In this document: piece by piece, positions 1 through 64,000 of the stretch | How the letters are laid out: every line of letters begins with the position of its first letter | Numbering within the stretch: the first letter of the stretch is position 1 | NCBI RefSeq assembly: GCF_017348835.2 | Contig: NZ_CP071375.1 | Reading direction: 5' to 3' (one strand) | Length of the DNA stretch: 64,000 bases | Origin: Escherichia coli | Lineage (GTDB): Bacteria > Pseudomonadota > Gammaproteobacteria > Enterobacterales > Enterobacteriaceae | Notes under the pieces: model-generated | Database searches by the model: none | Seen by the model: only the letters and a program-made list of their open reading frames with translations | Told to the model about the DNA's origin: nothing | Made by a program: the position numbers and the translations under genes

Positions 1-1133
<1,133 letters not shown>

Positions 1134-2567
1134 CTATTTCAAGCGATAGTAAAGCTCACGGTACGACTTCGCCGCGACCTGCCAGCTAAAATCCATTGCC
1201 ATAGCCTGACGTTGCACAAACCGCCACAGTGAAGGACGGGACCACAGTACAAAAGCACGTCGAATAGCCCGTAACAGCGACCAGGCATTACTATCTTCAA
1301 AGACAAACCCACTGGCGACGCCATCTGCAAGGTTCTCAAGAGAACAGTCAGAAACCGTATCAGCAAGCCCACCGGTGCGCCGCACTAACGGCAGCGTACC
1401 GTACTTCAATCCATAAAGTTGCGTTAAGCCGCACGGTTCAAAACGGCTGGGCACCAGAATGACGTCCGCGCCGCCCATAATGCGATGCGAAAATGCTTCG
1501 TGATAGCCAATCTGAACGCCCACCTGGCCGGGGTATTCCGCTGCCGCCGCAAGGAAACCTTCCTGCAGCACCGGATCGCCCGCGCCGAGTAGCGCCAGCT
1601 GCCCGCCCTGCTCCAGAAGGCCCGGTAAGGCTTCCAGCACCAGGTCGAGACCTTTCTGGCTGGTCAGACGGCTCACCACTGCAAAAAGCGGCACTTTATC
1701 GTCAACCTTAAGCCCCATTGCGATTTGTAACTGGCGCTTATTTTCCGCTTTATCTTCCAACGTATCGCGGGTGTAACGCGAGGCCAACAGTAAGTCCGTC
1801 TCTGGACTCCAGATTTTCTCGTCCACGCCGTTCAGTACGCCGGAAAGACGCCCTTCACGGTGACGCTGTTGCAACAGACCTTCCATACCGTAGGCAAACT
1901 GCGGTTCGGTGATCTCGCGAGCGTAGGTTGGACTGACCGCCGTAATGTGATCGGCATAGTACAGACCGGCCTTCAGGAAAGAGATTTGTCCGTTGAATTC
2001 CAGCCCATGAATATTAAAGAATGACCATGGCAATTGGATGTCATTCATGTGATGTGCATAAAACATGCCTTGATAGGCCAGGTTGTGCACAGTAAACACC
2101 GACTTCGCCGGACGCCCGCGCGCCGCCAGATACGCAGGCGCAAGGCCTGCATGCCAGTCGTGCGCATGCACCACATCAGGACGCCAGAATGGGTCAAGCC
2201 CACTGGCCATTTCTGCCCCAACCCACCCCAGTAGCGCAAAACGCAATACGTTGTCGGTATAGGCAAATAAGTTGGTATCGTGATACGGGCTTCCCGGACG
2301 ATCATAGAGATGCGGCGCGTCAATCAGGTATATGCCAACCCCGTTGTAATGACCGAACAACAGCGTGATATGCCCGGCGAAGGTATCACGACGGGATACT
2401 ACCTGCGCATCGGTCACGCCACGGCGAATATCGGGAAATGCAGGCAACAGTACGCGAGCGTCAACGCCGTCTGCGATTTGTGCTGCGGGTAATGCCCCAA
2501 TAACATCAGCCAGACCGCCGGTTTTAAGCAGCGGGAACATCTCTGAACATACATGTAAAACCTGCAT
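1134..2567 (-). CDS. glgA: Glycogen synthase GlgA
   Basis: 477 aa [25 protein letters not shown]..., GT5 glycogen synthase signature; operon position. Confidence 0.95.
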
Positions 2568-3862
2568 TATCGCTCCTGTTTATGCCCTAACTTCCGTAGC
2601 ATTTCGCGCGTTACCAGCACGATGCCTTCTTCTGAACGATAGAAACGACGTGCATCTTCCTCTGCGTTTTCACCAATCACCATGCCTTCCGGAATAACAC
2701 AAGCACGATCGATGACGCAGCGGCGCAGACGGCACGAGCGACCTACCCATACTTCCGGTAACAATACGGCGGAATCAATGTTGCAGAATGAATTCACGCG
2801 AACGCGCGAGAACAGAACGGACTGCACCACCACCGAACCGGAGATCACACAACCGCCGGAAACCAGTGAGTTAAGGGTCATCCCGTGGCTACCGGAGCGA
2901 TCCTGCACGAATTTCGCTGGCGGTAATGATTCATTGTAGGTGCGAATTGGCCAATTGCGATCGTACATATCCAGTTCCGGCACCACAGAGGCCAGATCGA
3001 GGTTCGCTTTCCAGTAAGCTTCCAGCGTACCCACATCGCGCCAGTACGGCTCGGCATCCGGGTCGGATTGTACGCAAGAGAGCGGGAACGGGTGCGCATA
3101 GGCCAGACCGGCTTCGGTGATCTTGGGAATCAAATCTTTGCCAAAGTCGTGGCTGGAGTTCTCATCGCGATCGTCTTCTTCCAGCAGTTCATACAGATAG
3201 TCGGCGTCAAAGACGTAGATACCCATACTCGCCAGAGATTTGCTCGGATCGTTCGGCATTGACGGCGGGTTAGCAGGTTTTTCAACGAATTCGATAATTT
3301 TATCGTTCTCATCAACCGCCATAACGCCAAATGCGGAGGCTTCTTCAATCGGTACTGGCATACAAGCAACAGTGCAACGTGCGCCTTTTTCGACGTGATC
3401 GATAAGCATACGCGAGTAGTCTTGCTTGTAGATATGGTCGCCCGCCAGGATCACCACGTATTCCGCTTTATAACGGCGGATAATGTCGAGGTTTTGGGTG
3501 ACCGCATCTGCGGTGCCGCGATACCAGTTTTCCCCTTTCATTCTCTGCTGTGCTGGCAGCAGATCGACAAACTCGTTCATTTCTTCATTGAAGAATGACC
3601 AGCCGCGCTGAATGTGCTGCACCAGAGTGTGGGACTGGTACTGGGTGATCACGCCCATACGACGGATCCCGGAGTTGATGCAGTTAGACAGCGCAAAGTC
3701 AATAATGCGGAACTTACCGCCGAAGTGTACGGCCGGTTTTGCTCGCTTATTGGTTAAATCCTTCAGGCGGGTACCACGTCCTCCCGCCAGTATCAGGGCA
3801 ACAGATTTCAATGGCAGCTGGCGCGCCAACATTAAGTGATCGTTCTTCTCTAAACTAACCAT
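2567..3862 (-). CDS. glgC: Glucose-1-phosphate adenylyltransferase GlgC
   Basis: Track ORF 2567..3898; start moved to ATG at 3862 ([17 protein letters not shown]...) matching the conserved GlgC N-terminus; 1-nt overlap with glgA. Confidence 0.9.
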
Positions 3863-3879
3863 GACTAACTCCTTTTTTA

Positions 3880-5853
3880 TCATCTCTGGAACACACACAA
3901 TCCGTGTGCAGGTCCCTGCCAGACAGCCGTAATCACTGGGTTATCCTCTCCAGCGAATGGGGGAATGGCGTGCCACTCCCCAGCAGGTAAAACAATCTCT
4001 GTTACCTCAAGCGTGGCGTTAATTGCGATCAAAAAGCGATCCGAGAGCAGAATTTGCAGCTGTTTCGGCCCGTTTTGCCACTCATCCGTGCTTAAAGGTT
4101 GAGCATATCGATTTAGCCAACGGACATTGCCGTCGCCTTCTTCCCACCAGCGATTCTCCACCAAAGCGGGAATACGCTTGCGCAGATGGATTAACGCGGC
4201 GGTAAATGCGGTTAAACCACTGCTTGCCTGCGACCAGTCCAACCAGGTTAATTGGTTATCCTGACAGTAGGCATTGTTATTGCCATGCTGGCTGTGACCA
4301 TGTTCGTCACCGGCCAGTAACATCGGCGTACCCTGGGAGAGCAACAACGTTGTTAACAGGGCATGAATGCTGTCGCGCCGCCGTTCAACCAGGTCAAGAG
4401 AACCGCCTAACCCTTCTTTACCATGATTGTTACTGTAATTGTTGTTGGTCCCGTCGCGATTTTCTTCTCCGTTTGCTTCATTGTGTTTATGGTTGAAACA
4501 AACGCAGTCGCGAAGCGTAAAACCGTCATGCGCGGTGACGAGATTAATCGCGGCACTCGGCAGACGACCATTACGTTTAAAAACATCGCTGGAGGCAGCA
4601 AAACGCCCGGCAAACGCCCCCAGAGGCAAATCATAATGTAGCCAGAAACGACGGGCAGCATCGCGGAAATGATCGTTCCACTCGGCAAACAGCGGCGGGA
4701 AATTTCCCACCTGATAACCACCAGGAGCGATATCCCACGGTTCAGCAATTAACTTCACCTGCGAGAGCACCGGGCAGTTCTGGATAGCGGTAAACAACGG
4801 CGCATCCTGACGGAACTCAGGCGTACGGCCCATGACTGCCGCCAGATCAAAGCGGAAACCATCGACGTGGCAGGTTTCTACCCAATAACGCAGGCAGGCG
4901 CAGGCATAATCCACCACCGCCGGATGACTCAAATTGAGCGTGTTGCCACAACCGGTCCAGTTGTGATAATCGCCGTCTTCTCTTATCCAATAATAGCTAC
5001 GGTTGTCGATCCCACGCAGCGAGAATAACGGGCCGTCGAGGTCCAGTTCCGCACTATGGTTGAGCACGATATCAAGAATGACTTCGATACCCGCTTTATG
5101 CAGTGCTTTGATTGCATCGCGAAACTCATCCAGCGCCGTTTCTGGCGAGCAGGCATACGCCGGATACAGCGCAAACATCGCCACCGGGTTGTAACCCCAG
5201 TAGTTACTTAGTCCCATGCGTTGCAGACGTGGTTCACTGGCAAACTGCGCCACCGGCAGCAGTTCCAGCGCGGTAATGCCCAACTGTTTCAAATAGTTGA
5301 TCATCACCGGATGCCCGAGGGCTTTATAAGTGCCACGGATCTCGACCGGGATCTCCGGGTGCAGGTACGTTAATCCTTTGACATGGGCTTCATAAATGAT
5401 GGTGCTGCCCCACGGCGTGCGCGGCGGAGCATCATCTTCCCAGTCATAGTGATCAACCACCACTACGCATTTCGGCGCAATGGCGGCGTTGTTGCGATAG
5501 TCAGGTTCATTATGACCGGCGTGCAGCAGCGGGTTATCTTTAAACTCCCCGTCAATTTGCCGCGCGCAAGGATCAATCAACAACTTCGCCGGGTTAAAGC
5601 GATGCCCCTCGGCGGGTTGCCAGGGGCCATGAACGCGATAACCATAACGTAAACCCGGGCGCGCATCCGGCAGATAACCGTGCCAAATGTCGCCACTGTG
5701 CCCTGGCAAGTCATAGCGATGTTCCTGGCCATTGGCGTCAAAGACACACAGCTCTACCCGCTCGGCATGAGCGGAGAAAAGTGTGAAGTTGACGCCCTGA
5801 CCGTCGTAATGCGCGCCGAGGGGAGCGGGTTTGCCAATGGCGAGTTGTGTCAT
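3880..5853 (-). CDS. glgX: Glycogen debranching enzyme GlgX
   Basis: 657 aa [30 protein letters not shown]..., GH13 debrancher; overlaps glgB stop. Confidence 0.95.
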
Positions 5854-8036
5854 TCTGCCTCCCGAACCAGCCAGATAGTGGCCAGCGGTGGTAGCGTCAG
5901 GCTTAGTGAATGCTGACGACCGTGGCTGGCAATCTCATCGCTGTGTACCGTGCCGCCATTGCCTGCATTACTGCCGTGATAGTGCATGGAATCGGTATTG
6001 AGGATCTCACGCCATTTGCCTGGCTGATTAATGCCGAAGCGATAATCATGACGCGGCACCGGCGTAAAGTTACTGGCAACGATGATTTCGTTACCCTCTT
6101 TATCGCGACGCACAAAGATAAGCACCGAGCGTTCTTTGTCATCCACCACCAGCCATTCAAAGCCGTACGGGTCAAAATCCAGTTCATGCATCGCTTTATG
6201 GTGGCGGTAGGTGAGGTTCAGATCGCGCACCAGACGCTGGACACCGTGGTGCCAGTTATCGCCGCCTTCCAACAGATGCCAGTCGAGGCTGGCGTCATGG
6301 TTCCACTCGCGGCCCTGGGCAAATTCGTTCCCCATGAACAGCAGTTTCTTGCCCGGGAATGCCCACATCCAGCCATAGTAGGCGCGCAGGTTAGCGAATT
6401 TCTGCCATGCGTCGCCCGGCATCCGGTCGAGAATCGATTTTTTACCGTGGACCACTTCATCATGCGACAACGGCAGGACGAAGTTTTCAGTGTAGTTGTA
6501 GAGCATCCCGAAGGTCAGTTTATCGTGATGATACTGACGATAAATCGGGTCGAGTTTCATGTAGTCCAGGGTGTCATGCATCCAGCCGAGGTTCCACTTG
6601 TACCAGAAGCCCAGACCGCCCATATCCTGCGGACGAGAAACGCCAGGGAAATCGGTAGACTCCTCAGCCATTGTCACCGCACCGGAAACCTGCTCACCAA
6701 GAATACGGTTGGTATTACGCAAGAATTCAATCGCTTCAAGATTCTCGCGCCCGCCAAATTCGTTCGGGATCCACTCCCCCTCTTTACGGCTGTAGTCGCG
6801 ATAAATCATTGACGCCACCGCATCGACGCGCAGCGCATCAATACCAAAACGTTCAATCCAGTAAAGCGCGTTACCGACAAGGAAGTTACTGACTTCACGG
6901 CGACCATAGTTGTAGATTAGCGTGTTCCAGTCCTGATGATAGCCTTCACGCGGATCGCTGTGTTCATACAAGTTCGTGCCATCAAATTCGGCAAGCGCAA
7001 AGTCATCAGTCGGGAAGTGGCCTGGCACCCAGTCGAGAATCACGTTCAGACCAGCTGCGTGTGCGGCATCAATGAAATAACGGAAGTCGTCGCGAGTACC
7101 AAAACGGCGGGTCGGTGCATACAGGCCGGTTGGCTGATAACCCCAACTGCCATCGAAGGGATGCTCGTTAATGGGCAGTAGTTCGAGGTGGGTAAAGCCC
7201 ATCCATTTAGCATAAGGCACCAGTTGATCGGCCAGCTCGCGGTAGCTCAACCAGAAATTGTTGTCGGTGTGGCGACGCCAGGAGCCCAGGTGAACTTCAT
7301 AAATAGAGATTGGCGCATCAAACTGATTCGCTTTTTTGCGCTCTTCAGTCTGTACAACCTTTTCCGGCAGCCCGCAAATAAGAGACGCGGTTTCCGGGCG
7401 CATTTGCGCTTCGAAGGCATAAGGGTCGGACTTCAGACGCAAGTTGCCATTGGCATCAATCATCTCGTATTTATAGAGCTGACCGTTATGCGCCCCAGGG
7501 ATAAACAGTTCCCAGATGCCGCTCTCTTTACGCAGACGCATCGGGTGACGGCGACCGTCCCAGTAGTTGAATTGCCCAACCACCGAGACCCGACGGGCGT
7601 TTGGAGCCCAGACAGAGAAACGCGTACCTGTGACGCCATCCATAGTATCTGCATGCGCGCCTAAGGTTTCATACGGGCGCAGGTGAGTACCTTCAGATAA
7701 TAGCCAGGCATCCATTTCCTGGATTAGCGGACCAAAACGGTAAGGATCATCAATCAGGTTTTGCTGACCATGCCAGACAACAGCCAACTGATAGCGGAAA
7801 AAATTCTTACGTCGCGGAATGACGCCGCTAAAGAATCCCCGTGAGTCGAGACACTCCAGTTTTGCGAGTTTGCGCCCGGTTTTCGGTTCAATCACCCACA
7901 CATCGGTAGCGTCGGGTAAAAGGGCACGGACTTCCAGTCCCGCGGTGGTTTTATGCATTCCCAGTACGGAAAAAGGATCCGCAAAATGGCCTGCAATTAG
8001 CGCGTTAATCACGTCTCTATCGATACGATCGGACAT
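5850..8036 (-). CDS. glgB: 1,4-alpha-glucan branching enzyme GlgB
   Basis: 728 aa [31 protein letters not shown]...; first gene of glg operon. Confidence 0.95.
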
Positions 8037-8308
8037 GCTTGTCTTCCTGTTTTATTGTGTCACCCCATCCAATTGGATTTTTGACTTCTGGTTGTGACAT
8101 TTTTTTGACCTGAACGGCGCAGCACTCTGTGCATCCTCTCTGCGTCGTCCTCACTTCAGGTAAGGCTGTGAATACTCATGTATTCAGCCACCCTTAAAGA
8201 ATAGCCAATGCTCTATTTAACTCCCGGTAAATCATGAAACATCTGCGCTTACTCCTGTATTACGCACTAACAGGGGCGGCATCGCGCCCCAGATTTAATG
8301 AATAAAGA

Positions 8309-9412
8309 TTACGCCAGTTGACGAAGCATCCGACGCAGCGGCTCCGCGGCCCCCCACAGCAGCTGGTCGCCCACGGTAAAGGCTGACAGGAACTCTGGTC
8401 CCATATTCAGCTTACGCAGGCGGCCTACCGGCGTGGTCAGCGTGCCGGTAACGGCAGCTGGGGTTAGCTCACGCATAGTGATTTCCCGATCGTTCGGAAC
8501 GACTTTCGCCCACGGATTGTGCGCAGCCAGCAGTTCTTCCACGGTCGGAATAGACACATCTTTTTTCAATTTAATAGTGAATGCCTGGCTGTGGCAGCGC
8601 AATGCACCGACACGCACACATAAACCATCTACCGGAATTACGGAAGATGTGTTGAGGATCTTGTTGGTTTCCGCCTGCCCTTTCCACTCTTCGCGGCTCT
8701 GACCGTTATCGAGCTGTTTGTCGATCCACGGAATCAGGCTACCCGCCAGTGGCACGCCAAAGTTATCCACCGGCAGCTCACCGCTACGGGTTAAGGTTGT
8801 GACTTTGCGTTCGATATCGAGAATAGCAGAGGACGGGGTCGCGAGTTCATCTGCTACATGGCCATACAGATGGCCCATCTGGGTTAATAACTCACGCATA
8901 TGTCGCGCACCACCGCCGGAAGCGGCCTGGTAGGTTGCAACGGACACCCAATCAACAAGATCATTGGCGAATAAACCACCCAACGACATCAACATCAGGC
9001 TTACGGTACAGTTACCGCCAACAAAAGTCCTGATGCCATTATTTAATCCGTCGGTAATGACTTCCTGATTGACGGGGTCAAGAATGATGATGGCGTCATC
9101 TTTCATGCGCAGAGACGATGCTGCGTCAATCCAGTAACCCTGCCATCCGCTTTCACGAAGCTTTGGATAGATTTCGTTGGTATAATCGCCGCCCTGACAG
9201 GTCACAATGATATCGAGGGCCTTTAGCGCCTCCAGATCAAAGGCATCCTGAAGTGTGCCAGTGGTTCCGCCAAAAGACGGCGCAGCCTGACCAAGCTGAG
9301 AAGTAGAAAAGAAGACAGGGCGAATGGCGTCGAAGTCGCGCTCTTCAACCATGCGTTGCATGAGAACGGAGCCGACCATACCGCGCCAGCCGATAAAACC
9401 AACATTTTTCAT
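8309..9412 (-). CDS. asd: Aspartate-semialdehyde dehydrogenase
   Basis: Track ORF 8309..9472; start moved to ATG at 9412 ([21 protein letters not shown]...), the conserved Asd N-terminus. Confidence 0.93.
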
Positions 9413-9603
9413 AAGCGTTTTTTCCTGCAAAGATGTGTGCTGTATAAATGTGCCGGTCTCCTCTTGGCACATCTTTCACCATACAAAAAGCAGCCAAAGT
9501 CGCAAGTGAAATTAATCAATGATAGCGAAGCCATCAGTAATGCGACTTATCCTGCTTTGTTAGCACGCAGAAAGTCCGCGGCAATTATCAGGGAATTTGA
9601 GTT

Positions 9604-10197
9604 ATGAATGAAATCATTTCTGCAGCAGTTTTATTGATCCTGATTATGGATCCGCTCGGAAACCTACCTATTTTCATGTCCGTACTGAAACATACTGAAC
9701 CGAAAAGACGGCGGGCAATCATGGTGCGAGAGTTGCTTATTGCTCTCCTGGTGATGCTGGTGTTCCTGTTTGCGGGTGAGAAAATTCTGGCATTTCTCAG
9801 CCTGCGAGCAGAAACCGTCTCCATTTCTGGCGGCATCATTCTGTTTCTGATCGCCATTAAGATGATTTTCCCCAGCGCTTCAGGAAATAGCAGCGGGCTT
9901 CCGGCAGGTGAAGAGCCGTTTATCGTGCCGTTGGCAATTCCGTTAGTCGCCGGGCCGACTATTCTCGCCACGCTGATGTTGTTGTCTCATCAGTACCCGA
10001 ATCAGATGGGACATCTGGTGATTGCTCTGCTGCTGGCCTGGGGCGGCACCTTTGTCATTCTGCTACAGTCTTCGCTATTTTTACGTCTGCTGGGCGAGAA
10101 AGGGGTGAACGCACTTGAACGCCTGATGGGATTGATTCTGGTGATGATGGCAACCCAGATGTTCCTCGACGGCATTCGAATGTGGATGAAGGGGTAA
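9604..10197 (+). CDS. yhgN: MarC-family inner membrane protein YhgN
   Basis: 197 aa multi-TM ORF, MNEIISAAVLLILIMDPLGNLPIF... Confidence 0.9.
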   Translation: MNEIISAAVLLILIMDPLGNLPIFMSVLKHTEPKRRRAIMVRELLIALLVMLVFLFAGEKILAFLSLRAETVSISGGIILFLIAIKMIFPSASGNSSGLPAGEEPFIVPLAIPLVAGPTILATLMLLSHQYPNQMGHLVIALLLAWGGTFVILLQSSLFLRLLGEKGVNALERLMGLILVMMATQMFLDGIRMWMKG

Positions 10198-10202
10198 GGT
10201 TC

Positions 10203-10242
10203 AAACAGGTGCTGCACACAACCAGACGCGGCACCTGTTTTA
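10203..10242 (+). terminator. Intrinsic terminator after yhgN (10-bp inverted repeat aaacaggtgc/gcacctgttt followed by TTTTATT)
   Basis: Inverted repeat plus T-tract immediately 3' of the yhgN stop; abuts the stop codon of the DprA-like gene on the opposite strand. Confidence 0.55.
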
Positions 10243-11445
10243 TTACCTGAACTGATAATGACCTTCGCCCAATCGGATAACCCTTCCCTCTTCTTCTGCG
10301 CGGTTCAGCCACACACTAATTTGTTCGATGGTTAAACCAGTACAAGACGCCAGCCTTTCAATACTTATCGATTCCTTTGCAAGGATCGCCAGTTCCGCCA
10401 CAAAGAGTTGATAAAAATCGACAGGCGTATACGCGGGCATTACTGCGTAATTTGCGTCATCTTCATGCAGCGAAAACAGTTCTGGTTGAGCGTTACGGAG
10501 TGCTCTGTCATACATCAGCCCAGGAACGTCTGGCAGTCTGATCGTCACATTCTCAGCCTGTTCAGCACTCCATGACGCCCCATTTTCTACTAATCGTGAA
10601 TTGGCTGATTGCATATCCTGATTTGGTTTAACCTGCACAGGCAGCCACTGATGTTTTAATGCCTCCATCGCCCCGGTTATCGTTCCACCGGTCATTCCCG
10701 CACGTACAACCATTGCGCTTTCAGCAAGGCAATAAATATATTTATTTCGCGCCATCGCATTGCCGACGGTGAAACGTACCTCTGGGTAAAACGGCGAAAT
10801 CAACACCAGGTTGCCTGCTATAAGCCCTTCACGCCATTTCACTAACGTACTCGTTTTTAACAAGCTATCAGCTAATACGCCAACGGCAGTTCCCCCGGCC
10901 TCCAGTGCCGACGCCATTGCACATTCATCAATACCTCGCGCACCACCAGAGATAACGCAAATCCCCTGTTGGGCCAGTTTCGCGGCCAGTTGTTGGGTAT
11001 AGCGCAAATCGTCAGTCGGAGCATCTCGCGAGCCAACAATCGCCATACCTTCCGCTTGCAGTAATGCTTTATTCCCGCAGCCAAATAAAACGGGAGGTGC
11101 ATCCGTTCGCAATCGGTTTTTCAAGCGAACGGGATAATCGGCATCTCCGCGGGTTAAGATCCATAAACCGGCGCGTTGCCACTTATCTACCGCCAACGCC
11201 AGACTATGACCGCGCGCCAGCAAGCCAAGAATACGCTCCTGAGAAATACGCGGATCGCTCCAGCCTGTAAGTTTATCTTGCGGTTGCGGCACCAGAAGCT
11301 CGGCGGGACTGATACGTTGGTGCTTCAGCCATAATGCAAACTTCCCCCATTCACTATTACTAAGAGGTTTATACTCACTCGCCGCCGCGCGAGAAAAATC
11401 GCTGGTTAGCAGGAGAGTTGCTTGTGCATTGGCTGAAAGATTCAT
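10243..11445 (-). CDS. DprA/Smf-like protein (SAM-like N-term, Rossmann DprA core with GGARGID motif, C-terminal winged-helix-like tail); partner of helicase-PRTase gene
   Basis: Track ORF 10243..11538; start set to ATG 11445..11443 (MNLSANAQATLLL...), which overlaps the upstream gene stop as TGATG; motif VISGGARGIDECAMASALEAGG typical of DprA Rossmann domain. Confidence 0.75.
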   Translation of the reverse strand: MNLSANAQATLLLTSDFSRAAASEYKPLSNSEWGKFALWLKHQRISPAELLVPQPQDKLTGWSDPRISQERILGLLARGHSLALAVDKWQRAGLWILTRGDADYPVRLKNRLRTDAPPVLFGCGNKALLQAEGMAIVGSRDAPTDDLRYTQQLAAKLAQQGICVISGGARGIDECAMASALEAGGTAVGVLADSLLKTSTLVKWREGLIAGNLVLISPFYPEVRFTVGNAMARNKYIYCLAESAMVVRAGMTGGTITGAMEALKHQWLPVQVKPNQDMQSANSRLVENGASWSAEQAENVTIRLPDVPGLMYDRALRNAQPELFSLHEDDANYAVMPAYTPVDFYQLFVAELAILAKESISIERLASCTGLTIEQISVWLNRAEEEGRVIRLGEGHYQFR

Positions 11446-13541
11446 CAATTTTTTACCGAGGTAGAAGCAAGGGCAAGAGGATAAACCGTCGGGCAACCTG
11501 CCTGGCCTAACAGTGCTGTCAGAACTGTCAGCGTCCATGCAGAATCCACGATATCGTCAACCAGCAACGCCGGACCAGGCATCAAAGGAGGGGTAATCAC
11601 AAACGCCCCGTCGAGATTTTGACACTGGTGGAAACGGTTTTGCTGCATTTTCTGCGGTGGATTGTCCACGACTTTTTCAATGGCATCAATAAAAGGTAAG
11701 CCAAGTTTCGCCGCCAGTCGCCGGGCAAAATCAGGAACCAGGTCGAGGTGCTTTAATGAAGGAACGCAGCATACCCAGGTTGGTTCAGGATGCGGATTCC
11801 AGCGTTGGCGAACCATTTCCGCACATGCCTCCACCAGTTCATCACTGAATCGCCCCGTTTTTTTCTCCTGTGCTACCTGCTTTCCCCACCCGGAATCTCC
11901 CCAACGAGAAAGGATTCGCCCCGTAGATCCTTGTAAACTCGCAGGCAAGTTCCCTTTAAATCCGTATTGCGTAAAAGCCCCAGCTGCCACCTGTTTATTG
12001 AGATTTAATGGCAGGTCAGCGTGTTTAATAAATAAGTTTGCCGCATGGAGTAAGCCGCTATCAATGTCGGGCGACAACAACGGATGCTGAAGACAACTGC
12101 TACATTTACCACAATGTTCGGCACCTGGCTCATCGAGTGCGCGGCGCAGAAATTGCATTTTGCACTCCTTGGTCGTGATATAGCTTTCAACGTCTGCCAG
12201 CTCACTTTTTCTCTGATTCATCAAATGGTTAATTCGTTCATGGTCAGGAGAAAAACTGACAATTGTTCTGCGCCATAATTTCTCGGTATACACCACAGGC
12301 GATGGATTTTCAGCTACCAATAATTTCAGTGCTTTTTCTATTTGCCCGTAACGGAGATTCGTCCGTTGTTCAATGCCTCGTAAGGTAAGACCGTCATTCA
12401 CGCTAAGTACGTTGAGTATTTCATGAATTTGCGCCTCCGCAGGAAAGGCGCTTTCACGGAAGAATTTATGAATAGCACGGTCTTCACTGCCGCAAAGCAG
12501 TATGCCAACAGCAGAATCGATACCGCGACCGGCACGCCCCACCTGTTGGTAGTAACCAACTATCGAACCTGGCATCTGGTAATGAATAACAAACCCCAAA
12601 TCCGGTTTGTCAAAGCCCATTCCCAGCGCCGTTGTCGCAACCAGCACTTTAATTTTATTTGCCAGCAACGCCTGCTCCAGATATTCCCTGGCAGTATTAG
12701 AATCTTCCGCGCCTTCACAAGTCACGCCGCTGTAGTAAGCAAATGCACTGATACCATTTTTCCTTAACCACTCGGCGACAAGTTCGGCATCGCGAGTAGT
12801 CAGGGTATAAACAATTCCCGATTTGGAAAACTGAGGGATAACTGTTGCTAACCATGCCAGACGGGATGACTGTTCACCTAAGACTAAGGCATCAAGCGCC
12901 AAACTTTCGCGAGCCAGCGTTCCACGCTGAATCACAATGTCACCCAATTGCTGACGGATATCCTCAACGACACGGTTATTCGCTGTCGCGGTTGTACCCA
13001 GAACAGGGGTATTCGCAGGTAGTTGGCGCAAAATATCTAATATACGTCGGTAATCCGGGCGAAAATCGTGGCCCCAATCAGAGATGCAGTGCGCCTCGTC
13101 GACCACAAGCAAGCCAATACGATCGGCTATAGGATATAAAACCGTTTCGATAAAGTCCTGGTTTGCCAAACGTTCCGGGGAAACCAGCAAGCAATCGACC
13201 TCACCTTGCAGCAACTTATCGCTAATGCGCTGCCATTCTTCTCTGTTTGTAGAATTCAACGTTTCAGCCGTAATACCTAACCGTTCAGCGGCGGCAACCT
13301 GGTTACGCATCAGGGCAAGCAAAGGAGAGATGATAATTGTCGGGCCAGCGCCGCGATCGCGGAAGATTTTACTGGCGATGAAGTACACAGCACTTTTCCC
13401 CCAGCCAGTGCGTTGGACAACCAGCAGTTTTCGCCGTTGGTTCACCACCGCGTCTATGGCTTCCCATTGCCCTTCCCTGAAAGTAGCGGTGGTATTTCCT
13501 AACATCCGCTGTAAAAGCAATTCAGCTGCGTGCTTTTCCAT
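11445..13541 (-). CDS. RecQ-family SF2 helicase fused to C-terminal ComF/GntX-type PRTase-like domain
   Basis: 698 aa; helicase motifs TGWGKS (Walker A), VVDEAHCISDWGHDFRPDY (DEAH), TATA, QQVGRAGR; RecQ-type Zn cluster CK...C..C..C (HCGKCSSC); C-terminal QNLDGAFVITPP...ALLVDDIVDSAWTLT resembles a PRTase fold with substituted PRPP loop; AGGAG SD 5 nt before ATG. Confidence 0.8.
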   Translation of the reverse strand: MEKHAAELLLQRMLGNTTATFREGQWEAIDAVVNQRRKLLVVQRTGWGKSAVYFIASKIFRDRGAGPTIIISPLLALMRNQVAAAERLGITAETLNSTNREEWQRISDKLLQGEVDCLLVSPERLANQDFIETVLYPIADRIGLLVVDEAHCISDWGHDFRPDYRRILDILRQLPANTPVLGTTATANNRVVEDIRQQLGDIVIQRGTLARESLALDALVLGEQSSRLAWLATVIPQFSKSGIVYTLTTRDAELVAEWLRKNGISAFAYYSGVTCEGAEDSNTAREYLEQALLANKIKVLVATTALGMGFDKPDLGFVIHYQMPGSIVGYYQQVGRAGRGIDSAVGILLCGSEDRAIHKFFRESAFPAEAQIHEILNVLSVNDGLTLRGIEQRTNLRYGQIEKALKLLVAENPSPVVYTEKLWRRTIVSFSPDHERINHLMNQRKSELADVESYITTKECKMQFLRRALDEPGAEHCGKCSSCLQHPLLSPDIDSGLLHAANLFIKHADLPLNLNKQVAAGAFTQYGFKGNLPASLQGSTGRILSRWGDSGWGKQVAQEKKTGRFSDELVEACAEMVRQRWNPHPEPTWVCCVPSLKHLDLVPDFARRLAAKLGLPFIDAIEKVVDNPPQKMQQNRFHQCQNLDGAFVITPPLMPGPALLVDDIVDSAWTLTVLTALLGQAGCPTVYPLALASTSVKN

Positions 13542-13639
13542 CTTTATCTCCTGCGATCTTTAGGCAGTGATTAGAACGGATTATTTGCAGGTAAATTTGC
13601 GAGAGAGATCAAAAAGATGAAGAGAGGAGAAAAGAGAAA

Positions 13640-13667
13640 TGAATTACTGCGAGCAAGCTCGCAGTAA
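13640..13667 (-). terminator. Intrinsic terminator after gntU (palindrome ttactgcgagc-aa-gctcgcagtaa, U-tract on minus-strand RNA)
   Basis: Near-perfect 11-bp inverted repeat just 3' of the gntU stop (13681), followed by T/C-rich run on the transcribed strand. Confidence 0.55.
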
Positions 13668-13680
13668 TTTGTCGCAGTAA

Positions 13681-15021
13681 TTAACTCAACAGCTGGAACG
13701 CAATCATCCCAACGATGGCACCAACAGTGCCGAGGATGGTTTCCATCATGGTCCAGGTTTTCAGCGTTTCGGCTTCGGTCGCGCCGGTAAATTTACCGAA
13801 CAACCAGAAACCGGCGTCGTTAACGTGGCTGACAACAATCGAACCACCGGCGATACAAATCGACAGCGCCGCCATTTGCGCACCGGAATAGTTCAGTTGT
13901 TCAATGACCGGCATCACCAGCCCCACCGCCGTTAAACAGGCAACGGTGGCAGACCCCTGAATGATGCGCACTGCAGCTGCCAGCACGAAGCAGGTGATAG
14001 CAATCGGCAGGCCCATGCCGGTTAACGCTTCGCCCAGTGCCGGACCTACGCCAGAGTCAACCAGCACCTGTTTGAACACGCCGCCCGCACCAATCACCAG
14101 CAGAATGATCCCCGCCGGTTGCAGCGCGTGACCGCAAATCTCCATCACTTTGTCTTTTGGCATGCCCTGACGCATTGCCAGACCGTAAATCGCCACCAGA
14201 CAAGCAACCAGAATCGCGGTAAACGGATGACCAATAAACTCGAACCATTCGTAAGCGGTAGAGCCTTCCGGCACAAAACGCGCGGCAATGGTTTTCAGCC
14301 CCACCAGCACCAGCGGCAGCAGGATCAGCGACAGGCTGAATCCGAAGGACGGCATTTTGCCTTCGCCGAGATGCGGCTCGCTGATGTCGTCAGGAATATG
14401 CAGCTCAACGTAACGGCTGATGAAGTTACCCCACAGCGGCCCGGCAATAATCATTCCCGGAATTGCCGCACACAGGCCAATCAGGATCATCCAGCCAAAA
14501 TCGGCGTTCATCTGCGATGCCAGCAGCATTGGCGCTGGCCCTGGCACCAGGAACGCCGCCGCTGCCGCCACGCCTGCGAATAATGGGATTACCAGCTTCA
14601 CCAGGTTCGTACCGGTGTGGCGCGCCATTGAAAAAGCAACGCTAATCAGCAGAACAATCGCCACTTCAAAGAACAGCGGTAGCGCACAGACCAGCCCCGC
14701 AAGGCCGATGGCATAATGCGCGCGGCTGTGACCGAAGGATTTGAGCATTTTGACGGCAATCTGATCGACTGCGCCGGTTTCATGTAAGATCTTGCCAAAC
14801 ATAGCTCCCAGGGCGACAACCACCGCCAGGAAGCCGAGGGTGCCTCCCATCCCTTTTTCCATCGTCGCTGCGATTTTATCGAGCGGCATACCGGAAAAAA
14901 GGCCAGCCCCCATGGACACCACCATCAAAGCCAGGAAAGCGTGCATACGCGCCTTCATGACTAAAAACAGCAGCAGTAAAACAGACCCTACTGCTGTTAA
15001 AACAAGCGTTAATGTAGTCAC
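13681..15021 (-). CDS. gntU: Low-affinity gluconate transporter GntU
   Basis: 446 aa GntP-family permease ORF, MTTLTLVLTAVGSVLLLLFLVMKARMH... Confidence 0.93.
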   Translation of the reverse strand: MTTLTLVLTAVGSVLLLLFLVMKARMHAFLALMVVSMGAGLFSGMPLDKIAATMEKGMGGTLGFLAVVVALGAMFGKILHETGAVDQIAVKMLKSFGHSRAHYAIGLAGLVCALPLFFEVAIVLLISVAFSMARHTGTNLVKLVIPLFAGVAAAAAFLVPGPAPMLLASQMNADFGWMILIGLCAAIPGMIIAGPLWGNFISRYVELHIPDDISEPHLGEGKMPSFGFSLSLILLPLVLVGLKTIAARFVPEGSTAYEWFEFIGHPFTAILVACLVAIYGLAMRQGMPKDKVMEICGHALQPAGIILLVIGAGGVFKQVLVDSGVGPALGEALTGMGLPIAITCFVLAAAVRIIQGSATVACLTAVGLVMPVIEQLNYSGAQMAALSICIAGGSIVVSHVNDAGFWLFGKFTGATEAETLKTWTMMETILGTVGAIVGMIAFQLLS

Positions 15022-15024
15022 TAC

Positions 15025-15552
15025 TTATTTGCCTTTTTTAATAACCTCAATGGTGCTTGCCACAACACCTTCCAGCGGTTGATCGATATCCACCACCAGT
15101 ACATCGGTTTCGTCCGCACCCGGCTCCTGCAGCGTTTCAAACTGCGTCACCAACATTTGGGTTTTAAAGAAATGGCCTTTGCGCGCTTTCAGGCGGCTTT
15201 CAATCACATCAAAATCGCCTTTCAGGTAGATGAAAGAGAGATTCGGATTACCTTCACGCAGCAAGTCGCGATAGTGTTTTTTCAATGCAGAACAGACGAT
15301 CAGTGACACTTTATTAGTGCGCTGCATAGCAAACGCGGCGTCGTTCAGCGCCTGCAACCACGGTTTGCGATCATCGTCATTCAGCGGTTCGCCAGACGCC
15401 ATTTTTTCGATATTGCGCCGTGGATGGAGGAAATCGCCATCAAGAAACGCGGCATGAAGTTGATGCGCCACTTCACTGGCGACCGCAGATTTGCCGCTGC
15501 CCGATACGCCCATCAAGACGTAAATGTGGTGATCATGGTTAGTCGTGCTCAA
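15025..15552 (-). CDS. gntK: Gluconokinase GntK (thermoresistant)
   Basis: Track ORF 15025..15573; conserved N-terminus STTNHDHHIYVLMGVSGSGKS preceded by in-frame TTG at 15552 taken as start; P-loop kinase. Confidence 0.85.
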   Translation of the reverse strand: MSTTNHDHHIYVLMGVSGSGKSAVASEVAHQLHAAFLDGDFLHPRRNIEKMASGEPLNDDDRKPWLQALNDAAFAMQRTNKVSLIVCSALKKHYRDLLREGNPNLSFIYLKGDFDVIESRLKARKGHFFKTQMLVTQFETLQEPGADETDVLVVDIDQPLEGVVASTIEVIKKGK

Positions 15553-15584
15553 AGTGGTGCCCCCACAATACAAGAATTAAAAAT

Positions 15585-15610
15585 GTTACGGGTAACTGTT
15601 ATCGGTAACA
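15585..15610 (-). promoter_or_regulatory. Tandem GntR operator-like palindromes (GTTAC-GG-GTAAC and TGTTA-TCGG-TAACA) upstream of gntK
   Basis: Two adjacent inverted repeats matching the GntR operator consensus ATGTTACCCGTAACAT in the gntR-gntK intergenic region. Confidence 0.55.
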
Positions 15611-15690
15611 TTGTCCGGCCGGACAATATCAGAAGCAATATCCATCCGTGCCTTAAGTGTATAAGTGTGAGCTACTTCAAATTTGTGGGC

Positions 15691-16686
15691 TTAAATAGAT
15701 CCACCCGGTGACAAGGTGAAACCTAAATCTAACATTTTCGGTGTCACAGATTCGCCACGAATACGCGCCAGCAGGCGTTCAGCGCCAATACTGCCCATCC
15801 GCTCACGCGGCGTCAGCACGCTCGCAAGTCGTGGCTCCATCACCTGACCAATGTCATGACCGTGGAAACCGGCAATCGCCATATCGTCAGGAACTTTTAA
15901 CCCCAGACGCTGACATTCAAACGCCGCACCGACCGCCAGATCATCATTAGTACAGAACACGCCATCCAGCTGCGGATATTCCCGCCGCGCCTGGCGAATC
16001 AGTTCAATACCGGAAGAGTAAGAAGAAGATTGCTCAACCATCACGCTATACGGCACCAGGCCTGCATCCCGCATCGCCTGTTCGTATCCCTTCTGTTTGA
16101 TGATAGTACGTTCGTCGAGACGTGCGCCGAGATAGGCAATATGGCGATGCCCGCGAGCAATAATGGCGGCGGTCATCTGGCGTGCCGCTTCAAAGTTATC
16201 AAAACCGACGGCGATATCGAGACACGGCGACTGGCTGTCCATCAACTCCACCACCGGGATCCCCGCCACTTCAATCATCTTTAAGGTGCGCGGCGTGTGG
16301 GTACGTTCGGTGAGGATCAGTCCGTCGATATTCCATGAGAGCATTGATTCGAGACGTTCTTGCTCCATTTCCGGTTTATAACCGTAGTGGGCCAGCATGG
16401 TCTGATAACCGTGCGCGTCGGTGACGCTTTCGATTCCGCGTAATACTTCCGCAAAAACCTGGTTGGTGAGAGAAGGTAACAGGACGCCAATCGCCCGGCT
16501 GGTGGCGTTAGAGAGGATATCGGGCGCACGATTGGGAATATAGCCCAGTTCATCAAGAGCCGCGGCAATCTTGCCGCGTAGAGCGACGGAAACCTGATCC
16601 GGGTTGCGTAAAAAACGGCTGACCGTCATTTTGGTCACGCCTACACGGTCAGCCACATCCTGAAGTACGGGTCTTTTCTTTTTCAT
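15691..16686 (-). CDS. gntR: LacI-family gluconate repressor GntR
   Basis: 331 aa, N-terminal HTH MKKKRPVLQDVADRVGVTKMTVSRFL..., periplasmic-binding-like core. Confidence 0.93.
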   Translation of the reverse strand: MKKKRPVLQDVADRVGVTKMTVSRFLRNPDQVSVALRGKIAAALDELGYIPNRAPDILSNATSRAIGVLLPSLTNQVFAEVLRGIESVTDAHGYQTMLAHYGYKPEMEQERLESMLSWNIDGLILTERTHTPRTLKMIEVAGIPVVELMDSQSPCLDIAVGFDNFEAARQMTAAIIARGHRHIAYLGARLDERTIIKQKGYEQAMRDAGLVPYSVMVEQSSSYSSGIELIRQARREYPQLDGVFCTNDDLAVGAAFECQRLGLKVPDDMAIAGFHGHDIGQVMEPRLASVLTPRERMGSIGAERLLARIRGESVTPKMLDLGFTLSPGGSI

Positions 16687-16909
16687 CGTCCTGAAGGTAC
16701 AAAAGAGATAGATTCTCTTAGTTTAACACGGACGCATCAGAACCTTCCCGGGGAAAACAGTGCTTGTTTACAATTATTAGATATACACTAAATCAATTGC
16801 ATCGCATTGTGCTAACGACGCGGCAAAACCCCGGAAGCGTACATCAGCACGCGACCAGAGCGAGCGAGGAAGCCTGCAAAAAGGCAGGCTTCAAAGATGC
16901 TGTTGAGTT

Positions 16910-17605
16910 TTAAACCGGCGGCAGATCGAACAGTAACACTTCGCTGTCGCTATCCGCATGGATGGAGATTGCCTGCTCATCCCAGATTGCCAGACCATCG
17001 CTGGTCGAGGCTTTCGCGCCGTTAATGGTGACATTGCCTTTCACCACCTGGATCCAGACGCGGCGTTCAGCGGCAATCTGATGCACCGACTGCTCATCTT
17101 TCAGCAACGCCCAGCGGTACAGTTCCATATCCTGATGCACTTTCAATGAACCATCTCGCGCATCTGGCGAAAGCACCAGTTGTTTGCCCTGCACGGCATC
17201 GAAGCGACGCTGTTCATAACGCGGCGTAATACCGTTTTCTTCAGGCATGATCCAGATCTGATACAGATGCAGACGCTCGGTGCTGCTTGGGTTGTACTCT
17301 GAGTGACGAATACCCGTACCCGCACTCATAATCTGGAACTCGCCCGCCGGAACCTGCTCTTTATTGCCCATGCTGTCCTGGTGCTCAACAGTACCTTCCA
17401 GCACGTAGGTCAAAATTTCCATATCTTTATGCGGGTGAGTGCCGAAGCCCTGCCCTGCTTCAATCACGTCGTCGTTAATCACGCGCAGCGCGGAGAAGCC
17501 CATAAAGTTCGGATCGTAATAGTTGGCAAAAGAGAAAGTATGCCAGGAGTCCAGCCAGCCATGATTTGCATGACCACGTTCATTTGCTTTGCGTAAGTAG
17601 ATCAT
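16910..17605 (-). CDS. yhhW: Pirin-like quercetin 2,3-dioxygenase YhhW
   Basis: 231 aa cupin ORF MIYLRKANERGHANHGWLDSWHTFSF... Confidence 0.9.
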   Translation of the reverse strand: MIYLRKANERGHANHGWLDSWHTFSFANYYDPNFMGFSALRVINDDVIEAGQGFGTHPHKDMEILTYVLEGTVEHQDSMGNKEQVPAGEFQIMSAGTGIRHSEYNPSSTERLHLYQIWIMPEENGITPRYEQRRFDAVQGKQLVLSPDARDGSLKVHQDMELYRWALLKDEQSVHQIAAERRVWIQVVKGNVTINGAKASTSDGLAIWDEQAISIHADSDSEVLLFDLPPV

Positions 17606-17727
17606 TTGTATTCGCCCCCTGAATGATTTCGATGGGCTTAGTGTGGACCCGATCTGCCTGGGATGATAGAGGGTGAAAATTGACCCCTCTGTTCAAAAAA
17701 ATTGAACTATTTAAGGGGCCATCAAAC

Positions 17728-18765
17728 TTACTTCGCGAGAGTCACGGTGGAGGGAGAGGCTTGCTCAAATCCGCGTTCAAGGATTTCCAGATTGGTAAGA
17801 ACTTCAGATTCCTTGACGTAATTTGGCGCACCGTGGGTGATGGTTTGATACAACGCATCATAAACGCACCCGTAATCGCCCATCTCCGGCTTCATCTCTT
17901 CTCTGACCGTCACGCCCTCGTCATTGACATACTCCAGCACACCGACCGAATCATCCGCTGCGAATCCCGGTTCGCCCGGCATAATATTAGCCTTCAGGCT
18001 GGTTTCCTGCTGGTCGATACCGTATTTAATAAACGAACCTTTCTTACCGTGAACGATAAATTTCGGATAATCGATTTTCACCAGATGGCTGGTTTTGACG
18101 ATGGCTTTCAGGTCACCATAAAACAACTGCGCTTCGAAGGTGTCGTCAGGATTGGCTTTATCACGCAGGCTGCGGATGTCATAAGCGACGTGATCCGGGC
18201 GACCGAACAGAGAAATAATCTGGTCCATCGTATGCACACCAAGGCCATAGAATGCGCCATCCTGCGGCAACCCAGGTTTGGTTTCTGCGACCGGGCGGTA
18301 ATAGTCAAAATGGCTTTCCACTTCAACAATCTCTCCCAGCTTGCCGCTTTCAATCGCTTTTTTCGCCGTCAGGAAGCAGGAATCAAAGCGACGATTCTGA
18401 TACGGCGTGACGGTCAGCCCTTTGCTTTTCGCCAACGCAAACAGCTCCTTCGCCTGGGCAAGCGTCGGGGTGAACGGTTTTTCGACCAGCACATTTTTCC
18501 CGGCTTCCAGCGCGCGTTTCGCGTACTCGAAATGGCTGTCCGCGTGGGTGCAGACAACAACCAGCTTAACATCGGGATCGTTTAGTACTTCGTCGAGATC
18601 GCTGGTGAAATGGATATGGGAATAAATGGGAGCCTGTTCTTCCGGCTTCGCATGGCGACGAAAAATATGCGCGACATGCCAGCTATCCTTGCGGTTAAGT
18701 ACATACGGCAGATGGTAACGGGTGGTGCTTTTGCCGAAGCCAATAAAGGCGCAGTTGATGACCAT
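17728..18765 (-). CDS. yhhX: Gfo/Idh/MocA-family NAD(P)-dependent oxidoreductase YhhX
   Basis: 345 aa, MVINCAFIGFGKSTTRYHLPYV... Rossmann N-terminus. Confidence 0.9.
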   Translation of the reverse strand: MVINCAFIGFGKSTTRYHLPYVLNRKDSWHVAHIFRRHAKPEEQAPIYSHIHFTSDLDEVLNDPDVKLVVVCTHADSHFEYAKRALEAGKNVLVEKPFTPTLAQAKELFALAKSKGLTVTPYQNRRFDSCFLTAKKAIESGKLGEIVEVESHFDYYRPVAETKPGLPQDGAFYGLGVHTMDQIISLFGRPDHVAYDIRSLRDKANPDDTFEAQLFYGDLKAIVKTSHLVKIDYPKFIVHGKKGSFIKYGIDQQETSLKANIMPGEPGFAADDSVGVLEYVNDEGVTVREEMKPEMGDYGCVYDALYQTITHGAPNYVKESEVLTNLEILERGFEQASPSTVTLAK

Positions 18766-18886
18766 GATTTCGTCCTTTTTAAGGTGGTTATTTACACCTT
18801 AGCGCAAAGCGGACGTGGTTCCTACTGGAGTGCGCATAACGAACACAAGCACTCCCGTGGATAAATTGAGAACGAAAGATCAAAAA

Positions 18887-18976
18887 AAAAGCCAGCACCC
18901 GGCTGGCTAAGTAATACTGGAAGCAATGTGAGCAATGTCGTGCTTTCAGGTTCTCCGCGAGGGTCTTCCTGATCGC
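18887..18976 (-). ncRNA. ryhB: RyhB small RNA (Fur-repressed, iron-sparing regulator)
   Basis: Minus-strand sequence GCGATCAGGAAGACCCTCGCGGAGAACCTGAAAGCACGACATTGCTCACATTGCTTCCAGTATTACTTAGCCAGCCGGGTGCTGGC + U-tract matches RyhB; located between yhhX and yhhY as expected. Confidence 0.9.
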
Positions 18977-18980
18977 GAGA

Positions 18981-19000
18981 CAATAATAATCATTCTCATT
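18981..19000 (-). promoter_or_regulatory. Fur box overlapping ryhB promoter
   Basis: caataataatcattctcatt resembles Fur consensus GATAATGATAATCATTATC, immediately upstream of the RyhB 5' end. Confidence 0.7.
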
Positions 19001-19098
19001 CGCACTTGTCCAACACTTTTTGCAAAAAAATGCATTTGACTCGTATTTGAAAGTCAATGATGTTGAAAGGGACATTTACCCCAAATGAGGACAAAGGA

Positions 19099-19587
19099 AT
19101 GAGTGAGATAGTGATACGCCATGCTGAAACGCGCGATTACGAGGCCATCAGGCAGATTCACGCCCAGCCGGAGGTGTATTGCAACACGCTACAAGTGCCT
19201 CATCCTTCCGATTATATGTGGCAGGAGCGACTCGCCGATCGTCCCGGCATCAAGCAACTCGTCGCCTGTATTGATGGAGACGTCGTGGGCCATCTCACCA
19301 TTGACGTGCAACAGCGCCCACGCCGCAGTCATGTTGCCGATTTTGGTATCTGTGTCGACTCCCGTTGGAAGAATCGCGGCGTCGCCAGCGCCTTTATGCG
19401 AGAGATGATTGAAATGTGCGACAACTGGTTGCGGGTAGATCGTATCGAGCTAACGGTGTTCGTCGATAACGCGCCAGCAATTAAGGTCTATAAAAAATAC
19501 GGCTTTGAAATTGAAGGGACTGGTAAGAAGTACGCATTGCGTAATGGTGAATATGTTGATGCGTATTATATGGCGCGGGTGAAATAA
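19099..19587 (+). CDS. yhhY: GNAT-family N-acetyltransferase YhhY
   Basis: Track ORF from 19057; conserved start MSEIVIRHAETRDYEAIRQIH at ATG 19099. Confidence 0.88.
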   Translation: MSEIVIRHAETRDYEAIRQIHAQPEVYCNTLQVPHPSDYMWQERLADRPGIKQLVACIDGDVVGHLTIDVQQRPRRSHVADFGICVDSRWKNRGVASAFMREMIEMCDNWLRVDRIELTVFVDNAPAIKVYKKYGFEIEGTGKKYALRNGEYVDAYYMARVK

Positions 19588-19612
19588 AGAATTTGCAATC
19601 TAAGTTTGCCAT

Positions 19613-19643
19613 TTAAGCCCTCACCTACCGGGAGAGGGCTTAA
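19613..19643. terminator. Bidirectional hairpin between convergent yhhY and ggt (ttaagccctc / gagggcttaa)
   Basis: 10-bp perfect inverted repeat with 11-nt loop in the 60-bp yhhY-ggt gap. Confidence 0.45.
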
Positions 19644-19647
19644 GATA

Positions 19648-21381
19648 TTAATAACCCGCCGTTAAATCATCCACCGAGCGCGGATCGGATGCGCCGTACA
19701 ACTCACCGTCCGGCCCAACCATAATGCTTTGTGTACTGCCCATCGCCTCTTTCAGCGCCACTTTCTGACCTTTTGCTTCCAGCAGCTTGAGCGTATCCGG
19801 GCTAAACCCTTTTTCGACACGCAGCTCGTCCGGCAACCACTGATGGTGGAAACGCGGCGCATTGGTCGCTTCGGCGACGTTCATGCCATAATCGATGCTA
19901 TTCACCACCATTTGAAGCACTGTAGTGATGATCCGGCTCCCGCCAGGGCTACCGGTGACCAGCCAGGTTTTACCGTCTTTCACCAAAATGGTGGGTGACA
20001 TCGACGACAGCGGGCGTTTATTCGGCCCGACCGCGTTGGCATCACCGCCCACCAGCCCGTAAACGTTCGGTACGCCCGGTTTGGCGGAGAAATCATCCAT
20101 CTGGTTATTAAGCAGAATACCGCTCTCGCCCGCGACAATACCCGTACCGAAGGTGGTGTTCAGCGTATAGGTCACCGCCACGGCGTTACCGTCTTTATCC
20201 ACCACTGAGTAATGGGTAGTTTGATTACTCTCATAAGGCGCAAGCTTGCCAGGGCGAATCTCGCTGGACGGTTTCGCTTTATTGATATCGATTTGCTCGG
20301 CAATAGATTTGGCATAGGCTTTATTGGTCAGCGCCTGCCACGGGACTTTCATAAAATCCGGGTCGCCAAGATATTCCGAGCGGTCAGCGTAGGCATATTT
20401 CTCCGCTTCTGCCATGATCTGCATCGCATCGGCGCTGCCAAAGCCGTATTTCTTCATATCGAAGTTTTCCAGAATATTGAGGATTTGTACGATATGGATC
20501 CCGCCGGAGGATGGCGGTGGCATGGAGTAAACCTGATACCCGCGATAATCGCCGCTTATCGGTGTGCGTTCGACCGCTTTATACGCCGCTAAATCTTCTT
20601 TAGTGATCAGGCCACCGTTTTTCTGCATCTCCTGGGCAATCTGTTCCGCTATCGTGCCTTTGTAGAATTCGTCCGGGCCGTTTTCGGCAATCATCTCCAG
20701 GCTCTTTGCCAGGTTCGCCTGCACCAGCTTGTCGCCCTTTTTCAGCGGCTCGCCCTCTTTCCAGAAGATAGCCTTGCTGTTTTCGTGATTCGGCAGCACT
20801 TCGCTCCCGTAGGTTTTGAGATCGTCAGCCAGCGCGTCGTTAACGATAAAACCATCGCGTGCCAGTTTAAACGCTGGCTGCACCACTTTGTTCAACGGCA
20901 TTGTGCCGTATTTATCCAACGCCAGCGAGAAACCAGCGACCGTACCGGGCGTGCCGGAAGCCAGATGCGAAGTGAGTGATTTTTTGCTGTCCGGGTTACC
21001 CTGATCATCAAGGAACATATCGCGGGTCGCTTTGGCGGGTGCCATTTCGCGGAAATCGATAGCGGTGGTATTGCCATTTTTCGAGCGGATCAGCATAAAA
21101 CCACCACCGCCCAGATTCCCTGCCTGCGGATGCGTTACCGCCAGCGCGTAGCCCACAGCCACGGCGGCATCAACGGCATTCCCGCCCTCCTTGAGGATAT
21201 CCACCCCCACCTGAGTGGCAGTAGCATCTACAGATGCCACCATCCCCTGTTTCGCGCGTACCGGATGGAAGACATCTTCCTCCACGCCGTAAGAAACAGG
21301 AGGCGCAGCGGCGGCGCTAAAACAACTTCCTGAGAGCAGAGCAGCAATGGCCACCCGGCGTAAAAACGTCGGTTTTATCAT
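19648..21381 (-). CDS. ggt: Gamma-glutamyltranspeptidase
   Basis: Track ORF 19648..21408; start set to MIKPTFLRRVAIAALLSGSCFSAAA (signal peptide) at 21381; Ntn-hydrolase. Confidence 0.9.
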   Translation of the reverse strand: MIKPTFLRRVAIAALLSGSCFSAAAAPPVSYGVEEDVFHPVRAKQGMVASVDATATQVGVDILKEGGNAVDAAVAVGYALAVTHPQAGNLGGGGFMLIRSKNGNTTAIDFREMAPAKATRDMFLDDQGNPDSKKSLTSHLASGTPGTVAGFSLALDKYGTMPLNKVVQPAFKLARDGFIVNDALADDLKTYGSEVLPNHENSKAIFWKEGEPLKKGDKLVQANLAKSLEMIAENGPDEFYKGTIAEQIAQEMQKNGGLITKEDLAAYKAVERTPISGDYRGYQVYSMPPPSSGGIHIVQILNILENFDMKKYGFGSADAMQIMAEAEKYAYADRSEYLGDPDFMKVPWQALTNKAYAKSIAEQIDINKAKPSSEIRPGKLAPYESNQTTHYSVVDKDGNAVAVTYTLNTTFGTGIVAGESGILLNNQMDDFSAKPGVPNVYGLVGGDANAVGPNKRPLSSMSPTILVKDGKTWLVTGSPGGSRIITTVLQMVVNSIDYGMNVAEATNAPRFHHQWLPDELRVEKGFSPDTLKLLEAKGQKVALKEAMGSTQSIMVGPDGELYGASDPRSVDDLTAGY

Positions 21382-21500
21382 CGTTATTCTCCAGAGATTA
21401 ATGGGCAACCCCAGCTAAGCCTGGTATATAACTCTGAATTAATCCTGATGATTGCAGGAAAGGAGTAAACTTAAAGAATATCTTCAGAGGAGGATACGCG

Positions 21501-21941
21501 ATGAAACGACTTCTGATTCTTACGGCACTCCTGCCGTTTGTCGGCTTTGCACAGCCCATTAATACTCTGAATAACCCTAACCAGCCGGGGTATCAGATCC
21601 CCAGTCAGCAGCGGATGCAAACCCAAATGCAAACGCAGCAAATCCAGCCAAAAGGGATGCTGAATCAGCAACTGAAAACGCAAACTCAGTTGCAACAGCA
21701 GCATTTAGAAAACCAGATAAACAATAATTCTCAGCGGGTGTTGCAGTCACAGCCGGGGGAGCGAAATCCCGCCCGGCAGCAAATGCTGCCCAACACCAAC
21801 GGCGGGATGTTAAACAGCAACCGTAATCCGGATAGTTCGTTGAATCAGCAGCATATGCTGCCGGAGAGGAGAAACGGCGACATGCTGAATCAGCCCAGCA
21901 CGCCGCAGCCTGATATACCGTTGAAAACTATTGGGCCGTAA
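21501..21941 (+). CDS. yhhA: Secreted Q-rich DUF2756 protein YhhA
   Basis: 146 aa, signal peptide [17 protein letters not shown] followed by Gln-rich low-complexity region. Confidence 0.85.
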
Positions 21942-22671
21942 AGTTCGGACCTATCACGTCAATGGCATCGGTACAGATGCAATCCACGCCCCAGCGCAGC
22001 AACTCTGCCGCGCGCTGGGGTTTATTGACGGTATAAACCAGAATCCGTAATCCGGCGTCTTTTAACTGCATCACTCGCGCTTTATCGAGCAACTTATGAT
22101 TGAGATGAATAGAGACGCAGCCCAGCCGCGTGGTCAGTTCGCGCCAGTCGTCGCGCCATTCATCCAGCAACAAACCGCGCGGCAGTTCTGGTACTGCCTG
22201 TTGTGCGGCTTCTAAAGCATCAATCTCAAACGATGACAGCAGCGGCGGCGTCATTCCGGCCCACAGTTCGCGTGCCGCCAGCGCCACCATTTTGCCCGTT
22301 AATGGCCCAGTGCCAGTGGTGGGTTTGATTTCGATATTCGCCATCATCCCATGTTCGCGACAGCGTTCCGCCACCTGCGAAAGCAACGGCAGCGGCTCAC
22401 CTTTAAACGCTTTGCTGTACCAACTGCCCGCATCCACGCGCAGTAAATCCTGCCAGTTCAGTTCACCCGCGACGCCCCAGCCGTTGCTGGTGCGTTCGAG
22501 GTTGTCATCATGGAGCAGAAAGATCTCGCCATCTTTCGATAACTTCGCGTCAAATTCGATCATCTTATGACCGTATTTTGCCCCAACGTCGATTGCCGCC
22601 AGGGTGTTTTCCGGGGCCAGCTTACCGCCGCCACGATGAGCGACGATGCGGGGATAAGGCCAGTTACTCAT
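21928..22671 (-). CDS. ugpQ: Glycerophosphodiester phosphodiesterase UgpQ
   Basis: 247 aa, [23 protein letters not shown]... GDPD motif HRG. Confidence 0.93.
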
Positions 22672-23738
22672 ACTCGTTGTCCTGTTTCACCATCAAAAAG
22701 ATGCAGCTGATTTTCCGCCAGATGCAGCCACAGCGTGCTGCCTGCCGTCGGGCGCTCCTGATGCGCCAGTCGCACCACCAGCTTCTGTTCGCCCCAGCGT
22801 CCGTGCGCCAGGTTATCTGCGCCGAGGATCTCCAGCGTGTCCATCACCAGCGGAACGCCACCTTCTGCCTGCGAGCTTAGCGCAATATGTTCCGGGCGAA
22901 TGCCGAGAGTCATTTTACGCCCGGCATACTGACGGTAGCCACCGTTTAGCGGCAGCACAATACCGCCGTCCAGTTCGAAATGCGTGCCTTCGTTATTCAC
23001 GCGGCCTGTCAGCAGGTTCATCGCCGGGCTACCGATAAAACTCGCCACAAACAGACTGGCGGGCTTTTCGTAGACTTCAACTGGCGTGCCAATCTGTTCA
23101 GCAACGCCGCCGTTCATCACCATTACTCGCTGGGCGAGGGTCATCGCCTCAACCTGATCGTGAGTAACGTAGAGTGAAGTCGTTTTCAGGCGACGGTGCA
23201 GCTGTTGCAGTTCAAGACGCATCTGTACGCGCAGCTTGGCATCGAGGTTAGAGAGCGGCTCATCAAACAGGAACACCGCCGGATCGCGCACAATTGCGCG
23301 GCCCATCGCCACACGCTGACGCTGACCACCGGAAAGCTCGCGTGGGCGACGTTTGAGCAGGCCGTCCAGCTCCAGAATGCGCGCCGCTTCTTTAACGCGC
23401 TCGGCAATTTGCTGCTTGCCCATGCCGCGAATTTTCAGCCCCCACGCCATGTTTTCTTCAACACTCATATGCGGATAAAGCGCGTAGTTCTGGAACACCA
23501 TCGCAATCCCGCGATCTTTCGGCTCCATTTCGGTCACCCGCTGGTCGTTGATCCAGATATCGCCTTCCGTCACCCGCTCCAGCCCAGCAACCATGCGCAG
23601 CAGCGTCGATTTCCCGCAGCCTGACGGCCCGACCATCACGATAAATTCGCCATCCGCCACATCAAGGGTCAGCGGTTTAATCACCTGGGTTTTGCCATCC
23701 CAGCTTTTAGTTACTGCCTGTAATTTCAGTCCTGCCAT
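22668..23738 (-). CDS. ugpC: sn-glycerol-3-phosphate ABC transporter ATPase UgpC
   Basis: Track ORF to 23777; conserved start [15 protein letters not shown] at 23738; Walker A GPSGCGKS. Confidence 0.92.
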
Positions 23739-23739
23739 C

Positions 23740-24585
23740 TTATTTCTCACTATCGACCAGGCCGCGCACGAAGGCACGCTGCATCACTAAAACAATCACT
23801 ACTGGTGGGATCAGGGTTAACAACATCGCAGCCATCACCGAGTTCCATTCTGTGGTGCCTTCGCCAGTGGCGATCATCCCTTTGATCCCTGCCACGGTGG
23901 TGCCGAGATCCACGTCGGTAATAATCAACAACGGCCACAAATACTGGTTCCAGCCGTAAATAAAGGTGATCACAAACAACGCCGCCAGATTAGTTTTGGA
24001 CAACGGAAAAACGATGTCGCAAAAGAAGCGCATTGGCGACGCGCCGTCGATCCGCGCGGCTTCCACCAGTTCATCCGGTAGGGTCATAAAGAACTGGCGG
24101 AAAAGAAACGTCGCGGTCGCCGAGGCCATCAGCGGCAGCGTTAAACCTGCGTAGCTGTCGAGCATCTTCAGGTTGGCGATGACTTCCACCGTCGGGAAGA
24201 TACGTACTTCAACCGGCAACATCAGGGTGATAAAAATCATCCAGAAAAAGAGGTTACGCAGCGGAAAACGAAACCAGACAATGGCGAATGCCGAGAGCAT
24301 CGAGACGGTAATTTTGCCGAGCGTAATGCTGAACGCCATCACGAAGCTGTTAAGCAACATCCGCCAGAACGGCGCACTATTTGTGCCTACCCCGTTTACC
24401 CAGATGTTGTGGATGTTTTCCAGCAGATGCGTGCCGGGGATGAGCGTCATCGGCGCGGCGTAGACGGCCTGTTTATCCAGCGTCGCCGCGACAAACGCCA
24501 CGTACAGCGGGAAGAGGATCACCGCGATCCCGAGGATCAGCATGGTATGGCTGAATATCGTCAGCCACGGACGGTTCTCAATCAT
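23740..24585 (-). CDS. ugpE: sn-glycerol-3-phosphate ABC transporter permease UgpE
   Basis: 281 aa multi-TM ORF. Confidence 0.93.
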
Positions 24586-25469
24586 TGGTAACGCACCTTG
24601 CTTTCAACATAGCGGAACTGCACCACCGTCAGCACGATGACGAGGAACATCAACACCACCGACTGTGCGGCAGACGAAGCCAGATCCAGTCCGGTAAAGC
24701 CTTCGCGGTAGATCTTATAAATCAGCGTCGTGGTGGCCTGAACCGGCCCGCCGGACGTGGCGGCGTCGATCACCGGGAAGGTGTCGAAGAAGGCATACAC
24801 CAGGTTCACTACCAGCAGGAAGAAACTCACCGGGGCGATAAGCGGCAGCGCAATCTTAAAGAAGCGGCGAATCGGCCCTGCACCGTCGATGGCTGCGGCT
24901 TCGATCAACGAACGGGGAATGGATTGCAGCGCGGCATAGAAGAACAGGAAGTTGTAGCTGATTTGCTTCCACACCGAGGCAAACACCACCAGAAACATTG
25001 CCTGACCGCTGTTTTGTGCGTGGTTCCAGTCGTAGCCGAACTCAGCGAGAAAATGGGTGATCAGCCCGCGACCGGGGTTAAACAGGAAGATCCACAATAC
25101 GGCGGCAACGGCGGGAGCCACGGCATACGGCAGCAGCATCAAGGTTTGATAGAAACGACTGCCGCGCACGATGTACTCCACCAGCGCCGCAAAGAACAGC
25201 GATACCAGCAAACCGCTGACGGTGACAAAGGTGCTGAATTTAATCGTCGTCCAGAAGGAGTCGATATAGTAGCTGTCATGAAACAGCGCGACGAAGTTAT
25301 CCAGGCCGACAAACTGGCTGGAGAAACCAAACGGATCGACGCTTTGCAGCGAGTACCACAACGCTTCGCCCGCAGGCCAGATAAAAAAGATAACGGTGAT
25401 GATGAGCTGCGGCGCGACCAGCAAATAAGGCAGCCAGCGCGAGCGGAACACCAGACGGGATGATGACAT
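24582..25469 (-). CDS. ugpA: sn-glycerol-3-phosphate ABC transporter permease UgpA
   Basis: 295 aa multi-TM ORF, overlaps ugpE start. Confidence 0.93.
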
Positions 25470-25566
25470 TACGGTTAATTCCTGAACTGTGCCGGATGCG
25501 CTTCGCTTATCCGGCCTACACGCGATGCCAGGTCAGATAAGCGAAACGCATCCGACATTACACTGA

Positions 25567-26883
25567 TTAAGACTTCGTCGATTTCTCAAAGCGGCGCAGC
25601 AACTGATTTCCACGCTCAACGGCGGTATCCAGTGCCTGCTGTGGTGTCTTCTTACCGGTCCACACGCTCTCCAGCTCTTCATCCACAATCACGCGGATCT
25701 GCGGCATGTTGCCCAGACGCAGACCTTTGGTGAACGGCAACGGCGGCTTGTTCAGCATCTGACGCGTCGCGGTATCCGCCCCTGGGTTTTTCTCGTAAAA
25801 GCCCTGCTCACGAGTCAGGTCATACGCCGCTTTGGTGATTGGCAGATAACCGGTTTTCTGATGCCACTCGGCAGCATTTTCTGGCTTCGCGAGGAAGTCG
25901 AGGAACTTCGCCACACCTGTATACGTTTCTTTATCTTTGCCCTGCATCACCCACAGGCTGGCTCCGCCGATAATGGCATTTTGTGGCGCATCTTTCGCAT
26001 CAGCGTCGTAAGGCATCATGCCTACGCCGTAGTTAAATTTGGCGTACTCGCGAATGTTGGCAAGAGAACCGGAAGAGGCGGTCGTCATCGCGCAATCACC
26101 GTTATAGAACTTCTCGGTGGATTCATCCTTACGCCCGACGTAGCTGAAATCGCCCTTCTTGTTCATATCTTCGAGCATGGCGATGTGTTTCACCTGCTCC
26201 GGCTTGTTGAACTCCAGCACCGCATCCGTGCCGTCAAAGCCGTTGTTTTTGCTGGCAAACGGCAGACCGTTCCAGGCGCTAAAGTTTTCCAGTTGGATCC
26301 AGCCCTGCCAGCCGCTGGCGTAGCCGCACTTCATTCCGGAGGCTTTCAGTTTTGCAGAATAGTCCGCCAGATCCTGCCAGGTTTTCGGCGGCTGTTCCGG
26401 GTCTAATCCTGCTTTCTTGAAGGCGTCTTTGTTGTAATAGAGAACGGGGGTCGAGCTGTTGAATGGCTGGGAGAGTAAGTGGCCCGTTTTGCTGTCGGAG
26501 TAGTAACCGGAAACCGTCGGCACAAACTGCGACTCATCGAATTGAATCCCCGCCTCTTTAAACACGTCATATACCGGTTTAATGGCATTCGACGCCATCA
26601 TGGTGGCGGTGCCAACTTCATAAACCTGCAAAATAGCCGGAGCATTGCCGGTACGAAATGCGGCAATCCCCGCGCTTAAATTCTGTTCGTAGTTGCCTTT
26701 ATAGGTCGGTACAATTTTGTAATCCGGGTTTTCGGCGTTAAAACGTTGGGCCAGAGAATCCACCTCTTTACCCAGTTCCCCTTCCATAGAATGCCAGAAC
26801 GGAATGGTTGTCACTGCCTGTGCATTCCCCATTAACGCCAGTCCGAGCGCCAGTGCTGAAGCTGTATAATGTAACGGTTTCAT
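25567..26883 (-). CDS. ugpB: sn-glycerol-3-phosphate periplasmic binding protein UgpB
   Basis: 438 aa with signal peptide [23 protein letters not shown]. Confidence 0.93.
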
Positions 26884-27001
26884 CGTTTATCTCTCTTGTT
26901 GTACCGAATGCGCGAATTCACGCGTTTTATGCTCGCGGGGTAACATGAAATGCTCGAATTACAGAAAAATAACTTTTTTGTTACATTTGTAAGATAGTAA
27001 G

Positions 27002-27019
27002 GTGTCAGAAAGATGACAA
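27002..27019 (-). promoter_or_regulatory. Pho box (PhoB binding site) upstream of ugpB
   Basis: Minus-strand TTGTCAT-CTTT-CTGACAC matches Pho box consensus CTGTCAT-N4-CTGTCAC about 120 bp upstream of ugpB start. Confidence 0.6.
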
Positions 27020-27081
27020 GGCGGTGACGGTACGGGTGAGGGAAAATGGGAGAAGGGGCACGGATATCCCGAGAATGCACT

Positions 27082-27113
27082 GAAAAGAGGCGATTAACGG
27101 CCAGCTAATCGCC
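27082..27113 (-). terminator. Intrinsic terminator 3' of the PLDc_N/TPR gene (ggcgatta...taatcgcc stem + U-tract)
   Basis: 8-bp inverted repeat followed on the minus-strand RNA by UCUUUUC. Confidence 0.5.
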
Positions 27114-27242
27114 AGAACTCCTTACCATGAAGAGCAAAAATGGCAGCAAATTCTGCGTCCAGTTTTGCTGCCCGATGAGAGCTACATTTTTCAATTTTAA
27201 CAAAAGATTGCCGCGACACTGGTCTAACGGCAAAGAAGATTT

Positions 27243-27989
27243 TCATTGCACCACACTCTGCTTCAACCATTCATTGGCGGTCTTAATCCATTCCCGGTGG
27301 TGTTTTCTATAATGAGGTCTTGAGCGTTTAGCCGTATCAACTACAGCAACATACTGCTCGTTGGCTTCACGTAACCGACTCATTTTCGCCAACATTTCCG
27401 CATAGTAAATACGCGCCTGCGGGCCGGGGTAATAAGAAATCAATACTTCAAACTCGCTTTCCGCATCAGCGTATTTTTCTTGTGCGGCTAACGTTCTGGC
27501 AAATAACAAATGCCCGTCTGCCGACTGAAAATCAGGGTTATAACGCATCACATCTTCCAGCGTCTGCTGACAGGCGGCGAACTCCTGAATAGCAAACTGT
27601 GCCTGCGCCAGGCTTAGCATCATTGCCGCTTCATGGGCGAATATCCCGCTTAACGCCTGCTGATAATGGGGAACAGCTTCGTGATAACGCCCCAGGCGCG
27701 CCAGTTCATTAGCCAACGCATAATGGTTTTGATTCGTCTCGGCAATCGCCAGTTCTTCGGTTAATTTGCGCAGGTGGCGCTCAGGGTTGAGTTTGTCCTG
27801 CAGGCGCATCAGCAAAGTATGCCCGTGACGGTCAGCGCCCGTTTCAGGCAGCATCACTATGACGAAATACGCCACGCAGCCAATCACCGGAAAACAGAAA
27901 ATGATAAAAATCCAGTACCGCTCTTGTCCGGTACGGTAAGCGTGAATACAGCAAAGCAGTTCAAGCATGACAACAACGGCATAATGCAT
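27243..27989 (-). CDS. Membrane-anchored protein: N-terminal PLDc_N-like two-helix domain + TPR-like repeats
   Basis: 248 aa ORF; N-terminus YWIFIIFCFPVIGCVAYFVIVM resembles the PLDc_N small membrane domain; remainder has TPR-like helical repeats; sits between ugpB and livF. Confidence 0.65.
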   Translation of the reverse strand: MHYAVVVMLELLCCIHAYRTGQERYWIFIIFCFPVIGCVAYFVIVMLPETGADRHGHTLLMRLQDKLNPERHLRKLTEELAIAETNQNHYALANELARLGRYHEAVPHYQQALSGIFAHEAAMMLSLAQAQFAIQEFAACQQTLEDVMRYNPDFQSADGHLLFARTLAAQEKYADAESEFEVLISYYPGPQARIYYAEMLAKMSRLREANEQYVAVVDTAKRSRPHYRKHHREWIKTANEWLKQSVVQ

Positions 27990-28107
27990 GGGAGGGAACC
28001 TTTCCGTGGCAAATAAGTGGTCTGGTTTTAATCCTCCCGGTCAGTTGAAACAAGTCTGTATACGGACGAATAACCCGGCAGAACTTAGCTGCCGGGTTAT
28101 CGATAAT

Positions 28108-28821
28108 TTACCCGCCTAAATACGCACTTCTCACTGCTTCGTTCGCCAGCAGCGCATCGCCGGTATCGGAGAGCACAACATGGCCGTTTTCCAGCACGTA
28201 GCCGCGATCAGCGAGCTTCAGCGCCTGGTTGGCGTTCTGCTCGACGAGGAAGATAGTCATCCCCTGCTCGCGCAGCTGCTCGATGGTGTCGAAAATTTGC
28301 TGGATGATAATCGGCGCAAGACCGAGCGATGGCTCATCAAGCAACAACAAACGCGGGTTGCTCATCAGCGCGCGACCAATCGCCAGCATCTGCTGTTCAC
28401 CGCCGGACATGGTGCCTGCCCGCTGAACACGGCGCTCATGCAGACGCGGGAACAGTTCATACACCCACTTTATGCGCTCCTGGAACTGGTCGCGTTCGGC
28501 AAAGAAGCCGCCCATCGCCAGGTTCTCTTCCACCGTCATCCGCGAGAAGACGCGACGCCCTTCCGGGACAATCGCTACCGCTTCGCGCATGATTTTCGCC
28601 GTCTGCCAGTCGGTAATGTCTTTATCATCAAACACAATTCGCCCGCTGGTGGCGCGTGGATCGCCGCATAATGTGCCAAGCAAGGTGGTTTTCCCCGCCC
28701 CGTTCGCGCCAATGAGGGTGACAATCTCACCCTGATTGATATGCAGGCTCACCTCATGCAGCGCCTGGATTTTGCCGTAGTGGGCGCTGACTTTGTCAAA
28801 GGACAACATGACTTTTTCCAT
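28108..28821 (-). CDS. livF: Branched-chain amino acid ABC transporter ATPase LivF
   Basis: Track ORF to 28833 (GTG); conserved start MEKVMLSFDKVSAHYGKIQALH at 28821. Confidence 0.92.
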   Translation of the reverse strand: MEKVMLSFDKVSAHYGKIQALHEVSLHINQGEIVTLIGANGAGKTTLLGTLCGDPRATSGRIVFDDKDITDWQTAKIMREAVAIVPEGRRVFSRMTVEENLAMGGFFAERDQFQERIKWVYELFPRLHERRVQRAGTMSGGEQQMLAIGRALMSNPRLLLLDEPSLGLAPIIIQQIFDTIEQLREQGMTIFLVEQNANQALKLADRGYVLENGHVVLSDTGDALLANEAVRSAYLGG

Positions 28822-28822
28822 C

Positions 28823-29590
28823 TTATGCCTCACCTAAATAGGCACGGATCACGTCCGGGTTATTACGGATTTGCTCCGGCGTACCGTTTGCCAGCGGCGT
28901 CCCCTGATTGACCACGTAAATTCGGTCCGAAATTCCCATCACCAGCTTCATATCGTGTTCAATCAACAAGATAGTGGTGTTGTGATGATTGCGCAGTTCG
29001 GCAATCAGCTCATCCAGCTCTTTCGTTTCTTTCGGGTTAAGACCTGCCGCAGGTTCGTCGAGCATTAAAATCTCCGGCTGCGTCACCATGCAGCGGGCGA
29101 TCTCCAGACGGCGCTGGTCACCGTAGGCCAGGTTACTCGCCTGACGGTTGGCGTGTTCCAGCAAACCAATGCGCTCAAGCCAGGTGGCGGCGCGGTCGAG
29201 CGCTTCACTTTGGGCGCGACGGAAAGACGGCGTTTTCAACAGGCCTGAGAACAGCCCGGTTTTCAGTTGCTGATGCTGCGCCACCAGCAGGTTTTCAATT
29301 ACTGTCATTTCACGGAACAGACGCACATGCTGGAAGGTACGCACCACGCCCATGCGGGCGATTTGCTGCCCCGGCAAACCCTCCAGATGCTGATCGCGCA
29401 GTAAAATAGTGCCGCCGGTGGGTTTGTAGAATCCGGTCAGGCAGTTGAAGACCGTCGTTTTTCCGGCACCGTTAGGGCCGATTAACGAGACGATCTCCTG
29501 CGGGTACAGTTCGAGATTGACGTTGTTCACCGCCAGCAGGCCGCCGAAGCGCATCATCAGGCCGTTAACAGATAATAATGGCTGACTCAT
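28823..29590 (-). CDS. livG: Branched-chain amino acid ABC transporter ATPase LivG
   Basis: 255 aa, Walker [10 protein letters not shown]. Confidence 0.93.
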
Positions 29591-30864
29591 GCCTGCTCTC
29601 CTTTCGCTGCGCCGTTTTTCAGCTTCAGTTGCGGGCGCGTCATGGGCAGCAAGCCCTGCGGACGCCAGATCATCATCAGCACCATCAAACCACCGAGCAT
29701 TAACATGCTGTATTCGTTGAAATCACGCATCAACTCGCGCGATACCACCAGCAGAACAGCCGCCAGAATCACTGCAAATTGCGAGCCCATACCGCCGAGC
29801 ACCACTATCGCCAGTACAAAGGCTGATTCGGCAAAGGTGAAGGATTCCGGGCTGACAAAGCCCTGGCGCGCAGCAAACAGCGTTCCGGCAAAACCGGCAA
29901 ACGCGGCGCTGATGGTAAAGGCAGTCAGCTTGATACGACGCGGGCTTAAGCCCAGCGAACGGCAGGCGATCTCGTCTTCACGCAACGCTTCCCACGCACG
30001 CCCCAGCGGCATCCGCAGCAGGCGGTTAATGACAAACAGGCTTAACACCACCAGCAGCAACGCCACCAGGTAGAGGAAGATGACGCGATCGGAGGGATCG
30101 TATTTCAGGCCAAAGAAATTACTGAACGTGTCCCAGCCGCCTTCGCGGGCGGTACGGCTGAACTCAAGGCCGAAGAAAGTCGGTTTCGGGATCTGACTGA
30201 TACCGTTCGGGCCGCCGGTAATTTCGGTGTTATTGAGCAGCAATATGCGCACAATTTCGCCGAAACCGAGGGTAACGATCGCCAGATAGTCACCGCGCAG
30301 ACGCAGCACCGGAAAGCCGAGCAGGAAGCCCGCCGCCGCCGCCATTAACCCGGCAATCGGCAGACAGGTCCAGAAGCCCAAACCGTAATAGTGATTGAGC
30401 AGCGCAAAAGTGTAAGCGCCGATGGCGTAAAAGCCGCCGTACCCCAGCACCAGCAGACCAGAAAGACCAACAACCACGTTCAGCCCGAGTCCGAGGATAA
30501 TGTAGATCATGGTCAGGGTGGCGATATCCACCGTCCCGCGTGAGACCATAAACGGCCACGCCACCGCAAGCACCAGCAGCGCCACGAGAAACAGCTTTTG
30601 CTTCACCGTGGAGCCATCAATGGCGGGCAGAATAAACTTCGGTCCGGAAACGCTTTTCAACCCTTTCTGGAAAGCCGGTCGCAAAAGCTGGAAGAAAAAG
30701 ACCACCGCCGTGCCGATAAACACCCACTGCCAACGGATGTCTGAAGCCGTGTCGACCACCAGTTTGGTGCCATCCAGCTCCAGTTGTACGCCCATAAAGA
30801 CGCCCGCCAGGACAAAAAACATCGCGGCAGAGAGCAACGCCATTGCAATATGCATCGGTTTCAT
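29587..30864 (-). CDS. livM: Branched-chain amino acid ABC transporter permease LivM
   Basis: 425 aa multi-TM ORF. Confidence 0.93.
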
Positions 30865-31787
30865 ACTTTCTCTACCTCCGGGCGACCCAGAATACCGGTC
30901 GGCATCACCAGCAGCACCAGAATCAGCAAGGCGAATGAGACCACATCTTTATATTCCGTACTCAGATAGGCAGAAGAGAGCGCCTCCGCAATCCCCAGGA
31001 TCAGCCCGCCAATCATCGCTCCCGGAATGCTGCCAATCCCACCGAGCACCGCCGCGGTAAAGGCTTTCATCCCGGCCATAAAGCCGATATAGGGGTTAAT
31101 GACGCCGTAGAACTGACCGAGCAGTACACCGGCCACCGCCGCCATCGCTGCGCCAATTACAAAGGTCAGCGCAATCACCCGGTCGGTGTTAATGCCAAGC
31201 AGACTCGCCATTTTCAGATCTTCGGCGCAGGCACGACACGCGCGCCCCATGCGGGAATAGCGAATGAAAATCGTCAGCGCCAGCATGGCGAGGAAGGTGA
31301 CAATCCAGATCACCGCCTGCATGGTGGTAATAGAGGCAGAGAAGTTTTCGCTATGACCCACTACCCACTGACCATTAAACAAGCTGGGCAGCGCCACGTC
31401 GCGCGAACCTTCAGTCAGGCTGACGTAGTTTTGCAGGAAGATGGACATACCGATTGCCGAGATGAGTGCAATCAGGCGCTTAGAGTTACGCACCGGGCGG
31501 TAAGCCACCCGTTCGATACTCCAGCCGTAGGCGCTGGCAATGACGATTGCGCCGACGAATCCCGCCGCTACCAGCAGCCAGCCGGTATCAATGCCCATCA
31601 TCATCAGTGCGGCGATGATCATAAATGAGACGTAGCTGCCGATCATGTAAACCTCGCCGTGGGCGAAGTTGATCATGCCGATAATGCCGTAAACCATGGT
31701 GTAGCCGATGGCAATCAGCGCGTAAGTACTGCCCAGCGTGACGCCGTTAAACATCTGCTGCAAGAAATACAAAAACTGCTCAGACAT
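30861..31787 (-). CDS. livH: Branched-chain amino acid ABC transporter permease LivH
   Basis: 308 aa multi-TM ORF. Confidence 0.93.
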
Positions 31788-31834
31788 AAGGTAACCTTTC
31801 TAAACCCGCCCGCATTTCACGGGCGGTGGGATTT

Positions 31835-32944
31835 TCACTTGGCTGCCGTGGATGAACCGTCGGCGTGCCACTGGAAGACACCAAAATCAAATCCCTTAAG
31901 ATCGCCTTTTTCATCCCAGTTCAGCGGCCCAATCACGGTGTTTGCACCGTTAGCTTTTAAATCTTTCACCAGCGCCAGCGGCTCATCGCTGCCGGTACGC
32001 TCAAGGGCAGTTGCCAGAGATTGCACCGCCGCGTAGGTGATCCAGACATAAGGCCCGGACGGATCTTTCTTGTCTGCTTTCAGCGCATCAACGATGCCCT
32101 GGTTTGCCGGATCCTGGTCATAGCGTTTTGGCATAGTGACCAACATGCCTTCGGCGGCATCACCGGCAATGTTCGACAACGACGCATTACCCACACCTTC
32201 CGGCCCCATAAACTGGGTTTTCAGGCCAACGGAACGGGCCTGGCGCAGCATCTGCCCCATTTCCGGGTAGTAACCGCCGTAGTAAACGAAGTCGATGTTT
32301 TCTTTTTTCAGGCGGGCGATCAGCGCGGAGAAATCTTTCTCCCCGGCGGTAATACCGTCGAAGAAGACGACGTTGGCGTTAGCCGCTTTCAGCCCGTCCT
32401 GCACCGAACGCGCCAGCCCTTCGCCATACTGTTGTTTGTCGTGAATGATGGCGATGCGCTGAGGCTTCACCGTCTCAAGAATGTATTTTGCCGCCGTTGG
32501 CCCCTGGGAAGAGTCCAGCCCGGCAGTACGCATAATGTGTTGATAACCGCGTTGGGTCAGCTCCGGGTTGGTCGCTCCCGGCGAGATCATCAGAATACCT
32601 TCGTCTTCATAGATATCTGACGCAGGCTGGGTAGAAGAAGAACACAGATGACCAATAACGTATTTAATGCCGTCATTAACGATTTTGTTGGCGACCGCAA
32701 CGGCTTGTTTCGGGTCGCAGGCGTCGTCATATTCCACGCCAACCAGCTTATCGCCTTTAATTCCCCCTTTGGCATTAATGTCTTTAATCGCCTGACGCGC
32801 GCCGTTAAATTCCATATCGCCCCACTGGGCAATCGGGCCGGACATCGCGCCGACAACGGCAACTTTAATATCGTCGGCTAAAGCGGTGTGTGAAATTGCC
32901 AGTGCAATCATCCCTGCGATGATAGTTTTCGCATTCCGTTTCAT
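31835..32944 (-). CDS. livK: Leucine-specific periplasmic binding protein LivK
   Basis: Track ORF to 32998; conserved start [23 protein letters not shown] (signal peptide) at 32944. Confidence 0.9.
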
Positions 32945-33367
32945 AGTCAAAAATCCCCATTCGTGATGTTGTGTTGCTTTGTTTTTATGTGTTAACAAAT
33001 CAGACTGTTCTTTTTTTATACTGCACTGTTTTTGCCTGTCTGATTAAGGGTTTAGCGCAGTATTTTGTGATAATAGCGATTAAAGTCCCTATTTTTCAGT
33101 CGATTAAGAACAGATAATATTCTGAATTTATTGATAGATAAACAGAAAAAAGTGCCTTTGTCAGCATAAAATAACGGCACAAAGGGCGGAATAATTCACT
33201 ACCATTCAGGGGATTATGCTGGGTATTTTTCATTCTCTAATGTTTTAACTTTGTAATTATTGCTGTTAAAAAATTAATCACCTGCCAAAAGAAATAAAAA
33301 AGAGAAAGCCTCCGATTAAATTATTTCGCTACACTGGTTCCACTTTTGTGATTTACACGGGTTACCC

Positions 33368-33751
33368 ATGAAGCTGACCATCATTCGATTAGAAAAATTT
33401 AGCGACCAGGACCGGATTGACCTGCAAAAGATCTGGCCGGAGTATTCCCCTTCCTCTTTACAGGTTGACGATAACCACCGCATCTACGCCGCACGTTTCA
33501 ACGAGCGCCTGCTTGCTGCTGTACGCGTAACCTTGAGCGGCACCGGGGGGGCACTGGATTCTCTGCGCGTGCGGGAAGTCACCCGACGTCGCGGCGTGGG
33601 GCAATATCTGCTGGAAGAGGTGTTAAGTGATAATGCCAGCGTTTCATCCTGGTGGATGGCGGATGCAGGCGTAGAAGATCGCGGTGTGATGACGGCGTTT
33701 ATGCAGGCACTGGGATTTACGGCACAGCAGGGCGGCTGGGAGAAGCGTTAA
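33368..33751 (+). CDS. panM: PanD maturation factor PanM/PanZ (GNAT-like)
   Basis: 127 aa MKLTIIRLEKFSDQDRIDLQKIWPEY... Confidence 0.88.
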   Translation: MKLTIIRLEKFSDQDRIDLQKIWPEYSPSSLQVDDNHRIYAARFNERLLAAVRVTLSGTGGALDSLRVREVTRRRGVGQYLLEEVLSDNASVSSWWMADAGVEDRGVMTAFMQALGFTAQQGGWEKR

Positions 33752-34275
33752 TCGCTCTGTGTAAAAAGCAGTTCAATGGATTTGGTTGGGAAAAATAACG
33801 CATTTTCGTTTTCCCCGACTAAAGGGATAAAGCCCAGCGATTTATAAAACGTATGGGCTTTTTCATTCAGCGCCTCGACAAAAAGACCGTGAATACCTAC
33901 CGCTAAAGAGGCTGACCAGACGACTTTCATGGCATGAGCAACCAGTGTTGCTCCCCATCCCTGCCCCTGTAATGAACGATCAATTGCCAGACGCCCAAGA
34001 GTGACGCTGGGAATATTTTTGTAGGGAATTTTTTTCTGTTTCGATTTCGAGGGCAATGCGGCTCGTTCAAAACAACTGCCGGATAATGTGTAATATCCCA
34101 GCACCTGACGTTCTGGAGTGTTGCGACAAAGGATATACGCTCGCAGAATTTTGTTGCGATGTTGACGAACGAGATGTGTCGTCAGAAAGAGATTTAACGC
34201 TTCCTCGCCGCAGTCGAATCGCTGTAGATCATAATCTGCATCATCGGTCAGAATCTCTATCGTCAGATCATCCAT
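33748..34275 (-). CDS. ataT: GNAT-family acetyltransferase toxin (AtaT/ItaT/TacT-like tRNA-acetylating toxin)
   Basis: 175 aa MDDLTIEILTDDADYDLQRFDCGEEALNLFL...; lies directly downstream of a DUF1778 antitoxin gene; 4-bp convergent overlap with panM. Confidence 0.7.
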   Translation of the reverse strand: MDDLTIEILTDDADYDLQRFDCGEEALNLFLTTHLVRQHRNKILRAYILCRNTPERQVLGYYTLSGSCFERAALPSKSKQKKIPYKNIPSVTLGRLAIDRSLQGQGWGATLVAHAMKVVWSASLAVGIHGLFVEALNEKAHTFYKSLGFIPLVGENENALFFPTKSIELLFTQSD

Positions 34276-34281
34276 AAATTA

Positions 34282-34548
34282 TTACATTCCCTGAAGACGT
34301 TTTGCCGCACGTTTTAGCTTTTCACCTGGTGACGGTGGATTACTCAGCGCATCCATCACCCGCATCCAGGATTCCTCATTGAGGATCACCCGCCGATGTT
34401 GTTCAATCACTTCCGCAGCCCGCTGCGAAGCGCTGTTCAACATAAATTGGCTGACGGACTGATTAGATATCGCTGCCGCTTCCTCAATCATACTTTTGTC
34501 ATCGTCAGTTAAACGCAGATCGATACGCTGCTTTTTAACAGCAGACAT
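34282..34548 (-). CDS. ataR: DUF1778 (RHH) antitoxin of GNAT toxin (AtaR-like)
   Basis: 88 aa MSAVKKQRIDLRLTDDDKSMIEEAAAISNQSVSQFMLNSA...; ribbon-helix-helix N-terminus; AGGAG SD. Confidence 0.7.
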   Translation of the reverse strand: MSAVKKQRIDLRLTDDDKSMIEEAAAISNQSVSQFMLNSASQRAAEVIEQHRRVILNEESWMRVMDALSNPPSPGEKLKRAAKRLQGM

Positions 34549-34563
34549 GTGAACTCTCCTGCT

Positions 34564-34594
34564 CCGTATAATATGTACGGCATATCACCGTACA
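34564..34594 (-). promoter_or_regulatory. Putative ataRT promoter/operator: interlocking inverted repeats CCGTA..TACGG..CCGTAC
   Basis: ccgtataatatgtacgg and gtacggcatatcaccgtac overlapping a TATAAT-like -10 immediately upstream of the antitoxin start. Confidence 0.45.
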
Positions 34595-34645
34595 ATAAGC
34601 ATATCCTGGATTGTTTAATCTTTCTACAACCATTTCGACAAACAC

Positions 34646-34678
34646 AAAAAAACCCGATGGACGTTAAGCGCACCGGGC
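34646..34678 (-). terminator. Intrinsic terminator of livJ
   Basis: Minus-strand RNA hairpin CCCGGUG...CAUCGGG followed by U7, 20 nt after the livJ stop. Confidence 0.7.
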
Positions 34679-34697
34679 ATTTTCATTTATCTAACAA

Positions 34698-35801
34698 TTA
34701 CTTCGCATCGGTCGCCGTGCCGTTGGCGTGCCAGTCAAATACGCCGAACTCAAAGCCTTTCAGATCGCCTTTCTCATCCCAGGTCAGCGGTCCCATTACG
34801 GTATCCACGGAGTTCGCTTTCAGGTATTTGGCGATTTCAGCCGGATCGTCAGACTGATTCAGGCCCGCCTGCAAAGATTGCAGCGCGGCGTAGGTGGTCC
34901 AGACGAATGCGCCGCTTGGGTCCTGTTTTTTCGCTTTGATCGCATCAACAATGGGTTTGTTCGCCGGAACCTGATCGTAGTTCTTCGGCTTGGTCACCAG
35001 CAGCCCTTCCGCTGATTCGCCCGCAATGTTAGACAGCGAAACGTTAGCCACACCTTCCGGCCCCATAAACTGAGTTTTCAGCCCTGCCGCGCGTGCCTGA
35101 CGCAGGATTTGCCCCATTTCCGGGTGATAACCGCCGTAGTAAACGAAGTCGATATTCTCTTTTTTCAGACGCGCCACCAGCGTTGAGAAATCTTTTTCCC
35201 CGGCGGTGATACCATCAAAGAACACCACGTTAGCATTGCCTTTCTTCAGGCCGTCCTGCACCGCTCGCGCCAGACCTTCGCCGTATTGCTGTTTGTCGTG
35301 AACGATAGCAATACGCTGCGGTTTCACTTTCTCAAGAATATATTTCGCCGCCGTCGGCCCCTGGTCGGAGTCCAGGCCGGTGGTGCGCAGGATCAGCTGA
35401 TAGCCACGGGCGGTCAGCTCCGGCGCGGTTGCCGCTGGGGTGATCATTAAAATGCCTTCGTCTTCGTAGATGTCAGACGCAGGCTGCGTTGATGAAGAAC
35501 AGAGGTGACCAATCACGTATTTAATGCCGTCGTTAACGACTTTGTTCGCCACCGCAACCGCCTGTTTCGGGTCACAGGCATCGTCATATTTTACGATTTG
35601 CAGTTTGTTGCCTTTAATGCCGCCTTTAGCGTTGATATCCGCAACCGCCTGCTCTGCGCCGGTAAACTCCTGGTCACCGTACTGCGCAACCGGACCGGAC
35701 ATTGCGCCCACGACCGCGACTTTAATATCTTCTGCCAGAGCCATATTGCTGAATGCCAGCGCGATACATCCTGCCAGTAACGCTTTACCCTTTATGTTCA
35801 T
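34698..35801 (-). CDS. livJ: Leu/Ile/Val periplasmic binding protein LivJ
   Basis: Track ORF to 35858; conserved start [23 protein letters not shown] at 35801. Confidence 0.9.
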
Positions 35802-36018
35802 CCTGAGAATCCCCATTCTTCTGGTTATTACGTGTGTTGTGATGTTGTTGTTCAGCACTTTATTTCGTTTTATGCATGACTACCCGTGCTTTAGCAGCAT
35901 ACTCTGCTAAAACATACCCGATTTTTATGATATTGGAATAGCTATTTTGACAGTTTATTAACAATCTGCGTGGGGATTGGCGTTTTGCCGGAGGGGAAAT
36001 TGATTATTGTAGAGGCCC

Positions 36019-36050
36019 AAAAAACAAAAACCCCGGACTCGCATCCAGGG
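36019..36050 (-). terminator. Intrinsic terminator of rpoH
   Basis: Minus-strand hairpin CCCUGGAUGCGAGUCCGGGG followed by UUUUUGUUUUUU. Confidence 0.7.
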
Positions 36051-36071
36051 TTCTCTGCTTAATAGCGGAAA

Positions 36072-36926
36072 TTACGCTTCTATAGCAGCGCGCAGTTTTT
36101 TCATCGCGTTCTTTTCCAGCTGGCGTACACGTTCAGCGGAAACACCGTAACGGTCAGCCAGTTCCTGCAACGTGGACTTGTTGTCTTCGTCCAGCCAGCG
36201 CGCACGGATGATGTCCTGGCTGCGTTCGTCCAGACCCTGCATCGCGTCGGTCAGACGATTTGCTGCCTGCTCTTCCCAGTTATCATCTTCAATGCCGTCG
36301 GCAAAGTTAGATGATTTATCCTGCAGATAGAGCACCGGTGCCATCGGTTGGCTGTCGGAATCGTCGTCGGAAGACAGGTCAAAGGTCATGTCCTGTGCCG
36401 CCATACGTGATTCCATCTCACGTACGTCTTTGCTGGTTACGCCCAGTTCACGGGCCACCATTTCGACTTCATCCTGGTTAAACCAGCCCAGACGCTGCTT
36501 GGTTTTACGCAGGTTGAAGAACAGTTTGCGCTGCGCTTTGGTGGTCGCAACTTTGACGATACGCCAGTTACGCAGAACGTATTCGTGGATCTCTGCTTTG
36601 ATCCAGTGGACGGCGAAGGAGACCAGGCGCACACCCACTTCCGGGTTGAAACGGCGCACTGCTTTCATCAGGCCGATGTTACCTTCCTGAATCAAATCCG
36701 CCTGTGGCAGGCCATAGCCCGCATAATTACGAGCAATATGAACAACAAACCGCAGGTGAGACAGGATCAGCGTTTTAGCTGCTTCCAGATCGCCATGGTA
36801 ATGCAGCTTTTCAGCCAGCGCCCGCTCCTCGTCAGCCGACAACATCGGCCACGCGTTAGCTGCCCGGATGTAGGAATCCAGGTTGCCAACTGGGGCTAAA
36901 GCTAAACTTTGCATTTTGTCAGTCAT
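36072..36926 (-). CDS. rpoH: RNA polymerase heat-shock sigma factor sigma-32
   Basis: 284 aa [46 protein letters not shown]... Confidence 0.96.
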
Positions 36927-37170
36927 TCAAATCCTCTCAATCGATATCTTCTGGCGCTTCAGTGGTAGCAACAACTGTGCCAGAGCTTAAGAGCAACGAG
37001 GTTATCATTCACTGTTTTATCAGACCGTGATTTTATCCACAAGTTCAATGCAAGCTTGTGAATAAATTACGCACAAAATGTGACATAGAGATGAAATACC
37101 GGGAAGAGACAACGGGGTCTCTCTCCCTGCTACGGAACCCATTGCAGGGAAAGAGTATAACACGCTTTTA

Positions 37171-38229
37171 TTATTCAGGCGTAAAGTGGCGTAAATGTTG
37201 TACCGTGGCAAGCCACGCTGCCACCCAGCCAATCATCGAGCATACCAGCAGCAATAGCAGGCATTCATCGAACGATAAGCCATTGATATCAAACTTCGTT
37301 CCGAAAACCTGTGCCACTTCCGCAACCGCCGATGACAATCGCAGCACCAGAATTTCTGACAAAATTAATGACAACAATGCGCCAGAAAATCCCAGCAGTG
37401 CGCCACCGTACAGGAACGGGCGCAGGATGAAACCATCCGTCGCACCAATCAGTTTCTGCACGTTGATGGAGTCACGACGAGCAAAGATACTCAGGCGTAC
37501 ACTGTTACCGATGACGAGGAACACTGCCGCCACCATCAACACGCCGATCATCGCCGAAACGCGCCCGACCAGCCCGGTCAACGCCGCCAGACGGGCAAAC
37601 CAGCTGTCATCCATCCGCACTTCGTCAATGCCGTTAATCTGCGTGATACGATCACGCAGCGTATTGAGTGATTCCGTCCCCTGAAAATCGAGTTTCGGGA
37701 TCACCACCGCCACTGCCGGAAGCGGGTTTTCTTCCAGCATATCCAGCGCACCACCAAAACCAGACCAGTTACGGAACTCGCCCAGTGCGTCTTCACGAGA
37801 AAGATAGTTCACTTTCTCCACGCCTTGCTCGGCCTGCAACTGTGCCACCACGCCCGCAGCGGCGTCATCGTCCAGCGTTTTTTGCAGATAAACAGTGATT
37901 TGCGGCGACGGATAATACTGCGTCGCCGCCTGGTTAACGTTTTTGTACACCATATAACAGACGCTGGGCAGCGTCAGGGAGATGGCGATAACCATCACCG
38001 TTAAAAACGTGGCGAACGGTTTGCTTTTCAGATCCTGCAATGCGCCGTGGAAGGCATAGCGCACCTGTTCGTTGAAAACGTTGGTTTTGCGATTTACCGG
38101 TTTTGGCGAGGATTTCGCGCGTTTCGGTGCGTTACGACCGCCGTCGCCTGAGCCGCCGACCGATTTACGGAAGCGATCAAGACGCCCGCCAAACTGCCGA
38201 ATATGATTGATTGCATCGCGCTTATTCAT
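37171..38229 (-). CDS. ftsX: Cell division ABC-type permease-like protein FtsX
   Basis: Track ORF to 38256; conserved start [20 protein letters not shown] at 38229. Confidence 0.92.
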
Positions 38230-38890
38230 GGCCCACGCCTCCATGCAAGTGACCATCGCTCAGGGTGAGCATGCGATAGGAACGCCGTGAAATCAGGTTG
38301 ATGTCGTGCGTTGCCATCAATACGGTTACCCCAACGCGGTTAAACTCTTCAAACAGACGTAGAATCCCTTCCGACAACGCGTCGTCCAGGTTACCAGTCG
38401 GTTCGTCCGCCAGCAGTACCGCGGGCTTATTCACCACCGCGCGGGCAATGCCAACACGCTGTTGTTCACCGCCGGAAAGCTGAATAGGAAAGTTCTTCGC
38501 TTTGTCCAGTAGCCCGACTTTATCCAGCGCCGCCGACACCCGGCGACGAATATCGTCACCGCTGGCACCGGCGATAATCAGCGGGATCGCCACGTTATCG
38601 TAGACAGTACGGTCCATCAGTAGATGGTGATCCTGGAAAATCATGCCAATCTGGCGGCGCAGAAACGGAACTTCACGGTTTTTCAGACGCGTGATGTCAT
38701 GGCCGCTAAACCAGATTTTCCCGGCGCTGGGCCGCTCAATCCCACAGATCAGCTTCAGGAGGGTACTTTTCCCTGCGCCGGAATGACCGGTCAGAAACGC
38801 CATCTCACCCGGCTGCATATGGAACGTAACGCCCTGCAGCGCCTGTCTCCCACCGAGATAAGCCTTGCTGACATGTTCAAAGCGAATCAT
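38222..38890 (-). CDS. ftsE: Cell division ATPase FtsE
   Basis: 222 aa [23 protein letters not shown]..., Walker [10 protein letters not shown]. Confidence 0.95.
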
Positions 38891-38892
38891 TG

Positions 38893-40389
38893 TTAATCCT
38901 CTCGGGCAAAAAGTGCCTCTATAAAGTCGTCCGCCTTAAACGGACGCAAATCCTCAATACGTTCGCCGACACCAATGTAGCGGATAGGGATACCAAACTG
39001 GTCAGCCACCGAGAAAATTACCCCGCCTTTCGCCGTGCCGTCCAGTTTCGTTAGCGTGATGCCGGTTAAGCCAACAGCTTCGTGGAACAGTTTGGCCTGG
39101 CTTACCGCGTTCTGCCCGGTGCTGGCATCAATAGTCAGCATAACTTCATGCGGCGCTTCAACGTCGAGTTTCTTCATCACGCGGACGATTTTCTTCAACT
39201 CTTCCATCAGATGCGATTTGTTCTGCAGACGTCCGGCGGTATCGGCAATCAGGACGTCGATATTACGCGCTTTAGCTGCCTGAATGGCGTCGAAGATAAC
39301 AGAGGCGGAATCCGCACCGGTATGCTGGGCAATCACCGGAATATTGTTGCGCTGACCCCAGACCTGAAGCTGTTCAACCGCTGCTGCACGGAAAGTATCG
39401 CCCGCCGCCAGCATCACCGATTTACCCTGCTGCTCAAACTGACGCGCCAGCTTACCAATCGTCGTGGTTTTACCCACACCGTTGACGCCCACCATCAGGA
39501 TCACGAACGGCGTTTTACCTTCAACATTCAGCGGCTCATCGACTTTCGCCAGAATCTCGCCCATCTCTTCTTTCAGCAGGCCATAGAGCGCCTCGGCATC
39601 ACGAAGCTGCTTGCGGGATGCGCCTTCCGTCAGATTGGTGATAATTTTACGTGTGGTTTCCACGCCCACATCGGCGATCAACAGCTGTTCTTCCAGCTCT
39701 TCAAAAAGATCATCGTCGATTTTTTTACCGCGGAACAGGCTGATAAATCCGGAACCGAGATTTTCTTTGGTTTTTAACAGGCTGCGTTTCAGGCGCGCGA
39801 AAAAACCTTCTTTGGTTGGTTTTTCCTGCTCCTGAGCGATTTCTTCCACCGGCTGCTCTTCTTCTGCCGGAGGAACCACTATCACCGCTTCTTCTGCCGC
39901 TTCGGCAGCCAGCGCCTGTGCTTCCAGCTCTTCGTCGGTGATTTCTTCTTTAGCCGCTTCTTCTTCCGCCACTTCGACAATCTCTACGGTTTCCGCTTCA
40001 GCCTGCCACTCTTCTGGCGAAACCTCTTCGGCGTTGACGTCTTCCGGCAACGGCAGCTCTTCACGTTCGATAGCCACTGGCTCCGGCGTTTCTTCTACGA
40101 CCGGTTCCGGCTGTGCAACGACTTCCGCTTCAGGCTGCGCTTTTTCACTTTCAGCAACCTGTTCAGTGACTTCCACAACGTCGGCAGCAAAAGTTTCCGC
40201 CTCGGCTTCAGTATGCGCCTGCGGCTGCTCTTCAACGGCGTGTTCAGAAGCCTTCACAGGCTCTTGCGCCTGAACGATTTCTTCTACAACCGGTTGTTCA
40301 TTCTGAACTTCTGTCTCTTTTTCCGGGGTCTGCTCTTTTTGACCAAAGCCCAGCCAGGAAAAAAAGCCACGTTTTTTTTCTTTCGCCAT
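38893..40389 (-). CDS. ftsY: Signal recognition particle receptor FtsY
   Basis: 498 aa; acidic E/A/V-rich N-domain then SRP GTPase NG domain. Confidence 0.95.
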   Translation of the reverse strand: MAKEKKRGFFSWLGFGQKEQTPEKETEVQNEQPVVEEIVQAQEPVKASEHAVEEQPQAHTEAEAETFAADVVEVTEQVAESEKAQPEAEVVAQPEPVVEETPEPVAIEREELPLPEDVNAEEVSPEEWQAEAETVEIVEVAEEEAAKEEITDEELEAQALAAEAAEEAVIVVPPAEEEQPVEEIAQEQEKPTKEGFFARLKRSLLKTKENLGSGFISLFRGKKIDDDLFEELEEQLLIADVGVETTRKIITNLTEGASRKQLRDAEALYGLLKEEMGEILAKVDEPLNVEGKTPFVILMVGVNGVGKTTTIGKLARQFEQQGKSVMLAAGDTFRAAAVEQLQVWGQRNNIPVIAQHTGADSASVIFDAIQAAKARNIDVLIADTAGRLQNKSHLMEELKKIVRVMKKLDVEAPHEVMLTIDASTGQNAVSQAKLFHEAVGLTGITLTKLDGTAKGGVIFSVADQFGIPIRYIGVGERIEDLRPFKADDFIEALFARED

Positions 40390-40538
40390 TTGCGACTACA
40401 CTCCTCGCTGTTGCTTCATGGCACAGCGTTAACGCTATGTACATAGCAGCTAAAAAAATGATGAAATAGTCTATCACTTAACTTAATTCACATCACCGCC
40501 TGCAATTATGTGTTATCTGGCGGATTGAGCAATTTATC

Positions 40539-41135
40539 ATGAAAAAACCGAATCATTCCGGCAGCGGCCAAATCCGCATTATTGGCGGGCAGTGGCGAGG
40601 CCGTAAACTCCCGGTTCCTGATAGCCCAGGTCTGCGCCCCACCACCGACCGCGTACGCGAAACGTTATTTAACTGGCTGGCTCCGGTCATTGTTGACGCC
40701 CAATGTCTGGATTGCTTCGCCGGAAGCGGCGCGCTGGGGCTGGAAGCGTTATCACGCTACGCTGCGGGGGCCACGTTGATTGAGATGGATCGTGCAGTTT
40801 CTCAGCAGTTAATTAAGAATCTGGCGACACTAAAAGCAGGCAATGCACGCGTGGTGAACAGCAACGCGATGTCATTCCTGGCGCAAAAAGGCACACCGCA
40901 TAATATCGTTTTTGTCGATCCACCGTTCCGCCGTGGCTTGTTAGAAGAGACGATAAATTTACTGGAAGATAACGGCTGGCTGGCTGACGAAGCCCTGATT
41001 TATGTCGAAAGCGAAGTCGAAAACGGTCTGCCCACTGTTCCGGCAAACTGGTCATTGCATCGGGAAAAAGTGGCGGGTCAGGTGGCTTATCGGCTGTATC
41101 AACGCGAAGCACAAGGAGAAAGTGATGCTGATTAA
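40539..41135 (+). CDS. rsmD: 16S rRNA m2G966 methyltransferase RsmD
   Basis: 198 aa MKKPNHSGSGQIRIIGGQWRGRKLPVPDSPGLRPTTDRVRETLFNWL. Confidence 0.92.
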   Translation: MKKPNHSGSGQIRIIGGQWRGRKLPVPDSPGLRPTTDRVRETLFNWLAPVIVDAQCLDCFAGSGALGLEALSRYAAGATLIEMDRAVSQQLIKNLATLKAGNARVVNSNAMSFLAQKGTPHNIVFVDPPFRRGLLEETINLLEDNGWLADEALIYVESEVENGLPTVPANWSLHREKVAGQVAYRLYQREAQGESDAD

Positions 41136-41394
41136 TATTGGACGTTTGTTAATGCTCTGCGTTTGGGGATTTTTAATCCTCAACCTGGTGCATCCCTTCC
41201 CGCGCCCGCTGAATATTTTCGTTAACGTGGCGCTGATTTTTACCGTGCTGATGCATGGTATGCAGCTGGCGCTATTGAAATCCACTTTACCGAAAGATGG
41301 CCCGCAGATGACCACCGCCGAAAAGGTGCGAATTTTCCTTTTCGGCGTGTTTGAACTGCTGGTCTGGCAGAAGAAATTTAAAGTTAAAAAATAA
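41125..41394 (+). CDS. yhhL: DUF1145 small membrane protein YhhL
   Basis: Track ORF from 41002 is over-extended; conserved start MLINIGRLLMLCVWGFLILNL at ATG 41125, overlapping rsmD 3' end. Confidence 0.8.
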   Translation: MLINIGRLLMLCVWGFLILNLVHPFPRPLNIFVNVALIFTVLMHGMQLALLKSTLPKDGPQMTTAEKVRIFLFGVFELLVWQKKFKVKK

Positions 41395-41396
41395 CC

Positions 41397-41756
41397 TTAT
41401 TGTTCGCCAACAAAGCTAACAAAGCGCGTTCCTTTATAGCTCAGCGTACCTTTATCGCCCACTGTCAGGGCGTGGTACTGCTGGGCGTCGAGGCGAAACG
41501 TCTGCTCCATTCCTCCGCTTTGCGGTTTGAAGCTTGCCTCATAGCGCATACTGGTGCCTGCCGGAGTCACTTCCTGCTGGCGCGAACGGCGATCGTTAAT
41601 CGGTTTTTCCCGCTTGTTGCTCACCACCACCAGCTTTTGCTGGAGCGGTGCCATATCATTATCAGCTTTTTCCCGTCGCTGTTGCATAAAACGAAACGAT
41701 GCGGCGACGATAATTAAGCCAATGATAACAATAAAGAAAAGAGGTGGTTTGCTCAT
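41397..41756 (-). CDS. yhhM: DUF2500 protein YhhM
   Basis: 119 aa with N-terminal TM helix MSKPPLFFIVIIGLIIVAASF. Confidence 0.85.
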   Translation of the reverse strand: MSKPPLFFIVIIGLIIVAASFRFMQQRREKADNDMAPLQQKLVVVSNKREKPINDRRSRQQEVTPAGTSMRYEASFKPQSGGMEQTFRLDAQQYHALTVGDKGTLSYKGTRFVSFVGEQ

Positions 41757-41896
41757 CTTTATCCCTCATCGGAAAATGCGGAATTAAGCATACCCTGCCA
41801 GTTATGGTGTTGTCATCCGTCCACCCTCGCCACTAAACTGGAAGCAAGACCGTAGGCATTCCGCTTACGAAAAAATAACGAATTCAAGGAACTAAG

Positions 41897-42523
41897 ATGC
41901 TTTGGTCGTTTATCGCTGTCTGTCTTTCCGCATGGCTATCTGTGGATGCATCGTATCGTGGGCCAACCTGGCAACGCTGGGTGTTTAAACCGTTAACCCT
42001 TCTTCTCCTGTTGTTACTGGCCTGGCAAGCGCCGATGTTCGACGCCATTAGCTATCTGGTGCTGGCGGGGCTGTGCGCCTCACTGCTGGGCGATGCGCTA
42101 ACCCTGTTGCCACGTCAACGTCTGATGTACGCCATCGGCGCGTTTTTCCTCTCGCACCTGCTGTACACCATCTATTTCGCCAGTCAGATGACGCTCTCTT
42201 TCTTCTGGCCTCTGCCGTTGGTACTGCTGGTTCTGGGCGCGCTGTTACTGGCGATTATCTGGACGCGACTGGAAGAGTATCGTTGGCCTATCTGCACGTT
42301 TATCGGCATGACGCTGGTGATGGTGTGGCTGGCAGGTGAACTGTGGTTCTTCCGTCCGACCGCTCCGGCGCTCTCTGCGTTTGTCGGCGCTTCGTTGCTG
42401 TTTATCAGTAACTTTGTCTGGCTGGGTAGCCACTATCGCCGACGCTTCCGTGCGGATAACGCGATTGCTGCGGCCTGCTACTTTGCCGGTCACTTCCTCA
42501 TCGTCCGCTCGCTGTATCTCTGA
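41897..42523 (+). CDS. yhhN: Lysoplasmalogenase-family (YhhN) membrane protein
   Basis: 208 aa multi-TM ORF. Confidence 0.88.
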
Positions 42524-42529
42524 TAAAAC

Positions 42530-42561
42530 TTGACTCTGGAGTCGACTCCAGAGTGTATCCT
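42530..42561 (+). promoter_or_regulatory. zntA promoter with ZntR (MerR-type) operator: -35 TTGACT, 22-bp palindrome ACTCTGGAGTCGACTCCAGAGT, 20-bp spacer
   Basis: Perfect 22-bp palindrome at 42533..42554 between -35 and -10 elements with the long spacer typical of MerR-family promoters, 40 bp upstream of zntA. Confidence 0.8.
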
Positions 42562-42596
42562 TCGGTTAATGAGAAAAAACTTAACCGGAGGATGCC

Positions 42597-44804
42597 ATGT
42601 CGACTCCTGACAATCACGGCAAGAAAGCCCCTCAATTTGCCGCGTTCAAACCGCTAACCACGGTACAGAACGCCAACGACTGTTGCTGCGACGGCGCATG
42701 TTCCAGCACGCCAACGCTCTCTGAGCTCTCTGAAAACGTCTCCGGCACCCGCTATAGCTGGAAAGTCAGCGGCATGGACTGCGCCGCCTGTGCGCGCAAG
42801 GTAGAAAATGCCGTGCGCCAGCTTGCAGGCGTGAATCAGGTGCAGGTACTGTTCGCCACCGAAAAACTGGTGGTTGATGCCGACAATGACATCCGTGCAC
42901 AAGTTGAATCTGCGGTGCAAAAAGCGGGCTATTCCCTGCGCGATGAACAGTCCGCCGACGAGCCACAAGCATCGCGCCTGAAAGAGAATCTGCCGCTGAT
43001 TACGCTAATCGTGATGATGGCAATCAGCTGGGGTCTGGAGCAGTTCAATCATCCGTTCGGGCAACTGGCGTTTATCGCGACCACGCTGGTTGGGCTGTAC
43101 CCGATTGCTCGTCAGGCATTACGGCTGATCAAATCAGGCAGTTACTTCGCCATTGAAACGTTAATGAGCGTAGCCGCTATTGGTGCGCTGTTTATTGGCG
43201 CAACGGCTGAAGCTGCGATGGTGTTGCTGCTGTTTTTGATTGGTGAACGACTAGAAGGTTGGGCCGCCAGCCGCGCGCGTCAGGGCGTCAGCGCGTTAAT
43301 GGCGCTGAAACCAGAAACCGCCACGCGCCTGCGTAACGGTGAGCGGGAAGAGGTGGCGATTCACAGCCTGCGCCCTGGCGATGTGATTGAAGTTGCGGCG
43401 GGCGGGCGTTTGCCTGCCGACGGTAAACTGCTCTCGCCCTTTGCCAGTTTTGATGAAAGCGCCCTGACCGGCGAATCCATTCCGGTGGAGCGCGCAACGG
43501 GCGATAAAGTTCCTGCAGGAGCCACCAGCGTAGACCGTCTGGTAACGCTGGAAGTGCTGTCAGAACCGGGTGCCAGCGCCATTGACCGGATTCTGAAACT
43601 GATCGAAGAAGCCGAAGAGCGCCGCGCCCCCATTGAGCGGTTTATCGACCGTTTCAGCCGTATTTATACGCCAGCAATTATGGCCGTCGCCCTGCTGGTA
43701 ACGCTGGTGCCGCCGCTGCTGTTTGCCGCCAGCTGGCAAGAGTGGATTTATAAAGGGCTGACGCTGCTGCTGATTGGCTGCCCGTGTGCGTTAGTTATCT
43801 CCACGCCCGCGGCGATTACCTCCGGGCTGGCAGCAGCGGCACGTCGTGGGGCGTTAATTAAAGGCGGTGCGGCGCTGGAGCAGCTAGGTCGTGTTACCCA
43901 GGTGGCGTTTGATAAAACCGGTACGCTGACCGTCGGTAAACCGCGCGTTACCGCGATTCATCCGGCAACGGGTATTAGTGAATCTGAACTGCTGACACTG
44001 GCGGCGGCGGTCGAGCAAGGCGCGACGCATCCACTGGCGCAGGCGATCGTGCGCGAAGCACAGGTTGCTGCACTCGCCATTCCCGCCGCCGAATCACAGC
44101 GGGCGCTGGTCGGGTCTGGCATTGAAGCGCAGGTTAACGGTGAGCGCGTATTGATTTGCGCTGCCGGGAAACATCCCGCTGATGCATTTGCTGGTTTAAT
44201 TAACGAACTGGAAAGCGCCGGGCAAACGGTAGTGCTGGTAGTACGTAACGATGACGTGCTTGGTGTCATTGCGTTACAGGATACCCTGCGCGCCGATGCT
44301 GCAACTGCCATCAGTGAACTGAACGCGCTGGGCGTCAAAGGGGTGATCCTCACCGGCGATAATCCACGCGCAGCGGCGGCAATCGCCGGGGAACTGGGGC
44401 TGGAATTTAAAGCGGGCCTATTGCCGGAAGATAAAGTCAAAGCGGTAACCGAGCTGAATCAACATGCGCCGCTGGCGATGGTCGGTGACGGTATTAACGA
44501 CGCGCCAGCGATGAAAGCTGCCGCCATCGGGATTGCAATGGGCAGCGGCACAGACGTGGCGCTGGAAACCGCCGACGCAGCATTAACCCATAACCACCTG
44601 CGCGGTCTGGTGCAAATGATTGAACTGGCACGCGCCACTCACGCCAATATCCGCCAGAACATCACTATTGCGCTGGGGCTGAAAGGGATCTTCCTCGTCA
44701 CCACGCTGTTAGGAATGACCGGACTATGGCTGGCGGTACTGGCAGATACGGGTGCGACGGTGCTGGTAACGGCGAATGCGTTAAGGTTGTTGAGCAGGAA
44801 ATAA
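42597..44804 (+). CDS. zntA: Zn(II)/Cd(II)/Pb(II)-translocating P-type ATPase ZntA
   Basis: 735 aa; N-terminal metal-binding GMDCAAC, CPC motif (IGCPCALVIS), DKTGT phosphorylation site. Confidence 0.95.
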   Translation: MSTPDNHGKKAPQFAAFKPLTTVQNANDCCCDGACSSTPTLSELSENVSGTRYSWKVSGMDCAACARKVENAVRQLAGVNQVQVLFATEKLVVDADNDIRAQVESAVQKAGYSLRDEQSADEPQASRLKENLPLITLIVMMAISWGLEQFNHPFGQLAFIATTLVGLYPIARQALRLIKSGSYFAIETLMSVAAIGALFIGATAEAAMVLLLFLIGERLEGWAASRARQGVSALMALKPETATRLRNGEREEVAIHSLRPGDVIEVAAGGRLPADGKLLSPFASFDESALTGESIPVERATGDKVPAGATSVDRLVTLEVLSEPGASAIDRILKLIEEAEERRAPIERFIDRFSRIYTPAIMAVALLVTLVPPLLFAASWQEWIYKGLTLLLIGCPCALVISTPAAITSGLAAAARRGALIKGGAALEQLGRVTQVAFDKTGTLTVGKPRVTAIHPATGISESELLTLAAAVEQGATHPLAQAIVREAQVAALAIPAAESQRALVGSGIEAQVNGERVLICAAGKHPADAFAGLINELESAGQTVVLVVRNDDVLGVIALQDTLRADAATAISELNALGVKGVILTGDNPRAAAAIAGELGLEFKAGLLPEDKVKAVTELNQHAPLAMVGDGINDAPAMKAAAIGIAMGSGTDVALETADAALTHNHLRGLVQMIELARATHANIRQNITIALGLKGIFLVTTLLGMTGLWLAVLADTGATVLVTANALRLLSRK

Positions 44805-44812
44805 AGGTGTTG

Positions 44813-44835
44813 CCTGATAGCCTCTGGCTATCAGG
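44813..44835. terminator. Bidirectional hairpin after zntA (cctgatagcc-tct-ggctatcagg)
   Basis: Perfect 10-bp inverted repeat 9 nt after the zntA stop, abutting the stop of the convergent small ORF. Confidence 0.5.
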
Positions 44836-44836
44836 G

Positions 44837-45145
44837 TTAGTGCTGGGCCGGGAACGGTGGCATGGTCAGGAAAGTGTAATATAGCGCTAACATCAGAATG
44901 ACGGAGATAACACAACATGTAGCAACCAGGCGGGACGTGAATGATGGCCTTTTGAACATCAACCACAGGGCATAAGCAAGCCCGACGCCGTTAAGTAAAG
45001 GTAAAAAAATCATTAGCCAGAGCCAACCACAGGCAAGTACCCCCAGCCATCCCCCCACGGCGATTAAAACAGGCATCAGCCAATTGGGGGCGAACATCGC
45101 GAACAATCCCAGCAATCCCAGGCAAACAGGAATTAAATAATCCAT
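44837..45145 (-). CDS. Hypothetical small membrane protein (about 3 TM helices)
   Basis: 102 aa ORF, strongly hydrophobic with W/L/G-rich helices; no clear SD; no family recognised. Confidence 0.3.
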   Translation of the reverse strand: MDYLIPVCLGLLGLFAMFAPNWLMPVLIAVGGWLGVLACGWLWLMIFLPLLNGVGLAYALWLMFKRPSFTSRLVATCCVISVILMLALYYTFLTMPPFPAQH

Positions 45146-45169
45146 TTGTGTATTCCATTACACTTGCTT

Positions 45170-45203
45170 GCCGGATGCGGCGTGAACGCCTTATCCGTCC
45201 TAC
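45170..45203. repeat. REP (repetitive extragenic palindrome) element
   Basis: gccggatgcggcgtgaacgccttatccgtcctac matches the canonical E. coli REP GCCGGATGCGGCGTGAACGCCTTATCCGGCCTAC with one mismatch. Confidence 0.8.
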
Positions 45204-45289
45204 GTACCGGTTTCAAGCAGCAACATTGAGTGCGATCGGTCCACTCGCCCCTCTGGGGAGAGGGTTAGGGTAACAGTCCGTGATCCACC

Positions 45290-45535
45290 TTAACCACCTT
45301 TACGAATCAAATAACGATAAGGCAGTCCATCCGTCTCTTTAGCAACCAGTTCGTGTTCCATAAAGGTACAAAACCCAGGAATATCGCGGGTCGTCGCCGG
45401 ATCGTCAGCAATAATCAGCAACGTTTCACCTGGCTGCATATTGCGCACTGTTTTGCGCACCATCATGACTGGTTCCGGGCAGCGCAGGCCAAGTGCGTCG
45501 AGTGTGTGGTCAGGGCTGGAAAAGAGATCGGTCAT
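45290..45535 (-). CDS. tusA: Sulfur carrier protein TusA
   Basis: 81 aa [33 protein letters not shown]... CPxP motif. Confidence 0.95.
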
Positions 45536-45744
45536 TTTCTTCTCATCACATAAAAAAACGGCGCTAGTTTACGCCCTGTGAGTCCGTAAGCAAACCAGGT
45601 TAACGATTGCGTGAAAATTAACCATTGCATTGTCAACGTAAAGCAGTATCATGCGGCGGCTCGAAAAAAGGGTAAGCACGTATAAAATAGCGTGTCGCAC
45701 GTATTGGGTTCCCTCACCCCAATGGTTAATCAAAAAGGTACAAT

Positions 45745-46410
45745 ATGAACGTTTTCTCGCAAACTCAACGCTATAATGCGTTGTTCTGGTTATCGTTATT
45801 TCATCTGCTGGTGATCACCTCCAGTAACTATCTGGTTCAGCTTCCCGTCTCCATTTTTGGTTTCCATACCACCTGGGGCGCGTTTAGCTTCCCGTTTATT
45901 TTCCTTGCTACCGACCTGACCGTGCGTATTTTTGGCGCACCGCTGGCCCGTCGTATCATCTTTGCGGTGATGATCCCGGCGTTGCTGATCTCCTACGTCA
46001 TCTCGTCGCTATTCTATATGGGTTCCTGGCAGGGATTCGGCGCACTCGCCCACTTCAACCTGTTTGTCGCCCGTATCGCCACCGCCAGTTTCATGGCCTA
46101 CGCGCTGGGACAGATCCTCGACGTGCACGTTTTTAACCGCCTGCGTCAGAGTCGCCGCTGGTGGCTGGCACCGACAGCGTCCACACTGTTCGGTAACGTC
46201 AGCGACACGCTGGCCTTTTTCTTCATTGCCTTCTGGCGTAGCCCGGATGCCTTTATGGCTGAACACTGGATGGAAATCGCGCTGGTCGATTACTGTTTCA
46301 AAGTGTTAATCAGTATCGTTTTCTTCCTGCCAATGTATGGCGTATTACTCAATATGCTGTTGAAAAGACTGGCAGGTAAATCCGAAATCAACGCTTTGCA
46401 GGCGAGTTAA
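45745..46410 (+). CDS. yhhQ: Queuosine precursor transporter YhhQ
   Basis: 221 aa multi-TM ORF MNVFSQTQRYNALFWLSLFHLLVITSSNYL. Confidence 0.9.
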   Translation: MNVFSQTQRYNALFWLSLFHLLVITSSNYLVQLPVSIFGFHTTWGAFSFPFIFLATDLTVRIFGAPLARRIIFAVMIPALLISYVISSLFYMGSWQGFGALAHFNLFVARIATASFMAYALGQILDVHVFNRLRQSRRWWLAPTASTLFGNVSDTLAFFFIAFWRSPDAFMAEHWMEIALVDYCFKVLISIVFFLPMYGVLLNMLLKRLAGKSEINALQAS

Positions 46411-46482
46411 AGGTTCGTTATCAGAGTTGTGATAAGATGGATGAATGAGCCGTTATGGCCGTTTATCGAAAGGAAGAAGTCA

Positions 46483-47040
46483 ATGCGCAATCTGGTTAAA
46501 TATGTCGGAATTGGCCTGCTGGTTATGGGGCTTGCGGCCTGTGATGATAAAGACACTAACGCTACGGCGCAGGGTTCGGTCGCGGAAAGTAACGCTACCG
46601 GGAATCCCGTCAACCTGCTTGATGGCAAGTTAAGTTTCTCGCTGCCAGCGGATATGACCGACCAGAGCGGTAAGCTGGGAACGCAGGCCAATAACATGCA
46701 TGTCTGGTCCGACGCCACCGGGCAGAAAGCAGTCATCGTCATCATGGGCGATGATCCGAAAGAAGATCTGGCGGTGCTGGCGAAGCGTCTGGAAGATCAG
46801 CAACGTAGCCGCGATCCGCAGCTGCAAGTAGTGACCAACAAAGCCATTGAGCTGAAAGGTCACAAAATGCAGCAGTTAGACAGCATTATCTCCGCGAAAG
46901 GCCAGACGGCGTACTCTTCCGTTATTCTGGGTAACGTGGGTAATCAACTGCTGACCATGCAAATTACGCTGCCCGCTGACGATCAGCAAAAAGCGCAGAC
47001 CACCGCAGAAAACATCATTAATACGCTGGTTATTCAGTAA
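46483..47040 (+). CDS. dcrB: Periplasmic lipoprotein DcrB
   Basis: Track ORF from 46429; conserved start [20 protein letters not shown] (lipobox) at 46483. Confidence 0.88.
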
Positions 47041-47043
47041 GTT

Positions 47044-48261
47044 TTAAGATGATGAGGCGGCCTCAGGGACGTGTTCCGGAGGCCGTTTTTTTAATCGCCA
47101 CGTCAGTAATAACGCGATTGCGACCAGTCCCGCCGCCGCCAGATAAATCACCGGTACGCCCGCCCAACTCATCACCAGCCCAGCCAGTGGTCCAGTCACG
47201 CCAAGCGATAAATCCATAAATACGGTGTAAGTTGCCAGCGCCGCCCCCTGATTTTGCTGCGGAACCGCTTTTACCGCCACTACACCCAATGCCGGGAACA
47301 CCAGCGAAAACCCGGCCCCCGCCAGTAAGACGCCGATTTTCGCCATCCACGGCATAGTCGCCACGCCAACCAGTAGCAGGCCGATTATCTCAACGCTAAA
47401 GCAAATCATCGCTACGTTTAAGCCGCCGATACGGTTAATGCCGTTAGGGAATAACAAACGCGTACCGACAAACGCACAGCTAAACAGCGTCAGCGCGAAA
47501 GCCGCACCGTCCCAACCTTTAGCGTCATAAAACAGCGTGATAAAGGTGGCGATGACGCCAAATCCGGCGGAAGCCAACGCCAGCGCCATACCGTACAGCC
47601 AGACGCGCCCAAGCACCGCGCGAAACGGCAGCGGTTTGCCTTTACTGGCTTTTACCGTCGGACGCGGGATCGCCAACAAAATGGCCACCAGCGCCACGGC
47701 CATAATGATTAACGCTAACGCCTGCAAGCCGCCCCAGTGATAAAACACGACACCTAACGGCGCACCCATCGCCATCGCCCCATAAGTGACAATACCGTTC
47801 CACGAAATCACCCGTCCGATATGCAGCGAGCCAACCACGCCAACGCCCCACAGGGTCGATCCCGTTCCGGCAAAACTTTGCCCAATCCCAAGGATGACGC
47901 GTCCCAGGCAAAGTAATAACAGGCTGATGACGGGCAGACTGGCGGTTAATCCTGCCGTCAGATATCCCAGACCGCTCAAAAAGCAGCCGCATAAACCGAA
48001 GACGACAATCTTTTTGGGGCCCAGCAAATCGGCGTAACGTCCGGCATGAGGACGGCTCAGCAAGGTGGCAAAATATTGCAGGCTGATAACCAATCCTGCC
48101 CAGAAAGCGCTAAAGCCCATCACATCATGGACATAGCCCGGTAATACAGCGAGCGGCAACCCGATGGTGAGGTAGCTGGCGAAGTTAAACATGACAATGG
48201 AGACAATGCGCAAATTCAGGCGCAATCCGTTTAGCGCGGGTTCGGCTACGGGTTCGGGCAT
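47044..48261 (-). CDS. yhhS: MFS transporter YhhS
   Basis: Track ORF to 48303; conserved start MPEPVAEPALNGLRLNL at 48261; 12-TM MFS. Confidence 0.88.
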   Translation of the reverse strand: MPEPVAEPALNGLRLNLRIVSIVMFNFASYLTIGLPLAVLPGYVHDVMGFSAFWAGLVISLQYFATLLSRPHAGRYADLLGPKKIVVFGLCGCFLSGLGYLTAGLTASLPVISLLLLCLGRVILGIGQSFAGTGSTLWGVGVVGSLHIGRVISWNGIVTYGAMAMGAPLGVVFYHWGGLQALALIIMAVALVAILLAIPRPTVKASKGKPLPFRAVLGRVWLYGMALALASAGFGVIATFITLFYDAKGWDGAAFALTLFSCAFVGTRLLFPNGINRIGGLNVAMICFSVEIIGLLLVGVATMPWMAKIGVLLAGAGFSLVFPALGVVAVKAVPQQNQGAALATYTVFMDLSLGVTGPLAGLVMSWAGVPVIYLAAAGLVAIALLLTWRLKKRPPEHVPEAASSS

Positions 48262-48392
48262 GAGGATCACCACATTTTTACAACAGTGTTTCATTTTTAC
48301 CACGTGCTGACGTGAAAATCAGCAGTAAGAATCAGAATATTGCTGGCGTGACTCCCGCTACACTTAATACAAAAAGTCACAAGGAAGCCCCA

Positions 48393-49442
48393 ATGGAAAC
48401 CCCTCAACCCGATAAAACGGGCATGCACATTCTGCTCAAGCTGGCCTCGCTGGTAGTGATCCTCGCGGGCATTCACGCAGCGGCAGATATCATTGTGCAG
48501 CTGTTACTGGCGCTGTTTTTTGCCATCGTCCTCAACCCGCTCGTTACCTGGTTTATTCGACGGGGAGTAAAACGCCCCGTTGCCATTACGATTGTGGTGG
48601 TGGTGATGCTGATCACACTAACCGCGCTGGTCGGCGTACTGGCGGCATCGTTTAACGAATTTATCTCTATGCTGCCGAAGTTTAATAAGGAGCTGACGCG
48701 CAAACTTTTTAAATTGCAGGAGATGTTGCCTTTTCTTAATTTGCATATGTCGCCGGAGCGAATGCTGCAGCGGATGGACTCGGAAAAAGTGGTTACCTTC
48801 ACCACAGCGCTAATGACCGGGCTTTCCGGGGCAATGGCGAGCGTGCTTTTGCTGGTGATGACCGTAGTTTTTATGCTGTTTGAAGTGCGCCACGTCCCTT
48901 ACAAAATGCGTTTTGCATTGAATAATCCACAGATTCATATCGCCGGACTACACCGCGCCTTAAAAGGTGTTTCGCACTATCTTGCATTGAAGACGCTACT
49001 CAGTTTATGGACAGGTGTCATCGTCTGGCTGGGGCTGGAGCTGATGGGGGTGCAGTTTGCGCTGATGTGGGCAGTACTGGCGTTTTTGCTCAACTACGTG
49101 CCCAATATCGGCGCGGTAATTTCCGCCGTACCGCCAATGATTCAGGTGCTGCTGTTTAATGGTGTTTACGAATGTATTCTGGTCGGCGCATTGTTTTTAG
49201 TTGTCCATATGGTTATCGGCAATATTTTAGAACCACGGATGATGGGCCATCGCCTGGGGATGTCCACCATGGTGGTATTTCTTTCATTGTTAATTTGGGG
49301 ATGGCTGCTCGGCCCGGTAGGGATGCTACTTTCGGTGCCATTAACCAGCGTGTGTAAAATCTGGATGGAAACCACCAAAGGCGGTAGCAAACTGGCGATT
49401 TTACTGGGGCCAGGCAGACCGAAAAGTCGGTTACCGGGATGA
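48393..49442 (+). CDS. yhhT: AI-2E family transporter YhhT
   Basis: Track ORF from 48312; conserved start METPQPDKTGMHILLKLAS at 48393. Confidence 0.88.
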   Translation: METPQPDKTGMHILLKLASLVVILAGIHAAADIIVQLLLALFFAIVLNPLVTWFIRRGVKRPVAITIVVVVMLITLTALVGVLAASFNEFISMLPKFNKELTRKLFKLQEMLPFLNLHMSPERMLQRMDSEKVVTFTTALMTGLSGAMASVLLLVMTVVFMLFEVRHVPYKMRFALNNPQIHIAGLHRALKGVSHYLALKTLLSLWTGVIVWLGLELMGVQFALMWAVLAFLLNYVPNIGAVISAVPPMIQVLLFNGVYECILVGALFLVVHMVIGNILEPRMMGHRLGMSTMVVFLSLLIWGWLLGPVGMLLSVPLTSVCKIWMETTKGGSKLAILLGPGRPKSRLPG

Positions 49443-49496
49443 GGCGACAAGTGATACGATACGCACTTTCATTTTCCATTAAACGTTGGCCCTGAT

Positions 49497-50084
49497 ATGT
49501 ATCGGATAGTTCTGGGGAAAGTTTCGACCTTAAGCGCAGCTCCACTGCCACCGGGTTTACGCGAGCAAGCACCGCAAGGTCCACGACGCGAACGCTGGCT
49601 GGCGGGGCGTGCATTGCTTTCGCACACGCTTTCCCCGCTACCGGAGATCATCTATGGCGAACAAGGCAAACCGGCATTCGCGCCGGAAACGCCGCTATGG
49701 TTCAACTTAAGCCATAGCGGTGACGATATCGCCCTGCTGTTGAGCGATGAAGGCGAAGTCGGCTGCGATATCGAAGTGATTCGCCCGCGCGCCAACTGGC
49801 GCTGGCTGGCGAACGCCGTATTCAGCCTCGGGGAACACGCTGAGATGGACGCCGTGCATCCTGATCAGCAACTGGAAATGTTCTGGCGCATCTGGACGCG
49901 CAAAGAAGCCATCGTTAAACAACGTGGCGGCAGCGCCTGGCAAATCGTCAGCGTAGACAGCACCTATCACTCCTCGCTGTCAGTCAGCCATTGTCAGCTA
50001 GAAAATTTAAGTCTGGCGATCTGCACCCCCACCCCCTTTACGCTCACCGCCGACAGTGTGCAATGGATCGATTCAGTTAACTGA
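49497..50084 (+). CDS. acpT: 4'-phosphopantetheinyl transferase AcpT
   Basis: 195 aa MYRIVLGKVSTLSAAPLPPGLREQAPQGPRRERWLAGRALL... Confidence 0.9.
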   Translation: MYRIVLGKVSTLSAAPLPPGLREQAPQGPRRERWLAGRALLSHTLSPLPEIIYGEQGKPAFAPETPLWFNLSHSGDDIALLLSDEGEVGCDIEVIRPRANWRWLANAVFSLGEHAEMDAVHPDQQLEMFWRIWTRKEAIVKQRGGSAWQIVSVDSTYHSSLSVSHCQLENLSLAICTPTPFTLTADSVQWIDSVN

Positions 50085-50129
50085 TCCGCCCACCCGACTG
50101 CCCATCTATTGATCCAGAACAGGTAATCA

Positions 50130-50157
50130 GTATGACGAATACTTAAAATCGTCATAC
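50130..50157 (+). promoter_or_regulatory. NikR operator (GTATGA-N16-TCATAC) in nikA promoter
   Basis: Exact match to the NikR dyad GTATGA-N16-TCATAC, 38 bp upstream of the nikA start. Confidence 0.85.
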
Positions 50158-50194
50158 TTATTTTCGCCATCTATTTTAATCCATTGGGGTTACC

Positions 50195-51769
50195 ATGCTC
50201 TCCACACTCCGCCGCACTCTATTTGCGCTGCTGGCTTGTGCGTCTTTTATCGTCCATGCCGCTGCACCAGATGAAATCACCACCGCCTGGCCGGTGAATG
50301 TCGGGCCACTAAACCCGCACCTTTACACGCCTAACCAGATGTTCGCCCAGAGCATGGTTTATGAACCATTGGTGAAATATCAGGCAGACGGTTCGGTGAT
50401 CCCGTGGCTGGCAAAAAGCTGGACTCATTCAGAAGATGGCAAAACCTGGACCTTCACCCTGCGTGATGACGTGAAATTCTCCAACGGTGAACCGTTCGAT
50501 GCCGAGGCGGCGGCAGAAAACTTCCGCGCAGTACTCGATAACCGTCAACGTCACGCCTGGCTGGAGCTGGCAAACCAGATTGTTGATGTTAAAGCACTCA
50601 GTAAAACAGAGCTGCAAATTACCCTGAAAAGCGCCTACTATCCTTTCCTGCAAGAACTGGCCCTGCCCCGTCCTTTCCGTTTTATCGCTCCCTCGCAGTT
50701 TAAAAACCATGAAACCATGAACGGAATTAAAGCGCCGATTGGCACCGGACCGTGGATTTTGCAGGAATCGAAACTGAATCAGTACGATGTCTTCGTCCGT
50801 AACGAAAACTACTGGGGCGAAAAGCCAGCGATTAAAAAGATCACCTTTAACGTCATCCCGGACCCGACTACCCGCGCGGTGGCGTTTGAAACTGGCGATA
50901 TCGACCTGCTGTACGGAAACGAAGGGTTATTACCGCTCGATACCTTCGCCCGCTTTAGCCAGAATCCGGCTTACCACACCCAACTGTCACAGCCGATCGA
51001 AACCGTGATGCTGGCGCTCAATACCGCCAAAGCCCCCACCAACGAGCTGGCAGTACGTGAAGCTCTTAATTACGCGGTGAACAAAAAATCGCTGATTGAT
51101 AACGCGTTGTATGGCACCCAGCAGGTCGCCGACACCCTGTTTGCCCCTTCTGTGCCCTACGCCAACCTCGGTCTGAAACCGCGCCAGTACGATCCGCAGA
51201 AAGCGAAAGCGTTGCTGGAAAAAGCCGGTTGGACGCTGCCTGCGGGCAAAGACATCCGCGAGAAAAATGGTCAGCCGCTGCGCATTGAACTGTCGTTCAT
51301 CGGCACCGATGCGTTAAGCAAATCGATGGCGGAAATCATTCAGGCTGATATGCGCCAGATTGGCGCAGATGTCTCGCTGATTGGCGAAGAAGAGAGCAGT
51401 ATCTATGCTCGTCAGCGCGACGGTCGTTTTGGCATGATTTTCCACCGCACCTGGGGCGCGCCATACGATCCACACGCCTTCCTGAGTTCAATGCGCGTAC
51501 CGTCGCACGCTGACTTCCAGGCACAGCAAGGATTAGCCGACAAGCCGCTGATTGATAAAGAGATCGGCGAAGTGCTGGCGACCCATGACGAAACGCAACG
51601 TCAGGCGCTGTATCGCGACATTCTGACCCGTCTGCATGACGAGGCGGTTTATCTGCCTATCAGTTACATCTCAATGATGGTGGTATCAAAACCGGAGCTG
51701 GGTAACATCCCCTACGCGCCGATCGCCACCGAAATTCCGTTCGAACAGATTAAACCGGTGAAACCTTAA
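50195..51769 (+). CDS. nikA: Nickel ABC transporter periplasmic binding protein NikA
   Basis: 524 aa with signal peptide [25 protein letters not shown]. Confidence 0.95.
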
Positions 51770-52709
51770 TGTTGCGTTACGTATTACGCCGCTTTCTGCT
51801 GCTGATCCCGATGGTGCTCGCCGCCTCGGTGATCATTTTTCTGATGCTGCGCCTCGGCACCGGCGACCCGGCGCTCGATTATCTGCGTCTGTCTAACCTG
51901 CCGCCGACGCCGGAGATGCTGGCCTCTACCCGCACCATGCTCGGGCTGGATCAGCCGCTGTACGTCCAGTACGGTACCTGGTTGTGGAAGGCGCTGCATC
52001 TTGACTTTGGTATCTCATTCGCCAGCCAACGCCCGGTGCTGGACGATATGCTGAACTTCCTGCCCGCCACGCTGGAACTTGCAGGTGCCGCGCTGGTATT
52101 AATTCTGCTCACTTCCGTGCCGCTCGGTATCTGGGCGGCGCGCCATCGCGACCGTCTGCCGGATTTCGCCGTACGTTTCATCGCGTTTCTTGGCGTGTCG
52201 ATGCCTAACTTCTGGCTGGCGTTTTTACTGGTGATGGCGTTTTCGGTATATCTGCAATGGCTACCCGCGATGGGCTACGGCGGCTGGCAGCACATCATTT
52301 TGCCTGCGGTTTCCATTGCCTTTATGTCGCTGGCGATTAACGCGCGGCTGCTGCGCGCCAGTATGCTGGACGTCGCCGGTCAGCGTCACGTCACCTGGGC
52401 GCGGCTACGCGGCCTGAATGACAAACAGACCGAGCGTCGCCATATTCTGCGTAATGCCTCGCTGCCGATGATCACCGCCGTGGGGATGCACATTGGCGAA
52501 CTGATTGGCGGGACGATGATTATCGAAAACATCTTTGCCTGGCCTGGCGTCGGGCGCTATGCGGTGTCGGCGATTTTTAACCGTGACTATCCGGTGATCC
52601 AGTGCTTTACGCTGATGATGGTGGTGGTTTTTGTAGTCTGTAATTTGATTGTCGATTTGCTCAACGCCGCGCTGGACCCGCGCATTCGTCGTCATGAAGG
52701 AGCGCACGC

Positions 52710-52713
<4 letters not shown>
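51769..52713 (+). CDS. nikB: Nickel ABC transporter permease NikB
   Basis: 314 aa permease ORF. Confidence 0.95.
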
Positions 52714-55517
<2,804 letters not shown>

Positions 55518-55534
55518 GTTATTTCTAAAACGAG

Positions 55535-55582
55535 GAAAGAAAAGATATTAACTGAACTTAATTTATAAAATTAAGTTCAGTT
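55535..55582 (-). terminator. AT-rich perfect hairpin (15-bp stem aactgaacttaattt / aaattaagttcagtt) with U-tract, 3' of hicB-like gene
   Basis: Perfect 15-bp inverted repeat with 3-nt loop at 55550..55582; minus-strand RNA continues AAUAUCUUUUCUUUC. Confidence 0.5.
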
Positions 55583-55636
55583 GCATAGATAGATCCTGTA
55601 AAGGCAGATATTCTGCGTAATGTACGCCGCTATAAG

Positions 55637-55996
55637 TTATAAATGATTCAAACGCTCATTCAGTGTTTCAATAATATAGGTATTAACAGAGACTTGTTGC
55701 TGCGCAGCCGCATTATTAAGGCGTTCACTCAGCGATTCTGGATAACGTAACGTAAAGGTTTTAATCTTTTCTGTACGCGCATACGGCTCAATACCCGCAG
55801 CTTTACAATCCTCAAGATACTCTCGCAGGGAAAGCTCTCCTTCTTTTTGCAGCCCCTGAATACTGTCAGAGACAAAATCACAATAACCTGACAAGCCCAG
55901 GAATTTGCCACGAAATGCATTCAGTTCTGGCACGTAAGTGATAACTGCAGGTTGCCCGGCAATCTCCATAGAGTTTGGCGTCTTCAGTTTGATCAT
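55637..55996 (-). CDS. hicB: HicB-like antitoxin (RNase-H-like N-domain + C-terminal ribbon-helix-helix)
   Basis: 119 aa; C-terminus KTFTLRYPESLSERLNNAAAQQQVSVNTYIIETLNERL is a CopG/RHH DNA-binding motif; start overlaps upstream hicA-like stop (ATGA). Confidence 0.7.
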   Translation of the reverse strand: MIKLKTPNSMEIAGQPAVITYVPELNAFRGKFLGLSGYCDFVSDSIQGLQKEGELSLREYLEDCKAAGIEPYARTEKIKTFTLRYPESLSERLNNAAAQQQVSVNTYIIETLNERLNHL

Positions 55997-56268
55997 GGTT
56001 TTACCCCTATACTTAGTAACCAGTCACGCACGCTTTCTACAGCGCCTTTATCGGTATCTGGCGACGGATGAGGCCGATGGAAACACGCAACGCTCATATT
56101 TAGTATGAACTTACAACGCGAACCTCTTCCTTCCTTAATTTCTCCGCCTAACGCTTTAACCAGAGATTCTATATCAGTCCATTTGATTCCTTGAGGTAAA
56201 GGTGATTTAAATAGCTGATCCAGTGTGTTTTTTTGTTTCTTTCGTAAAGCCTGTACCTGTGTTTACAT
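55993..56268 (-). pseudogene. hicA: HicA-like mRNA-interferase toxin reading frame interrupted by TAA at codon 2
   Basis: Frame reads ATG-TAA-TQVQALRKKQKNTLDQLFKSPLPQGIKWTDIESLVKALGGEIKEGRGSRCKFILNMSVACFHRPHPSPDTDKGAVESVRDWLLSIGVKP-TGA; TTGACT/TAAAGT promoter-like elements and AGGGA SD precede the ATG; only in-frame ATG downstream is 34 codons from the end. Confidence 0.5.

Positions 56269-64000: not shown

Follow-up and report, generated by a model that had tools for sequence, protein, structure and literature searches.

Positions 10198-13680 of the window (the 64,000-nucleotide stretch of Escherichia coli contig NZ_CP071375.1 that was analysed) hold a PsyrTA operon together with its own hairpins, and we estimate at roughly 80% the probability that the yhgN/gntU junction exists in two old, mutually exclusive forms, this segment being one of them and not an insertion between pre-existing terminators. 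Orthologous, syntenic copies in several enterobacterial genera indicate that the module allele is older than E. coli; the alternative allele would be a spacer of 56 bp whose hairpin derives from a REP/BIME. The module would be carried along only when homologous recombination exchanges the conserved genes on either side, which would explain why it has no mobility genes, and it would be lost or regained by allele replacement. The features of the locus, and one distant gene that enters the composition comparison, are as follows.

9604-10197, plus strand: yhgN, NAAT/MarC-family transporter, conserved left flank (ORF list; RefSeq annotation of the identical strain PE164)
10198-13680, no strand: variable segment, the module allele (K-12 alignment; genome survey)
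10203-10240, no strand: left hairpin, 13-bp stem and 12-nt loop (fold; inverted-repeat search)
10243-10245, minus strand: psyrA stop codon
10243-11445, minus strand: psyrA (rqlI), DprA-like antitoxin, 400 aa (PADLOC, Pfam)
11445-13541, minus strand: psyrT (rqlH), toxin, 698 aa, intact (PADLOC, Pfam)
13542-13641, minus strand: psyrTA 5' region (cross-genus alignment)
13642-13669, minus strand: right palindrome, AATTACTGCGAGC-NN-GCTCGCAGTAATT, then a pyrimidine/T-rich tract on the minus strand
13672-13682, no strand: second copy of a hairpin arm, TCGCAGTAATT, overlapping the gntU stop codon (inverted repeat I21)
13681-15021, minus strand: gntU, gluconate transporter, conserved right flank (ORF list; RefSeq annotation of PE164; K-12 alignment)
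61616-63238: low-GC DUF4049 gene, the sole exception of at least 250 aa in the GC3 comparison

The two genes are the chromosomal PsyrTA (= RqlHI) operon, an already published system. The psyrT product is a RecQ-like helicase with a C-terminal PRTase domain. It matches the PADLOC PsyrT model over residues 3-697 of 698 (E = 0, 1063 bits), and its Pfam DEAD (1.9e-25) and Helicase_C (8.9e-14) matches are both above the cut-off, with Pribosyltran (16.4 bits, residues 605-683) and RecQ_Zn_bind falling below it. PsyrA is recognized by Pfam DNA_processg_A (4.4e-51) and by the PADLOC PsyrA model (3.8e-202), which covers residues 32-431 of the long ORF, and it also matches the PADLOC ShosA models (3.2e-27). 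ShosTA similarly combines a DprA-like antitoxin with a PRTase-containing toxin, but ShosT lacks the RecQ-like helicase and the PsyrT and PsyrA models are the best here by a wide margin. The psyrA gene lies directly downstream of psyrT, and the stop codon of the latter overlaps the psyrA start as TGATG (11443-11447), through which the two genes are translationally coupled. The RefSeq psyrA model of 431 aa, which extends to 11538, is probably too long; PsyrA orthologues, 391-401 aa long, begin where psyrT stops, and 400-aa versions occur within the protein cluster. At 90% identity or more, the protein cluster has 3,633 members, mostly from E. coli. A GGAG Shine-Dalgarno sequence lies 7-10 nt before the psyrT ATG, and TTGAT and TAAAT/TAATC blocks in the same 5' region are conserved in the cross-genus alignment. 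A sigma-70 scan for a promoter upstream of psyrT came back empty, and manual hexamer spacing gave no convincing -35/-10 pair.

Both the biology of the module and its gntU-yhgN position are already known. In the ExPEC strain F11, RqlH is toxic via its PRTase domain, the DprA-like RqlI binds and neutralises it, and the two genes are co-transcribed (Russell & Mulvey 2015, PMC4670107); RqlHI and PsyrTA have been equated (Millman 2022; for PsyrTA, also Sberro 2013). The operon in the window has the same two genes in the same order, with the same overlap and in the same species, and nothing structural differs. By analogy with the F11 orthologue, which is about 97% identical, the toxin would be neutralised by the antitoxin here as well. 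Phage protection has been reported for heterologous PsyrTA (Millman 2022), and one study detected none for the native E. coli system in strain NILS69. The 'gntU-yhgN' PsyrTA entry in the S3 Table of Hochhauser et al. 2023 (PMC10121019) is the same locus (about 3,486 bp, 2 genes), is assigned the MGE type 'None' and is not counted there as a hotspot. That table gives the position alone, and searches of the main text turned up nothing on breakpoints, the two alleles, cross-genus synteny or hairpin conservation.

The 3,483-bp PsyrTA-bearing segment is exactly the part of the junction that differs from K-12. Homology to K-12 ends on the left right after the TAA of the yhgN stop codon (10195-10197), and the right breakpoint is the gntU stop codon (13681-13683). 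The initial annotation had suggested an alignment against module-less genomes, and this alignment reproduces its coordinates, 10198 to 13680, exactly, with both breakpoints at stop codons and no target-site duplication. In place of the segment, K-12 and other module-less E. coli have a spacer of 56 bp that is unrelated to it and contains a different, REP/BIME-like hairpin. The idea that the module is bounded by native yhgN and gntU terminators fails at this point, as neither hairpin of the window is present in module-less genomes such as K-12. Since homology to K-12 reaches precisely to the stop codon on either side and no further, the two hairpins are part of the variable segment. The module ends have no similarity to remnants of the 56-bp spacer (shuffle p 0.3-0.96), and tblastn at E <= 1 finds no psyrT or psyrA remnants in the module-less loci of K-12, Salmonella and Citrobacter-like genomes.

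Two ORFs, both with family assignments to PsyrTA, fill the segment. The ORF list, Pfam and PADLOC contain no integrase, recombinase or transposase gene between 10198 and 13680, no tRNA was found in the 5-20 kb part of the window, and an Rfam scan of 9300-14000 at E <= 1 gave zero matches. No direct or inverted repeats, target-site duplication or terminal inverted repeats bracket 10198/13680. The ORF list and the tRNA and repeat searches thus agree with the original description of a segment free of integrase, transposase, tRNA and direct repeats. Its description as host-like in GC content is accurate for total GC (49.5%, compared to 52.6% for the window) but not for third codon positions. The GC3 of both psyrT and psyrA is 47%, below that of nearly all neighbours; all other window ORFs of at least 250 aa have values of 55-74%, except the DUF4049 gene. 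Low expression would fit such a GC3, and so would an origin that is ultimately foreign.

The hairpins reported after the yhgN and gntU stop codons are indeed there, according to folding and an inverted-repeat search, and terminator function is predicted for both from their sequences. The arms of the left hairpin (10203-10215 and 10228-10240) are 13 nt long and 92% complementary. It folds at -25.1 kcal/mol (z = -6.0), is followed by TTTTATT (UUUUAUU in RNA), a T-run on the plus strand, and fills most of the 45-nt gap between the yhgN and psyrA stop codons. A hairpin is found at this position in every genus checked, with a sequence that differs between genera. It is probably a bidirectional terminator that would end both of the convergent yhgN and psyrA transcripts.

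The arms of the right palindrome (13642-13654 and 13657-13669) have 13 nt each and are 100% complementary, and on the gntU strand it folds at -16.6 kcal/mol (z = -4.3). A terminator scan called it with the tail CATTTCTCTT; as a terminator it would have a 12-bp stem followed by UCAUUUCUCUUUU, in which the U-tract is interrupted. Its core, CTGCGAG-N4-CTCGCAG, has one copy in the 64-kb window against 0.03 expected. Across six enterobacterial lineages this core is invariant and the outer stem covaries through compensatory changes. The palindrome occurs once in every syntenic module locus, in none of the module-less loci and in 0 of 82 non-enterobacterial PsyrTA loci. A role as a general PsyrTA operator was rejected on account of its absence from all 82. 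The palindrome is probably the gntU terminator, and it would insulate psyrTA from gntKU transcription by ending the latter ahead of the psyrTA promoter. The arm copy TCGCAGTAATT at 13672-13682 offers an alternative pairing partner to the palindrome.

Among 5,426 complete E. coli genomes surveyed for the state of the yhgN/gntU junction, 1,650 carry the module and 3,773 the 56-bp spacer, and the two are mutually exclusive. The module is always chromosomal, in single copy and at yhgN/gntU, never on a plasmid; the closest plasmid copy is 60.7% identical, and no full-length phage copy was found. With only two site states in E. coli and no diverse cargo, the junction does not behave as the convergent intergenic hotspot that had been proposed. 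Both states occur among B2 strains whose flanking alleles are identical. A B2-specific variant of the spacer, with 4-5 differences, accompanies ST131-type flanks in B2 genomes, so both alleles are old within E. coli. In the same species, dS is 0.10-0.21 for psyrT and 0.02-0.23 for the flanks, leaving aside the psyrT comparison with an O157-like strain, whose frameshifts make the value meaningless. The spacer aligns with the post-gntU REP/BIME of L102 (shuffle p 0.006-0.008) and of Salmonella L101 (shuffle p < 0.002), and since it is single copy in E. coli it is at most a decayed REP/BIME relic.

Outside E. coli, the order gntU-psyrT-psyrA-(yhgN)-asd is found in two Citrobacter, in Silvania, Klebsiella, L110 and L098, and in a genome labelled E. 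fergusonii. This synteny was recovered via a protein search and exact-protein contig look-ups; a scan of genome contigs with PsyrT had no Enterobacteriaceae among the matches listed, which were at most 66% identical. The syntenic enterobacterial PsyrT proteins form one clade in 199 of 200 neighbour-joining bootstraps. Between the two Citrobacter species, dS is 0.58-0.63 for the module and 0.33-0.79 for the flanks, and between genera the module dS is saturated. PsyrT identity is 73% between E. coli and Citrobacter, barely above the 66-67% to unrelated gammaproteobacteria among the matches listed, so vertical descent needs either fast enterobacterial evolution or a recently mobile outside group. 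The non-enterobacterial PsyrT group is star-like across orders in the neighbour-joining tree, which indicates that the family may be mobile outside the enterobacteria. The module of the E. fergusonii-labelled genome is of the E. coli type, and its dS is about a third of that of its immediate flanks (against SMS-3-5, 0.071 for psyrT, or 34/493, 0.198 for gntU and 0.215 for yhgN); this is a case of inter-species introgression of the module.

These comparisons leave part of the old or recombination-mediated acquisition that the initial annotation had envisaged. The module is old and exchanged by recombination, as seen in the E. fergusonii dS values and the B2 states, but acquisition within E. coli is not supported: the module is present at the same site in Citrobacter, Klebsiella, Silvania and others, is monophyletic and co-diverges with the flanks. 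The opposite case that the annotation had named, a module that is ancestral and lost elsewhere, largely agrees with the cross-genus synteny, monophyly and co-divergence. It is very unlikely that a K-12-like junction with yhgN and gntU terminators came first and that the module dropped between them in some E. coli lineages. The hairpins directly after both stop codons, the missing mobility genes and the slightly atypical GC3 would all suit such an insertion; however, the empty site has neither hairpin and none of its 56 bp persists at the module ends, synteny and monophyly of the module extend over several genera, its dS being at or above that of the flanks, and the E. coli module alleles have diverged as much as core genes. 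Least credible is a cryptic non-autonomous element with hairpin ends recognised in trans and without target-site duplications or terminal inverted repeats. Hairpins do occur at both ends, the left hairpins of Citrobacter, Silvania and L110 also have CTGCG...CGCAG-like arms, and IS200/IS605- or REP-RAYT-like elements are expected to leave no target-site duplication. Yet the two E. coli hairpins are unrelated in sequence, the palindrome is missing from all non-enterobacterial PsyrTA loci, and the module keeps to the same chromosomal position in the 1,650 E. coli genomes that have it and in every enterobacterial lineage checked, as a single copy that is never on a plasmid. An IS200/IS605- or REP-like hairpin-ended element was rejected because the site is fixed and single, and large surveys showed no copy of the hairpin-bounded unit at another site or as an excised circle.

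Under the two-allele reading, either module or spacer may have come first, because the empty allele likewise seems to be old and shared between species: its hairpin is similar to the REP/BIME that follows gntU in Salmonella and Citrobacter-like genomes that lack the module (shuffle p about 0.006 or lower). It is possible, though we consider it doubtful, that the REP/BIME-type junction is primordial and that a single event in an early enterobacterium put PsyrTA and its upstream hairpin in the place of the spacer. The module would then have reached other genera and species through homologous recombination in gntU and yhgN/asd, and the resulting presence/absence polymorphism would have persisted for a long time. 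The likeness of the empty-allele hairpin to these BIMEs at the same offset, the demonstrated E. fergusonii introgression, the low GC3 and the mobility of the family elsewhere, as suggested by the star-like non-enterobacterial group, all favour this order. REP/BIMEs are themselves mobile, however, and could have been gained independently after deletions, and the inter-genus module dS is saturated and not below the flanks. Together with the equal dS of the Citrobacter pair, this saturation implies that any spread is about as old as the genera. On a further reading, about as doubtful, PsyrTA and BIME-type alleles could both predate E. coli as a trans-species presence/absence polymorphism that balancing or fluctuating selection maintains (a genotoxic cost against some benefit) and that passes between species only via flanking recombination, with the palindrome a functional insulator or protein-binding site and not merely a terminator.

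A toxin/antitoxin or defence module that has no mobility genes and lies between two hairpins can therefore have an origin other than insertion into a native intergenic region. In the present case the hairpins would travel with the module, and the whole yhgN/gntU junction would be an old two-allele locus, which bears on the way pan-genome studies count and date 'MGE-free' defence systems. The natural allele pair (3,483 bp against 56 bp with the same flanks) is suited to testing what PsyrTA/RqlHI costs E. coli in fitness and what benefit it brings.

Absence of the module in E. coli is a clean alternative allele and not decay in situ, which is also seen in O157:H7 and Shigella sonnei. The window allele is of the O157 type, at 99.6-99.7% identity, with a toxin gene that is intact, unlike the psyrT of O157:H7 with its frameshift, nonsense codon and 29-bp duplication. 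The inactivation of psyrT in O157:H7 with psyrA left intact lends indirect support to the toxin/antitoxin pairing.

The variable segment between yhgN and gntU (10198-13680, 3,483 bp) carries psyrT (rqlH, the toxin gene) and psyrA (rqlI, the antitoxin gene), with a hairpin at each end. The gene order is glgB-asd-yhgN(+), two minus-strand genes, and then gntU-gntK-gntR on the minus strand. The window is E. coli DNA, and strain PE164 matches it at 100% identity over 9604-14200.

Features of the variable segment
10203-10240: left hairpin; arms 10203-10215 and 10228-10240, 13 nt each; -25.1 kcal/mol, z = -6.0; followed by TTTTATT
10243-11445, minus strand: psyrA, second (downstream) gene of the pair; most likely 400 aa; PADLOC PsyrA 3.8e-202, Pfam DNA_processg_A 4.4e-51
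11445-13541, minus strand: psyrT, first (upstream) gene of the pair; 698 aa; PADLOC PsyrT full-length match, E = 0, 1063 bits
13642-13669: right palindrome, perfect 13+13; on the gntU strand a 12-bp stem and then a T-rich tract; called by the terminator scan

PsyrTA and RqlHI are one system (Millman 2022). In the ExPEC strain F11, RqlH is genotoxic via its PRTase domain (Russell & Mulvey 2015, PMC4670107), RqlI binds and restrains RqlH, and the two genes are co-transcribed, separately from their neighbours (PMC4670107). A supplementary table places PsyrTA at 'gntU-yhgN' as two genes of about 3,486 bp, with MGE 'None' and not as a hotspot (Hochhauser et al. 2023, PMC10121019). Object and position have therefore both been published before, and the comparative details added here are new but incremental. 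Anti-phage protection was reported for heterologous PsyrTA (Millman 2022); a native E. coli PsyrTA gave no detectable phage defence.

The psyrT product matches Pfam DEAD and Helicase_C, with weak C-terminal matches to RecQ zinc-binding and phosphoribosyltransferase domains. The RefSeq model of the DprA-like gene has 431 aa (10243-11538) and overlaps psyrT by 94 nt. The PsyrA family model and orthologues of 391-401 aa begin at Met32 of this long ORF, and a start at that codon overlaps the psyrT stop as TGATG; the real psyrA is therefore most likely the 400-aa frame starting at 11445. Both genes are intact, translationally coupled and under purifying selection (dN/dS about 0.06-0.28). Total GC of the segment is host-like, as the initial annotation had stated, but its GC3 of 47% lies below that of every neighbouring core gene (55-74%). 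By far the lowest values in the window, and a clearly atypical composition, belong to a 540-aa DUF4049 gene at 61616-63238 on the minus strand (GC 37.6%, GC3 33.6%).

In K-12, the yhgN and gntU stops are separated by 56 bp (CGAGGAGAGTTTTTCGAAAAGAACCCGGTAGCGTCACAACTACCGGGCGAACAAAC) that carry their own hairpin. Homology between the window and K-12 ends directly after the yhgN TAA and restarts exactly at the gntU TAA, and the 56-bp spacer has no detectable similarity to the module segment at either of its ends. All 3,483 bp, hairpins included, are therefore swapped for 56 bp, and no part of a target resembling K-12 borders the module. The initial annotation had correctly located a hairpin after the yhgN stop and a palindrome after the gntU stop, but it took them for the native terminators of these genes, bounding an insertion. 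This must be rejected, since the K-12 junction is an unrelated 56 bp with a different hairpin. The alignment with module-less genomes that it had proposed puts the breakpoints at the two stops, with no direct or inverted repeats found to bracket the segment. Its statement that mobility genes and tRNAs are lacking is borne out: no ORF with a mobility function was found in the segment (ORF list, Pfam, PADLOC), and neither a tRNA nor an Rfam match was found at the locus.

The right hairpin would terminate gntKU transcripts ahead of psyrTA, and the left one, which occupies the 45-nt gap between the convergent yhgN and psyrA stops, would terminate both of these transcripts. The palindrome core occurs once in the 64-kb window, versus 0.03 expected. 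The palindrome arm recurs as an 11-nt copy (TCGCAGTAATT) at 13672-13682, which overlaps the gntU stop codon and is a second possible pairing partner for the 5' arm (13642-13652); weaker echoes occur in other genera.

Among 5,426 complete E. coli genomes, 1,650 have the module, always chromosomal, in single copy, 95.8-100% identical and at the yhgN/gntU site; the spacer is found, also in single copy, in 3,773, and is therefore not a dispersed repeat. The two sets of genomes complement each other, which makes the site biallelic within E. coli and not a hotspot with varied cargo; the initial annotation had suggested a convergent intergenic hotspot. Module alleles of different E. coli lineages differ by 2.6-3.9% overall, and psyrT dS (0.10-0.21) indicates a divergence equal to or exceeding that of the flanking core genes (0.02-0.23). 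The empty allele, too, is old within the species: in B2 genomes with ST131-type flanks up to the junction, the spacer has a form specific to B2 that shows 4-5 differences relative to K-12, so that module and empty states share the same flanking background. The O157:H7-type psyrT is a pseudogene (11342-13466 in the O157-like strain FSIS11705876, L085, corresponding to window 11445-13541) with three lesions: one nucleotide is missing near codon 172, CAA>TAA creates a nonsense codon, and 29 bp are duplicated in tandem near nt 1786. In that strain psyrA is intact. The window allele is 99.6-99.7% identical to it, yet undamaged.

Below the E. coli/Shigella cluster, protein searches show a gap to relatives of 74-69% identity, and every one of these that can be placed sits between gntU and yhgN/asd. 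These syntenic modules occur in C. freundii (L089), a second Citrobacter (L091), Silvania hatchlandensis (L094), the further locus L110, a Klebsiella with yhgN deleted (L096), and L098, which has four extra genes between psyrA and yhgN. A 67% relative (L099) has an unrelated gene context. A tree that includes 30 other PsyrT proteins places the syntenic copies in one clade (199/200 bootstraps), together with P0028 and P0031, two close relatives of unplaced gene context; proteins outside it are star-like across orders. Identity to E. coli is 84-98% for the flanking proteins, 69-74% for PsyrT and 57-64% for PsyrA, with a broadly similar rank order. Module dS is saturated between genera, and between the two Citrobacter species it equals that of the flanks (0.58-0.63 versus 0.33-0.79).

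All syntenic loci have the gntU-side hairpin, about 20 nt past the gntU stop. The hairpin core, CTGCGAG-N4-CTCGCAG, does not vary among seven of eight syntenic lineages and is slightly divergent in L110; changes in the outer stem are compensatory (AUUA/UAAU in E. coli, AUUG/CAAU in Citrobacter, AUAAG/CUUAU in Silvania, UAGCG/CGCUA in Klebsiella). Except in L110, the exact palindrome occurs once per syntenic module-bearing locus; it is absent from module-less loci and from all 82 non-enterobacterial PsyrTA loci, and is therefore a feature of the junction haplotype rather than of PsyrTA generally. Left-hand hairpins in the psyrA-yhgN spacer of L089, L091, L094 and L110 have CTGCG...CGCAG-like arms that resemble this core, unlike the E. 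coli left hairpin; the resemblance may be chance among GC-rich hairpins.

The simplest reading of these comparisons is one old arrival of the module at yhgN/gntU, followed by descent with its flanks. Cross-genus synteny, a single clade and co-divergence with the flanks are the pattern that the initial annotation had itself set against a later acquisition. Exchange between genomes has also occurred. L115, a genome with the label E. fergusonii, also carries the module at yhgN/gntU, and relative to SMS-3-5 its psyrT dS is 0.071 (34/493), versus 0.198 for the adjoining gntU and 0.215 for yhgN. The passage of the module between species is therefore more recent than the divergence of its flanks, and it took place by recombination through homologous flanks. 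This transfer and the B2 genomes with shared flanks but different states support recombination as the mode of exchange, though not as the way of first acquisition. The earlier reading was thus right about an old segment, its exchange by recombination and the lack of mobility genes, but wrong on its central point, native terminators and hotspot insertion. L115 (13128-19975) also changes abruptly, as a mosaic, between yhgN and asd: identity to E. coli is only 78-87% for asd, glgB, glgX and glgC (dS about 1), and 95-96% for the adjacent yhgN through yhhX (dS about 0.2). No close module copy was found on phages or on plasmids (best 60.7%).

An inverted REP pair (BIME) and a T-run directly follow the gntU stop in module-less Salmonella (L101) and Citrobacter-like genomes (L102-L109). 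The alignment of the E. coli spacer to the first REP, at the same offset, has a shuffle p of about 0.006-0.008; the 3' half of the spacer aligns with the end of the Salmonella BIME (shuffle p < 0.002). The spacer has the look of a collapsed BIME. The empty type, too, may therefore predate E. coli, and either state may have come first.

Across the family the interval is plastic, with an extra 148-aa ORF in L098 and L102-L109. Cargo in other Enterobacteriaceae (L098 9294-12451; L102-L109 about 3640-4570) comprises an AIM24-domain gene, this ORF, a metallophosphatase and a DUF4440 gene. No Pfam family matches the ORF, which recurs at 62-64% identity in the module-less Citrobacter-like genomes, with REP pairs on its flanks. 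In the Salmonella locus (L101 5578-6001) yhgN is cut to an N-terminal remnant, residues 4-38, and in the Klebsiella locus (L096 9303-9660) it is essentially gone; junction deletions can therefore remove a neighbouring core gene.

What the first reader, a model, noticed from the sequence alone, without database searches (positions are those of the whole stretch)
10243..13541. Two-gene RecQ-helicase/PRTase-like + DprA-like operon between yhgN and gntU: candidate undescribed defence/conflict system
Two translationally coupled minus-strand genes fill the gap between the convergent yhgN and gntU, which as far as I recall are adjacent in E. coli K-12. Gene 1 (698 aa) has a complete RecQ-family helicase core, a RecQ-type Zn cluster and, in place of the usual WH/HRDC tail, a ComF/GntX-type PRTase-like domain. 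Gene 2 (400 aa) has the full DprA architecture. Helicase + PRTase + DprA echoes the DNA-uptake proteins ComFA/ComFC/DprA, and PRTase plus DprA-like is the pairing I recall for the ShosTA defence toxin-antitoxin pair, but I do not recognise a described system with a RecQ helicase fused to the PRTase-like domain. I therefore read it as an accessory module, possibly acting on invading single-stranded DNA or as an abortive-infection toxin-antitoxin pair.
Basis: partly seen in the sequence, partly recalled or inferred. Interest (0 to 1): 0.92.

Follow-up and report, generated by a model that had tools for sequence, protein, structure and literature searches.

The report
Known PsyrTA (RqlHI) toxin-antitoxin module
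The two genes are real and the domains were read correctly, but this is the already described PsyrTA/RqlHI toxin-antitoxin and candidate phage-defence pair of E. coli, studied at this same chromosomal site since 2015, so it is not a new system.

Summary
Two intact minus-strand genes of 698 aa and 400 aa, overlapping by 1 nt, lie between yhgN and gntU. The first has a RecQ-family helicase core, a four-cysteine Zn cluster and a C-terminal PRTase fold. The second has a DprA-like Rossmann domain.

The claim that the system is undescribed is wrong. PADLOC matches both proteins end to end to PsyrT (1063 bits) and PsyrA (670 bits). Residues K49, D148 and D663 fall exactly where Russell & Mulvey (2015) mutated E. 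coli F11 RqlH. That study showed PRTase-dependent genotoxicity neutralised by the 400-aa RqlI, which binds RqlH. Millman et al. (2022) list PsyrTA (=RqlHI) as an anti-phage system.

Millman et al. also cloned this E. coli module from strain STEC 1299, and it starts at the same base after gntU. They saw no defence with it, whereas a Bacillus homologue did protect. A native-host study also found no protection.

The module is accessory. 1641 of 5426 complete E. coli genomes carry it at this site, and the others have an empty site. Citrobacter carries a diverged copy at the same locus. A Proteus homologue sits inside a type I R-M operon. O157:H7 strains carry a broken toxin gene.

Verdict: already known, low interest.

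The parts
11445..13541 (-). psyrT / rqlH: 698-aa toxin with a RecQ-like SF2 helicase fused to a C-terminal PRTase domain
   Evidence: ORF. PADLOC PsyrT E=0, 1063 bits, residues 3-697 against profile 5-687/689. K49, D148 and D663 are at the F11 RqlH positions.
12471..13484 (-). Helicase core (residues about 20-357): Walker A GWGKS at 46-50, DEAH at 148-151
   Evidence: Pfam DEAD 23-194 and Helicase_C 239-339. NCBIfam recQ_fam is above its cut-off. PDB RecQ, BLM and RECQ1 hits cover residues 7-370 only.
12093..12164 (-). Four-cysteine RecQ-type Zn cluster (C460, C477, C480, C483)
   Evidence: Pfam RecQ_Zn_bind 443-484, E=0.0031. Cysteine positions.
11448..12017 (-). PRTase domain (residues about 509-698), with the PRPP-loop-like motif LLVDDIVDSAWT and D663
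   Evidence: Pfam Pribosyltran weak, E=0.018. PF00156 is precomputed on most homologues. The model has pLDDT 79-95 in the best-modelled blocks of its core. Its top Foldseek hit is ComF 7p0h, and the other listed hits are all PRTase-fold, PRPP-binding enzymes. Literature: deleting 509-690 or mutating D663A abolishes toxicity.
10243..11445 (-). psyrA / rqlI: 400-aa DprA-like antitoxin; its start overlaps the psyrT stop by 1 nt (TGATG)
   Evidence: PADLOC PsyrA 2.9e-202, residues 1-400 against profile 1-397/398. Junction sequence. RqlI is 400 aa in PMC4670107 and PsyrA is 400 aa in Millman Table S2.
10570..11181 (-). DprA-like Rossmann (SLOG) domain of PsyrA, residues 89-292
   Evidence: Pfam DNA_processg_A 4.7e-51 and LDcluster4 4.4e-11. 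PDB DprA and ShosA hits.
10204..10239 (.). Hairpin (AACAGGTGC...GCACCTGTT) between the convergent yhgN and psyrA stops, likely a bidirectional terminator
   Evidence: Read from the sequence. The simple terminator scan did not flag it, so its function is inferred.
13542..13680 (-). 139-nt spacer between gntU and psyrT, with a terminator-like hairpin for gntU at 13642-13669 and the presumed native promoter
   Evidence: Terminator-like site with 12 pairs. No sigma-70 consensus was found. Millman's native-promoter construct SG127 starts at 13681.

Best explanation
This is the E. coli PsyrTA (=RqlHI) two-gene toxin-antitoxin module, which current tools classify as an anti-phage defence system.

Shown in the literature for the F11 orthologue, which has identical residue numbering:
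- PsyrT/RqlH alone is genotoxic, causing SOS induction, filamentation and loss of viability.
- Toxicity needs the C-terminal PRTase domain and its putative PRPP-binding aspartate D663.
- The PRTase domain alone is not sufficient for toxicity.
- The helicase ATPase residues K49 and D148 restrain the toxicity.
- PsyrA/RqlI co-immunoprecipitates with RqlH only when the PRTase domain is present, and it neutralises RqlH.

Inferred:
- In uninfected cells the two translationally coupled proteins form an inactive complex.
- A phage or other invader disturbs this complex. It could do so by stopping synthesis of the antitoxin, by diverting the DprA-like antitoxin onto ssDNA, or through DNA structures sensed by the helicase.
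- The PRTase activity is then released. By analogy with ShosT it consumes or misuses PRPP and perturbs nucleotide or DNA metabolism, halting replication of host and phage (abortive infection).

Anti-phage activity is shown for a Bacillus homologue. It has not been seen for the E. coli allele.
For: - PADLOC gives full-length matches to PsyrT (E=0, 1063 bits) and PsyrA (2.9e-202).
- K49, D148 and D663 lie at exactly the positions mutated in F11 RqlH, and RqlI is 400 aa.
- Millman et al. state that PsyrTA, also called RqlHI, is phage-protective, with a DprA-like antitoxin and a PRTase toxin.
- Their construct SG127 is this same module from E. coli STEC 1299. Visible PsyrT fragments match 143/143 and 79/82. 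PsyrA fragments match 140/143 and 86/89. The upstream fragment matches 110/113 and starts at window 13681.
- The module is accessory: 1641 of 5426 complete E. coli genomes carry it, and the others have an empty site.
- A 66%-identical Proteus homologue pair is nested in a type I R-M operon, hsdM-hsdS-psyrT-psyrA-hsdR.
- The module evolves much faster than its flanks: 73% and 63% aa identity to Citrobacter against 90-97% for the flanking genes.
- The ShosT/ShosA mechanism used as an analogy is described.
Against: - The E. coli allele gave no observed defence in Millman's panel (SG127 'x').
- Another E. coli PsyrTA (strain NILS69) showed no detectable protection in the over-expression assay described. 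A deletion mutant was also constructed there. Expression in MG1655 only caused a growth defect.
- No substrate or product of the PRTase domain is known.
- No PsyrT or PsyrA structure is in the PDB by sequence search.
- ShosT profiles do not hit the PRTase tail even at E<=1, so the ShosT analogy rests on fold only.
- Russell & Mulvey propose a cooperative DNA-metabolism role rather than immunity.
Confidence: 0.93

Rival explanations
1. It is a genome-maintenance or host-fitness module rather than immunity. RqlH and RqlI act together on chromosomal DNA, for example under low oxygen or DNA stress, and the toxicity is a side-effect of unbalancing the pair.
For: - Russell & Mulvey found that the rqlI deletion mutant is attenuated in animal models and grows poorly at low oxygen, and they proposed cooperative action on DNA.
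- No phage protection was seen for E. coli alleles in two studies.
- The pair sits at the same site in E. coli, Citrobacter and another enterobacterium, with no mobility genes.
Against: - The rqlI deletion phenotypes are suppressed by deleting rqlH, so they reflect unleashed toxin rather than loss of a beneficial activity.
- 70% of complete E. coli genomes lack the module.
- The toxin gene is a pseudogene in O157:H7.
- The module diverges fast relative to its flanks.
- The Proteus homologue sits inside a type I R-M operon.
- A Bacillus homologue protects against phage.
Confidence: 0.2
2. It is a selfish addiction (post-segregational killing) cassette with no benefit to the host, kept only because losing the antitoxin kills.
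For: It is a toxic protein with a cognate neutraliser. Millman et al. could not obtain psyrA deletion constructs. Presence is patchy.
Against: It is chromosomal, at a fixed site between core genes with no mobile-element genes. It has evidently been lost or inactivated many times without lethality, as shown by empty sites and the O157 toxin pseudogene. Its defence-island context in Proteus also argues against this.
Confidence: 0.1
3. It is a DNA-uptake or competence-related module analogous to ComFA/ComFC/DprA, processing incoming ssDNA.
For: The best structural match of the PRTase tail is H. pylori ComF. The partner has a DprA-like domain. Russell & Mulvey discuss this connection.
Against: Gene 2 scores below both NCBIfam DprA cut-offs (102 against 191; 79.9 against 495). 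According to Russell & Mulvey, F11 and other ExPEC isolates also encode a separate, more canonical DprA. No competence genes are adjacent. The helicase is RecQ-type, not ComFA-type.
Confidence: 0.05

Closest known systems
PsyrTA / RqlHI (E. coli F11 RqlH-RqlI; P. syringae PsyrTA; Bacillus sp. FJAT-29814 PsyrTA)
   Same: - Full-length profile matches for both proteins.
- The same gene order and overlap, and the same lengths (698 and 400 aa).
- Identical positions of K49, D148 and D663.
- The same chromosomal module as Millman's E. coli STEC 1299 construct.
   Different: Nothing architectural. This allele differs by a few percent from the B2-type allele (94.7% nt in psyrT, 98.8% in psyrA, against strain CD306). 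Anti-phage activity is demonstrated only for the Bacillus member.
ShosTA
   Same: A two-gene toxin-antitoxin pair with a PRTase-fold toxin and a DprA-like antitoxin. PsyrA hits ShosA profiles (2.8e-27) and the ShosA structure 9vzo. Both cause filamentation and DNA damage.
   Different: According to the abstracts read, ShosT contains a PRTase domain and no helicase is mentioned. ShosT profiles do not match the PsyrT tail. ShosA neutralises ShosT without binding it (type IV), whereas RqlI co-precipitates with RqlH through the PRTase domain.
Housekeeping RecQ and M. smegmatis RqlH
   Same: RecQ-family SF2 core and Zn cluster. The literature describes M. smegmatis RqlH as a helicase of this family that carries the same PRTase tail.
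   Different: Below the recQ equivalog cut-off (298 against 640.2). No HRDC was detected, and the PDB RecQ alignments stop near residue 370. According to the literature, Gram-positive RqlH usually lacks an RqlI partner.
ComF/ComFC and DprA of natural competence
   Same: A ComF-like PRTase fold and the DprA Rossmann domain.
   Different: Both are below the family cut-offs. The PRTase is fused to a RecQ helicase. There is no competence context. Expression alone is toxic.

Membership tests
PsyrTA / RqlHI | Toxin is a RecQ-like helicase fused to a C-terminal PRTase domain | tested here: met
   PADLOC PsyrT full length. Pfam and NCBIfam helicase hits. PRTase fold by model and Foldseek, plus PF00156 on homologues.
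PsyrTA / RqlHI | Partner is a DprA-like protein encoded immediately downstream, overlapping or abutting the toxin gene | tested here: met
   PADLOC PsyrA 2.9e-202. DNA_processg_A 4.7e-51. 1-nt overlap TGATG. The same order is seen in Citrobacter and Proteus.
PsyrTA / RqlHI | Catalytic and functional residues shown to matter in F11 RqlH (K49, D148, DIVD663) are present | tested here: met
   K49, D148 and DIVD at 663, compared.
PsyrTA / RqlHI | Toxin is toxic alone and neutralised by the partner | not testable with these tools
   Shown for the F11 orthologue in PMC4670107. Not measured for this strain.
PsyrTA / RqlHI | Protects against phage | not testable with these tools
   Literature only. 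The Bacillus sp. FJAT-29814 system is verified. E. coli STEC 1299 (this module) showed no observed defence. NILS69 PsyrTA showed no detectable protection.
ShosTA | Toxin matches ShosT (a PRTase-domain toxin; no helicase is mentioned in the abstracts read) | tested here: not met
   No ShosT profile hit for the PRTase tail at E<=1. The toxin carries a 500-aa helicase.
ShosTA | Antitoxin matches ShosA | tested here: inconclusive
   Partial hits of 2.8e-27 and 7.7e-08 over the Rossmann domain only, far below PsyrA at 2.9e-202.
RecQ (housekeeping equivalog) | Score above the TIGR01389 or NF008279 cut-off, with an RQC/HRDC tail | tested here: not met
   298 against 640.2 and 226 against 1015. The alignments end near residue 365.
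DprA (equivalog) | Score above the TIGR00732 or NF008007 cut-off | tested here: not met
   102 against 191.15 and 79.9 against 495.
Dpd (DpdF helicase of the 7-deazaguanine DNA-modification system) | DpdF equivalog score and neighbouring dpd genes | tested here: not met
   NCBIfam DpdF scores 150 against a cut-off of 550. The neighbours are yhgN and gntU. The PADLOC DpdF hits reflect generic helicase similarity or short models that cover the PsyrT tail.

The most novel reading that the evidence does not exclude
The enterobacterial chromosomal allele of PsyrTA may not be a phage-defence system in practice. It could be an old resident of the gntU/yhgN site with another target, such as plasmids, conjugative ssDNA or satellites, or an endogenous DNA-stress role. 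Lineages such as O157:H7 would then have kept only the DprA-like partner for a toxin-independent function. This fits two negative phage tests of E. coli alleles, the conserved site across genera and the intact orphan psyrA in O157:H7. No tool result here shows it directly.
Probability: 0.2. Interest if true: 0.4.

Novelty: already known. Interest (0 to 1): 0.12.

Why it matters
As a discovery it does not matter, because the system, its architecture and this exact E. coli locus are already in the literature and in PADLOC and DefenseFinder.

What remains open is mechanistic:
- what the PRTase domain does chemically;
- what the helicase senses;
- what triggers the E. coli allele, which has failed to protect in two published tests.

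The locus is a convenient natural presence/absence polymorphism. O157:H7 supplies a natural toxin-null, antitoxin-intact variant for such work.

Tried and rejected
- Sequence search of the PRTase tail alone against the PDB gave only chance-level hits (best E=0.74; PRPP synthetase loop at E=1.6). A modelled structure was needed to show the fold.
- The sigma-70 promoter scan found nothing in or upstream of the operon, so the promoter is unlocated.
- The attempt to count O157-type 29-bp duplication alleles by megablast was confounded. Single-copy genomes with 100% identity were joined from two pieces and counted as full coverage (H26). The figure of 366 is therefore only an upper bound.
- Rejected DpdF (cut-off, no dpd neighbours).
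- Rejected true RecQ and true DprA (below cut-offs).
- Rejected ShosTA membership (no ShosT match).
- Rejected a mobile-element insertion. There is no integrase, transposase or direct repeat at the junctions. The module simply replaces the 56-nt yhgN-gntU spacer.
- Base composition does not mark it as foreign.
Full report
**Observation**

The six-frame ORF list shows two minus-strand ORFs that fill the space between yhgN (9604..10197, +) and gntU (13681..15021, -). The first is 11445..13541 (698 aa). The second is 10243..11538 (up to 431 aa).

An internal ATG at 11445 gives a 400-aa protein. Its start overlaps the upstream stop by one base (TGATG). The wider order is glgB-asd-yhgN-[two genes]-gntU-gntK-gntR-yhhW. 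GC content (0.45-0.53) differs little from the flanks.

**Domains**

Gene 1 has these Pfam and NCBIfam results:
- DEAD, E=4.9e-25.
- Helicase_C, E=9.5e-13.
- A weak RecQ_Zn_bind hit, E=0.0031 over residues 443-484.
- A weak Pribosyltran hit, E=0.018 over residues 605-683.
- It passes the NCBIfam RecQ-family subfamily cut-off (253.8 against 219.8). It is far below the RecQ equivalog cut-offs (298 against 640).

Four cysteines lie at 460, 477, 480 and 483. PDB sequence hits (RecQ, BLM, RECQ1, RECQ5, WRN) cover only residues about 7-370.

Because the PRTase call was weak, I tested it three ways:
- Most homologues at 65-72% identity carry a precomputed PF00156 hit.
- The PADLOC PsyrT profile aligns to the tail alone at 1.9e-78.
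- I modelled the last 215 residues with AlphaFold from an 11-sequence alignment. Mean pLDDT was 65, with block means of 79-95 in the best parts of the alpha/beta core. The first ~67 residues were disordered or low in confidence.

Foldseek on that model against the PDB gave H. pylori ComF (7p0h) as top hit. All the other listed hits are PRPP-binding enzymes of the PRTase fold: HGPRT, PurF, OPRT, APRT and PRPP synthetase. The E-values are modest (3.7e-4 and weaker).

Gene 2 has DNA_processg_A at 4.7e-51 (residues 89-292) and SLOG cluster4 at 4.4e-11. It is below both NCBIfam DprA cut-offs. The N-terminal 88 and C-terminal 108 residues have no significant Pfam match, so 'full DprA architecture' is only partly shown.

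**Identity**

PADLOC matches gene 1 to PsyrT (E=0, 1063 bits, residues 3-697 on profile 5-687/689). It matches gene 2 to PsyrA (2.9e-202, residues 1-400 on profile 1-397/398). ShosA is a distant second for gene 2 (2.8e-27, Rossmann domain only).

PsyrTA is also called RqlHI. Russell & Mulvey 2015 (PMC4670107) studied the E. coli F11 pair. Their findings:
- RqlH is a RecQ-like helicase with a C-terminal PRTase domain (residues 509-690).
- RqlI is 400 aa, with a DprA-homology region and a C-terminal HTH.
- RqlH alone causes growth inhibition, SOS induction and filamentation in MG1655, which lacks both genes.
- Toxicity is abolished by deleting the PRTase domain, or by D663A or DIVD663EVME.
- The PRTase domain alone is not sufficient for toxicity.
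- The helicase mutants K49A and D148A are harmful in a PRTase-dependent way.
- RqlI co-immunoprecipitates with full-length RqlH but not with RqlH 1-509.

In the window protein, K49, D148 and DIVD663 sit at exactly those positions. This is the same gene.

Millman et al. 2022 list PsyrTA (=RqlHI) among TA systems involved in phage resistance. Their Table S2 holds two constructs:
- SG127, 'Escherichia coli STEC 1299', 3485 bp, observed defence 'x'.
- SG128, 'Bacillus sp. FJAT-29814', observed defence 'v'.

The visible fragments of SG127 match the window as follows:

| Fragment | Match |
|---|---|
| PsyrT fragment 1 | 143/143 |
| PsyrT fragment 2 | 79/82 |
| PsyrA fragment 1 | 140/143 |
| PsyrA fragment 2 | 86/89 |
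| Upstream DNA | 110/113 |

The construct starts at window position 13681. With a length of 3485 bp it spans the whole yhgN-gntU insert.

A native-host study of E. coli NILS69 detected no protective activity for its PsyrTA, only a growth defect on expression in MG1655. A literature search for a mechanistic PsyrTA study found none. The PDB has no PsyrT or PsyrA entry by sequence search.

**Distribution and context**

- Of 5426 complete E. coli genomes, 1641 carry at least 80% of the 3.6-kb query at this chromosomal site. There is one place per genome and none are on plasmids. The rest match only the yhgN end.
- In an empty-site genome (ST540), yhgN and gntU are 56 nt apart.
- The alignment shows the module replaces that spacer exactly, from the yhgN stop to just before the gntU stop. 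There are no repeats or mobility genes.
- The allele of E. coli strain CD306 (a cat isolate) is 94.7% (psyrT) and 98.8% (psyrA) identical in DNA. The flanking genes are 97-99% identical.
- Citrobacter freundii and an unnamed enterobacterial metagenome contig carry the pair at the same site. The Citrobacter proteins are only 73% and 63% identical, against 90-97% for the flanking proteins. That means either fast evolution or cassette replacement at a fixed site.
- In Proteus terrae a 66%-identical pair lies inside a type I R-M operon, hsdM-hsdS-psyrT-psyrA-hsdR. This is a typical defence-island context.

**Mechanism**

Shown in the literature: PRTase-dependent genotoxicity of PsyrT/RqlH, and neutralisation by a physically interacting PsyrA/RqlI.

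The rest is inferred, by analogy with ShosTA. There the PRTase toxin binds PRPP and perturbs purine metabolism. The DprA-like antitoxin binds ssDNA and RecA and is unstable, so a phage-induced translation shut-off releases the toxin. The inferred steps for PsyrTA are:
- The helicase places or gates the PRTase on DNA.
- Infection frees the PRTase from PsyrA.
- Replication of host and phage stops.

The analogy rests on fold only, because ShosT profiles do not hit the PsyrT tail. ShosA also acts without binding ShosT, unlike RqlI.

**Verdict**

The functional guess was good. The novelty claim fails, so this is an already known system at an already studied locus.

The residual interest lies in three points. 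The chemistry and trigger are unresolved. The E. coli allele has given only negative phage tests. O157:H7 strains carry a natural toxin pseudogene with an intact antitoxin.

Noticed in passing
window 11727-11755 and 13025; locus L007 (E. coli O157:H7 7386WT): In O157:H7 strains the toxin gene psyrT/rqlH is a pseudogene. It has a 29-bp tandem duplication of window 11727-11755, inside the PRTase domain, and a 1-bp deletion at window 13025. psyrA stays intact, leaving an orphan antitoxin. The duplication was also seen in strains Gim1-1 and PNUSAE146742.
   Followed up: partly
window 11445-11538: RefSeq/PGAP annotates the DprA-like gene as 431 aa starting at 11538, overlapping psyrT by 94 nt. The PADLOC PsyrA profile, the Citrobacter orthologue (401 aa, 4-nt overlap), Russell & Mulvey and Millman Table S2 all fit the 400-aa start at 11445. 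The database start is probably over-extended.
   Followed up: yes
L003/L004 6001-9302 (Citrobacter freundii); L008 5001-8302: The same two genes occupy the same gntU / yhgN-asd site in Citrobacter and another enterobacterium. They are far more diverged (73% and 63% aa) than the flanking genes (90-97%). This points to an old, fast-evolving resident or repeated cassette replacement at one site.
   Followed up: partly
L010/L011 1634-11743 (Proteus terrae): A 66%-identical PsyrT with a longer, 463-aa PsyrA is nested between hsdS and hsdR of a type I restriction-modification operon.
   Followed up: no
PADLOC models PDLC02869 and PDLC02866, against window 11448-12000: Two PADLOC models named DpdF (74 and 255 positions) match only the PRTase tail of PsyrT (2.5e-53 and 3.2e-12). 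They look like fragments of PsyrT-like proteins filed under DpdF and could cause mis-annotation.
   Followed up: no
window 18883-18947 (-): RyhB sRNA, a full-length Rfam match (83 bits), downstream of the yhhW/yhhX region. This is ordinary for E. coli.
   Followed up: no
P0002-P0013 (Shigella sonnei): Shigella sonnei carries truncated RqlH variants of 593-657 aa that lack Pribosyltran hits. This agrees with the IS disruption of the PRTase region reported by Russell & Mulvey, and is a second lineage with an inactivated toxin domain.
   Followed up: no

Follow-up and report, generated by a model that had tools for sequence, protein, structure and literature searches.

The closest known counterparts of the gene pair examined here are RqlH and RqlI of Escherichia coli F11, whose genes form one operon as judged by RT-PCR (Russell & Mulvey 2015, PMC4670107). 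The toxicity of F11 RqlH resides in its phosphoribosyltransferase (PRTase) domain, the substitutions D663A and DIVD663EVME both abolish this toxicity, and reciprocal co-immunoprecipitation of RqlH and RqlI is lost when RqlH is shortened to residues 1-509 (PMC4670107). Rescue from RqlH was obtained with the functional 'full-length RqlI (1-400)' and also with RqlI 1-320, the 'HTH' tail being dispensable for antitoxin activity (Russell & Mulvey 2015, PMC4670107). Deletion of rqlI caused a colonisation defect whereas deletion of rqlHI did not, and the authors preferred a cooperative role in DNA maintenance over a pure toxin-antitoxin role; of the gene junction they state merely that the genes are 'close to or overlapping' (PMC4670107). 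RqlH occurs without RqlI in nearly all or most Gram-positive bacteria (PMC4670107). The Mycobacterium smegmatis RqlH of Ordonez et al., as summarised in PMC4670107, likewise joins a RecQ-like helicase to a C-terminal PRTase domain and is 41% identical to F11 RqlH, and is described there as having no RqlI partner.

PsyrTA, which has been equated with RqlHI (Millman 2022), was reported as a toxin-antitoxin pair (Sberro 2013) and as an anti-phage system (Millman 2022), and is a PADLOC/DefenseFinder family. Protection against phage was demonstrated for a PsyrTA homologue whose psyrA deletion derivative could not be transformed, whereas E. coli NILS69 PsyrTA gave no detectable protection against the phages tested and impaired the growth of K-12 expressing it. 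In ShosTA (Kimelman 2012; Pu 2025, PMC11961720; Yang 2026, PMC12961424) a PRTase-domain toxin causing DNA damage and filamentation is likewise combined with a DprA-like antitoxin. ShosT, however, has no helicase, unlike RqlH, and ShosA does not bind ShosT but neutralises it (type IV) through ssDNA and RecA, whereas RqlI co-immunoprecipitates with RqlH. Canonical DprA/Smf is a recombination-mediator protein of natural transformation associated with competence genes, unlike RqlI, which is genetically tied to a toxin.

Identification of the rqlHI/PsyrTA locus

The window, a stretch of 64,000 nucleotides of E. coli DNA, contains on its minus strand a toxin gene lying directly 5' of its antitoxin gene, as in PsyrTA/RqlHI, the two overlapping by one nucleotide:

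11445-13541, minus strand, rqlH (psyrT), encoding the 698-aa toxin; TGA stop at 11447-11445
10243-11445, minus strand, rqlI (psyrA), encoding the 400-aa DprA-like antitoxin; ATG at 11445-11443
11443-11447, minus strand, stop/start junction TGATG, read directly from the sequence

The pair is the published RqlH/RqlI, that is, the PsyrT/PsyrA system, and is already known, since both proteins give full-length PADLOC matches and their lengths (698 and 400 aa) and the positions of K49, D148 and DIVD663 are as published. RqlH matched the PsyrT model PDLC03928 with E=0 and 1063 bits (its residues 3-697 aligned to positions 5-687 of the 689-position profile), and RqlI matched the PsyrA model PDLC03927 with an E-value of 3.8e-202 (residues 32-431 of the longer open reading frame discussed below, on profile positions 1-397 of 398). 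Species, gene order, protein lengths and the three residue positions all agree with F11, making this in effect the same locus, although the F11 genes come from another strain and allele and were compared through published lengths and residue positions. The window locus is nearly identical to that of pig isolate PE164, and five other E. coli alleles, one of them from ST131, differ from it in a few percent of their codons, for the most part by synonymous changes. These matches and the F11 data bear out the proposal in the initial annotation of an effector-regulator or toxin-antitoxin pair with a DprA-like antidote, and two of the experiments it named, co-purification and toxicity rescue, had already been published for F11, both with positive outcome (co-immunoprecipitation; neutralisation of RqlH by RqlI). 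We consider it very likely that the region is an rqlHI/PsyrTA operon in which rqlI is translated from the ATG at 11445-11443, most probably by termination-reinitiation after rqlH.

RqlH combines a RecQ-family helicase with a PRTase-like domain

The toxin comprises a RecQ-family SF2 helicase core (residues ~20-340), a weak RecQ zinc-binding region and a C-terminal PRTase-like domain (~509-698), with Pfam matches to DEAD (4.9e-25), Helicase_C (9.5e-13), RecQ_Zn_bind (0.003) and Pribosyltran (0.018). The last match is weak, and the loop LLVDDIVDSAWT with D663 is present; K49 (Walker A), D148 (DEAH) and DIVD663 occupy their published positions.

11544-11555, minus strand, DIVD663-666 of RqlH, PRPP-binding loop of the PRTase domain, in the context ALLVDDIVDSAWT
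13548-13552, minus strand, Shine-Dalgarno sequence AGGAG of rqlH, 6 nt 5' of the ATG at 13541

Membership in the RecQ family is indicated by NCBIfam recQ_fam (TIGR00614; 253.8 bits against a cut-off of 219.8). RecQ proper, with RQC and HRDC domains, was rejected, the TIGR01389 equivalog scoring 298 bits against a cut-off of 640.2 and covering the helicase core only (residues 9-365). Also rejected was DpdF of the Dpd DNA-modification system: its PADLOC match was far weaker than that of PsyrT, NCBIfam DpdF gave 150 against 550 bits, and no dpd genes were found among the neighbours of rqlHI.

RqlI is a DprA-like protein with a winged-helix tail

RqlI is composed of a helical N-terminal region, a Rossmann (DprA/SLOG) domain, a linker of low confidence (residues 303-341) and a winged-helix tail. 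Its full-length AF2 model has a pLDDT of 84, and Pfam DNA_processg_A (PF02481) matched with an E-value of 5.6e-51.

10927-10947, minus strand, GGARGID motif of the Rossmann/DprA domain, RqlI residues 167-173 in the numbering of the 400-aa form
10249-10416, minus strand, C-terminal winged-helix domain, RqlI residues 344-399, AF2 local pLDDT about 90

The GGARGID motif noted earlier is indeed present and conserved in 25 homologues, among which four positions (G167, A169, G171, D173) never vary and two others (G168, R170) hardly do. The winged-helix-like tail proposed alongside it is supported by the predicted structure: the isolated domain was modelled with a pLDDT of 94.1 in the order helix, short strand, two helices, two strands, and all Foldseek matches were winged-helix proteins, namely ArsR 6J0E (TM 0.77), Z-alpha DLM-1 1J75 (TM 0.75-0.82, rmsd 1.8), IclR and MarR, with E-values of just 0.005-0.07. 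The C-terminus of ShosA, in contrast, is disordered. Binding of ssDNA or of a nucleotide has been shown for the related ShosA only.

The domain plan of canonical DprA/Smf (helical N-domain, Rossmann domain, C-terminal winged helix) is found in RqlI together with the GSR and GGARGID motifs, and the best fold matches in the PDB were DprA 3MAJ of R. palustris (3.6e-17) and ShosA 8ZVA (1.4e-15), with 3UQZ also matched. RqlI is nevertheless only ~19-26% identical to solved DprAs, and canonical DprA was rejected as an assignment because the scores fell below both cut-offs (102 bits against 191.15 for TIGR00732; 79.9 bits against 495 for PRK10736). The RefSeq name 'DNA-processing protein DprA' accordingly indicates the family and nothing more specific. 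ShosTA was rejected as well, RqlI fitting the ShosA models (3.2e-27, partial) far worse than PsyrA and the toxin carrying a helicase; no ShosT model appeared among the 25 toxin PADLOC matches listed, which were helicase models. Sequence searches found no solved structure of RqlH, RqlI or PsyrTA, the nearest being DprA (E ~1e-11), ShosA (~4e-7) and RecQ cores.

Probable translational coupling at the rqlH-rqlI junction

Direct reading of the minus strand confirmed the one-nucleotide TGATG overlap described earlier: the rqlH TGA and the rqlI ATG have one nucleotide in common, the A at 11445, and this ATG is in frame with the open reading frame terminating at 10243, giving a 400-aa RqlI (MNLSANAQ...) encoded by 1203 nt including the stop. 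The end coordinate 11447 first assigned to the DprA-like gene marks instead where the rqlH TGA begins and has to be corrected, the rqlI CDS being 10243-11445. The junction is unchanged across six E. coli alleles.

Short overlaps are ordinary in this DNA; of the 36 neighbouring same-strand gene pairs in the remaining 47.5 kb of the window, 11 share 4 or 1 nt and 16 have a spacing of -4 to +6 nt. By itself, then, the overlap is not beyond chance. Conservation of the junction does exceed chance: the rqlH stop lies within -4 to +6 nt of the rqlI start at all 80 species-level loci compared (41-62% RqlI identity), -1 nt in the window, with the geometry varying between ATGA (41 loci), a 1-nt overlap (12) and spacings of +1 (22), +3 (4) and +6 (1). 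This conserved spacing favours translational coupling of rqlH and rqlI; coupling and the fixed stoichiometry claimed with it are suggested by the junction geometry, its conservation and the general literature, in which reinitiation in E. coli requires such short distances and is nearly abolished at about 20 nt, and in which short gene overlaps are enriched among subunits of heteromeric complexes.

The Shine-Dalgarno sequence of E. coli rqlI is degenerate (GGTAA, -3.1 kcal/mol), whereas the anti-SD duplex of rqlH reaches -7.4 kcal/mol. Because this signal is weak and the start codon has one base in common with the rqlH stop, ribosomes completing rqlH would most likely reinitiate on rqlI, and each finished round of toxin translation would then yield antitoxin synthesis, though the toxin-first gene order is unusual.

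It is also conceivable, if unlikely, that the internal ATG is the correct start and the overlap reflects mere operon compaction, 30S subunits initiating de novo on the weak rqlI signal and an A-rich leader at a level independent of rqlH. The commonness of 1- and 4-nt overlaps in the window fits this explanation; an SD-like GGTGA, GGGGA or GGAGA, which most orthologues retain 6-8 nt before the start (mean -5.4 kcal/mol), could support independent initiation; and in O157:H7 and O55:H7 the rqlI frame is intact although rqlH translation must end at codon 203. Against it stand the spacing, which all 80 species maintain although the geometry has changed repeatedly, the degenerate signal in E. coli itself, the tight coupling of experimentally tested E. 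coli pairs with comparable overlaps, and the fact that RqlH and RqlI form a complex, overlaps being enriched among genes for such partners.

Beyond coupling as such, we offer tentatively, and with some doubt, the idea that the near-universal abutment (80 of 80 species) may have been selected as a safety interlock, the antitoxin coming mainly from ribosomes that have just finished the toxin; the weak-SD rqlI start would then be largely silent unless toxin translation had been completed. The junction is a real feature, correctly read at the outset, already known and of low interest, and its practical value is small; its strict conservation does provide a testable prediction on how a toxin-first operon stays safe. 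It brings the PRTase chemistry of RqlH and the phage trigger of PsyrTA no nearer.

Predicted function of the module

The rqlHI pair would constitute an accessory chromosomal toxin-antitoxin or anti-phage module between yhgN and gntU. The toxicity of RqlH, and its binding and neutralisation by RqlI, are published for the F11 proteins of equal length and numbering and may be expected here by analogy. The PRTase-like domain, if unrestrained, would be genotoxic, with SOS induction and filamentation as in F11, and RqlI would bind RqlH in a manner dependent on the PRTase domain and neutralise it. By analogy with ShosTA, the antitoxin would be lost or sequestered on phage infection, which would set the toxin free. 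As for PsyrTA, both family models are matched over their full length and a RecQ-like helicase with a PRTase domain is paired with a DprA-like antitoxin, although anti-phage activity was demonstrated for a different homologue.

Quite improbable in our judgement is the explanation that the pair is a DNA-transaction module for competence or recombination (helicase, ComF-like PRTase and DprA loader) whose toxicity is a side-effect of imbalance. The homology of RqlI to DprA, the resemblance of the PRTase and helicase domains to ComFC/ComFA (discussed in PMC4670107), the cooperative beneficial function on DNA proposed by Russell & Mulvey (PMC4670107), the missing phage protection by NILS69 PsyrTA and the solitary RqlH of most Gram-positive bacteria are all compatible with such a role. 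It accords poorly with the scores of RqlI beneath the DprA equivalog cut-offs, the accessory, cleanly inserted nature of rqlHI, the colonisation defect after deletion of rqlI and its absence after deletion of rqlHI, the phage protection by a PsyrTA homologue whose psyrA deletion was not transformable, and the decay of rqlH to a pseudogene with retention of rqlI in O157:H7 and O55:H7.

The start codon of rqlI

The frame of rqlI is open upstream of the junction, and RefSeq (PGAP) annotates the longer, 431-aa form (MDADSS...) in all eight E. coli records examined.

11446-11538, minus strand, upstream extension of the rqlI frame by 31 codons from the ATG at 11538, part of the RefSeq CDS

This extension is read in a different frame from rqlH, within whose final 31 codons it lies; its ATG arises from the rqlH codons GCA-TGG (Ala-Trp), and it is confined to the E. 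coli protein cluster. All 118 RqlI homologues from outside E. coli (47-72% identity) start at a methionine aligned with the internal ATG, an in-frame ATG upstream of the rqlI start occurs in only 3 of 80 species, and position 1 of the PsyrA profile corresponds to Met32 of the 431-aa frame, which together uphold the choice of the internal ATG made in the initial annotation. In the 93-nt overlap, six E. coli alleles have just three variable sites, all three non-synonymous in the extension frame and two of three in the rqlH frame, which is too small a number for a verdict, and the anti-SD duplex energies of the two candidate starts, being identical, do not discriminate between them. On the basis of the 118 homologues and the published 1-400 construct, translation of rqlI is predicted to start at 11445-11443; the extension is probably not translated as RqlI, and the 431-aa call appears over-extended.

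That RqlI is instead made from the ATG at 11538, initiating independently within rqlH and reducing TGATG to an internal methionine with no role in coupling, is highly improbable: the open frame, the PGAP calls, the retention of this ATG and the open extension in all eight E. coli alleles examined and an SD-like GTGGA before it, equal in energy to the internal start (-3.1 kcal/mol), agree with it, and the homologues, the species survey, the PsyrA profile, the by-product origin of the codon, the uniformly non-synonymous polymorphisms and the sufficiency of 400-aa RqlI for rescue and binding all oppose it. As a corollary of the interlock idea, the E. coli-specific extension might give rise to a further RqlI isoform made independently of coupling. 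RefSeq lists E. coli rqlI as a 431-aa 'DprA'; comparison of the homologues speaks instead for a DprA-like antitoxin of 400 aa, and correcting start and name matters for construct design and the interpretation of proteomics.

Insertion site and flanking signals

Base-by-base comparison with MG1655 delimited the segment carrying the operon, which substitutes the entire 56-bp yhgN-gntU intergenic region of K-12; of the 5426 complete E. coli genomes, 1650 (30%) carry rqlHI, in every case on the chromosome.

10198-13680, strand not applicable, accessory segment with rqlHI, 3483 bp
13642-13669, minus strand, terminator-like hairpin with a 12-bp stem, AATTACTGCGAGC / GCTCGCAGTAATT, from the terminator scan
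10203-10240, strand not applicable, hairpin AAACAGGTGC...GCACCTGTTT, putative bidirectional terminator, from reading of the sequence

An insertion of a mobile element with repeats was rejected, since both boundaries coincide exactly with stop codons, those of yhgN and gntU, and the comparison with MG1655 showed no duplication flanking the segment. The hairpin at 10203-10240 lies between the stop codons of yhgN and rqlI and was not flagged by the terminator scan, whose loop maximum is 8 nt. A sigma-70 promoter scan of 10100-13750 returned zero sites against 4.1 expected by chance, and the rqlHI promoter was not located. The hairpin at 13642-13669 directly follows the gntU stop and sets gntU apart from the rqlHI promoter region, in which copies of an 11-mer were spotted by eye.

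Identification of the gene pair and its junction

The analyzed region (10000-13700) is 100% identical to the E. coli chromosome of the pig isolate PE164, and 4 bases differ in the further 47.5 kb of window compared. The minus strand carries a 698-aa ORF (13541-11445) and, after it, a second ORF ending at 10243, whose longest mechanical form reaches back to an ATG at 11538 (431 aa). The initial annotation had placed a TGATG overlap between the helicase and DprA-like genes, rqlH and rqlI, and direct reading of bases 11447-11443 (minus strand) resolved it into two codons:

11447-11445, minus strand, TGA stop codon of rqlH, closing the 698-aa ORF
11445-11443, minus strand, ATG of rqlI, in frame with the ORF ending at 10243 and giving a 400-aa product (MNLSANAQ...)

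Because the TGA ends the first ORF and the ATG is in frame with the second, the one-base overlap is real; the end coordinate proposed for the DprA-like gene, 11447, corresponds to the T that opens the stop codon, and the ATG begins at 11445.

PADLOC profiles identified both proteins at full length, the first as PsyrT (E=0, residues 3-697 on profile positions 5-687 of 689) and the second as PsyrA (3.8e-202). PsyrTA is RqlHI by another name (Millman et al. 2022), described in E. coli F11 with an RqlH of 698 aa and an RqlI of 400 aa (Russell & Mulvey 2015, PMC4670107). The match of the window to F11 is based on these shared protein lengths and on the presence in the window RqlH of K49, D148 and DIVD at 663-666, the residues mutated in F11 in the helicase (K49A, D148A) and PRPP loop (D663A, DIVD663EVME) (PMC4670107). 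The TGATG feature is thus real, correctly read and already known, and what is added here is limited to a likely over-extension of the RefSeq start with an over-specific product name, the quantified conservation of the tight rqlH-rqlI junction, and the observation that rqlH has decayed in the O55:H7/O157:H7 lineage while rqlI has been kept.

In Pfam searches RqlH matched DEAD and Helicase_C, with weak matches to both the RecQ Zn-binding and PRTase domains, and RqlI matched DNA_processg_A (5.6e-51) and SLOG cluster 4. Judged by profile scores, RqlH is a RecQ-family member (253.8 bits, cut-off 219.8) yet not RecQ itself (298 bits, cut-off 640), and RqlI is DprA-like and not DprA, since its 102 bits against the DprA equivalog fall below the cut-off of 191. 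Several PADLOC "DpdF" models also matched RqlH fragments very strongly, including a 74-residue model on residues 625-698 (1.4e-52) and a 255-residue model on residues 462-694. RqlH-like or split RqlH sequences evidently went into the building of some DpdF HMMs, which could lead to mislabelling of the proteins they match.

Start codon of rqlI

RefSeq/PGAP calls rqlI as a 431-aa gene overlapping rqlH by 94 nt in all eight E. coli records opened. The Shine-Dalgarno (SD) strengths at the two candidate starts are equal, and within E. coli the 31-residue extension is open in all alleles, which with only three variable sites says little about the start. The preference of the initial annotation for the internal ATG is favored by several other observations. 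Position 1 of the PsyrA profile falls exactly on Met32 of the 431-aa ORF. Of the 120 best-matching homologues, 118 lie outside the E. coli cluster (47-72% identity), and every one of these starts at the aligned Met, with the conserved N-terminus MN-LS-x-x-AQATLLLT; the extension occurs in the E. coli cluster only. When DNA was compared, an in-frame ATG ahead of the next upstream in-frame stop was present in 3 of 80 species, and the 400-aa RqlI is functional in F11 (PMC4670107). The ATG at 11538 is formed by the rqlH codons GCA-TGG (Ala-Trp) and is therefore a by-product of the toxin coding sequence. Translation very likely begins at ATG 11445, giving the 400-aa form. The RefSeq start is probably over-extended and the product name, "DNA-processing protein DprA", too specific for a protein below both NCBIfam DprA cut-offs.

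Probable translational coupling

Elsewhere in the window, 11 of 36 adjacent same-strand gene pairs have an overlap of 4 or 1 nt; a 1-nt overlap by itself is not distinctive. Across 80 species, with loci picked by similarity to RqlI, the distance from the rqlH stop to the rqlI start was invariably between -4 and +6 nt (ATGA, 41; 1-nt overlap, 12; +1, 22; +3, 4; +6, 1), the geometry being repeatedly altered and the genes never separated. Rare exceptions with kilobase gaps exist (PMC4670107). In E. coli gene pairs, termination-reinitiation needs such short distances and is nearly gone at about 20 nt, and subunits of heteromeric complexes, such as RqlH and RqlI form (PMC4670107), are enriched in short overlaps (Huber et al. 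2023). Given the 80 conserved junctions, this precedent and the complex, we consider it a well-founded reading that the two genes are probably translationally coupled, with RqlI synthesized by reinitiating ribosomes. Many orthologues have SD-like GGTGA or GGGGA motifs, from which rqlI could be initiated independently of rqlH. The "fixed stoichiometry" proposed alongside coupling goes beyond the evidence.

Domain organization of RqlI

The DprA Rossmann motif GGARGID, noted initially, lies at RqlI residues 167-173 in invariant or nearly invariant alignment columns. In an AF2 model (pLDDT 84), the N-terminal region is helical and is followed by a Rossmann domain; residues 303-341 form a low-confidence linker to a C-terminal module built of a helix, a short strand, two helices and two strands. 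The best PDB fold matches were DprA (3MAJ, 3.6e-17), ShosA (8ZVA, 1.4e-15) and S. pneumoniae DprA (3UQZ), followed by MoCo-carrier and LOG proteins, a resemblance that accounts for the "MoCo-binding domain" annotated in the 2015 paper. Modelled in isolation (pLDDT 94.1), the tail matched only winged-helix folds (ArsR, Z-alpha of DLM-1/ZBP1, IclR, MarR) with TM-scores of 0.7-0.8 and E-values of just 0.005-0.07, as expected at 60 residues, and the predicted fold supports the winged-helix-like tail suggested before. The tail is not needed for antitoxin activity (PMC4670107). A search by sequence found no solved structure of RqlH, RqlI or PsyrTA.

Published function and proposed mechanism

[quoted passage not shown] RqlH toxicity, seen as SOS induction, filamentation and a raised mutation rate, requires this domain, the genotoxic effector, which is restrained by the helicase domain and by RqlI; RqlI 1-400 and 1-320 rescue cells and N-terminal truncations do not (PMC4670107). 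Because that study contains the co-immunoprecipitation, toxicity and rescue experiments, the partner experiments proposed with the initial annotation have already been done, and their outcome is the toxin/antidote pairing it expected.

In the related ShosTA system, the toxin binds PRPP and disturbs purine metabolism, while its DprA-like antitoxin, an unstable protein, binds ssDNA and RecA (PMC11961720, PMC12961424). By analogy, infection might free the RqlH toxin; the analogy is only partial, because ShosA leaves its toxin unbound whereas RqlI binds RqlH. One E. coli PsyrTA, from NILS69, gave no protection against the phages tested.

Genomic setting, distribution and decay of rqlH

Relative to K-12 MG1655, a 3483-bp segment (10198-13680) stands in place of the entire 56-bp yhgN-gntU intergenic region, with both edges exactly at the yhgN and gntU stop codons and loss of the K-12 bidirectional terminator. 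No flanking repeats or integrase were found with this segment, which supplies its own hairpins:

after gntU, hairpin with a 12-bp stem (terminator scan)
between yhgN and rqlI, second hairpin (from the sequence)

A scan of 10100-13750 found no sigma-70 consensus promoter; rqlH has a strong SD (AGGAG, -7.4 kcal/mol). Of 5426 complete E. coli genomes, 1650 carried the rqlH-rqlI junction segment, always on the chromosome. The module is thus accessory, as would suit an island for defence or a toxin-antitoxin system.

In genomes of the O157:H7 and O55:H7 serotypes (NZ_CP017249, NZ_CP133120, NZ_CP038394), the counterpart of window 11445-13541 is a pseudogene, with a common 1-nt deletion at rqlH nt 516 that ends translation at codon 203. 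PNUSAE145590, which is one of two O157:H7 records, also carries a 29-bp insertion at nt 1787. In these records rqlI remains an intact ORF; the lineage has a decayed toxin and has kept an orphan antitoxin.

The 11-mer AATTACTGCGA occurs three times between gntU and rqlH, just past the end of gntU (13642-13680, minus strand), twice in direct and once in inverted orientation, and the last two copies form a terminator-like hairpin. They could serve as the gntU terminator only, or additionally as a putative operator for the RqlI winged-helix tail. The PE164 annotation places two small toxin-antitoxin pairs elsewhere in the window, both on the minus strand: ataR/ataT between livJ and panM (33748-34548) and hicA/hicB, with a 4-nt overlap, between yhhJ and nikR (55637-56223). 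Two neighboring genes with a DUF4049 domain occupy the far end (61616-64000, minus strand).

Follow-up and report, generated by a model that had tools for sequence, protein, structure and literature searches.

In RqlH as defined in Mycobacterium smegmatis, a RecQ-like ATPase is joined through a specific linker to a tetracysteine zinc domain of the RecQ type, and the C-terminus is a phosphoribosyltransferase (PRTase) resembling ComF (Ordonez, Unciuleac & Shuman, 2012; PMC3378886). The mycobacterial protein is a 3′-5′ helicase whose C-terminal domain is dispensable for both ATPase and helicase activity, and its gene has no rqlI partner, unlike that of E. coli; carriage of RqlH by some E. coli strains was already pointed out in the same study (PMC3378886). 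For E. coli F11, RqlH in the absence of RqlI was found to be genotoxic: cells arrest growth, form filaments and induce the SOS response, mutate more often and are sensitive to DNA damage (Russell & Mulvey, 2015; PMC4670107). The system was placed beside ComFA/ComFC and DprA by Iyer et al. (2017), and Millman et al. (2022) reported PsyrTA, which is the same system as RqlHI, to be anti-phage; the names PsyrT and PsyrA are those of Sberro (2013) and Millman (2022). When E. coli PsyrTA was expressed in K-12 in a native-host study, it gave no protection against the phage panel of that study. RqlHI/PsyrTA is found in approximately 30% of complete E. coli genomes, affects the gut fitness of ExPEC and is listed among anti-phage systems.

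Several other PRTase proteins invite comparison. ComFC and GntX, represented by H. pylori ComFC (7P0H; PMC9005727), possess their own N-terminal CxxC...CxxC zinc finger and a DD(I/V)xTTGxT loop, whereas RqlH has a RecQ-type zinc module upstream of the domain and a DD-x-V-D-S-x-W-T loop instead. The ShosT/ShosA pair (PMC11961720, PMC12961424) also consists of a PRTase-domain toxin with a non-canonical PRPP loop and a DprA-like antitoxin, and the toxicity of ShosT, like that of RqlH, depends on the DD motif and is accompanied by DNA damage and filamentation. The PRTase of ShosT is, however, fused to an N-terminal pyrophosphatase-like domain that RqlH does not have.

Here we describe an rqlHI locus in a further E. 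coli chromosome, with particular attention to RqlH's C-terminal domain. The helicase–PRTase fusion, the fold, the resemblance to ComF, the RecQ-type zinc module and the mutagenesis of the toxic activity are all published already. The sole addition of the present analysis, which is a small point, is the family-wide signature of the PRPP loop and its likeness to the loops of active enzymes.

Results

The locus

The window is a stretch of 64,000 nucleotides from an E. coli chromosome (assembly GCF_017348835.2, contig NZ_CP071375.1) in which the gene order is glgB, asd, yhgN, gntU, gntK, gntR and yhhW, then RyhB and onward. Annotation of MG1655 and comparison of the junctions reveal a strain-variable segment, whereby the 56-bp spacer between yhgN and gntU in K-12 MG1655 (measured stop to stop) has become 3483 bp in the window in an exact stop-to-stop swap. 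Two minus-strand genes, rqlH and rqlI, lie within it. The same placement of rqlHI between yhgN and gntU was found in 1650 of 5426 complete E. coli genomes, and was chromosomal in every case. The features of the segment are as follows.

10198..13680, no strand assigned: strain-variable segment with rqlHI, 3483 bp
10243..11445, minus strand: rqlI / psyrA coding sequence, DprA-like (SLOG) antitoxin, 400 aa counted from M32 of a long open reading frame (ORF)
11445..13541, minus strand: rqlH / psyrT coding sequence from the ORF list, 698 aa, stop codon included, a fusion of a RecQ-like helicase and a PRTase-like domain
13642..13669, minus strand: terminator-like hairpin between gntU and rqlH, downstream of gntU (consensus scan, a pattern match only)

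A scan for the sigma-70 consensus upstream of rqlH found no promoter.

The 698-aa ORF, named 'RecQ family ATP-dependent DNA helicase' by PGAP, is matched over its full length by the PADLOC PsyrT model PDLC03928 (E=0, 1063 bits). All of the RqlH/PsyrT features that can be looked for in a sequence are present: the helicase core, the zinc domain, the ComF-like PRTase and the DprA-like neighbour. Residues K49, D148 and D663-I-V-D666 carry the same numbers as in E. coli F11 RqlH (PMC4670107), and since the numbering is shared it is very unlikely that the F11 protein has a different architecture. Indeed, we see no substantive difference between this locus and that of F11, with which it has in common the domain architecture and the overlapping DprA-like gene. 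Over the 706 bases of the C-terminal end, a UPEC allele has 98% nucleotide identity and encodes a loop identical to that of the window protein, and every E. coli match to the 3.3-kb locus reaches 95% identity or more. The gene is thus rqlH/psyrT, which encodes a helicase toxin already known from E. coli, with the DprA-like RqlI/PsyrA as its antitoxin, and the locus is an allele of that in F11. M. smegmatis RqlH, a distant ortholog likened to it here by its published description (PMC3378886), has the same domains.

Helicase core and zinc module

The N-terminal part of RqlH contains the following elements.

12471..13484, minus strand: SF2 helicase core, residues 20-357 (Pfam DEAD, 4.9e-25; Helicase_C, 9.5e-13)
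13392-13406, minus strand: motif I GWGKS, residues 46-50, including K49 (direct reading of the ORF)
13089-13100, minus strand: motif II DEAH, residues 148-151, including D148 (direct reading of the ORF)
12093..12164, minus strand: RecQ-type tetracysteine zinc module C460-x16-C477-x2-C480-x2-C483 (direct reading)

The NCBIfam recQ_fam model scores the rqlH product at 253.8 bits, exceeding its cutoff of 219.8, and Pfam gave no match to an HRDC domain in RqlH. The zinc module lies approximately 100 residues beyond the helicase core. Pfam RecQ_Zn_bind matches it weakly (residues 443-484, E=0.0031), and it aligns free of gaps with D. radiodurans RecQ (4q47) with all four cysteines in register. In the M. 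smegmatis ortholog the zinc domain has been described as homologous to that of E. coli RecQ (PMC3378886). GntX, for its part, has the CxxC pairs CWLC, CSVC, CPQC and CGRC, whereas RqlH has only C-x16-CxxCxxC. The alignment with 4q47 and the GntX pairs bear out the original prediction that this cluster is RecQ-like rather than ComF-like and that the protein is a true fusion.

The C-terminal domain has a PRTase fold

The original prediction concerned positions 11448-12150, which encode residues 464-698 of the 698-aa ORF, and the strings that it quoted (NLDGAF, VDDIVDSAWT, GCPTVYPLALA and the cysteine cluster) are all present in that ORF. The elements of the domain are these.

11448..12086, minus strand: ComF-like PRTase domain with an N-terminal 'hood', residues 486-698, the PRTase core being at approximately residues 589-693
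11601-11618, minus strand: NLDGAF motif, residues 642-647, preceding the strand of the PRPP loop and aligning with NLKNAF of GntX
11532-11561, minus strand: PRPP (ribose-5-phosphate) loop VDDIVDSAWT, residues 661-670 (direct reading, GntX alignment and 141 representatives)
11466-11498, minus strand: GCPTVYPLALA, residues 682-692 (direct reading)

Searches with the single sequence gave an E-value of 0.018 for Pfam Pribosyltran and, among the NCBIfam models, 0.02 for GntX, 0.058 for HGPRT and 0.11 for PRPP synthetase; for the GntX model NF008616 the score was 14.4 bits, its cutoff being 304. A phmmer search of the PDB with the C-terminal domain returned nothing significant (best E 0.78, PRPP synthetase 1.7). 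These single-sequence searches were uninformative, and a profile together with a structure model was required to assign the fold. A direct BLASTP comparison with E. coli GntX from the genome of the same strain gave E=2e-5, and placed VDDIVDSAWT opposite VDDVVTTGST and NLDGAF opposite NLKNAF. The ComF/GntX motif RNLKNAF is the counterpart of NLDGAF, and RqlH conforms to the pattern N-[LV]-x-[GN]-A-F.

We found 1448 relatives of the domain among 1.84 billion cluster representatives and drew from them an alignment of 52 sequences, in which N642 is invariant. Searched against the PDB, the profile of this alignment matched PRTase-fold chains only, with PRPP synthetases first (1dkr, 1e-6), followed by HGPRTs and PurF; 6-oxopurine PRTases and PRPP synthetases are thus the best sequence-profile matches to the RqlH domain in that database. 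An AlphaFold model built from the same alignment is very confident (pLDDT 95.4, pTM 0.91), and in it a strand at 173-180 is followed by a helix at 184-195 (sequence LLVDDIVDSAWT). The best query TM-score in a Foldseek search with the model was 0.51, for ComFC. As modelled, the C-terminal domain is a type I PRTase fold with a parallel beta-sheet core and with ComF/GntX as its closest relatives, in which the PRPP loop follows a hydrophobic strand and leads from two acidic residues into a phosphate-binding turn that closes with threonine. The alignment and structure search that had been called for, the latter run here with Foldseek, therefore uphold the PRTase fold, on which GntX BLASTP, profile, model and Foldseek agree, while finding a loop that is not canonical, and the assignment to the ComF/GntX type stands.

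Membership of ComF proper was considered and rejected on the type of zinc finger, the loop and the family score.

A family signature in the PRPP loop

Opposite the T-T-G of the canonical loop, RqlH has D-S-A. The length of the loop, both acidic residues and the final threonine are retained relative to ComF-type loops. We counted the residues at each position of the loop in 141 of the best 150 cluster representatives at 50% identity.

Position 1: D in E. coli; D in 140 of 141
Position 2: D in E. coli; D in 141 of 141
Position 3: I in E. coli; M, V, I or L
Position 4: V in E. coli; V in 111 of 141
Position 5: D in E. coli; D in 114 of 141
Position 6: S in E. coli; S in 137 of 141
Position 7: A in E. 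coli; R in 75, G in 47 and A in 7 of 141
Position 8: W in E. coli; W in 136 of 141
Position 9: T in E. coli; T in 133 of 141

The signature across the 141 representatives is DD-x-V-D-S-[R/G/A]-W-T, with the alanine of E. coli at position 7 a minority state, and none of them has TTG in the loop. Thus the replacement of TTG, which was predicted from the one sequence and is evident in the alignment with GntX, holds for the family as a whole. Between clusters that share no more than 50% identity, the loop and approximately 30 further positions vary little or not at all. Selection, and not decay, accounts for the substitution, which is a signature of the family. A reading of the domain as what is left of a ComF-like domain after decay and loss of function could appeal to the weak single-sequence matches to PRTase families, but it is hardly conceivable in the face of this conservation, the very confident model and the loss of phenotype on point mutation of the loop, and we consider it ruled out by the conservation data together with the published mutagenesis.

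The T-T-G sequence is not universal in the PRTase superfamily. The loop of E. coli Hpt, VEDIIDSGNTL (PDB 1g9s, residues 98-122), has D-S at the corresponding positions and reads DSG where ComF has TTG, whilst PRPP synthetases have DTA or DTG, as in DDIIDTAGT (B. subtilis), DDMIDTGGT and DDMVDTAGT. The consensus VDD(V/I)xTTG(A/S)T covers loops of the ComF, APRT and OPRT type and not the whole superfamily. DDIVDSAWT is identical to the loop of B. subtilis PRPP synthetase at 6 of 9 positions, to that of Hpt at 5 of 9 and to that of GntX at 4 of 9, so that the pattern [DE]-D-I-[IV]-D-[ST]-[GA]-x-T of E. coli Hpt and the class I PRPP synthetases agrees with RqlH at 5-6 of 9. Because the loop resembles those of active enzymes, the loss of TTG is no evidence that the domain is dead or serves only as a sensor, and in view of the conserved signature it should not be read as a loss of function. 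The original prediction had taken the missing TTG to mean either a non-canonical ligand or a non-catalytic sensor. Its structural reading is sound, whereas this functional step lacks support, having been drawn from too narrow a consensus.

In HGPRT the aspartate at position 5 of the loop (D137 of the human enzyme) acts as the general acid/base on N7 of the purine, and the turn holds the 5′-phosphate mainly through backbone amides and the hydroxyls of serine and threonine. By analogy, D666 of RqlH would occupy the place of the general acid/base of HGPRT. Binding of a phosphoribosyl group by the loop would be retained, with the ribose hydroxyls and Mg held by D662 and D663, and the 5′-phosphate by the backbone of D666-T670 together with the hydroxyls of S667 and T670. 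In ComFC, T165, the equivalent of T670 in RqlH, is required for ligand binding (PMC9005727), and the non-TTG loop of ShosT, D336-G337-N338, binds PRPP in the crystal (PMC11961720, PMC12961424). Taken with the Hpt and PRPP synthetase loops, these observations suggest that the RqlH loop is compatible with catalysis.

Two positions are nonetheless unusual, namely the near-invariant tryptophan at position 8 and the arginine found at position 7 in about half of the family, neither of which occurs in the characterised PRTases that we compared. Hpt and the PRPP synthetases, which have neither residue in the loop, are housekeeping enzymes with other hoods and other oligomeric states. Since tryptophan and arginine are absent from the characterised loops, the geometry of the RqlH loop and its ligand could differ. 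The D-S-[R/G/A]-W-T loop might even define a subclass of PRTases with a non-standard substrate, such as an ssDNA base presented by the helicase or a modified nucleotide, although we regard this as a long shot. If it were true, RqlH/PsyrT would be the first PRTase toxin directed at DNA or at a signal.

Discussion

The C-terminal domain is probably the effector of RqlH/PsyrT within a known two-gene toxin-antitoxin and anti-phage system, a PRPP-dependent enzyme that would be restrained by the helicase and by RqlI. Mutagenesis of the loop and of the DEAH box, which the original prediction proposed, was in fact already published in 2015 (PMC4670107). Deletion of residues 509-690 of RqlH abolishes its toxicity, and D663A or DIVD663EVME (D663-I664-V665-D666 changed to E-V-M-E) leaves growth, SOS response and cell length normal with only a modest reduction in CFU (PMC4670107). 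The first and last residues of that quadruple substitution, D663 and D666, both lie in the loop described above. The helicase-dead mutants K49A and D148A, on the other hand, stay toxic, with low CFU and more SOS induction and filamentation, and viability of K49A is restored by adding D663A (PMC4670107). Because loop mutants lose toxicity while helicase-dead mutants remain toxic, an effector role is indicated rather than that of a sensor. The helicase activity is not the toxic one, and seems instead to restrain toxicity. RqlI co-precipitates with RqlH only if the PRTase domain is present (PMC4670107), and most likely this domain is the toxic effector that RqlI keeps in check.

The same data bear on the possibility that the domain is a non-catalytic sensor of PRPP or a nucleotide, comparable to PurR, PyrR and possibly ComFC, which switches the helicase or the complex while toxicity arises elsewhere. 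The continued toxicity of K49A and D148A and the rescue by D663A indicate that toxicity does not come from the helicase, which is the one other activity known for the protein. Moreover, toxicity is lost, not deregulated, when the domain is deleted or the loop mutated, and conservation extends to the residues of catalytic type (DD, D666, S and T), as it does in active enzymes. A purely sensory role is accordingly rather unlikely.

What the effector acts upon is a separate matter. In the model of Russell and Mulvey, the PRTase domain phosphoribosylates or otherwise alters chromosomal bases as the helicase moves it along ssDNA, and the DprA-like RqlI resolves or prevents the lesion. When RqlI is missing, SOS is induced, mutations are more frequent and cells are sensitive to DNA damage; these effects fit this scheme, as do the fusion to a 3′-5′ ssDNA translocase and the pairing with a DprA-like protein, a binder of ssDNA; the near-invariant tryptophan of the loop might stack on a base. 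The PRTase domain alone is insufficient for toxicity (PMC4670107), so the rest of RqlH must contribute, which is also in keeping with an action on DNA. Against it, helicase activity is unnecessary for toxicity. We know of no PRTase that has a DNA base as its acceptor, which counts against the model as well. The authors of the work on the related ShosT report disrupted purine metabolism and not direct modification of DNA. On balance we consider an action on chromosomal bases unlikely, if somewhat less so than a sensory function.

Returning to the PRPP-dependent effector, we envisage a domain whose ligand would be PRPP or a related phosphoribosyl compound, and which would carry out a putative transfer or else consume PRPP. 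Either the product or the consumption of PRPP may then lead to damage or stress in DNA replication, with SOS induction and filamentation, and the outcome would be of the abortive-infection type, as proposed for ShosT. The helicase and RqlI would restrain the domain until phage infection perturbs them and releases the toxin.

The partner gene

The gene downstream of rqlH is rqlI, co-oriented and translationally coupled to it. Its product matches Pfam DNA_processg_A (5.6e-51) and SLOG cluster4 (5e-11). Positions 1-397 of the 398 in the PADLOC PsyrA profile match residues 32-431 of the long ORF (E=3.8e-202), and the ATG of M32 overlaps the stop codon of rqlH by one nucleotide in the sequence TGATG. 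The published 1-320 truncation of RqlI, described as being without the 'C-terminal 80 residues', implies a protein of 400 aa (PMC4670107). M32 is the probable start, giving RqlI 400 aa. The PGAP form of 431 aa starts at 11538, within the A668-W669 codons of the RqlH loop, and is probably over-extended.

PsyrA (RqlI) also matches the ShosA HMM at 3e-27. The ShosT HMM gave no match to RqlH and the fusion partner is a different one, and membership of ShosT was therefore rejected. The Dpd system was likewise set aside: two PADLOC 'DpdF' fragment models match the PRTase domain, while the flanks are without other dpd genes, and both models look to have been built from RqlH-like C-termini.

Gene boundaries and genomic setting of rqlHI

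The PGAP annotation places the start of rqlI, the DprA-like antitoxin gene downstream of the helicase toxin gene rqlH, at window position 11538. This position falls within the codons for A668 and W669, in the PRPP loop encoded by rqlH, and a gene starting there would overlap rqlH by 94 nt. The PsyrA profile, together with the published RqlI of 400 amino acids, points to M32, at 11445, as the start rather than 11538; with this start the overlap is 1 nt, in the sequence TGATG.

The rqlHI segment (window 10198–13680) occupies the place of the K-12 yhgN-gntU spacer, which is 56 bp long with a hairpin terminator, and the replacement runs exactly from one stop codon to the other. The segment contains no mobility genes.

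Disrupted rqlH genes

In E. coli O157:H7 ATCC 43890 (NZ_CP045863.1; positions 1111–3235 of that locus, L004) rqlH is a pseudogene. One nucleotide is deleted near codon 173, and 29 bp (AAAGCACCTCGACCTGGTTCCTGATTTTG) are inserted, apparently as a duplication of the part of the PRTase domain sequence that codes for KHLDLVPDF. The rqlI gene of this strain is intact by annotation; the antitoxin is retained and the toxin is gone. The rqlH of NZ_OZ501598.1 (1552–3586 of its locus, L006) is interrupted by an ISEcp1-blaCTX-M-15 unit. The label that PGAP gives to the C-terminal remnant, ‘ComF family protein’, points independently to the ComF-like character of the domain.

Profile matches to the PRTase domain

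Two PADLOC models labelled DpdF, PDLC02869 (74 positions, E = 2.5e-53) and PDLC02866 (255 positions, E = 3.1e-12), strongly match the RqlH PRTase domain (window 11448–12086). Both look like fragment models made from RqlH-like C-termini, and could cause PsyrT fragments to be wrongly named DpdF.

Other features of the window

One small RNA adjoins yhhX/yhhY, its expected location:

18883–18947, minus strand, RyhB sRNA (Rfam RF00057, 83 bits)

The stretch at 62001–64000, with a G+C content of 0.357 compared to ~0.52 across the remaining window, may be a horizontally acquired segment.

Follow-up and report, generated by a model that had tools for sequence, protein, structure and literature searches.

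The yhhX–yhhY intergenic region

The window, by which we mean the whole 64,000-nt stretch of E. coli DNA that was analysed, carries the oxidoreductase gene yhhX at positions 17728–18765 on the minus strand and the N-acetyltransferase gene yhhY at 19099–19587 on the plus strand. Between them, on the minus strand at 18882–18976, lies ryhB, the gene of the 95-nt RyhB sRNA. Identity to K-12 and an Rfam scan support this assignment. The transcription start is the G at 18976, the 5′ end in the K-12 annotation, and the 3′ end falls in the U-tail at 18882, exactly where the preliminary description of this DNA had the element begin. ryhB is co-directional with yhhX, the start codon of which lies 116 nt downstream on the same strand, and divergent from yhhY, the ATG of which is 122 nt away from the RyhB start. 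Both neighbours and their orientations are the same in K-12. Thus, the yhhX–ryhB–yhhY order of the preliminary description and its placing of the RyhB 3′ end toward yhhX were correct. Its statement that the sRNA is antisense to the end of the yhhX–yhhY interval was wrong, as a gene that lies within the intergenic region is antisense to no gene.

When 4227 Rfam families were scanned against the 64-kb window, the sole RNA match at gathering level was to RyhB (RF00057), at 18947–18883 on the minus strand. The alignment was full-length (model positions 1–67 of 67) and scored 83.1 bits, against a curated gathering score of 55 bits for this family, with an E-value of 3.6e-14. Such a scan had been named beforehand as the check that could refute the RyhB call, and RyhB was called. 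A permissive scan of 18500–19300 returned nothing besides RyhB except a sub-threshold match to PrrF (RF00444; 21.3 bits against a gathering score of 90, E 0.43), which we rejected. PrrF1 and PrrF2 of Pseudomonas belong to a different family from RyhB; like RyhB, they are Fur-repressed sRNAs that repress mRNAs of iron-using proteins.

Alignment of 18882–18976 (minus strand) with the ncRNA gene ryhB of K-12 MG1655 (b4451, 3580922–3581016; RF00057) gave 95 identical positions out of 95. The two strains share the same RNA, promoter hexamers, Fur box and terminator, and no difference was found over the interval that begins at the yhhX start codon and extends well past the ryhB promoter on its upstream side. 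The RyhB identification made earlier is thus borne out by both the family match and the K-12 identity, and its treatment as a known element agrees with a sequence, promoter and Fur box that are those of the experimentally characterised K-12 locus. The intergenic differences from K-12 amount to one single-base indel and one substitution, both upstream of the promoter toward yhhY. The single substitution falls in the spacer of an inverted repeat, TTGACT-N10-AGTCAA, at 19036–19057 in the divergent ryhB–yhhY control region; this repeat may belong to the yhhY promoter or serve as a binding site for a regulator.

Promoter, Fur box and terminator

A promoter scan placed the −10 hexamer TATTAT at 18983–18988 (minus strand), that is, at −12 to −7 relative to the transcription start, and the −35 hexamer TGGACA at 19007–19012 (minus strand), separated from it by an 18-nt spacer. 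This promoter, which agrees with the pattern at 10 of 12 positions, is the only sigma-70-like match in 18500–19400. The end that the preliminary description gave to the element, 19020, lies 8 nt past the −35 hexamer (19012–19007).

The Fur box, GACAATAATAATCATTCTC, occupies 18979–18997, corresponding to −3 to −21, and overlaps the −10 hexamer, in keeping with the earlier claim of a Fur box over the promoter. It agrees at 16 of 19 positions with the 19-bp consensus used here, GATAATGATAATCATTATC. With a cut-off of at most three mismatches it is the only match in the 64-kb window, where 0.02 would be expected by chance, and only 2 of 100 shuffled sequences contained any match of this quality. 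In K-12, a cluster of Fur sites before ryhB scored 25.2 bits, is located at about −15 and bound Fur in gel shifts (PMC2189734).

The transcript ends in a Rho-independent terminator (18882–18908, minus strand), found by a terminator scan and seen also as an inverted repeat (I3) and in the predicted fold. Its stem, AGCCAGC/GCTGGCT, has seven pairs, five of them G-C, closes a 5-nt loop at 18908–18890 and is followed by nine T to 18882; as RNA, the hairpin reads AGCCAGC-CGGGU-GCUGGCU and leads into nine U. The intrinsic terminator of the preliminary description is therefore present. The promoter and the terminator came from independent pattern scans and are spaced as expected. In RyhB, the terminator hairpin and U-tail constitute the 3′ Hfq-binding module (PMC4509938). 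The published length of RyhB is 90 nt (PMC3423075), and the difference from the 95 nt given here most likely reflects only the number of tail U residues counted. A second terminator-like site, with six pairs and a weak T-tail, was noted at 18859–18844; as the scan found two sites against 1.1 expected, this one is no more than chance would give.

The predicted fold of the 95-nt RNA has a minimum free energy of −24.1 kcal/mol and is no more stable than those of shuffled sequences (z = −0.67). Such a result is usual for Hfq-dependent sRNAs and uninformative. For this reason, our structural assignment of RyhB is based on the covariance model instead.

Conservation and annotation in E. coli

The 139-nt element at 18882–19020 was found in 5424 of 5426 complete E. 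coli genomes and was at least 99% identical in 5413 of them. It was always chromosomal and occupied a median of one place per genome. A 501-nt query that included the flanks also matched 5424 of the 5426 genomes, with at least 99% identity in only 248. Comparison of these two counts (5413 versus 248) indicates that the sRNA and its promoter are markedly more conserved than the flanking DNA. Two of the 5426 genomes had no match to the element, and at least one genome had three places.

The 501-nt query matched strain F2_81 at 100%. When the whole window was compared with the reverse complement of NZ_CP043542.1 278648–342647, 7 of 64,000 positions differed and there were no indels.

In the 13 RefSeq E. 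coli records that were inspected besides K-12 MG1655 (H1 and H16–H27), no annotated feature lies over ryhB, and this holds for the nearly identical strain as well. Twelve of these records have the sequence at 99% identity or more, and H27 has it at 93.9%; the absent PGAP feature is thus an annotation gap and not evidence of absence. Six-frame or CDS-only views miss ryhB, and because the gene is unmarked in CDS-only annotation, an RNA-family scan is needed to account for the 334-nt intergenic region that would otherwise look empty.

Other features of the window

The F2_81 annotation points to several further features. Directly after yhhY comes ggt (19667–21400, minus strand), with the yhhY–ggt junction at 19588–19647, whereas in K-12 yhhY is followed by yhhZ; this strain therefore does not have the K-12 block that begins with yhhZ. 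Between gntU and yhgN, at about 10243–13541 on the minus strand, genes for a RecQ-family helicase and for a DprA-like protein overlap one another by about 94 nt. K-12 is not known to have genes at this site, and the pair may be a small accessory island. Two further pairs of accessory genes are an AtaR/AtaT toxin-antitoxin pair at about 33748–34548, between livJ and panM, and a HicA/HicB pair at about 55637–56223, between yhhJ and nikR. An accessory gene for a tetratricopeptide-repeat protein lies at about 27243–27989, between livF and ugpB, and two adjacent genes for DUF4049-domain proteins (about 61616–64000) reach the window end.

RyhB loci in other genera

Conservation beyond E. coli centres on a 24-nt core, CACGACAUUGCUCACAUUGCUUCC (in the RNA, CACGACATTGCTCACATTGCTTCC), which corresponds to RyhB nt 35–58 and lies at 18919–18942 on the minus strand. 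Other genera have the identical core in at least 120 loci; those among the matches listed include Vibrio, Photobacterium, Aeromonas, Yersinia, Photorhabdus, Pantoea, Serratia, Pectobacterium, Edwardsiella and Hafnia. Among the matches listed, 94 of the 114 loci with full flanks have a Fur-box match (at most four mismatches) within 200 nt upstream of the core, whereas such a match occurs in 11 of 600 control windows taken from these loci. In the matches listed, a median of 46 nt separates the box from the core, with 5th and 95th percentiles of 35 and 106 nt. At least five consecutive T follow the core in 110 of the 114 listed loci, and 19 of 20 sampled from the matches listed score above the Rfam RyhB threshold. 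The joint recurrence of these elements indicates that Fur box, core and terminator, in this order, form a conserved unit.

The homologues and paralogues of RyhB in Enterobacterales, Vibrionales and Aeromonadales thus share with the E. coli gene the exact core, the upstream Fur box and the downstream T-run, whereas the 5′ portions and the distance between Fur box and core vary. E. coli has one ryhB; many genera have two copies, such as ryhB-2 in Klebsiella and the copies of Yersinia, Photorhabdus, Pantoea and Serratia. In Salinivibrio sharmensis, one strand carries two RyhB cores in tandem, separated by about 300 nt (locus L037, 11697–12026), each with its own upstream Fur-box-like site; in many other genera the two copies are unlinked.

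The neighbours of ryhB differ in how far they are retained. In contrast to the arrangement described here, yhhX is not always adjacent to ryhB in other genera, and among the matches listed it lies downstream only in Enterobacteriaceae proper. On the other side, tblastn found yhhY divergent from the RyhB core at 152–214 nt in 31 of the listed loci, a spacing that spans Escherichia to Yersinia, Serratia, Pantoea, Hafnia and Rahnella. The loci with this conserved divergent arrangement, which corresponds to 18942–19099 in the window, include L008, L026, L033, L041, L047, L053, L082, L099, L103, L107, L120 and L121, among others. Judging from the sequences, such constant spacing could be compatible with shared control of ryhB and yhhY by the Fur site.

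Identity of the element and alternative readings

Taken as a whole, the region 18882–19012 on the minus strand is, with a probability that we put at about 98%, the chromosomal ryhB gene of an E. coli strain almost identical to F2_81, and nothing in its sequence speaks to the contrary. The Fur box over the −10 hexamer, a short transcript free of AUG and a strong intrinsic terminator are seen in the sequence itself. Indeed, each defining feature of RyhB that can be judged from sequence is found here, namely the covariance-model score, the core, the terminator, the Fur box and the synteny with yhhX and yhhY, and by this measure the gene is ordinary, already known and a standard example of its family.

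A tentative proposal, which supplements the assignment to ryhB and does not replace it, is that the ryhB promoter also serves as a Fur-controlled promoter of yhhX. A fraction of transcripts would read through the terminator and cross the 116-nt spacer (18766–18881, minus strand), a possible route into yhhX, so that ryhB and yhhX would form an operon like sgrS–setA. This read-through and co-transcription was proposed in 2000 and in 2015 was still a proposal (PMC4509938). On a plasmid construct about 20% of polymerases pass the ryhB terminator (PMC4509938). The sgrS–setA locus is similar in that there, too, a protein gene follows the sRNA gene directly and in the same direction, and read-through was measurable for both sgrS and ryhB; for sgrS–setA, however, co-transcription has been shown (PMC4509938).

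Several observations favour such an operon. Besides the common direction of the two genes and the short distance between them, a simple scan detected no sigma-70-like promoter in the spacer, although so coarse a scan might overlook a yhhX promoter that is weak or not of the sigma-70 type. Moreover, an in vivo selection of Fur sites first assigned the ryhB site to yhhX (PMC2189734), and the order ryhB then yhhX is common to Escherichia, Citrobacter, Enterobacter, Leclercia, Phytobacter and others. Against it, the terminator, with its five G-C pairs and nine U, is strong, and iron depletion, the very condition in which the promoter is active, makes termination more frequent still (PMC4509938). 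In several genera intervening DNA sets yhhX 0.9–1.5 kb apart from the core, and the gene after ryhB in Klebsiella is a different ORF (PMC3423075), indicating that the linkage of ryhB and yhhX is not obligatory. The spacer also holds two small hairpins, at 18824–18858 and 18780–18801, of which the latter immediately precedes the ribosome-binding site of yhhX; these hairpins and the lack of a sigma-70-like promoter match in the spacer bear on the co-transcription idea.

A broader version, which we consider somewhat less probable still, holds that the ryhB promoter region does more than make RyhB, in that ryhB and yhhX would be a Fur-dependent operon by read-through and the Fur site would also control yhhY. 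Control of yhhY by the same Fur site could be envisaged because the divergent yhhY–ryhB spacing is nearly fixed across genera.

That the locus encodes a small protein is very improbable. The six-frame list does contain two minus-strand ORFs here, 18822–18983 (53 amino acids, TTG start) and 18788–19075 (95 amino acids, ATG start), but the longer one starts upstream of the promoter and crosses the Fur box, the sRNA and the terminator, while the TTG of the shorter one lies 7 nt upstream of the transcription start, so that this ORF is not on the RyhB transcript. In addition, the 95-nt RNA has no AUG, neither K-12 nor F2_81 has a CDS annotated at ryhB, and what is conserved across genera seems to be mainly the 24-nt core and the architecture of the terminator, not a reading frame.

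Finally, the region might be a decayed copy of RyhB without function, or resemble RyhB only by chance; here the only weak point of the assignment is a fold energy like that of shuffled sequence. Both readings are ruled out, to a residual doubt smaller than any above, by the Rfam score (E 3.6e-14), by 100% identity to the functional K-12 gene, its promoter, Fur box and terminator included, and by the finding that nearly all E. coli genomes have the element once, on the chromosome.

Target pairing and predicted mode of action

As a functional ryhB gene, the locus should produce an RNA able to pair with the known targets. Within the core, a 9-nt stretch, GACAUUGCU (RyhB nt 38–46; 18939–18931, minus strand), is complementary to the start-codon region of sodB. 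As sodB is absent from the window, the K-12 copy was used for the pairing check; at the sequence level, RyhB nt 38–46 are the perfect complement of the nine nucleotides from −4 to +5 of K-12 sodB, AGCAAUGUC, across the AUG. A whole-molecule RNAduplex calculation of RyhB against sodB −60 to +30 gave −34.8 kcal/mol, with 14 of 1000 shuffles as good. The long duplex that it predicts is unrealistic because intramolecular structure is ignored, and the result was set aside; the exact 9-nt sodB complement alone was taken as pairing evidence.

In the published mechanism, Fe2+-Fur represses ryhB and iron starvation relieves the repression; RyhB in complex with Hfq then acts on about 20 mRNAs of iron proteins, including sodB and sdhC, by translation block and decay through the RNase E degradosome (PMC8544716). 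Expression, Fur dependence, Hfq binding and target regulation would be expected to follow the same course in this strain, given the identity to the K-12 locus. When iron is plentiful, Fe2+-Fur would occupy the box and block RNA polymerase; when iron is scarce, Fur would leave and RyhB would be made. Hfq would bind the RNA by the terminator hairpin and U-tail, and the conserved single-stranded core would be free to pair with about 20 mRNAs at the sites where their translation begins; these mRNAs, sodB and sdhC among them, encode iron-using proteins that are not essential. This pairing would block translation and recruit the RNase E degradosome, and the loss of the target mRNAs would spare scarce iron for essential enzymes.

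RyhB is a textbook regulator of the bacterial iron economy, and its occurrence here is biologically nothing new. Of practical use is the exact identity of the gene to that of K-12, by which what is known of RyhB regulation should be transferable to this strain.

Follow-up and report, generated by a model that had tools for sequence, protein, structure and literature searches.

An unoccupied yhhY-ggt site in Escherichia coli with an apparently ancestral 60-bp spacer and a conserved hairpin

In a 64,000-nucleotide stretch of Escherichia coli DNA (NCBI RefSeq assembly GCF_017348835.2, contig NZ_CP071375.1; hereafter the window), we found that the convergent core genes yhhY and ggt are separated by a 60-bp spacer with one hairpin, at a site that carries low-GC cargo in most sequenced E. 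coli. Taking the explanation as a whole, we hold with good confidence that these 60 bp represent the original, never-occupied spacer between the two genes or, alternatively, an empty allele restored in this strain by homologous exchange; that the hairpin would be held by selection at the joint 3' ends, acting in the nascent RNA of both genes and not as a recombination site; and that in most E. coli a toxin/immunity islet related to type VI secretion (T6SS) would have been inserted downstream of the yhhY stop, with a variant of this hairpin on its other side.

The yhhY-ggt spacer in the window

The locus comprises the following features (positions are those of the window):

19099..19587, + strand: yhhY, GNAT N-acetyltransferase of 162 aa, left core flank (ORF list; RefSeq annotation of strain F2_81; Pfam Acetyltransf_1, 4e-17)
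19588..19647, no strand: spacer of 60 bp between the stops of the convergent genes, the unoccupied and apparently ancestral state of the yhhY-ggt variable site
19613..19622, no strand: hairpin 5' arm, TTAAGCCCTC (fold and sequence)
19623..19633, no strand: hairpin loop, ACCTACCGGGA, 11 nt with 2-3 inner pairs
19634..19643, no strand: hairpin 3' arm, GAGGGCTTAA, its last base 4 nt ahead of the ggt stop
19648..21381, - strand: ggt, gamma-glutamyltransferase of 577 aa, right core flank

The yhhY stop codon TAA occupies 19585-19587 and that of ggt (TTA on the + strand) 19648-19650. A preliminary description of this DNA had reported a gap of only 60 bp with a single perfect 10-bp inverted repeat, and coordinates, fold and annotation all agreed with it. 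The RefSeq annotation of strain F2_81 (pig, Australia) gave the same gene boundaries; this strain was 100% identical to window positions 19100-20100, and a second pig strain, PE164, was 100% identical to positions 13800-25800. As RNA, the hairpin folded at -21.2 kcal/mol on the + strand and -21.0 kcal/mol on the - strand (z = -3.8 and -3.4, respectively), and none of 200 shuffles folded as well.

Cargo at the site in other genomes

The preliminary description had placed yhhZ, yrhA, an IS1 copy and yrhB at this site in K-12. The annotation of K-12 DH10B bore this out and added one small gene, yrhD: the yhhY-ggt interval there holds tssD/yhhZ, a yrhA-family gene, IS1, yrhD and yrhB, 3,454 bp in total. 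This yhhZ-yrhA-(IS1)-yrhD-yrhB islet, an orphan Hcp-ET toxin-immunity module, lies at the same chromosomal site as the window's spacer, and the window shows that site empty. None of the islet genes occurs in the window, whereas K-12 has lost the 60-bp spacer, carries a different allele of the ggt-side hairpin and has an extra hairpin directly after yhhY. This extra hairpin (GCCCTTTTTC..GAAAAAGGG) was considered as a duplicated half of the ancestral hairpin and rejected, as it is missing from the yrhB-only and DUF4225 states and shows no convincing similarity.

In Pfam, YhhZ matched T6SS_HCP together with a weak HNH match, YrhB matched Imm35, and the O157-type cargo matched DUF4225. In previous studies, YhhZ was described as an orphan 'evolved Hcp' whose HNH domain is degenerate (PMC2907695) and was placed in a His-Me finger group (PMC5714182), and Hcp-ET proteins have been reviewed as polymorphic T6SS effectors with immunity genes downstream (PMC6730261). 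DUF4225 was found by experiment to be an antibacterial T6SS toxin, with a small transmembrane immunity protein encoded adjacent to it (PMC9765294), and the gene pair of O157 and SM107 (DUF4225 plus a small membrane protein) matches this arrangement. Cargo GC content was 0.32-0.38 versus 0.53 for the window, in agreement with a foreign origin. The islet consists of the Hcp-HNH protein YhhZ with YrhA, YrhD and the Imm35 protein YrhB, or of a DUF4225 toxin paired with a small membrane protein, or of YrhB alone. In K-12 the IS1 copy interrupts yrhA, no IS1 is found in APEC, and strain 730V1 has lost yhhZ-yrhA through an IS1-mediated deletion; erosion of the islet would proceed through IS1 and deletions, and effectors would be replaced as in polymorphic toxin loci. 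Between lineages, the islet would presumably have spread through homologous recombination within the core genes on either side.

The yhhZ-yrhAB cluster was flagged earlier as genomic island Gist34 (PMC3309015). Section 11 of that article ascribes a methionine-to-cysteine conversion to the E. coli cluster; this attribution appears to confuse it with the unrelated yrhA/yrhB of B. subtilis, the E. coli proteins belonging to the Hcp-HNH and Imm35 families.

Two further kinds of cargo were observed outside this set. In Franconibacter pulveris (locus L032, 7751-10261), a three-gene methionine-type (metNIQ-like) ABC transporter, encoding ATPase, permease and lipoprotein, lies between yhhY and ggt. 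The 183-kb plasmid pWP4-S18-ESBL-07_1 (locus L052) carries at 4189-4365 a 177-bp ggt 3' fragment (91.6% identity) that begins exactly at the ggt stop and is preceded by a hairpin, CCCCCGGTGCAGTGTACAGGGGG, and a cluster encoding a PfkB kinase, a glutamine amidotransferase, a DMT transporter and a phosphotriesterase-like protein, which suggests that this cluster occupies the same ggt-proximal site in some donor species.

Frequency of the empty and occupied states

State-specific junction probes were run against 5,426 complete E. coli genomes, with the following counts, which are frequencies among sequenced genomes and not in nature, given the biased sampling of RefSeq:

K-12-type islet (left junction probe): 3,826 genomes (about 70%)
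DUF4225 module, O157-type (left junction probe): 343 genomes (about 6%)
yrhB alone (left junction probe): 230 genomes (about 4%)
Empty (the window's 60-bp spacer as probe): 823 genomes
yhhY and ggt contiguous within about 1 kb (1-kb query): 1,237 genomes

Subtraction of the 230 yrhB-only genomes from the 1,237 contiguous ones implies about 1,007 empty sites, so that 15-19% of sequenced E. coli keep the empty arrangement, ST131 (JJ1886) and the window's own pig-associated lineage included. The shortfall of 184 genomes, in which yhhY and ggt are contiguous and the 60-bp spacer gave no megablast match, probably arises because megablast missed spacers carrying at least three mismatches, of the kind seen in E69; two extra empty-site genomes that were inspected have the standard spacer. 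Universal adjacency of yhhY and ggt would have spoken against the preliminary reading of the window as an unoccupied site, and it is not what these genomes show, since about 80% of them carry cargo. A systematic sample of 59 genomes, in which the match span of a 12-kb query gave the insert size, comprised 41 K-12-type sites (with or without IS1), 12 empty, 4 DUF4225-type and 2 yrhB-only sites. Within B2, the flanks of empty (H119-124) and of occupied (H125-129) genomes were equally distant from the window, and the site polymorphism therefore segregates within phylogroups.

Ancestry of the empty state

With YhhY as the query, we searched a single genome for each GTDB species and placed ggt by tblastn. 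Of the 37 loci scored outside the E. coli collection, 33 had the two genes side by side and convergent at a distance of 34-122 bp, an arrangement seen in E. albertii, E. whittamii, Escherichia sp. E1V33, Citrobacter, Enterobacter, Klebsiella, Lelliottia, Pluralibacter and others; exceptions in other genera, namely the Franconibacter cargo above, a Pluralibacter interval of 369 bp and, in another genome, a 231-bp palindrome (tandem) array, show that this interval is at times filled outside Escherichia as well. The spacers of E. albertii, E69 and E1V33 (60-62 bp in E. albertii and E1V33) were plainly orthologous and nearly identical to that of the window (AGAATTTGCAATCTAAG.TTG.CATTTAAGCCCTC...GAGGGCTTAAGA.A), and the 70-bp spacer of E. 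whittamii was recognisably related to it. These orthologous spacers indicate that the empty arrangement predates E. coli, the empty yhhY-ggt state being ancestral and the islet a derived insertion. The comparison confirms that the yhhZ-yrhB cluster of K-12 is a derived islet of type VI toxin/immunity genes with low GC content.

It is possible, if unlikely, that the empty site of the window is instead secondary, a yhhZ- or DUF4225-type islet having once been present and then lost by allelic replacement or deletion. Such a loss would fit the relationships of the surrounding DNA: over 12 kb, the window is 98.1% identical to O157-type (DUF4225) genomes and 96.0% identical to ST131-type empty genomes, it has the PsyrTA and TPR neighbour inserts (described below) in common with O157 and SM107, and the B2 genomes above carry empty and occupied states on near-identical flanking haplotypes. 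The 60-bp spacer is, however, an intact, scar-free ortholog of the E. albertii/E1V33 spacer, which excludes a simple deletion and leaves only replacement by an ancestral-type allele; even this would leave the identity of the spacer sequence unchanged. The YhhY protein of the window is 98.8% identical to that of K-12 and 94.4% identical to its counterpart in JJ1886, an ST131 strain with an empty site; its nearness to K-12 means that the allele history of the strain is reticulate, and the empty allele may have been acquired again secondarily.

We also observed that yhhY is unusually diverged among E. coli, with 91.6-97.5% nucleotide identity to the window versus 96-98% over the 12-kb surroundings. 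This divergence could reflect old haplotypes linked to differing states of the site.

Conservation of the hairpin stem

In a MAFFT alignment of eight hairpin variants the 3' arms fell out of register; this alignment was set aside, and stem pairs were tabulated by anchoring on the CCCTC/GAGGG core. Outside this invariant core, the Escherichia stem showed paired double changes at the three positions next to it (position 1, G-C or C-G; position 2, A-T, T-A or G-C; position 3, A-T, C-G or T-A) across the window, E. whittamii, locus L014 and MS20649, with stem pairs kept across Escherichia while the loops and the 8 nt adjoining ggt varied freely. In E. albertii (locus L010, about 6457-6518), the same stem encloses the loop TCCCGGTAGGCGA, which is ACCTACCGGGA of E. 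coli in reverse complement; the centre of the palindrome has flipped in situ with the stem kept. Paired stem changes, free loop and loop flip together argue that structure, not sequence, is held by selection, and both position and stem have been retained since before the E. coli-E. albertii split.

The motif GCCCTC..GAGGGC had one match within the 64-kb window, the 60-bp spacer was single-copy in each of the 823 E. coli genomes carrying it, and an Rfam scan of 19300-19950 (E up to 10) returned chance matches only (Guanidine-III, 17 bits; sR10, 10 bits). Compared with REP/BIME elements, which have many copies and a family consensus, the hairpin was found at one place per genome and matched no Rfam family. 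These data bear on the suggestion that it is a decayed dispersed repeat (REP/BIME or another small palindrome) with no locus-specific function, which we regard as improbable. The idea takes its support from other genera, where Klebsiella, Citrobacter and several Enterobacter have REP-like GCCGGATAAGGCG palindromes at the same position and the nested CCCTCTCCC...GGGAGAGGG palindromes of Enterobacter and Lelliottia resemble the GCCCTC...GGGAGAGGGC of the window; it is at odds with the single-copy state, the uniqueness within the window, the blank Rfam result and the compensatory changes by which the stem was kept in place. The palindromes of the other genera have the position, the general 3' intergenic role and part of the core in common with the window's hairpin, and differ from it in being multi-copy families, the Escherichia hairpin being single-copy and locus-specific.

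As a separate observation, the spacers of Enterobacter, Lelliottia, Klebsiella and Citrobacter (loci L017-L044) contained either nested palindromes of the form CCCTCACCC..CCCTCTCCC..GGGAGAGGG..GGGTGAGGGG or REP-like GCCGGGTAAGGCG elements, with fold energies of up to -85 kcal/mol over 122 nt.

A putative 3'-end element common to yhhY and ggt

The hairpin is separated by 4 nt from the stop of ggt and by 25 nt from that of yhhY, and it has the GC-rich stem-loop of an intrinsic terminator (GCCCTC/GAGGGC core, -18 to -21 kcal/mol). Neither strand has a U-tract, taken as about 5 or more U in the 8 nt directly 3' of the stem, the stem being followed on the + strand by GAUAUUAA and on the - strand by AUGGCAAA. 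A consensus terminator scan did not call the window hairpin. T-tail scores, computed with a formula of the d'Aubenton-Carafa type, were 0.6-1.9 for the window hairpin versus 2.76 for its K-12-type counterpart read in the ggt direction. The hairpin of the window is thus not a canonical intrinsic terminator. It resembles one, exemplified by the K-12-type ggt hairpin (GCCCTCTTC-GTGG-GAAGAGGGC then UAUUUUGU, ggt sense), in its GC-rich stem, comparable stability and position directly after the ggt stop, and differs from it in lacking the U-rich tail.

Bidirectional terminators between convergent E. coli genes were reportedly described by Ju et al. in 2019. The window hairpin, common to two convergent genes (yhhY on the + strand, ggt on the - strand), is placed as such an element would be, and its flanks are palindromic only in TTAA; with the 6-bp core taken as the stem, both RNA tails start with UUAA and the T-score is about 1.9 for each. 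Like the bidirectional terminators and collision stem-loops of convergent genes, it is a lone GC-cored hairpin central between two stops, with GAGGGC-UUAA read on the RNA of each strand; unlike those bidirectional terminators, it has no real U-tract or A-tract, and its role in termination is putative. Most likely, it would serve as a shared 3'-end element of both convergent transcripts, combining weak bidirectional termination, or the positioning of polymerase collisions, with a barrier to 3' exonucleases. In line with this reading, there is evidence that the RNA polymerase collisions which end both transcripts of a convergent E. coli gene pair depend for their positioning on a stem-loop in the nascent RNA (Wang et al. 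2022, bioRxiv 10.1101/2022.10.23.513370).

Junctions of the cargo and the question of site-specific integration

The preliminary description had proposed that aligning this interval with genomes carrying the yhhZ island would define the insertion point relative to the hairpin. In such alignments, ungapped homology between the window and the occupied states stopped at the yhhY stop (19587; 19592 for the O157 type) and restarted at the ggt stop, 19648, so that the 60-bp spacer was not simply split but replaced from stop to stop. All occupied states have an identical 36-bp ggt-proximal end, consisting of the hairpin GCCCTCTTC-CCAC-GAAGAGGGC followed by CGCTAACC. This hairpin has the same GCCCTC/GAGGGC core as that of the window, its 3' arm AGAGGGC is in the window's register, 8 nt from the ggt stop, and its loop resembles those of the empty-site alleles of E. 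whittamii and L014 (CCCACCGA, CCAACCGA). Based on this likeness in core, register and loop, we read the occupied-state (K-12-type) hairpin as probably an orthologous allele of the site's own hairpin, an orthology that rests on a 6-7 nt core in register and on the E. whittamii/L014 intermediates and not on a long alignment. If it is orthologous, the cargo sits downstream of the yhhY stop and ahead of the 5' arm. What may be left of the left half-spacer at the O157-type left junction (AGAAT...TTGCC) fits this placement. Alternatively, the hairpin may have been imported together with yrhB, as its terminator, and the entire spacer exchanged.

One candidate for a breakpoint within the spacer was discarded: in strain HS-02 (locus L008, 7650-8000), ~350 bp of extremely GC-rich, low-complexity sequence replace the yhhY 3' end and the left half-spacer, almost certainly as an assembly or basecalling artefact.

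The preliminary description had gone on to interpret the window as the unoccupied state of an integration hotspot. In essence, this interpretation held up: differing cargo lies between the same core genes and an empty state exists, giving four E. coli states (3,826, 343, 230 and 823-1,007 genomes), of which the occupied ones differ in their left-hand cargo (Hcp-HNH versus DUF4225) and have the last 36 bp in common. The label 'variable site' or 'hotspot' is fair because there are at least three E. coli cargo configurations in addition to the Franconibacter cargo and that next to the plasmid ggt fragment. Signs of site-specific integration were missing. Only IS1, in K-12, was annotated as a mobile gene, with no integrase or recombinase in the occupied states of K-12, APEC, O157, SM107 and MS20649. 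The island junctions showed neither direct nor inverted repeats (att sites or target-site duplications) and no shared words of 7 nt or more; the 8-mer GCGCGGGT, tried as an att or target-duplication candidate, sits inside both core genes and is irrelevant.

Site-specific integration at the hairpin is largely refuted by these results, and we consider it very unlikely that the hairpin is an attachment or target site for cassettes and the locus a true integration hotspot. That the cargo always adjoins the hairpin 8 nt from the ggt stop, that the plasmid ggt fragment also has a hairpin at its junction, and that the inverted E. albertii loop could be taken as the sign of a recombinationally or replicatively active palindrome would all suit an attachment site. 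They stand against occupied states whose sole mobile gene, IS1, lies in yrhA and is missing from APEC, against the lack of junction repeats or target duplications, against homology that breaks at the stop codons and not within the hairpin, and against the same right end in three occupied states, which for this reason are probably not independent integrations. We give hardly any credence to an integrase-free variant, in which the hairpin would anchor cassette exchange and T6SS toxin/immunity modules would be swapped time and again directly 5' of it by hairpin-promoted template switching or illegitimate recombination; if it were true, the E. albertii loop inversion would be a footprint of that activity.

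Returning to an islet inserted beside a selected 3'-end hairpin, the simplest history may be that a toxin/immunity array with yrhB at its end was acquired once, long ago, after which its cargo turned over and decayed and homologous exchange in the core flanks spread or removed it. An 89-bp stretch at 73% identity, matching the 5' end of yrhB and the region upstream of it, is present in both the yrhB-only and the DUF4225 states, beside the common 36-bp end.

Earlier literature covers the site, its K-12 cargo and the kind of genes that make up this cargo; an ancestral empty allele and a conserved 3' hairpin are unremarkable in comparative genomics, and the difference described here is ordinary, known strain variation, of slight importance beyond bookkeeping and opening no long-standing question. 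For annotation, the hairpin can be labelled as a conserved 3'-end element and the site used as a presence/absence marker; the locus may also offer a modest natural example for studying how convergent transcription is ended by hairpins that lack a U-tract.

Neighbouring variable sites and genes

Two other variable sites were observed near the locus. Between yhgN and gntU (10243-13541, - strand), the window carries a two-gene insert encoding a DprA-like protein (431 aa) and a RecQ-like helicase (698 aa), which PADLOC matched to PsyrA (3.8e-202) and PsyrT (E = 0) of the PsyrTA/RqlHI toxin-antitoxin defence pair. This insert is present in O157 and SM107 and missing from K-12 and APEC, and thus marks a second variable site, 6 kb from yhhY-ggt, which is occupied in this strain. 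Between ugpB and livF (27243-27989, - strand), a gene for a 248-aa TPR-repeat protein, present in O157 and SM107 and missing from APEC E16002, represents a third small presence/absence site nearby. Finally, the RyhB sRNA gene lies between yhhX and yhhY (18883-18947, - strand; Rfam RF00057, 83 bits), with a T8 terminator at 18908-18890 and a promoter-like site at 19012-18983.

Follow-up and report, generated by a model that had tools for sequence, protein, structure and literature searches.

The N-terminal region of the ClsA-type cardiolipin synthases (Pfam PLDc_N, PF13396) is built from a pair of hydrophobic helices at the very start of the protein; a short basic turn joins them, and basic residues follow the second transmembrane helix (TM2). 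This hairpin has no assigned function in ClsA itself (PMC9385802, PMC4966929), and a review of the Cls enzymes describes the second hydrophobic region as a conserved motif without known function (PMC9385802). Here we analyse a 248-residue membrane protein of Escherichia coli, hereafter the TPR protein, which shares all of these N-terminal features. It differs from the ClsA-type enzymes in having a TPR domain instead of the PLD/HKD catalytic domains, and its first helix remains unaligned with theirs. Small proteins that combine PLDc_N with a SHOCT domain were described by Eberhardt et al. 2013 (PMC3581485), and these resemble the TPR protein in that a PLDc_N hairpin is fused to a small helical domain that is not an enzyme, and in lacking a PLD catalytic domain; both kinds of protein are sparse in model organisms. 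The C-terminal module of the TPR protein is nevertheless quite different, being roughly 180 residues long and made of four repeats as against the roughly 30 residues of SHOCT, and no SHOCT domain was matched in the TPR protein by Pfam.

Several TPR proteins of the cell envelope offer a second point of comparison. LapB (YciM) is an essential protein with one transmembrane helix, nine TPR repeats and, at its C-terminus, a rubredoxin domain. Like the TPR protein it has an N-terminal inner-membrane anchor followed by a TPR domain, which in LapB is an adaptor on the cytoplasmic face of the membrane, and it provides a model for how the TPR protein might work. The TPR protein, in contrast, has two transmembrane helices, four repeats and no rubredoxin or Cys-rich C-terminus, and alignment to E. 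coli LapB with hhalign (probability 59%) covered generic TPR columns only. YfgM, CpoB (YbgF) and LbcA are periplasmic TPR scaffolds whose anchors are a signal peptide, a lipoprotein signal or a single transmembrane helix, unlike the two-helix hairpin, and the orientation of the TPR protein is probably opposite to theirs. Scores against these families fall far under the cut-offs: no NCBIfam model was matched above threshold, and the best, that for CpoB/YbgF (TIGR02795), gave 31.5 bits versus a cut-off of 90.1. The magnetosome TPR protein MamA is soluble, has no membrane hairpin, shows 15–18% sequence identity and belongs to a magnetosome gene set that is absent here. By analogy, the working principle of the TPR protein may resemble that of LapB (on the cytoplasmic side) or of YfgM (on the periplasmic side), with no family relationship to either.

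An intact gene of an uncharacterised family

The window analysed here is a stretch of 64,000 nucleotides from the E. coli contig NZ_CP071375.1 (assembly GCF_017348835.2), in which the open reading frame for the TPR protein is flanked by livF and ugpB (Table 1). The ATG start lines up with the N-termini of homologs in an alignment. The closest E. coli counterpart, that of strain PE164, is 100% identical, and this coding sequence is annotated in RefSeq as "tetratricopeptide repeat protein" (WP_053883615). The reading frame is genuine and intact and encodes a small inner-membrane protein; the gene is already annotated yet unnamed and has no dedicated Pfam or NCBIfam family model. A literature search returned no paper that mentions the gene or its family, and no data on a partner, ligand, phenotype or expression.

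Table 1. Coordinates of the TPR gene, its domains and the surrounding features, numbered from the first letter of the window.
Feature	Position	Strand	Basis or remark
ugpB	25567..26883	-	flanking gene
Conserved ugpB upstream region, common to all E. coli alleles	26884..27066		matched in 5424/5426 genomes
Terminator-like hairpin with U-rich tail	27089..27113	-	terminator scan; RNA fold -19.5 kcal/mol, z = -3.5
50-aa ORF overlapping the TPR stop codon (ATGA)	27094..27246	-	C-terminal 36 residues are a Phd/YefM antitoxin leftover
CDS of the 248-aa PLDc_N-like/TPR membrane protein	27243..27989	-	ORF list; stop codon 27243-27245 included
Residues 223-248, basic C-terminal capping helix	27246..27323	-	AlphaFold2 helices 225-230, 232-247
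Residues 86-222, four TPR repeats	27324..27734	-	helix pairs 86-98/102-112, 121-133/137-150, 157-169/173-186, 191-202/206-222
Residues 48-85, basic juxtamembrane helix, motif and lead-in helix to TPR	27735..27848	-	per-column K/R counts; pLDDT
Residues 3-47, two-helix membrane hairpin	27849..27983	-	hydropathy, column counts (113 relatives), Pfam, hhalign, AlphaFold2
Candidate weak promoter, TTGTTT, 16-nt spacer, TTAAAA	28026..28053	-	read from sequence; inference only
GC-rich hairpin (13 bp) directly downstream of the livF stop	28069..28101	-	RNA fold -22.8 kcal/mol, z = -4.8; poor U-tract (UUCGUCCGU)
livF	28108..28821	-	flanking gene

A word-indexed search gave just 41 relatives, and an exhaustive profile search yielded as many as about 685 clusters (50% identity) with E ≤ 1e-30. 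Among the best 150 of these 685, nearly all are 231–269 residues long and align along almost the whole of their length, apart from a few that are truncated or N-terminally extended. The typical family protein has roughly 246 residues and is found in Alpha-, Beta- and Gammaproteobacteria. A genome scan run with an alignment of 27 sequences located the family in Escherichia, Citrobacter and Pseudocitrobacter, in the Pseudomonas mendocina/alcaligenes group, Lysobacterales, Thiotrichaceae and Steroidobacteraceae, and in Bradyrhizobium, Rhodopseudomonas and Inquilinus. The only plasmid-borne homologs are on megaplasmids or chromids of Ralstonia and Methylobacterium, and a phage search found no phage-borne copy. 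The residue counts, hydropathy values and charges given below are drawn from 113 diverse relatives.

Clustering of the reading frames around 80 of these loci, with an ORF caller that picked antisense frames where the GC content is high, yielded no neighbouring gene family common to more than about 10 of the 80. Those neighbours that do recur reflect taxon-local synteny only, and the genes that flank the homologs in Pseudomonas, Exilibacterium and metagenomes are wholly different. The TPR gene thus stands alone and its context gives no functional clue; assignment of a function from its neighbours was rejected.

A membrane hairpin with the helix-2 motif of ClsA

The best-conserved portion of the TPR protein is its N-terminus, a membrane hairpin made of TM1 (residues 3–18), a basic turn (19–25) and TM2 (26–47). 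The mean Kyte-Doolittle hydropathy of the two helices is 2.3 and 2.1, respectively, which upholds an earlier reading made from the window alone (the sequence-only reading) in which the product was called a membrane protein. H16, W26, P34, G37, Y41 and P48 are near-invariant (each present in 108–112 of the 113 members), and the polar residues Q10 and E45 are common inside the helices. AlphaFold2 places the N-terminal helices at residues 2–20, 25–32 and 34–50.

The same reading had likened this region to PLDc_N. The protein encoded in the window scores 20.0 bits (E 6.9e-4) against PF13396, under the Pfam gathering cut-off of 23.3 bits, and the match covers residues 26–44 only (profile positions 22–40 of 42). 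The likeness nonetheless holds for the family: 66 of the 113 relatives match at E < 0.01 and two exceed the cut-off, namely P0007 (24.7 bits) and P0047 (24.5 bits), with a match in the latter that spans both helices (profile positions 2–40 of 42). Alignment of the family profile with E. coli ClsA using hhalign placed the segment from W26 to Y41 onto ClsA residues 37–60 (E 1.4e-5, probability 80%). The helix-2 motif W-x7-P-x2-G-x3-Y is common to the TPR family and ClsA with identical spacing, and helix 1 was left without an alignment to ClsA in this comparison. No PLDc catalytic domain (two HKD motifs) was matched by Pfam, and the cardiolipin synthase model TIGR04265 returned 11.6 bits, over residues 22–46, against a cut-off of 290.

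A basic linker and a four-repeat TPR domain

The hairpin is followed by a juxtamembrane helix (residues 54–67), R/K-rich in the family and H/R in the window protein, and then by a conserved motif, D/N68-P69-x-R71-x-L-R74, which precedes the lead-in helix to the TPR domain. Arg or Lys is present in more than half of the members at positions 54, 57, 58 and 65, in alternation with small or hydrophobic residues at 56, 59, 63 and 67, and the segment would therefore form a basic amphipathic helix beside the membrane.

An AlphaFold2 model built with 27 homologs is all-helical (pLDDT 88, pTM 0.70) and comprises two long helices at the N-terminus, a linker modelled with less confidence (residues 50–70), four helix pairs and a C-terminal helix. 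The pLDDT is 55–72 in the juxtamembrane part and exceeds 90 from about residue 70 onward, and residues 71–248 are modelled as a compact soluble domain of four TPR repeats and a capping helix. Pfam matches above the cut-off, to TPR_19 (38.7 bits, cut-off 25) and TPR_2 (29.9 bits, cut-off 27), together with the helix-pair solenoid, agree with the earlier suggestion that the rest of the protein is TPR. Among relatives with a solved structure, a PDB sequence search gave generic TPR matches only.

Beyond the hairpin, the conserved residues are P69, R74, H160, L161, A164, R165, A176, G189, E191, W234 and A238, among which H160, R165 and E191 are family-specific residues of the TPR repeats. The capping helix has the conserved residues H/Y-Y-R-K, W234 (104 of 113 relatives) and A238 (102 of 113). 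Mapped onto the canonical TPR numbering, A164, A176 and P188 would occupy the structural positions 8, 20 and 32, and R165 would be position 9 of helix A. Position 9 of this helix normally faces the ligand groove.

Orientation in the membrane

We infer the orientation of the protein from the distribution of charged residues and of cysteines among the 113 members. The N-terminal tail is just two residues long and uncharged, and the inter-helix turn (19–25) contains 2.2 K/R and 0.5 D/E, giving a net charge of +1.7 over seven residues. The 30 residues after TM2 contain 6.7 K/R and 3.4 D/E, with position 49, directly after TM2, acidic in 81 of the 113. The soluble domain contains at least one cysteine in 102 members, and the number of cysteines is odd in 58 and even in 55. 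Exported proteins in bacteria that contain DsbA tend toward even numbers. Because basic residues follow TM2, and because cysteines are frequent and show no bias toward even numbers, the TPR domain is probably cytoplasmic.

The strongest competitor to this arrangement, which we consider about half as likely, is the opposite one (N-out, C-out), in which TM2 would be an uncleaved signal anchor and the TPR domain a periplasmic envelope scaffold in the manner of YfgM, CpoB/YbgF or LbcA. It would account for a basic turn beside a tail that has no charge and for the acidic residue at position 49, and for ClsA-type enzymes that have this hairpin a published TMHMM analysis predicted a periplasmic C-terminal domain (PMC4966929). 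The closest weak sequence relatives of the TPR part are also mostly periplasmic (CpoB/YbgF at a sub-threshold 31.5 bits, LbcA/PA4667 at E 7e-9, and PorE), and in the genome scan the family was seen only in diderm Proteobacteria. What weighs against a periplasmic TPR domain is the dense polybasic helix positioned 6–18 residues beyond TM2, along with the 6.7 K/R within 30 residues, which disfavour Sec export. The cysteines of the soluble domain, common and odd in number as often as even, speak against it too.

A proposed membrane-tethered adaptor and a possible lipid module

The TPR protein joins two known modules in a combination for which we found no description, and in kind it is a membrane-anchored TPR scaffold. 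Our best reading, to which we give about an even chance, is that it is the product of a functional accessory gene and works as a membrane-tethered TPR adaptor that probably faces the cytoplasm. The ClsA-type hairpin would fix the protein in the inner membrane, and the TPR groove, lined by R165, H160 and E191 among others, would bind a segment of an unlinked partner protein. The partner would then be held at the membrane surface, most likely at the cytoplasmic face. The rivals to this reading rank by weight as the periplasmic orientation, a role linked to ClsA or lipids, a decaying relic and, last, an association with defence or toxin-antitoxin systems.

The second of these would make the hairpin an active module that pairs with the hairpin of ClsA or targets regions rich in cardiolipin or phosphatidylglycerol, such that the protein regulates or localises cardiolipin synthesis or a process tied to lipid domains. 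The conservation of the hairpin, with its six near-invariant residues and the common Q10 and E45, does exceed the need of a simple anchor; the alignment to ClsA residues 37–60 directly shows a common motif, and that helix-2 motif is conserved in the ClsA enzymes themselves, where its function is unassigned (PMC9385802). We nevertheless regard such a role as improbable, given that the 80 loci show no linkage to cls or other lipid genes and that PLDc_N hairpins are also fused to unrelated small domains such as SHOCT, as expected of a generic module (PMC3581485). A specific form of the idea, in which the hairpin is an autonomous, sequence-specific membrane module that brings a TPR-bound client to anionic-lipid domains or to the ClsA hairpin, is slightly less probable again. 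If it were true, the protein would regulate or organise cardiolipin-linked membrane biology in a way that has gone unrecognised, and the difference between O157:H7, which has it, and K-12, which does not, would add to lineage-specific envelope physiology.

An ancestral gene at a site with three alternative fillings

Among 5426 complete E. coli genomes, the TPR gene occurs in 659 (12%), including O157:H7, O55:H7, O145:H28 and SMS-3-5, and the copies are about 94% to 100% identical to that of the window. The sequence-only reading had suggested that the gene might be strain-variable and missing from K-12, and both points are correct: it is far from universal at this junction, and the K-12 spacer consists of 398 bp with no gene and with REP-like sequence. 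In another 107 genomes (2%) the same site holds an intact phd-doc toxin-antitoxin pair and the TPR gene is absent. The K-12, phd-doc and TPR alleles part at the same two points, one directly after the livF stop and the other at 27066/27067, 183 bp upstream of ugpB, which is the edge of the variable cassette. In one genome, ECO2947, the TPR gene is split into two places.

At this site the gene is also found in E. whittamii, the cryptic Escherichia clades, E. albertii, Citrobacter and Pseudocitrobacter. Between C. freundii and the TPR allele, the livF-proximal spacer and the gene are 70% identical over 918 nt, and the gene order in Citrobacter is livF, TPR gene, two unknown ORFs, phd, fic/doc, ugpB. 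In comparisons with the other Escherichia species, dS is 0.13–0.59 for the TPR gene and 0.14–0.53 for the flanking livF and ugpB, and dN/dS is 0.07–0.19 for the TPR gene versus 0–0.05 for the flanks. Shared position across species and genera, a dS like that of the flanks and a dN/dS of this size together indicate a gene ancestral at the livF-ugpB junction of Escherichia and Citrobacter, vertically inherited and repeatedly lost; the variability among strains stems from loss of an old gene and not from gain. Recent horizontal gain was rejected, since dS is close to that of the flanks and synteny extends across genera. About 88% of E. coli, K-12 included, have lost the gene. Frequent loss, together with a frameshift in E. 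albertii NBRC 107761 that truncates the protein to 202 residues, shows the gene to be dispensable, and the substitution rates point to purifying selection that is real but relaxed.

These same observations could be taken to describe a decaying relic that has no current function in E. coli and is kept in some lineages only as it has not yet been deleted. The absence of the gene from about 88% of complete genomes would suit a relic, as would the E. albertii frameshift, a dN/dS 3–10 times higher than in livF and ugpB, the dead phd fragment in the same spacer and the split copy in ECO2947. A dN/dS far under 1 across Escherichia species is not what decay would leave, however, and nor are a full-length, annotated and intact coding sequence in 60 of 60 sampled carriers and a family length that is constant across three proteobacterial classes; we therefore consider a relic very unlikely.

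Candidate transcription signals

The terminator-like hairpin between the TPR gene and ugpB has a 10-bp stem and a UCUUUUC tail and is probably the 3′ end of the transcript. The sequence-only reading had credited the gene with its own terminator: such a structure is there, but it lies 130 nt past the TPR stop codon and beyond a phd remnant (see below), rather than straight after the reading frame. The lower coordinate given in that reading, 27082, reaches past the reading frame to this hairpin.

On the other side of the gene, the GC-rich hairpin after livF may be a leaky terminator of the liv operon. It has no T-run and was not called by the terminator scan, and with its U-tract so poor, transcription of the liv operon may run on into the TPR gene. 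The sequence of this hairpin is specific to the TPR allele, and Citrobacter has a differently sequenced hairpin at the same position. In the phd-doc allele livF is followed by a hairpin and then a T run, and in the K-12 allele by a similar hairpin and then only TTT. As an alternative to liv read-through, expression might start from the candidate weak promoter upstream of the gene (Table 1), which a consensus promoter scan did not report. Its TTAAAA element reads TTAAAT in Citrobacter, where the pair of elements is partly conserved.

A phd remnant and the question of defence

The 50-residue reading frame at the TPR stop codon, which it overlaps, matches the C-terminus of C. freundii Phd with 39% identity over 36 residues (pairwise E 1e-8), and 44 nt of the region are 84% identical to the 3′ end of phd in E. 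coli G12. It has no Pfam or NCBIfam match, a full-length PhdYeFM_antitox domain included, and it is followed by no doc/fic gene, the ugpB upstream region beginning directly. In E. whittamii, the cryptic Escherichia clades and E. albertii this frame is missing or different; it is therefore no gene, and the candidacy of this phd 3′ remnant as a coupled second gene was rejected. Its place beside the TPR gene is a local coincidence of a hypervariable spacer.

A link to defence or stress loci, at which the sequence-only reading had hinted, found no backing: PADLOC-DB holds no family that matches the TPR protein or the 50-residue frame at E ≤ 1, no copy was seen on phages or mobile plasmids, and no neighbour is conserved. 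That the TPR protein is part or partner of a defence or toxin-antitoxin locus might be argued from the remnant at its stop codon, from the intact phd-fic/doc pair about 1 kb downstream in Citrobacter and from the phd-doc pair at the same site in the alternative E. coli allele, but that allele is without the TPR gene altogether, other Escherichia species have the gene without the remnant, unrelated genes flank the homologs of Pseudomonas, Exilibacterium and metagenomes, and the plasmid matches are confined to megaplasmids or chromids, so that such an association is largely excluded and the least probable reading.

Significance

The TPR protein represents an uncharacterised family of constant architecture, and its hairpin shows that PLD enzymes are not the only carriers of the conserved second hydrophobic region of ClsA, which recurs here as a separate module. 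As a small, non-essential protein it offers a system in which to study the N-terminal hairpin of ClsA. The livF-ugpB spacer is a clear case of a single site with three alternative fillings and sharp common boundaries, and the TPR gene within it is one chromosomal difference between K-12 and the strains O157:H7, O55:H7, O145:H28 and SMS-3-5.

Alternative alleles of the livF-ugpB spacer

Comparison of the livF-ugpB spacer with the corresponding loci of K-12, strain G12 and C. freundii shows that in E. coli this spacer exists in no fewer than three allelic forms. Their edges are sharp and coincide in every case, lying at the livF stop codon on one side and at window position 27066/27067 on the other. 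The TPR gene accompanied by a phd remnant is found in 659 of the 5426 complete E. coli genomes and an intact phd-doc pair in 107, while the third allele, of the K-12 type, consists of REP-like sequence. The remnant, left over from a Phd/YefM antitoxin gene, makes up the C-terminal portion of a 50-aa ORF that overlaps the stop codon of the TPR gene; this ORF is not followed by a doc/fic toxin gene. In C. freundii, the TPR gene is separated from a phd-fic/doc pair by two ORFs; neither of these two ORFs has a Pfam family or a counterpart in E. coli.

Features of the spacer, livF and related loci
Feature	Coordinates	Strand	Remarks
livF-ugpB spacer	window 26884-28107
50-aa ORF	window 27094-27246	-	ATGA overlap with TPR gene stop codon
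Post-livF hairpin, TPR allele	window 28069-28101	-	strong 13-bp stem
livF, mechanical ORF list	window 28108-28833	-	GTG start, 241 aa
livF, RefSeq	window 28108-28821		start at MEKVM, 237 aa
Two C. freundii ORFs	CP055551.1 locus (L003) 5850-6679		93 aa and 135 aa
E. albertii NBRC 107761 ortholog	L017 6001-6743		frameshift, truncated to 202 aa
O145:H28 allele, RM9467-C1	L093 1501-2250		750 bp, 249 aa

Variant and damaged copies of the TPR gene

The truncation of the E. albertii ortholog, together with a REP-like element on its 3′ side, suggests an independent course of decay within this species. O145:H28 strains carry a variant of 94.8% identity annotated as 'hypothetical protein', and in strain ECO2947 (H103, NZ_CP046259.1) the TPR gene matches at two separate places, possibly reflecting interruption by an insertion.

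The upstream boundary at livF

The livF start codon differs between gene calls (Table), and is comparably ambiguous in some Citrobacter annotations (243 aa versus 237 aa). The K-12 and phd-doc alleles have one livF terminator in common, from which that of the TPR allele differs. Because the hairpin in the latter lacks a U-run, transcription of the liv operon may continue into the TPR gene wherever a strain carries this allele.
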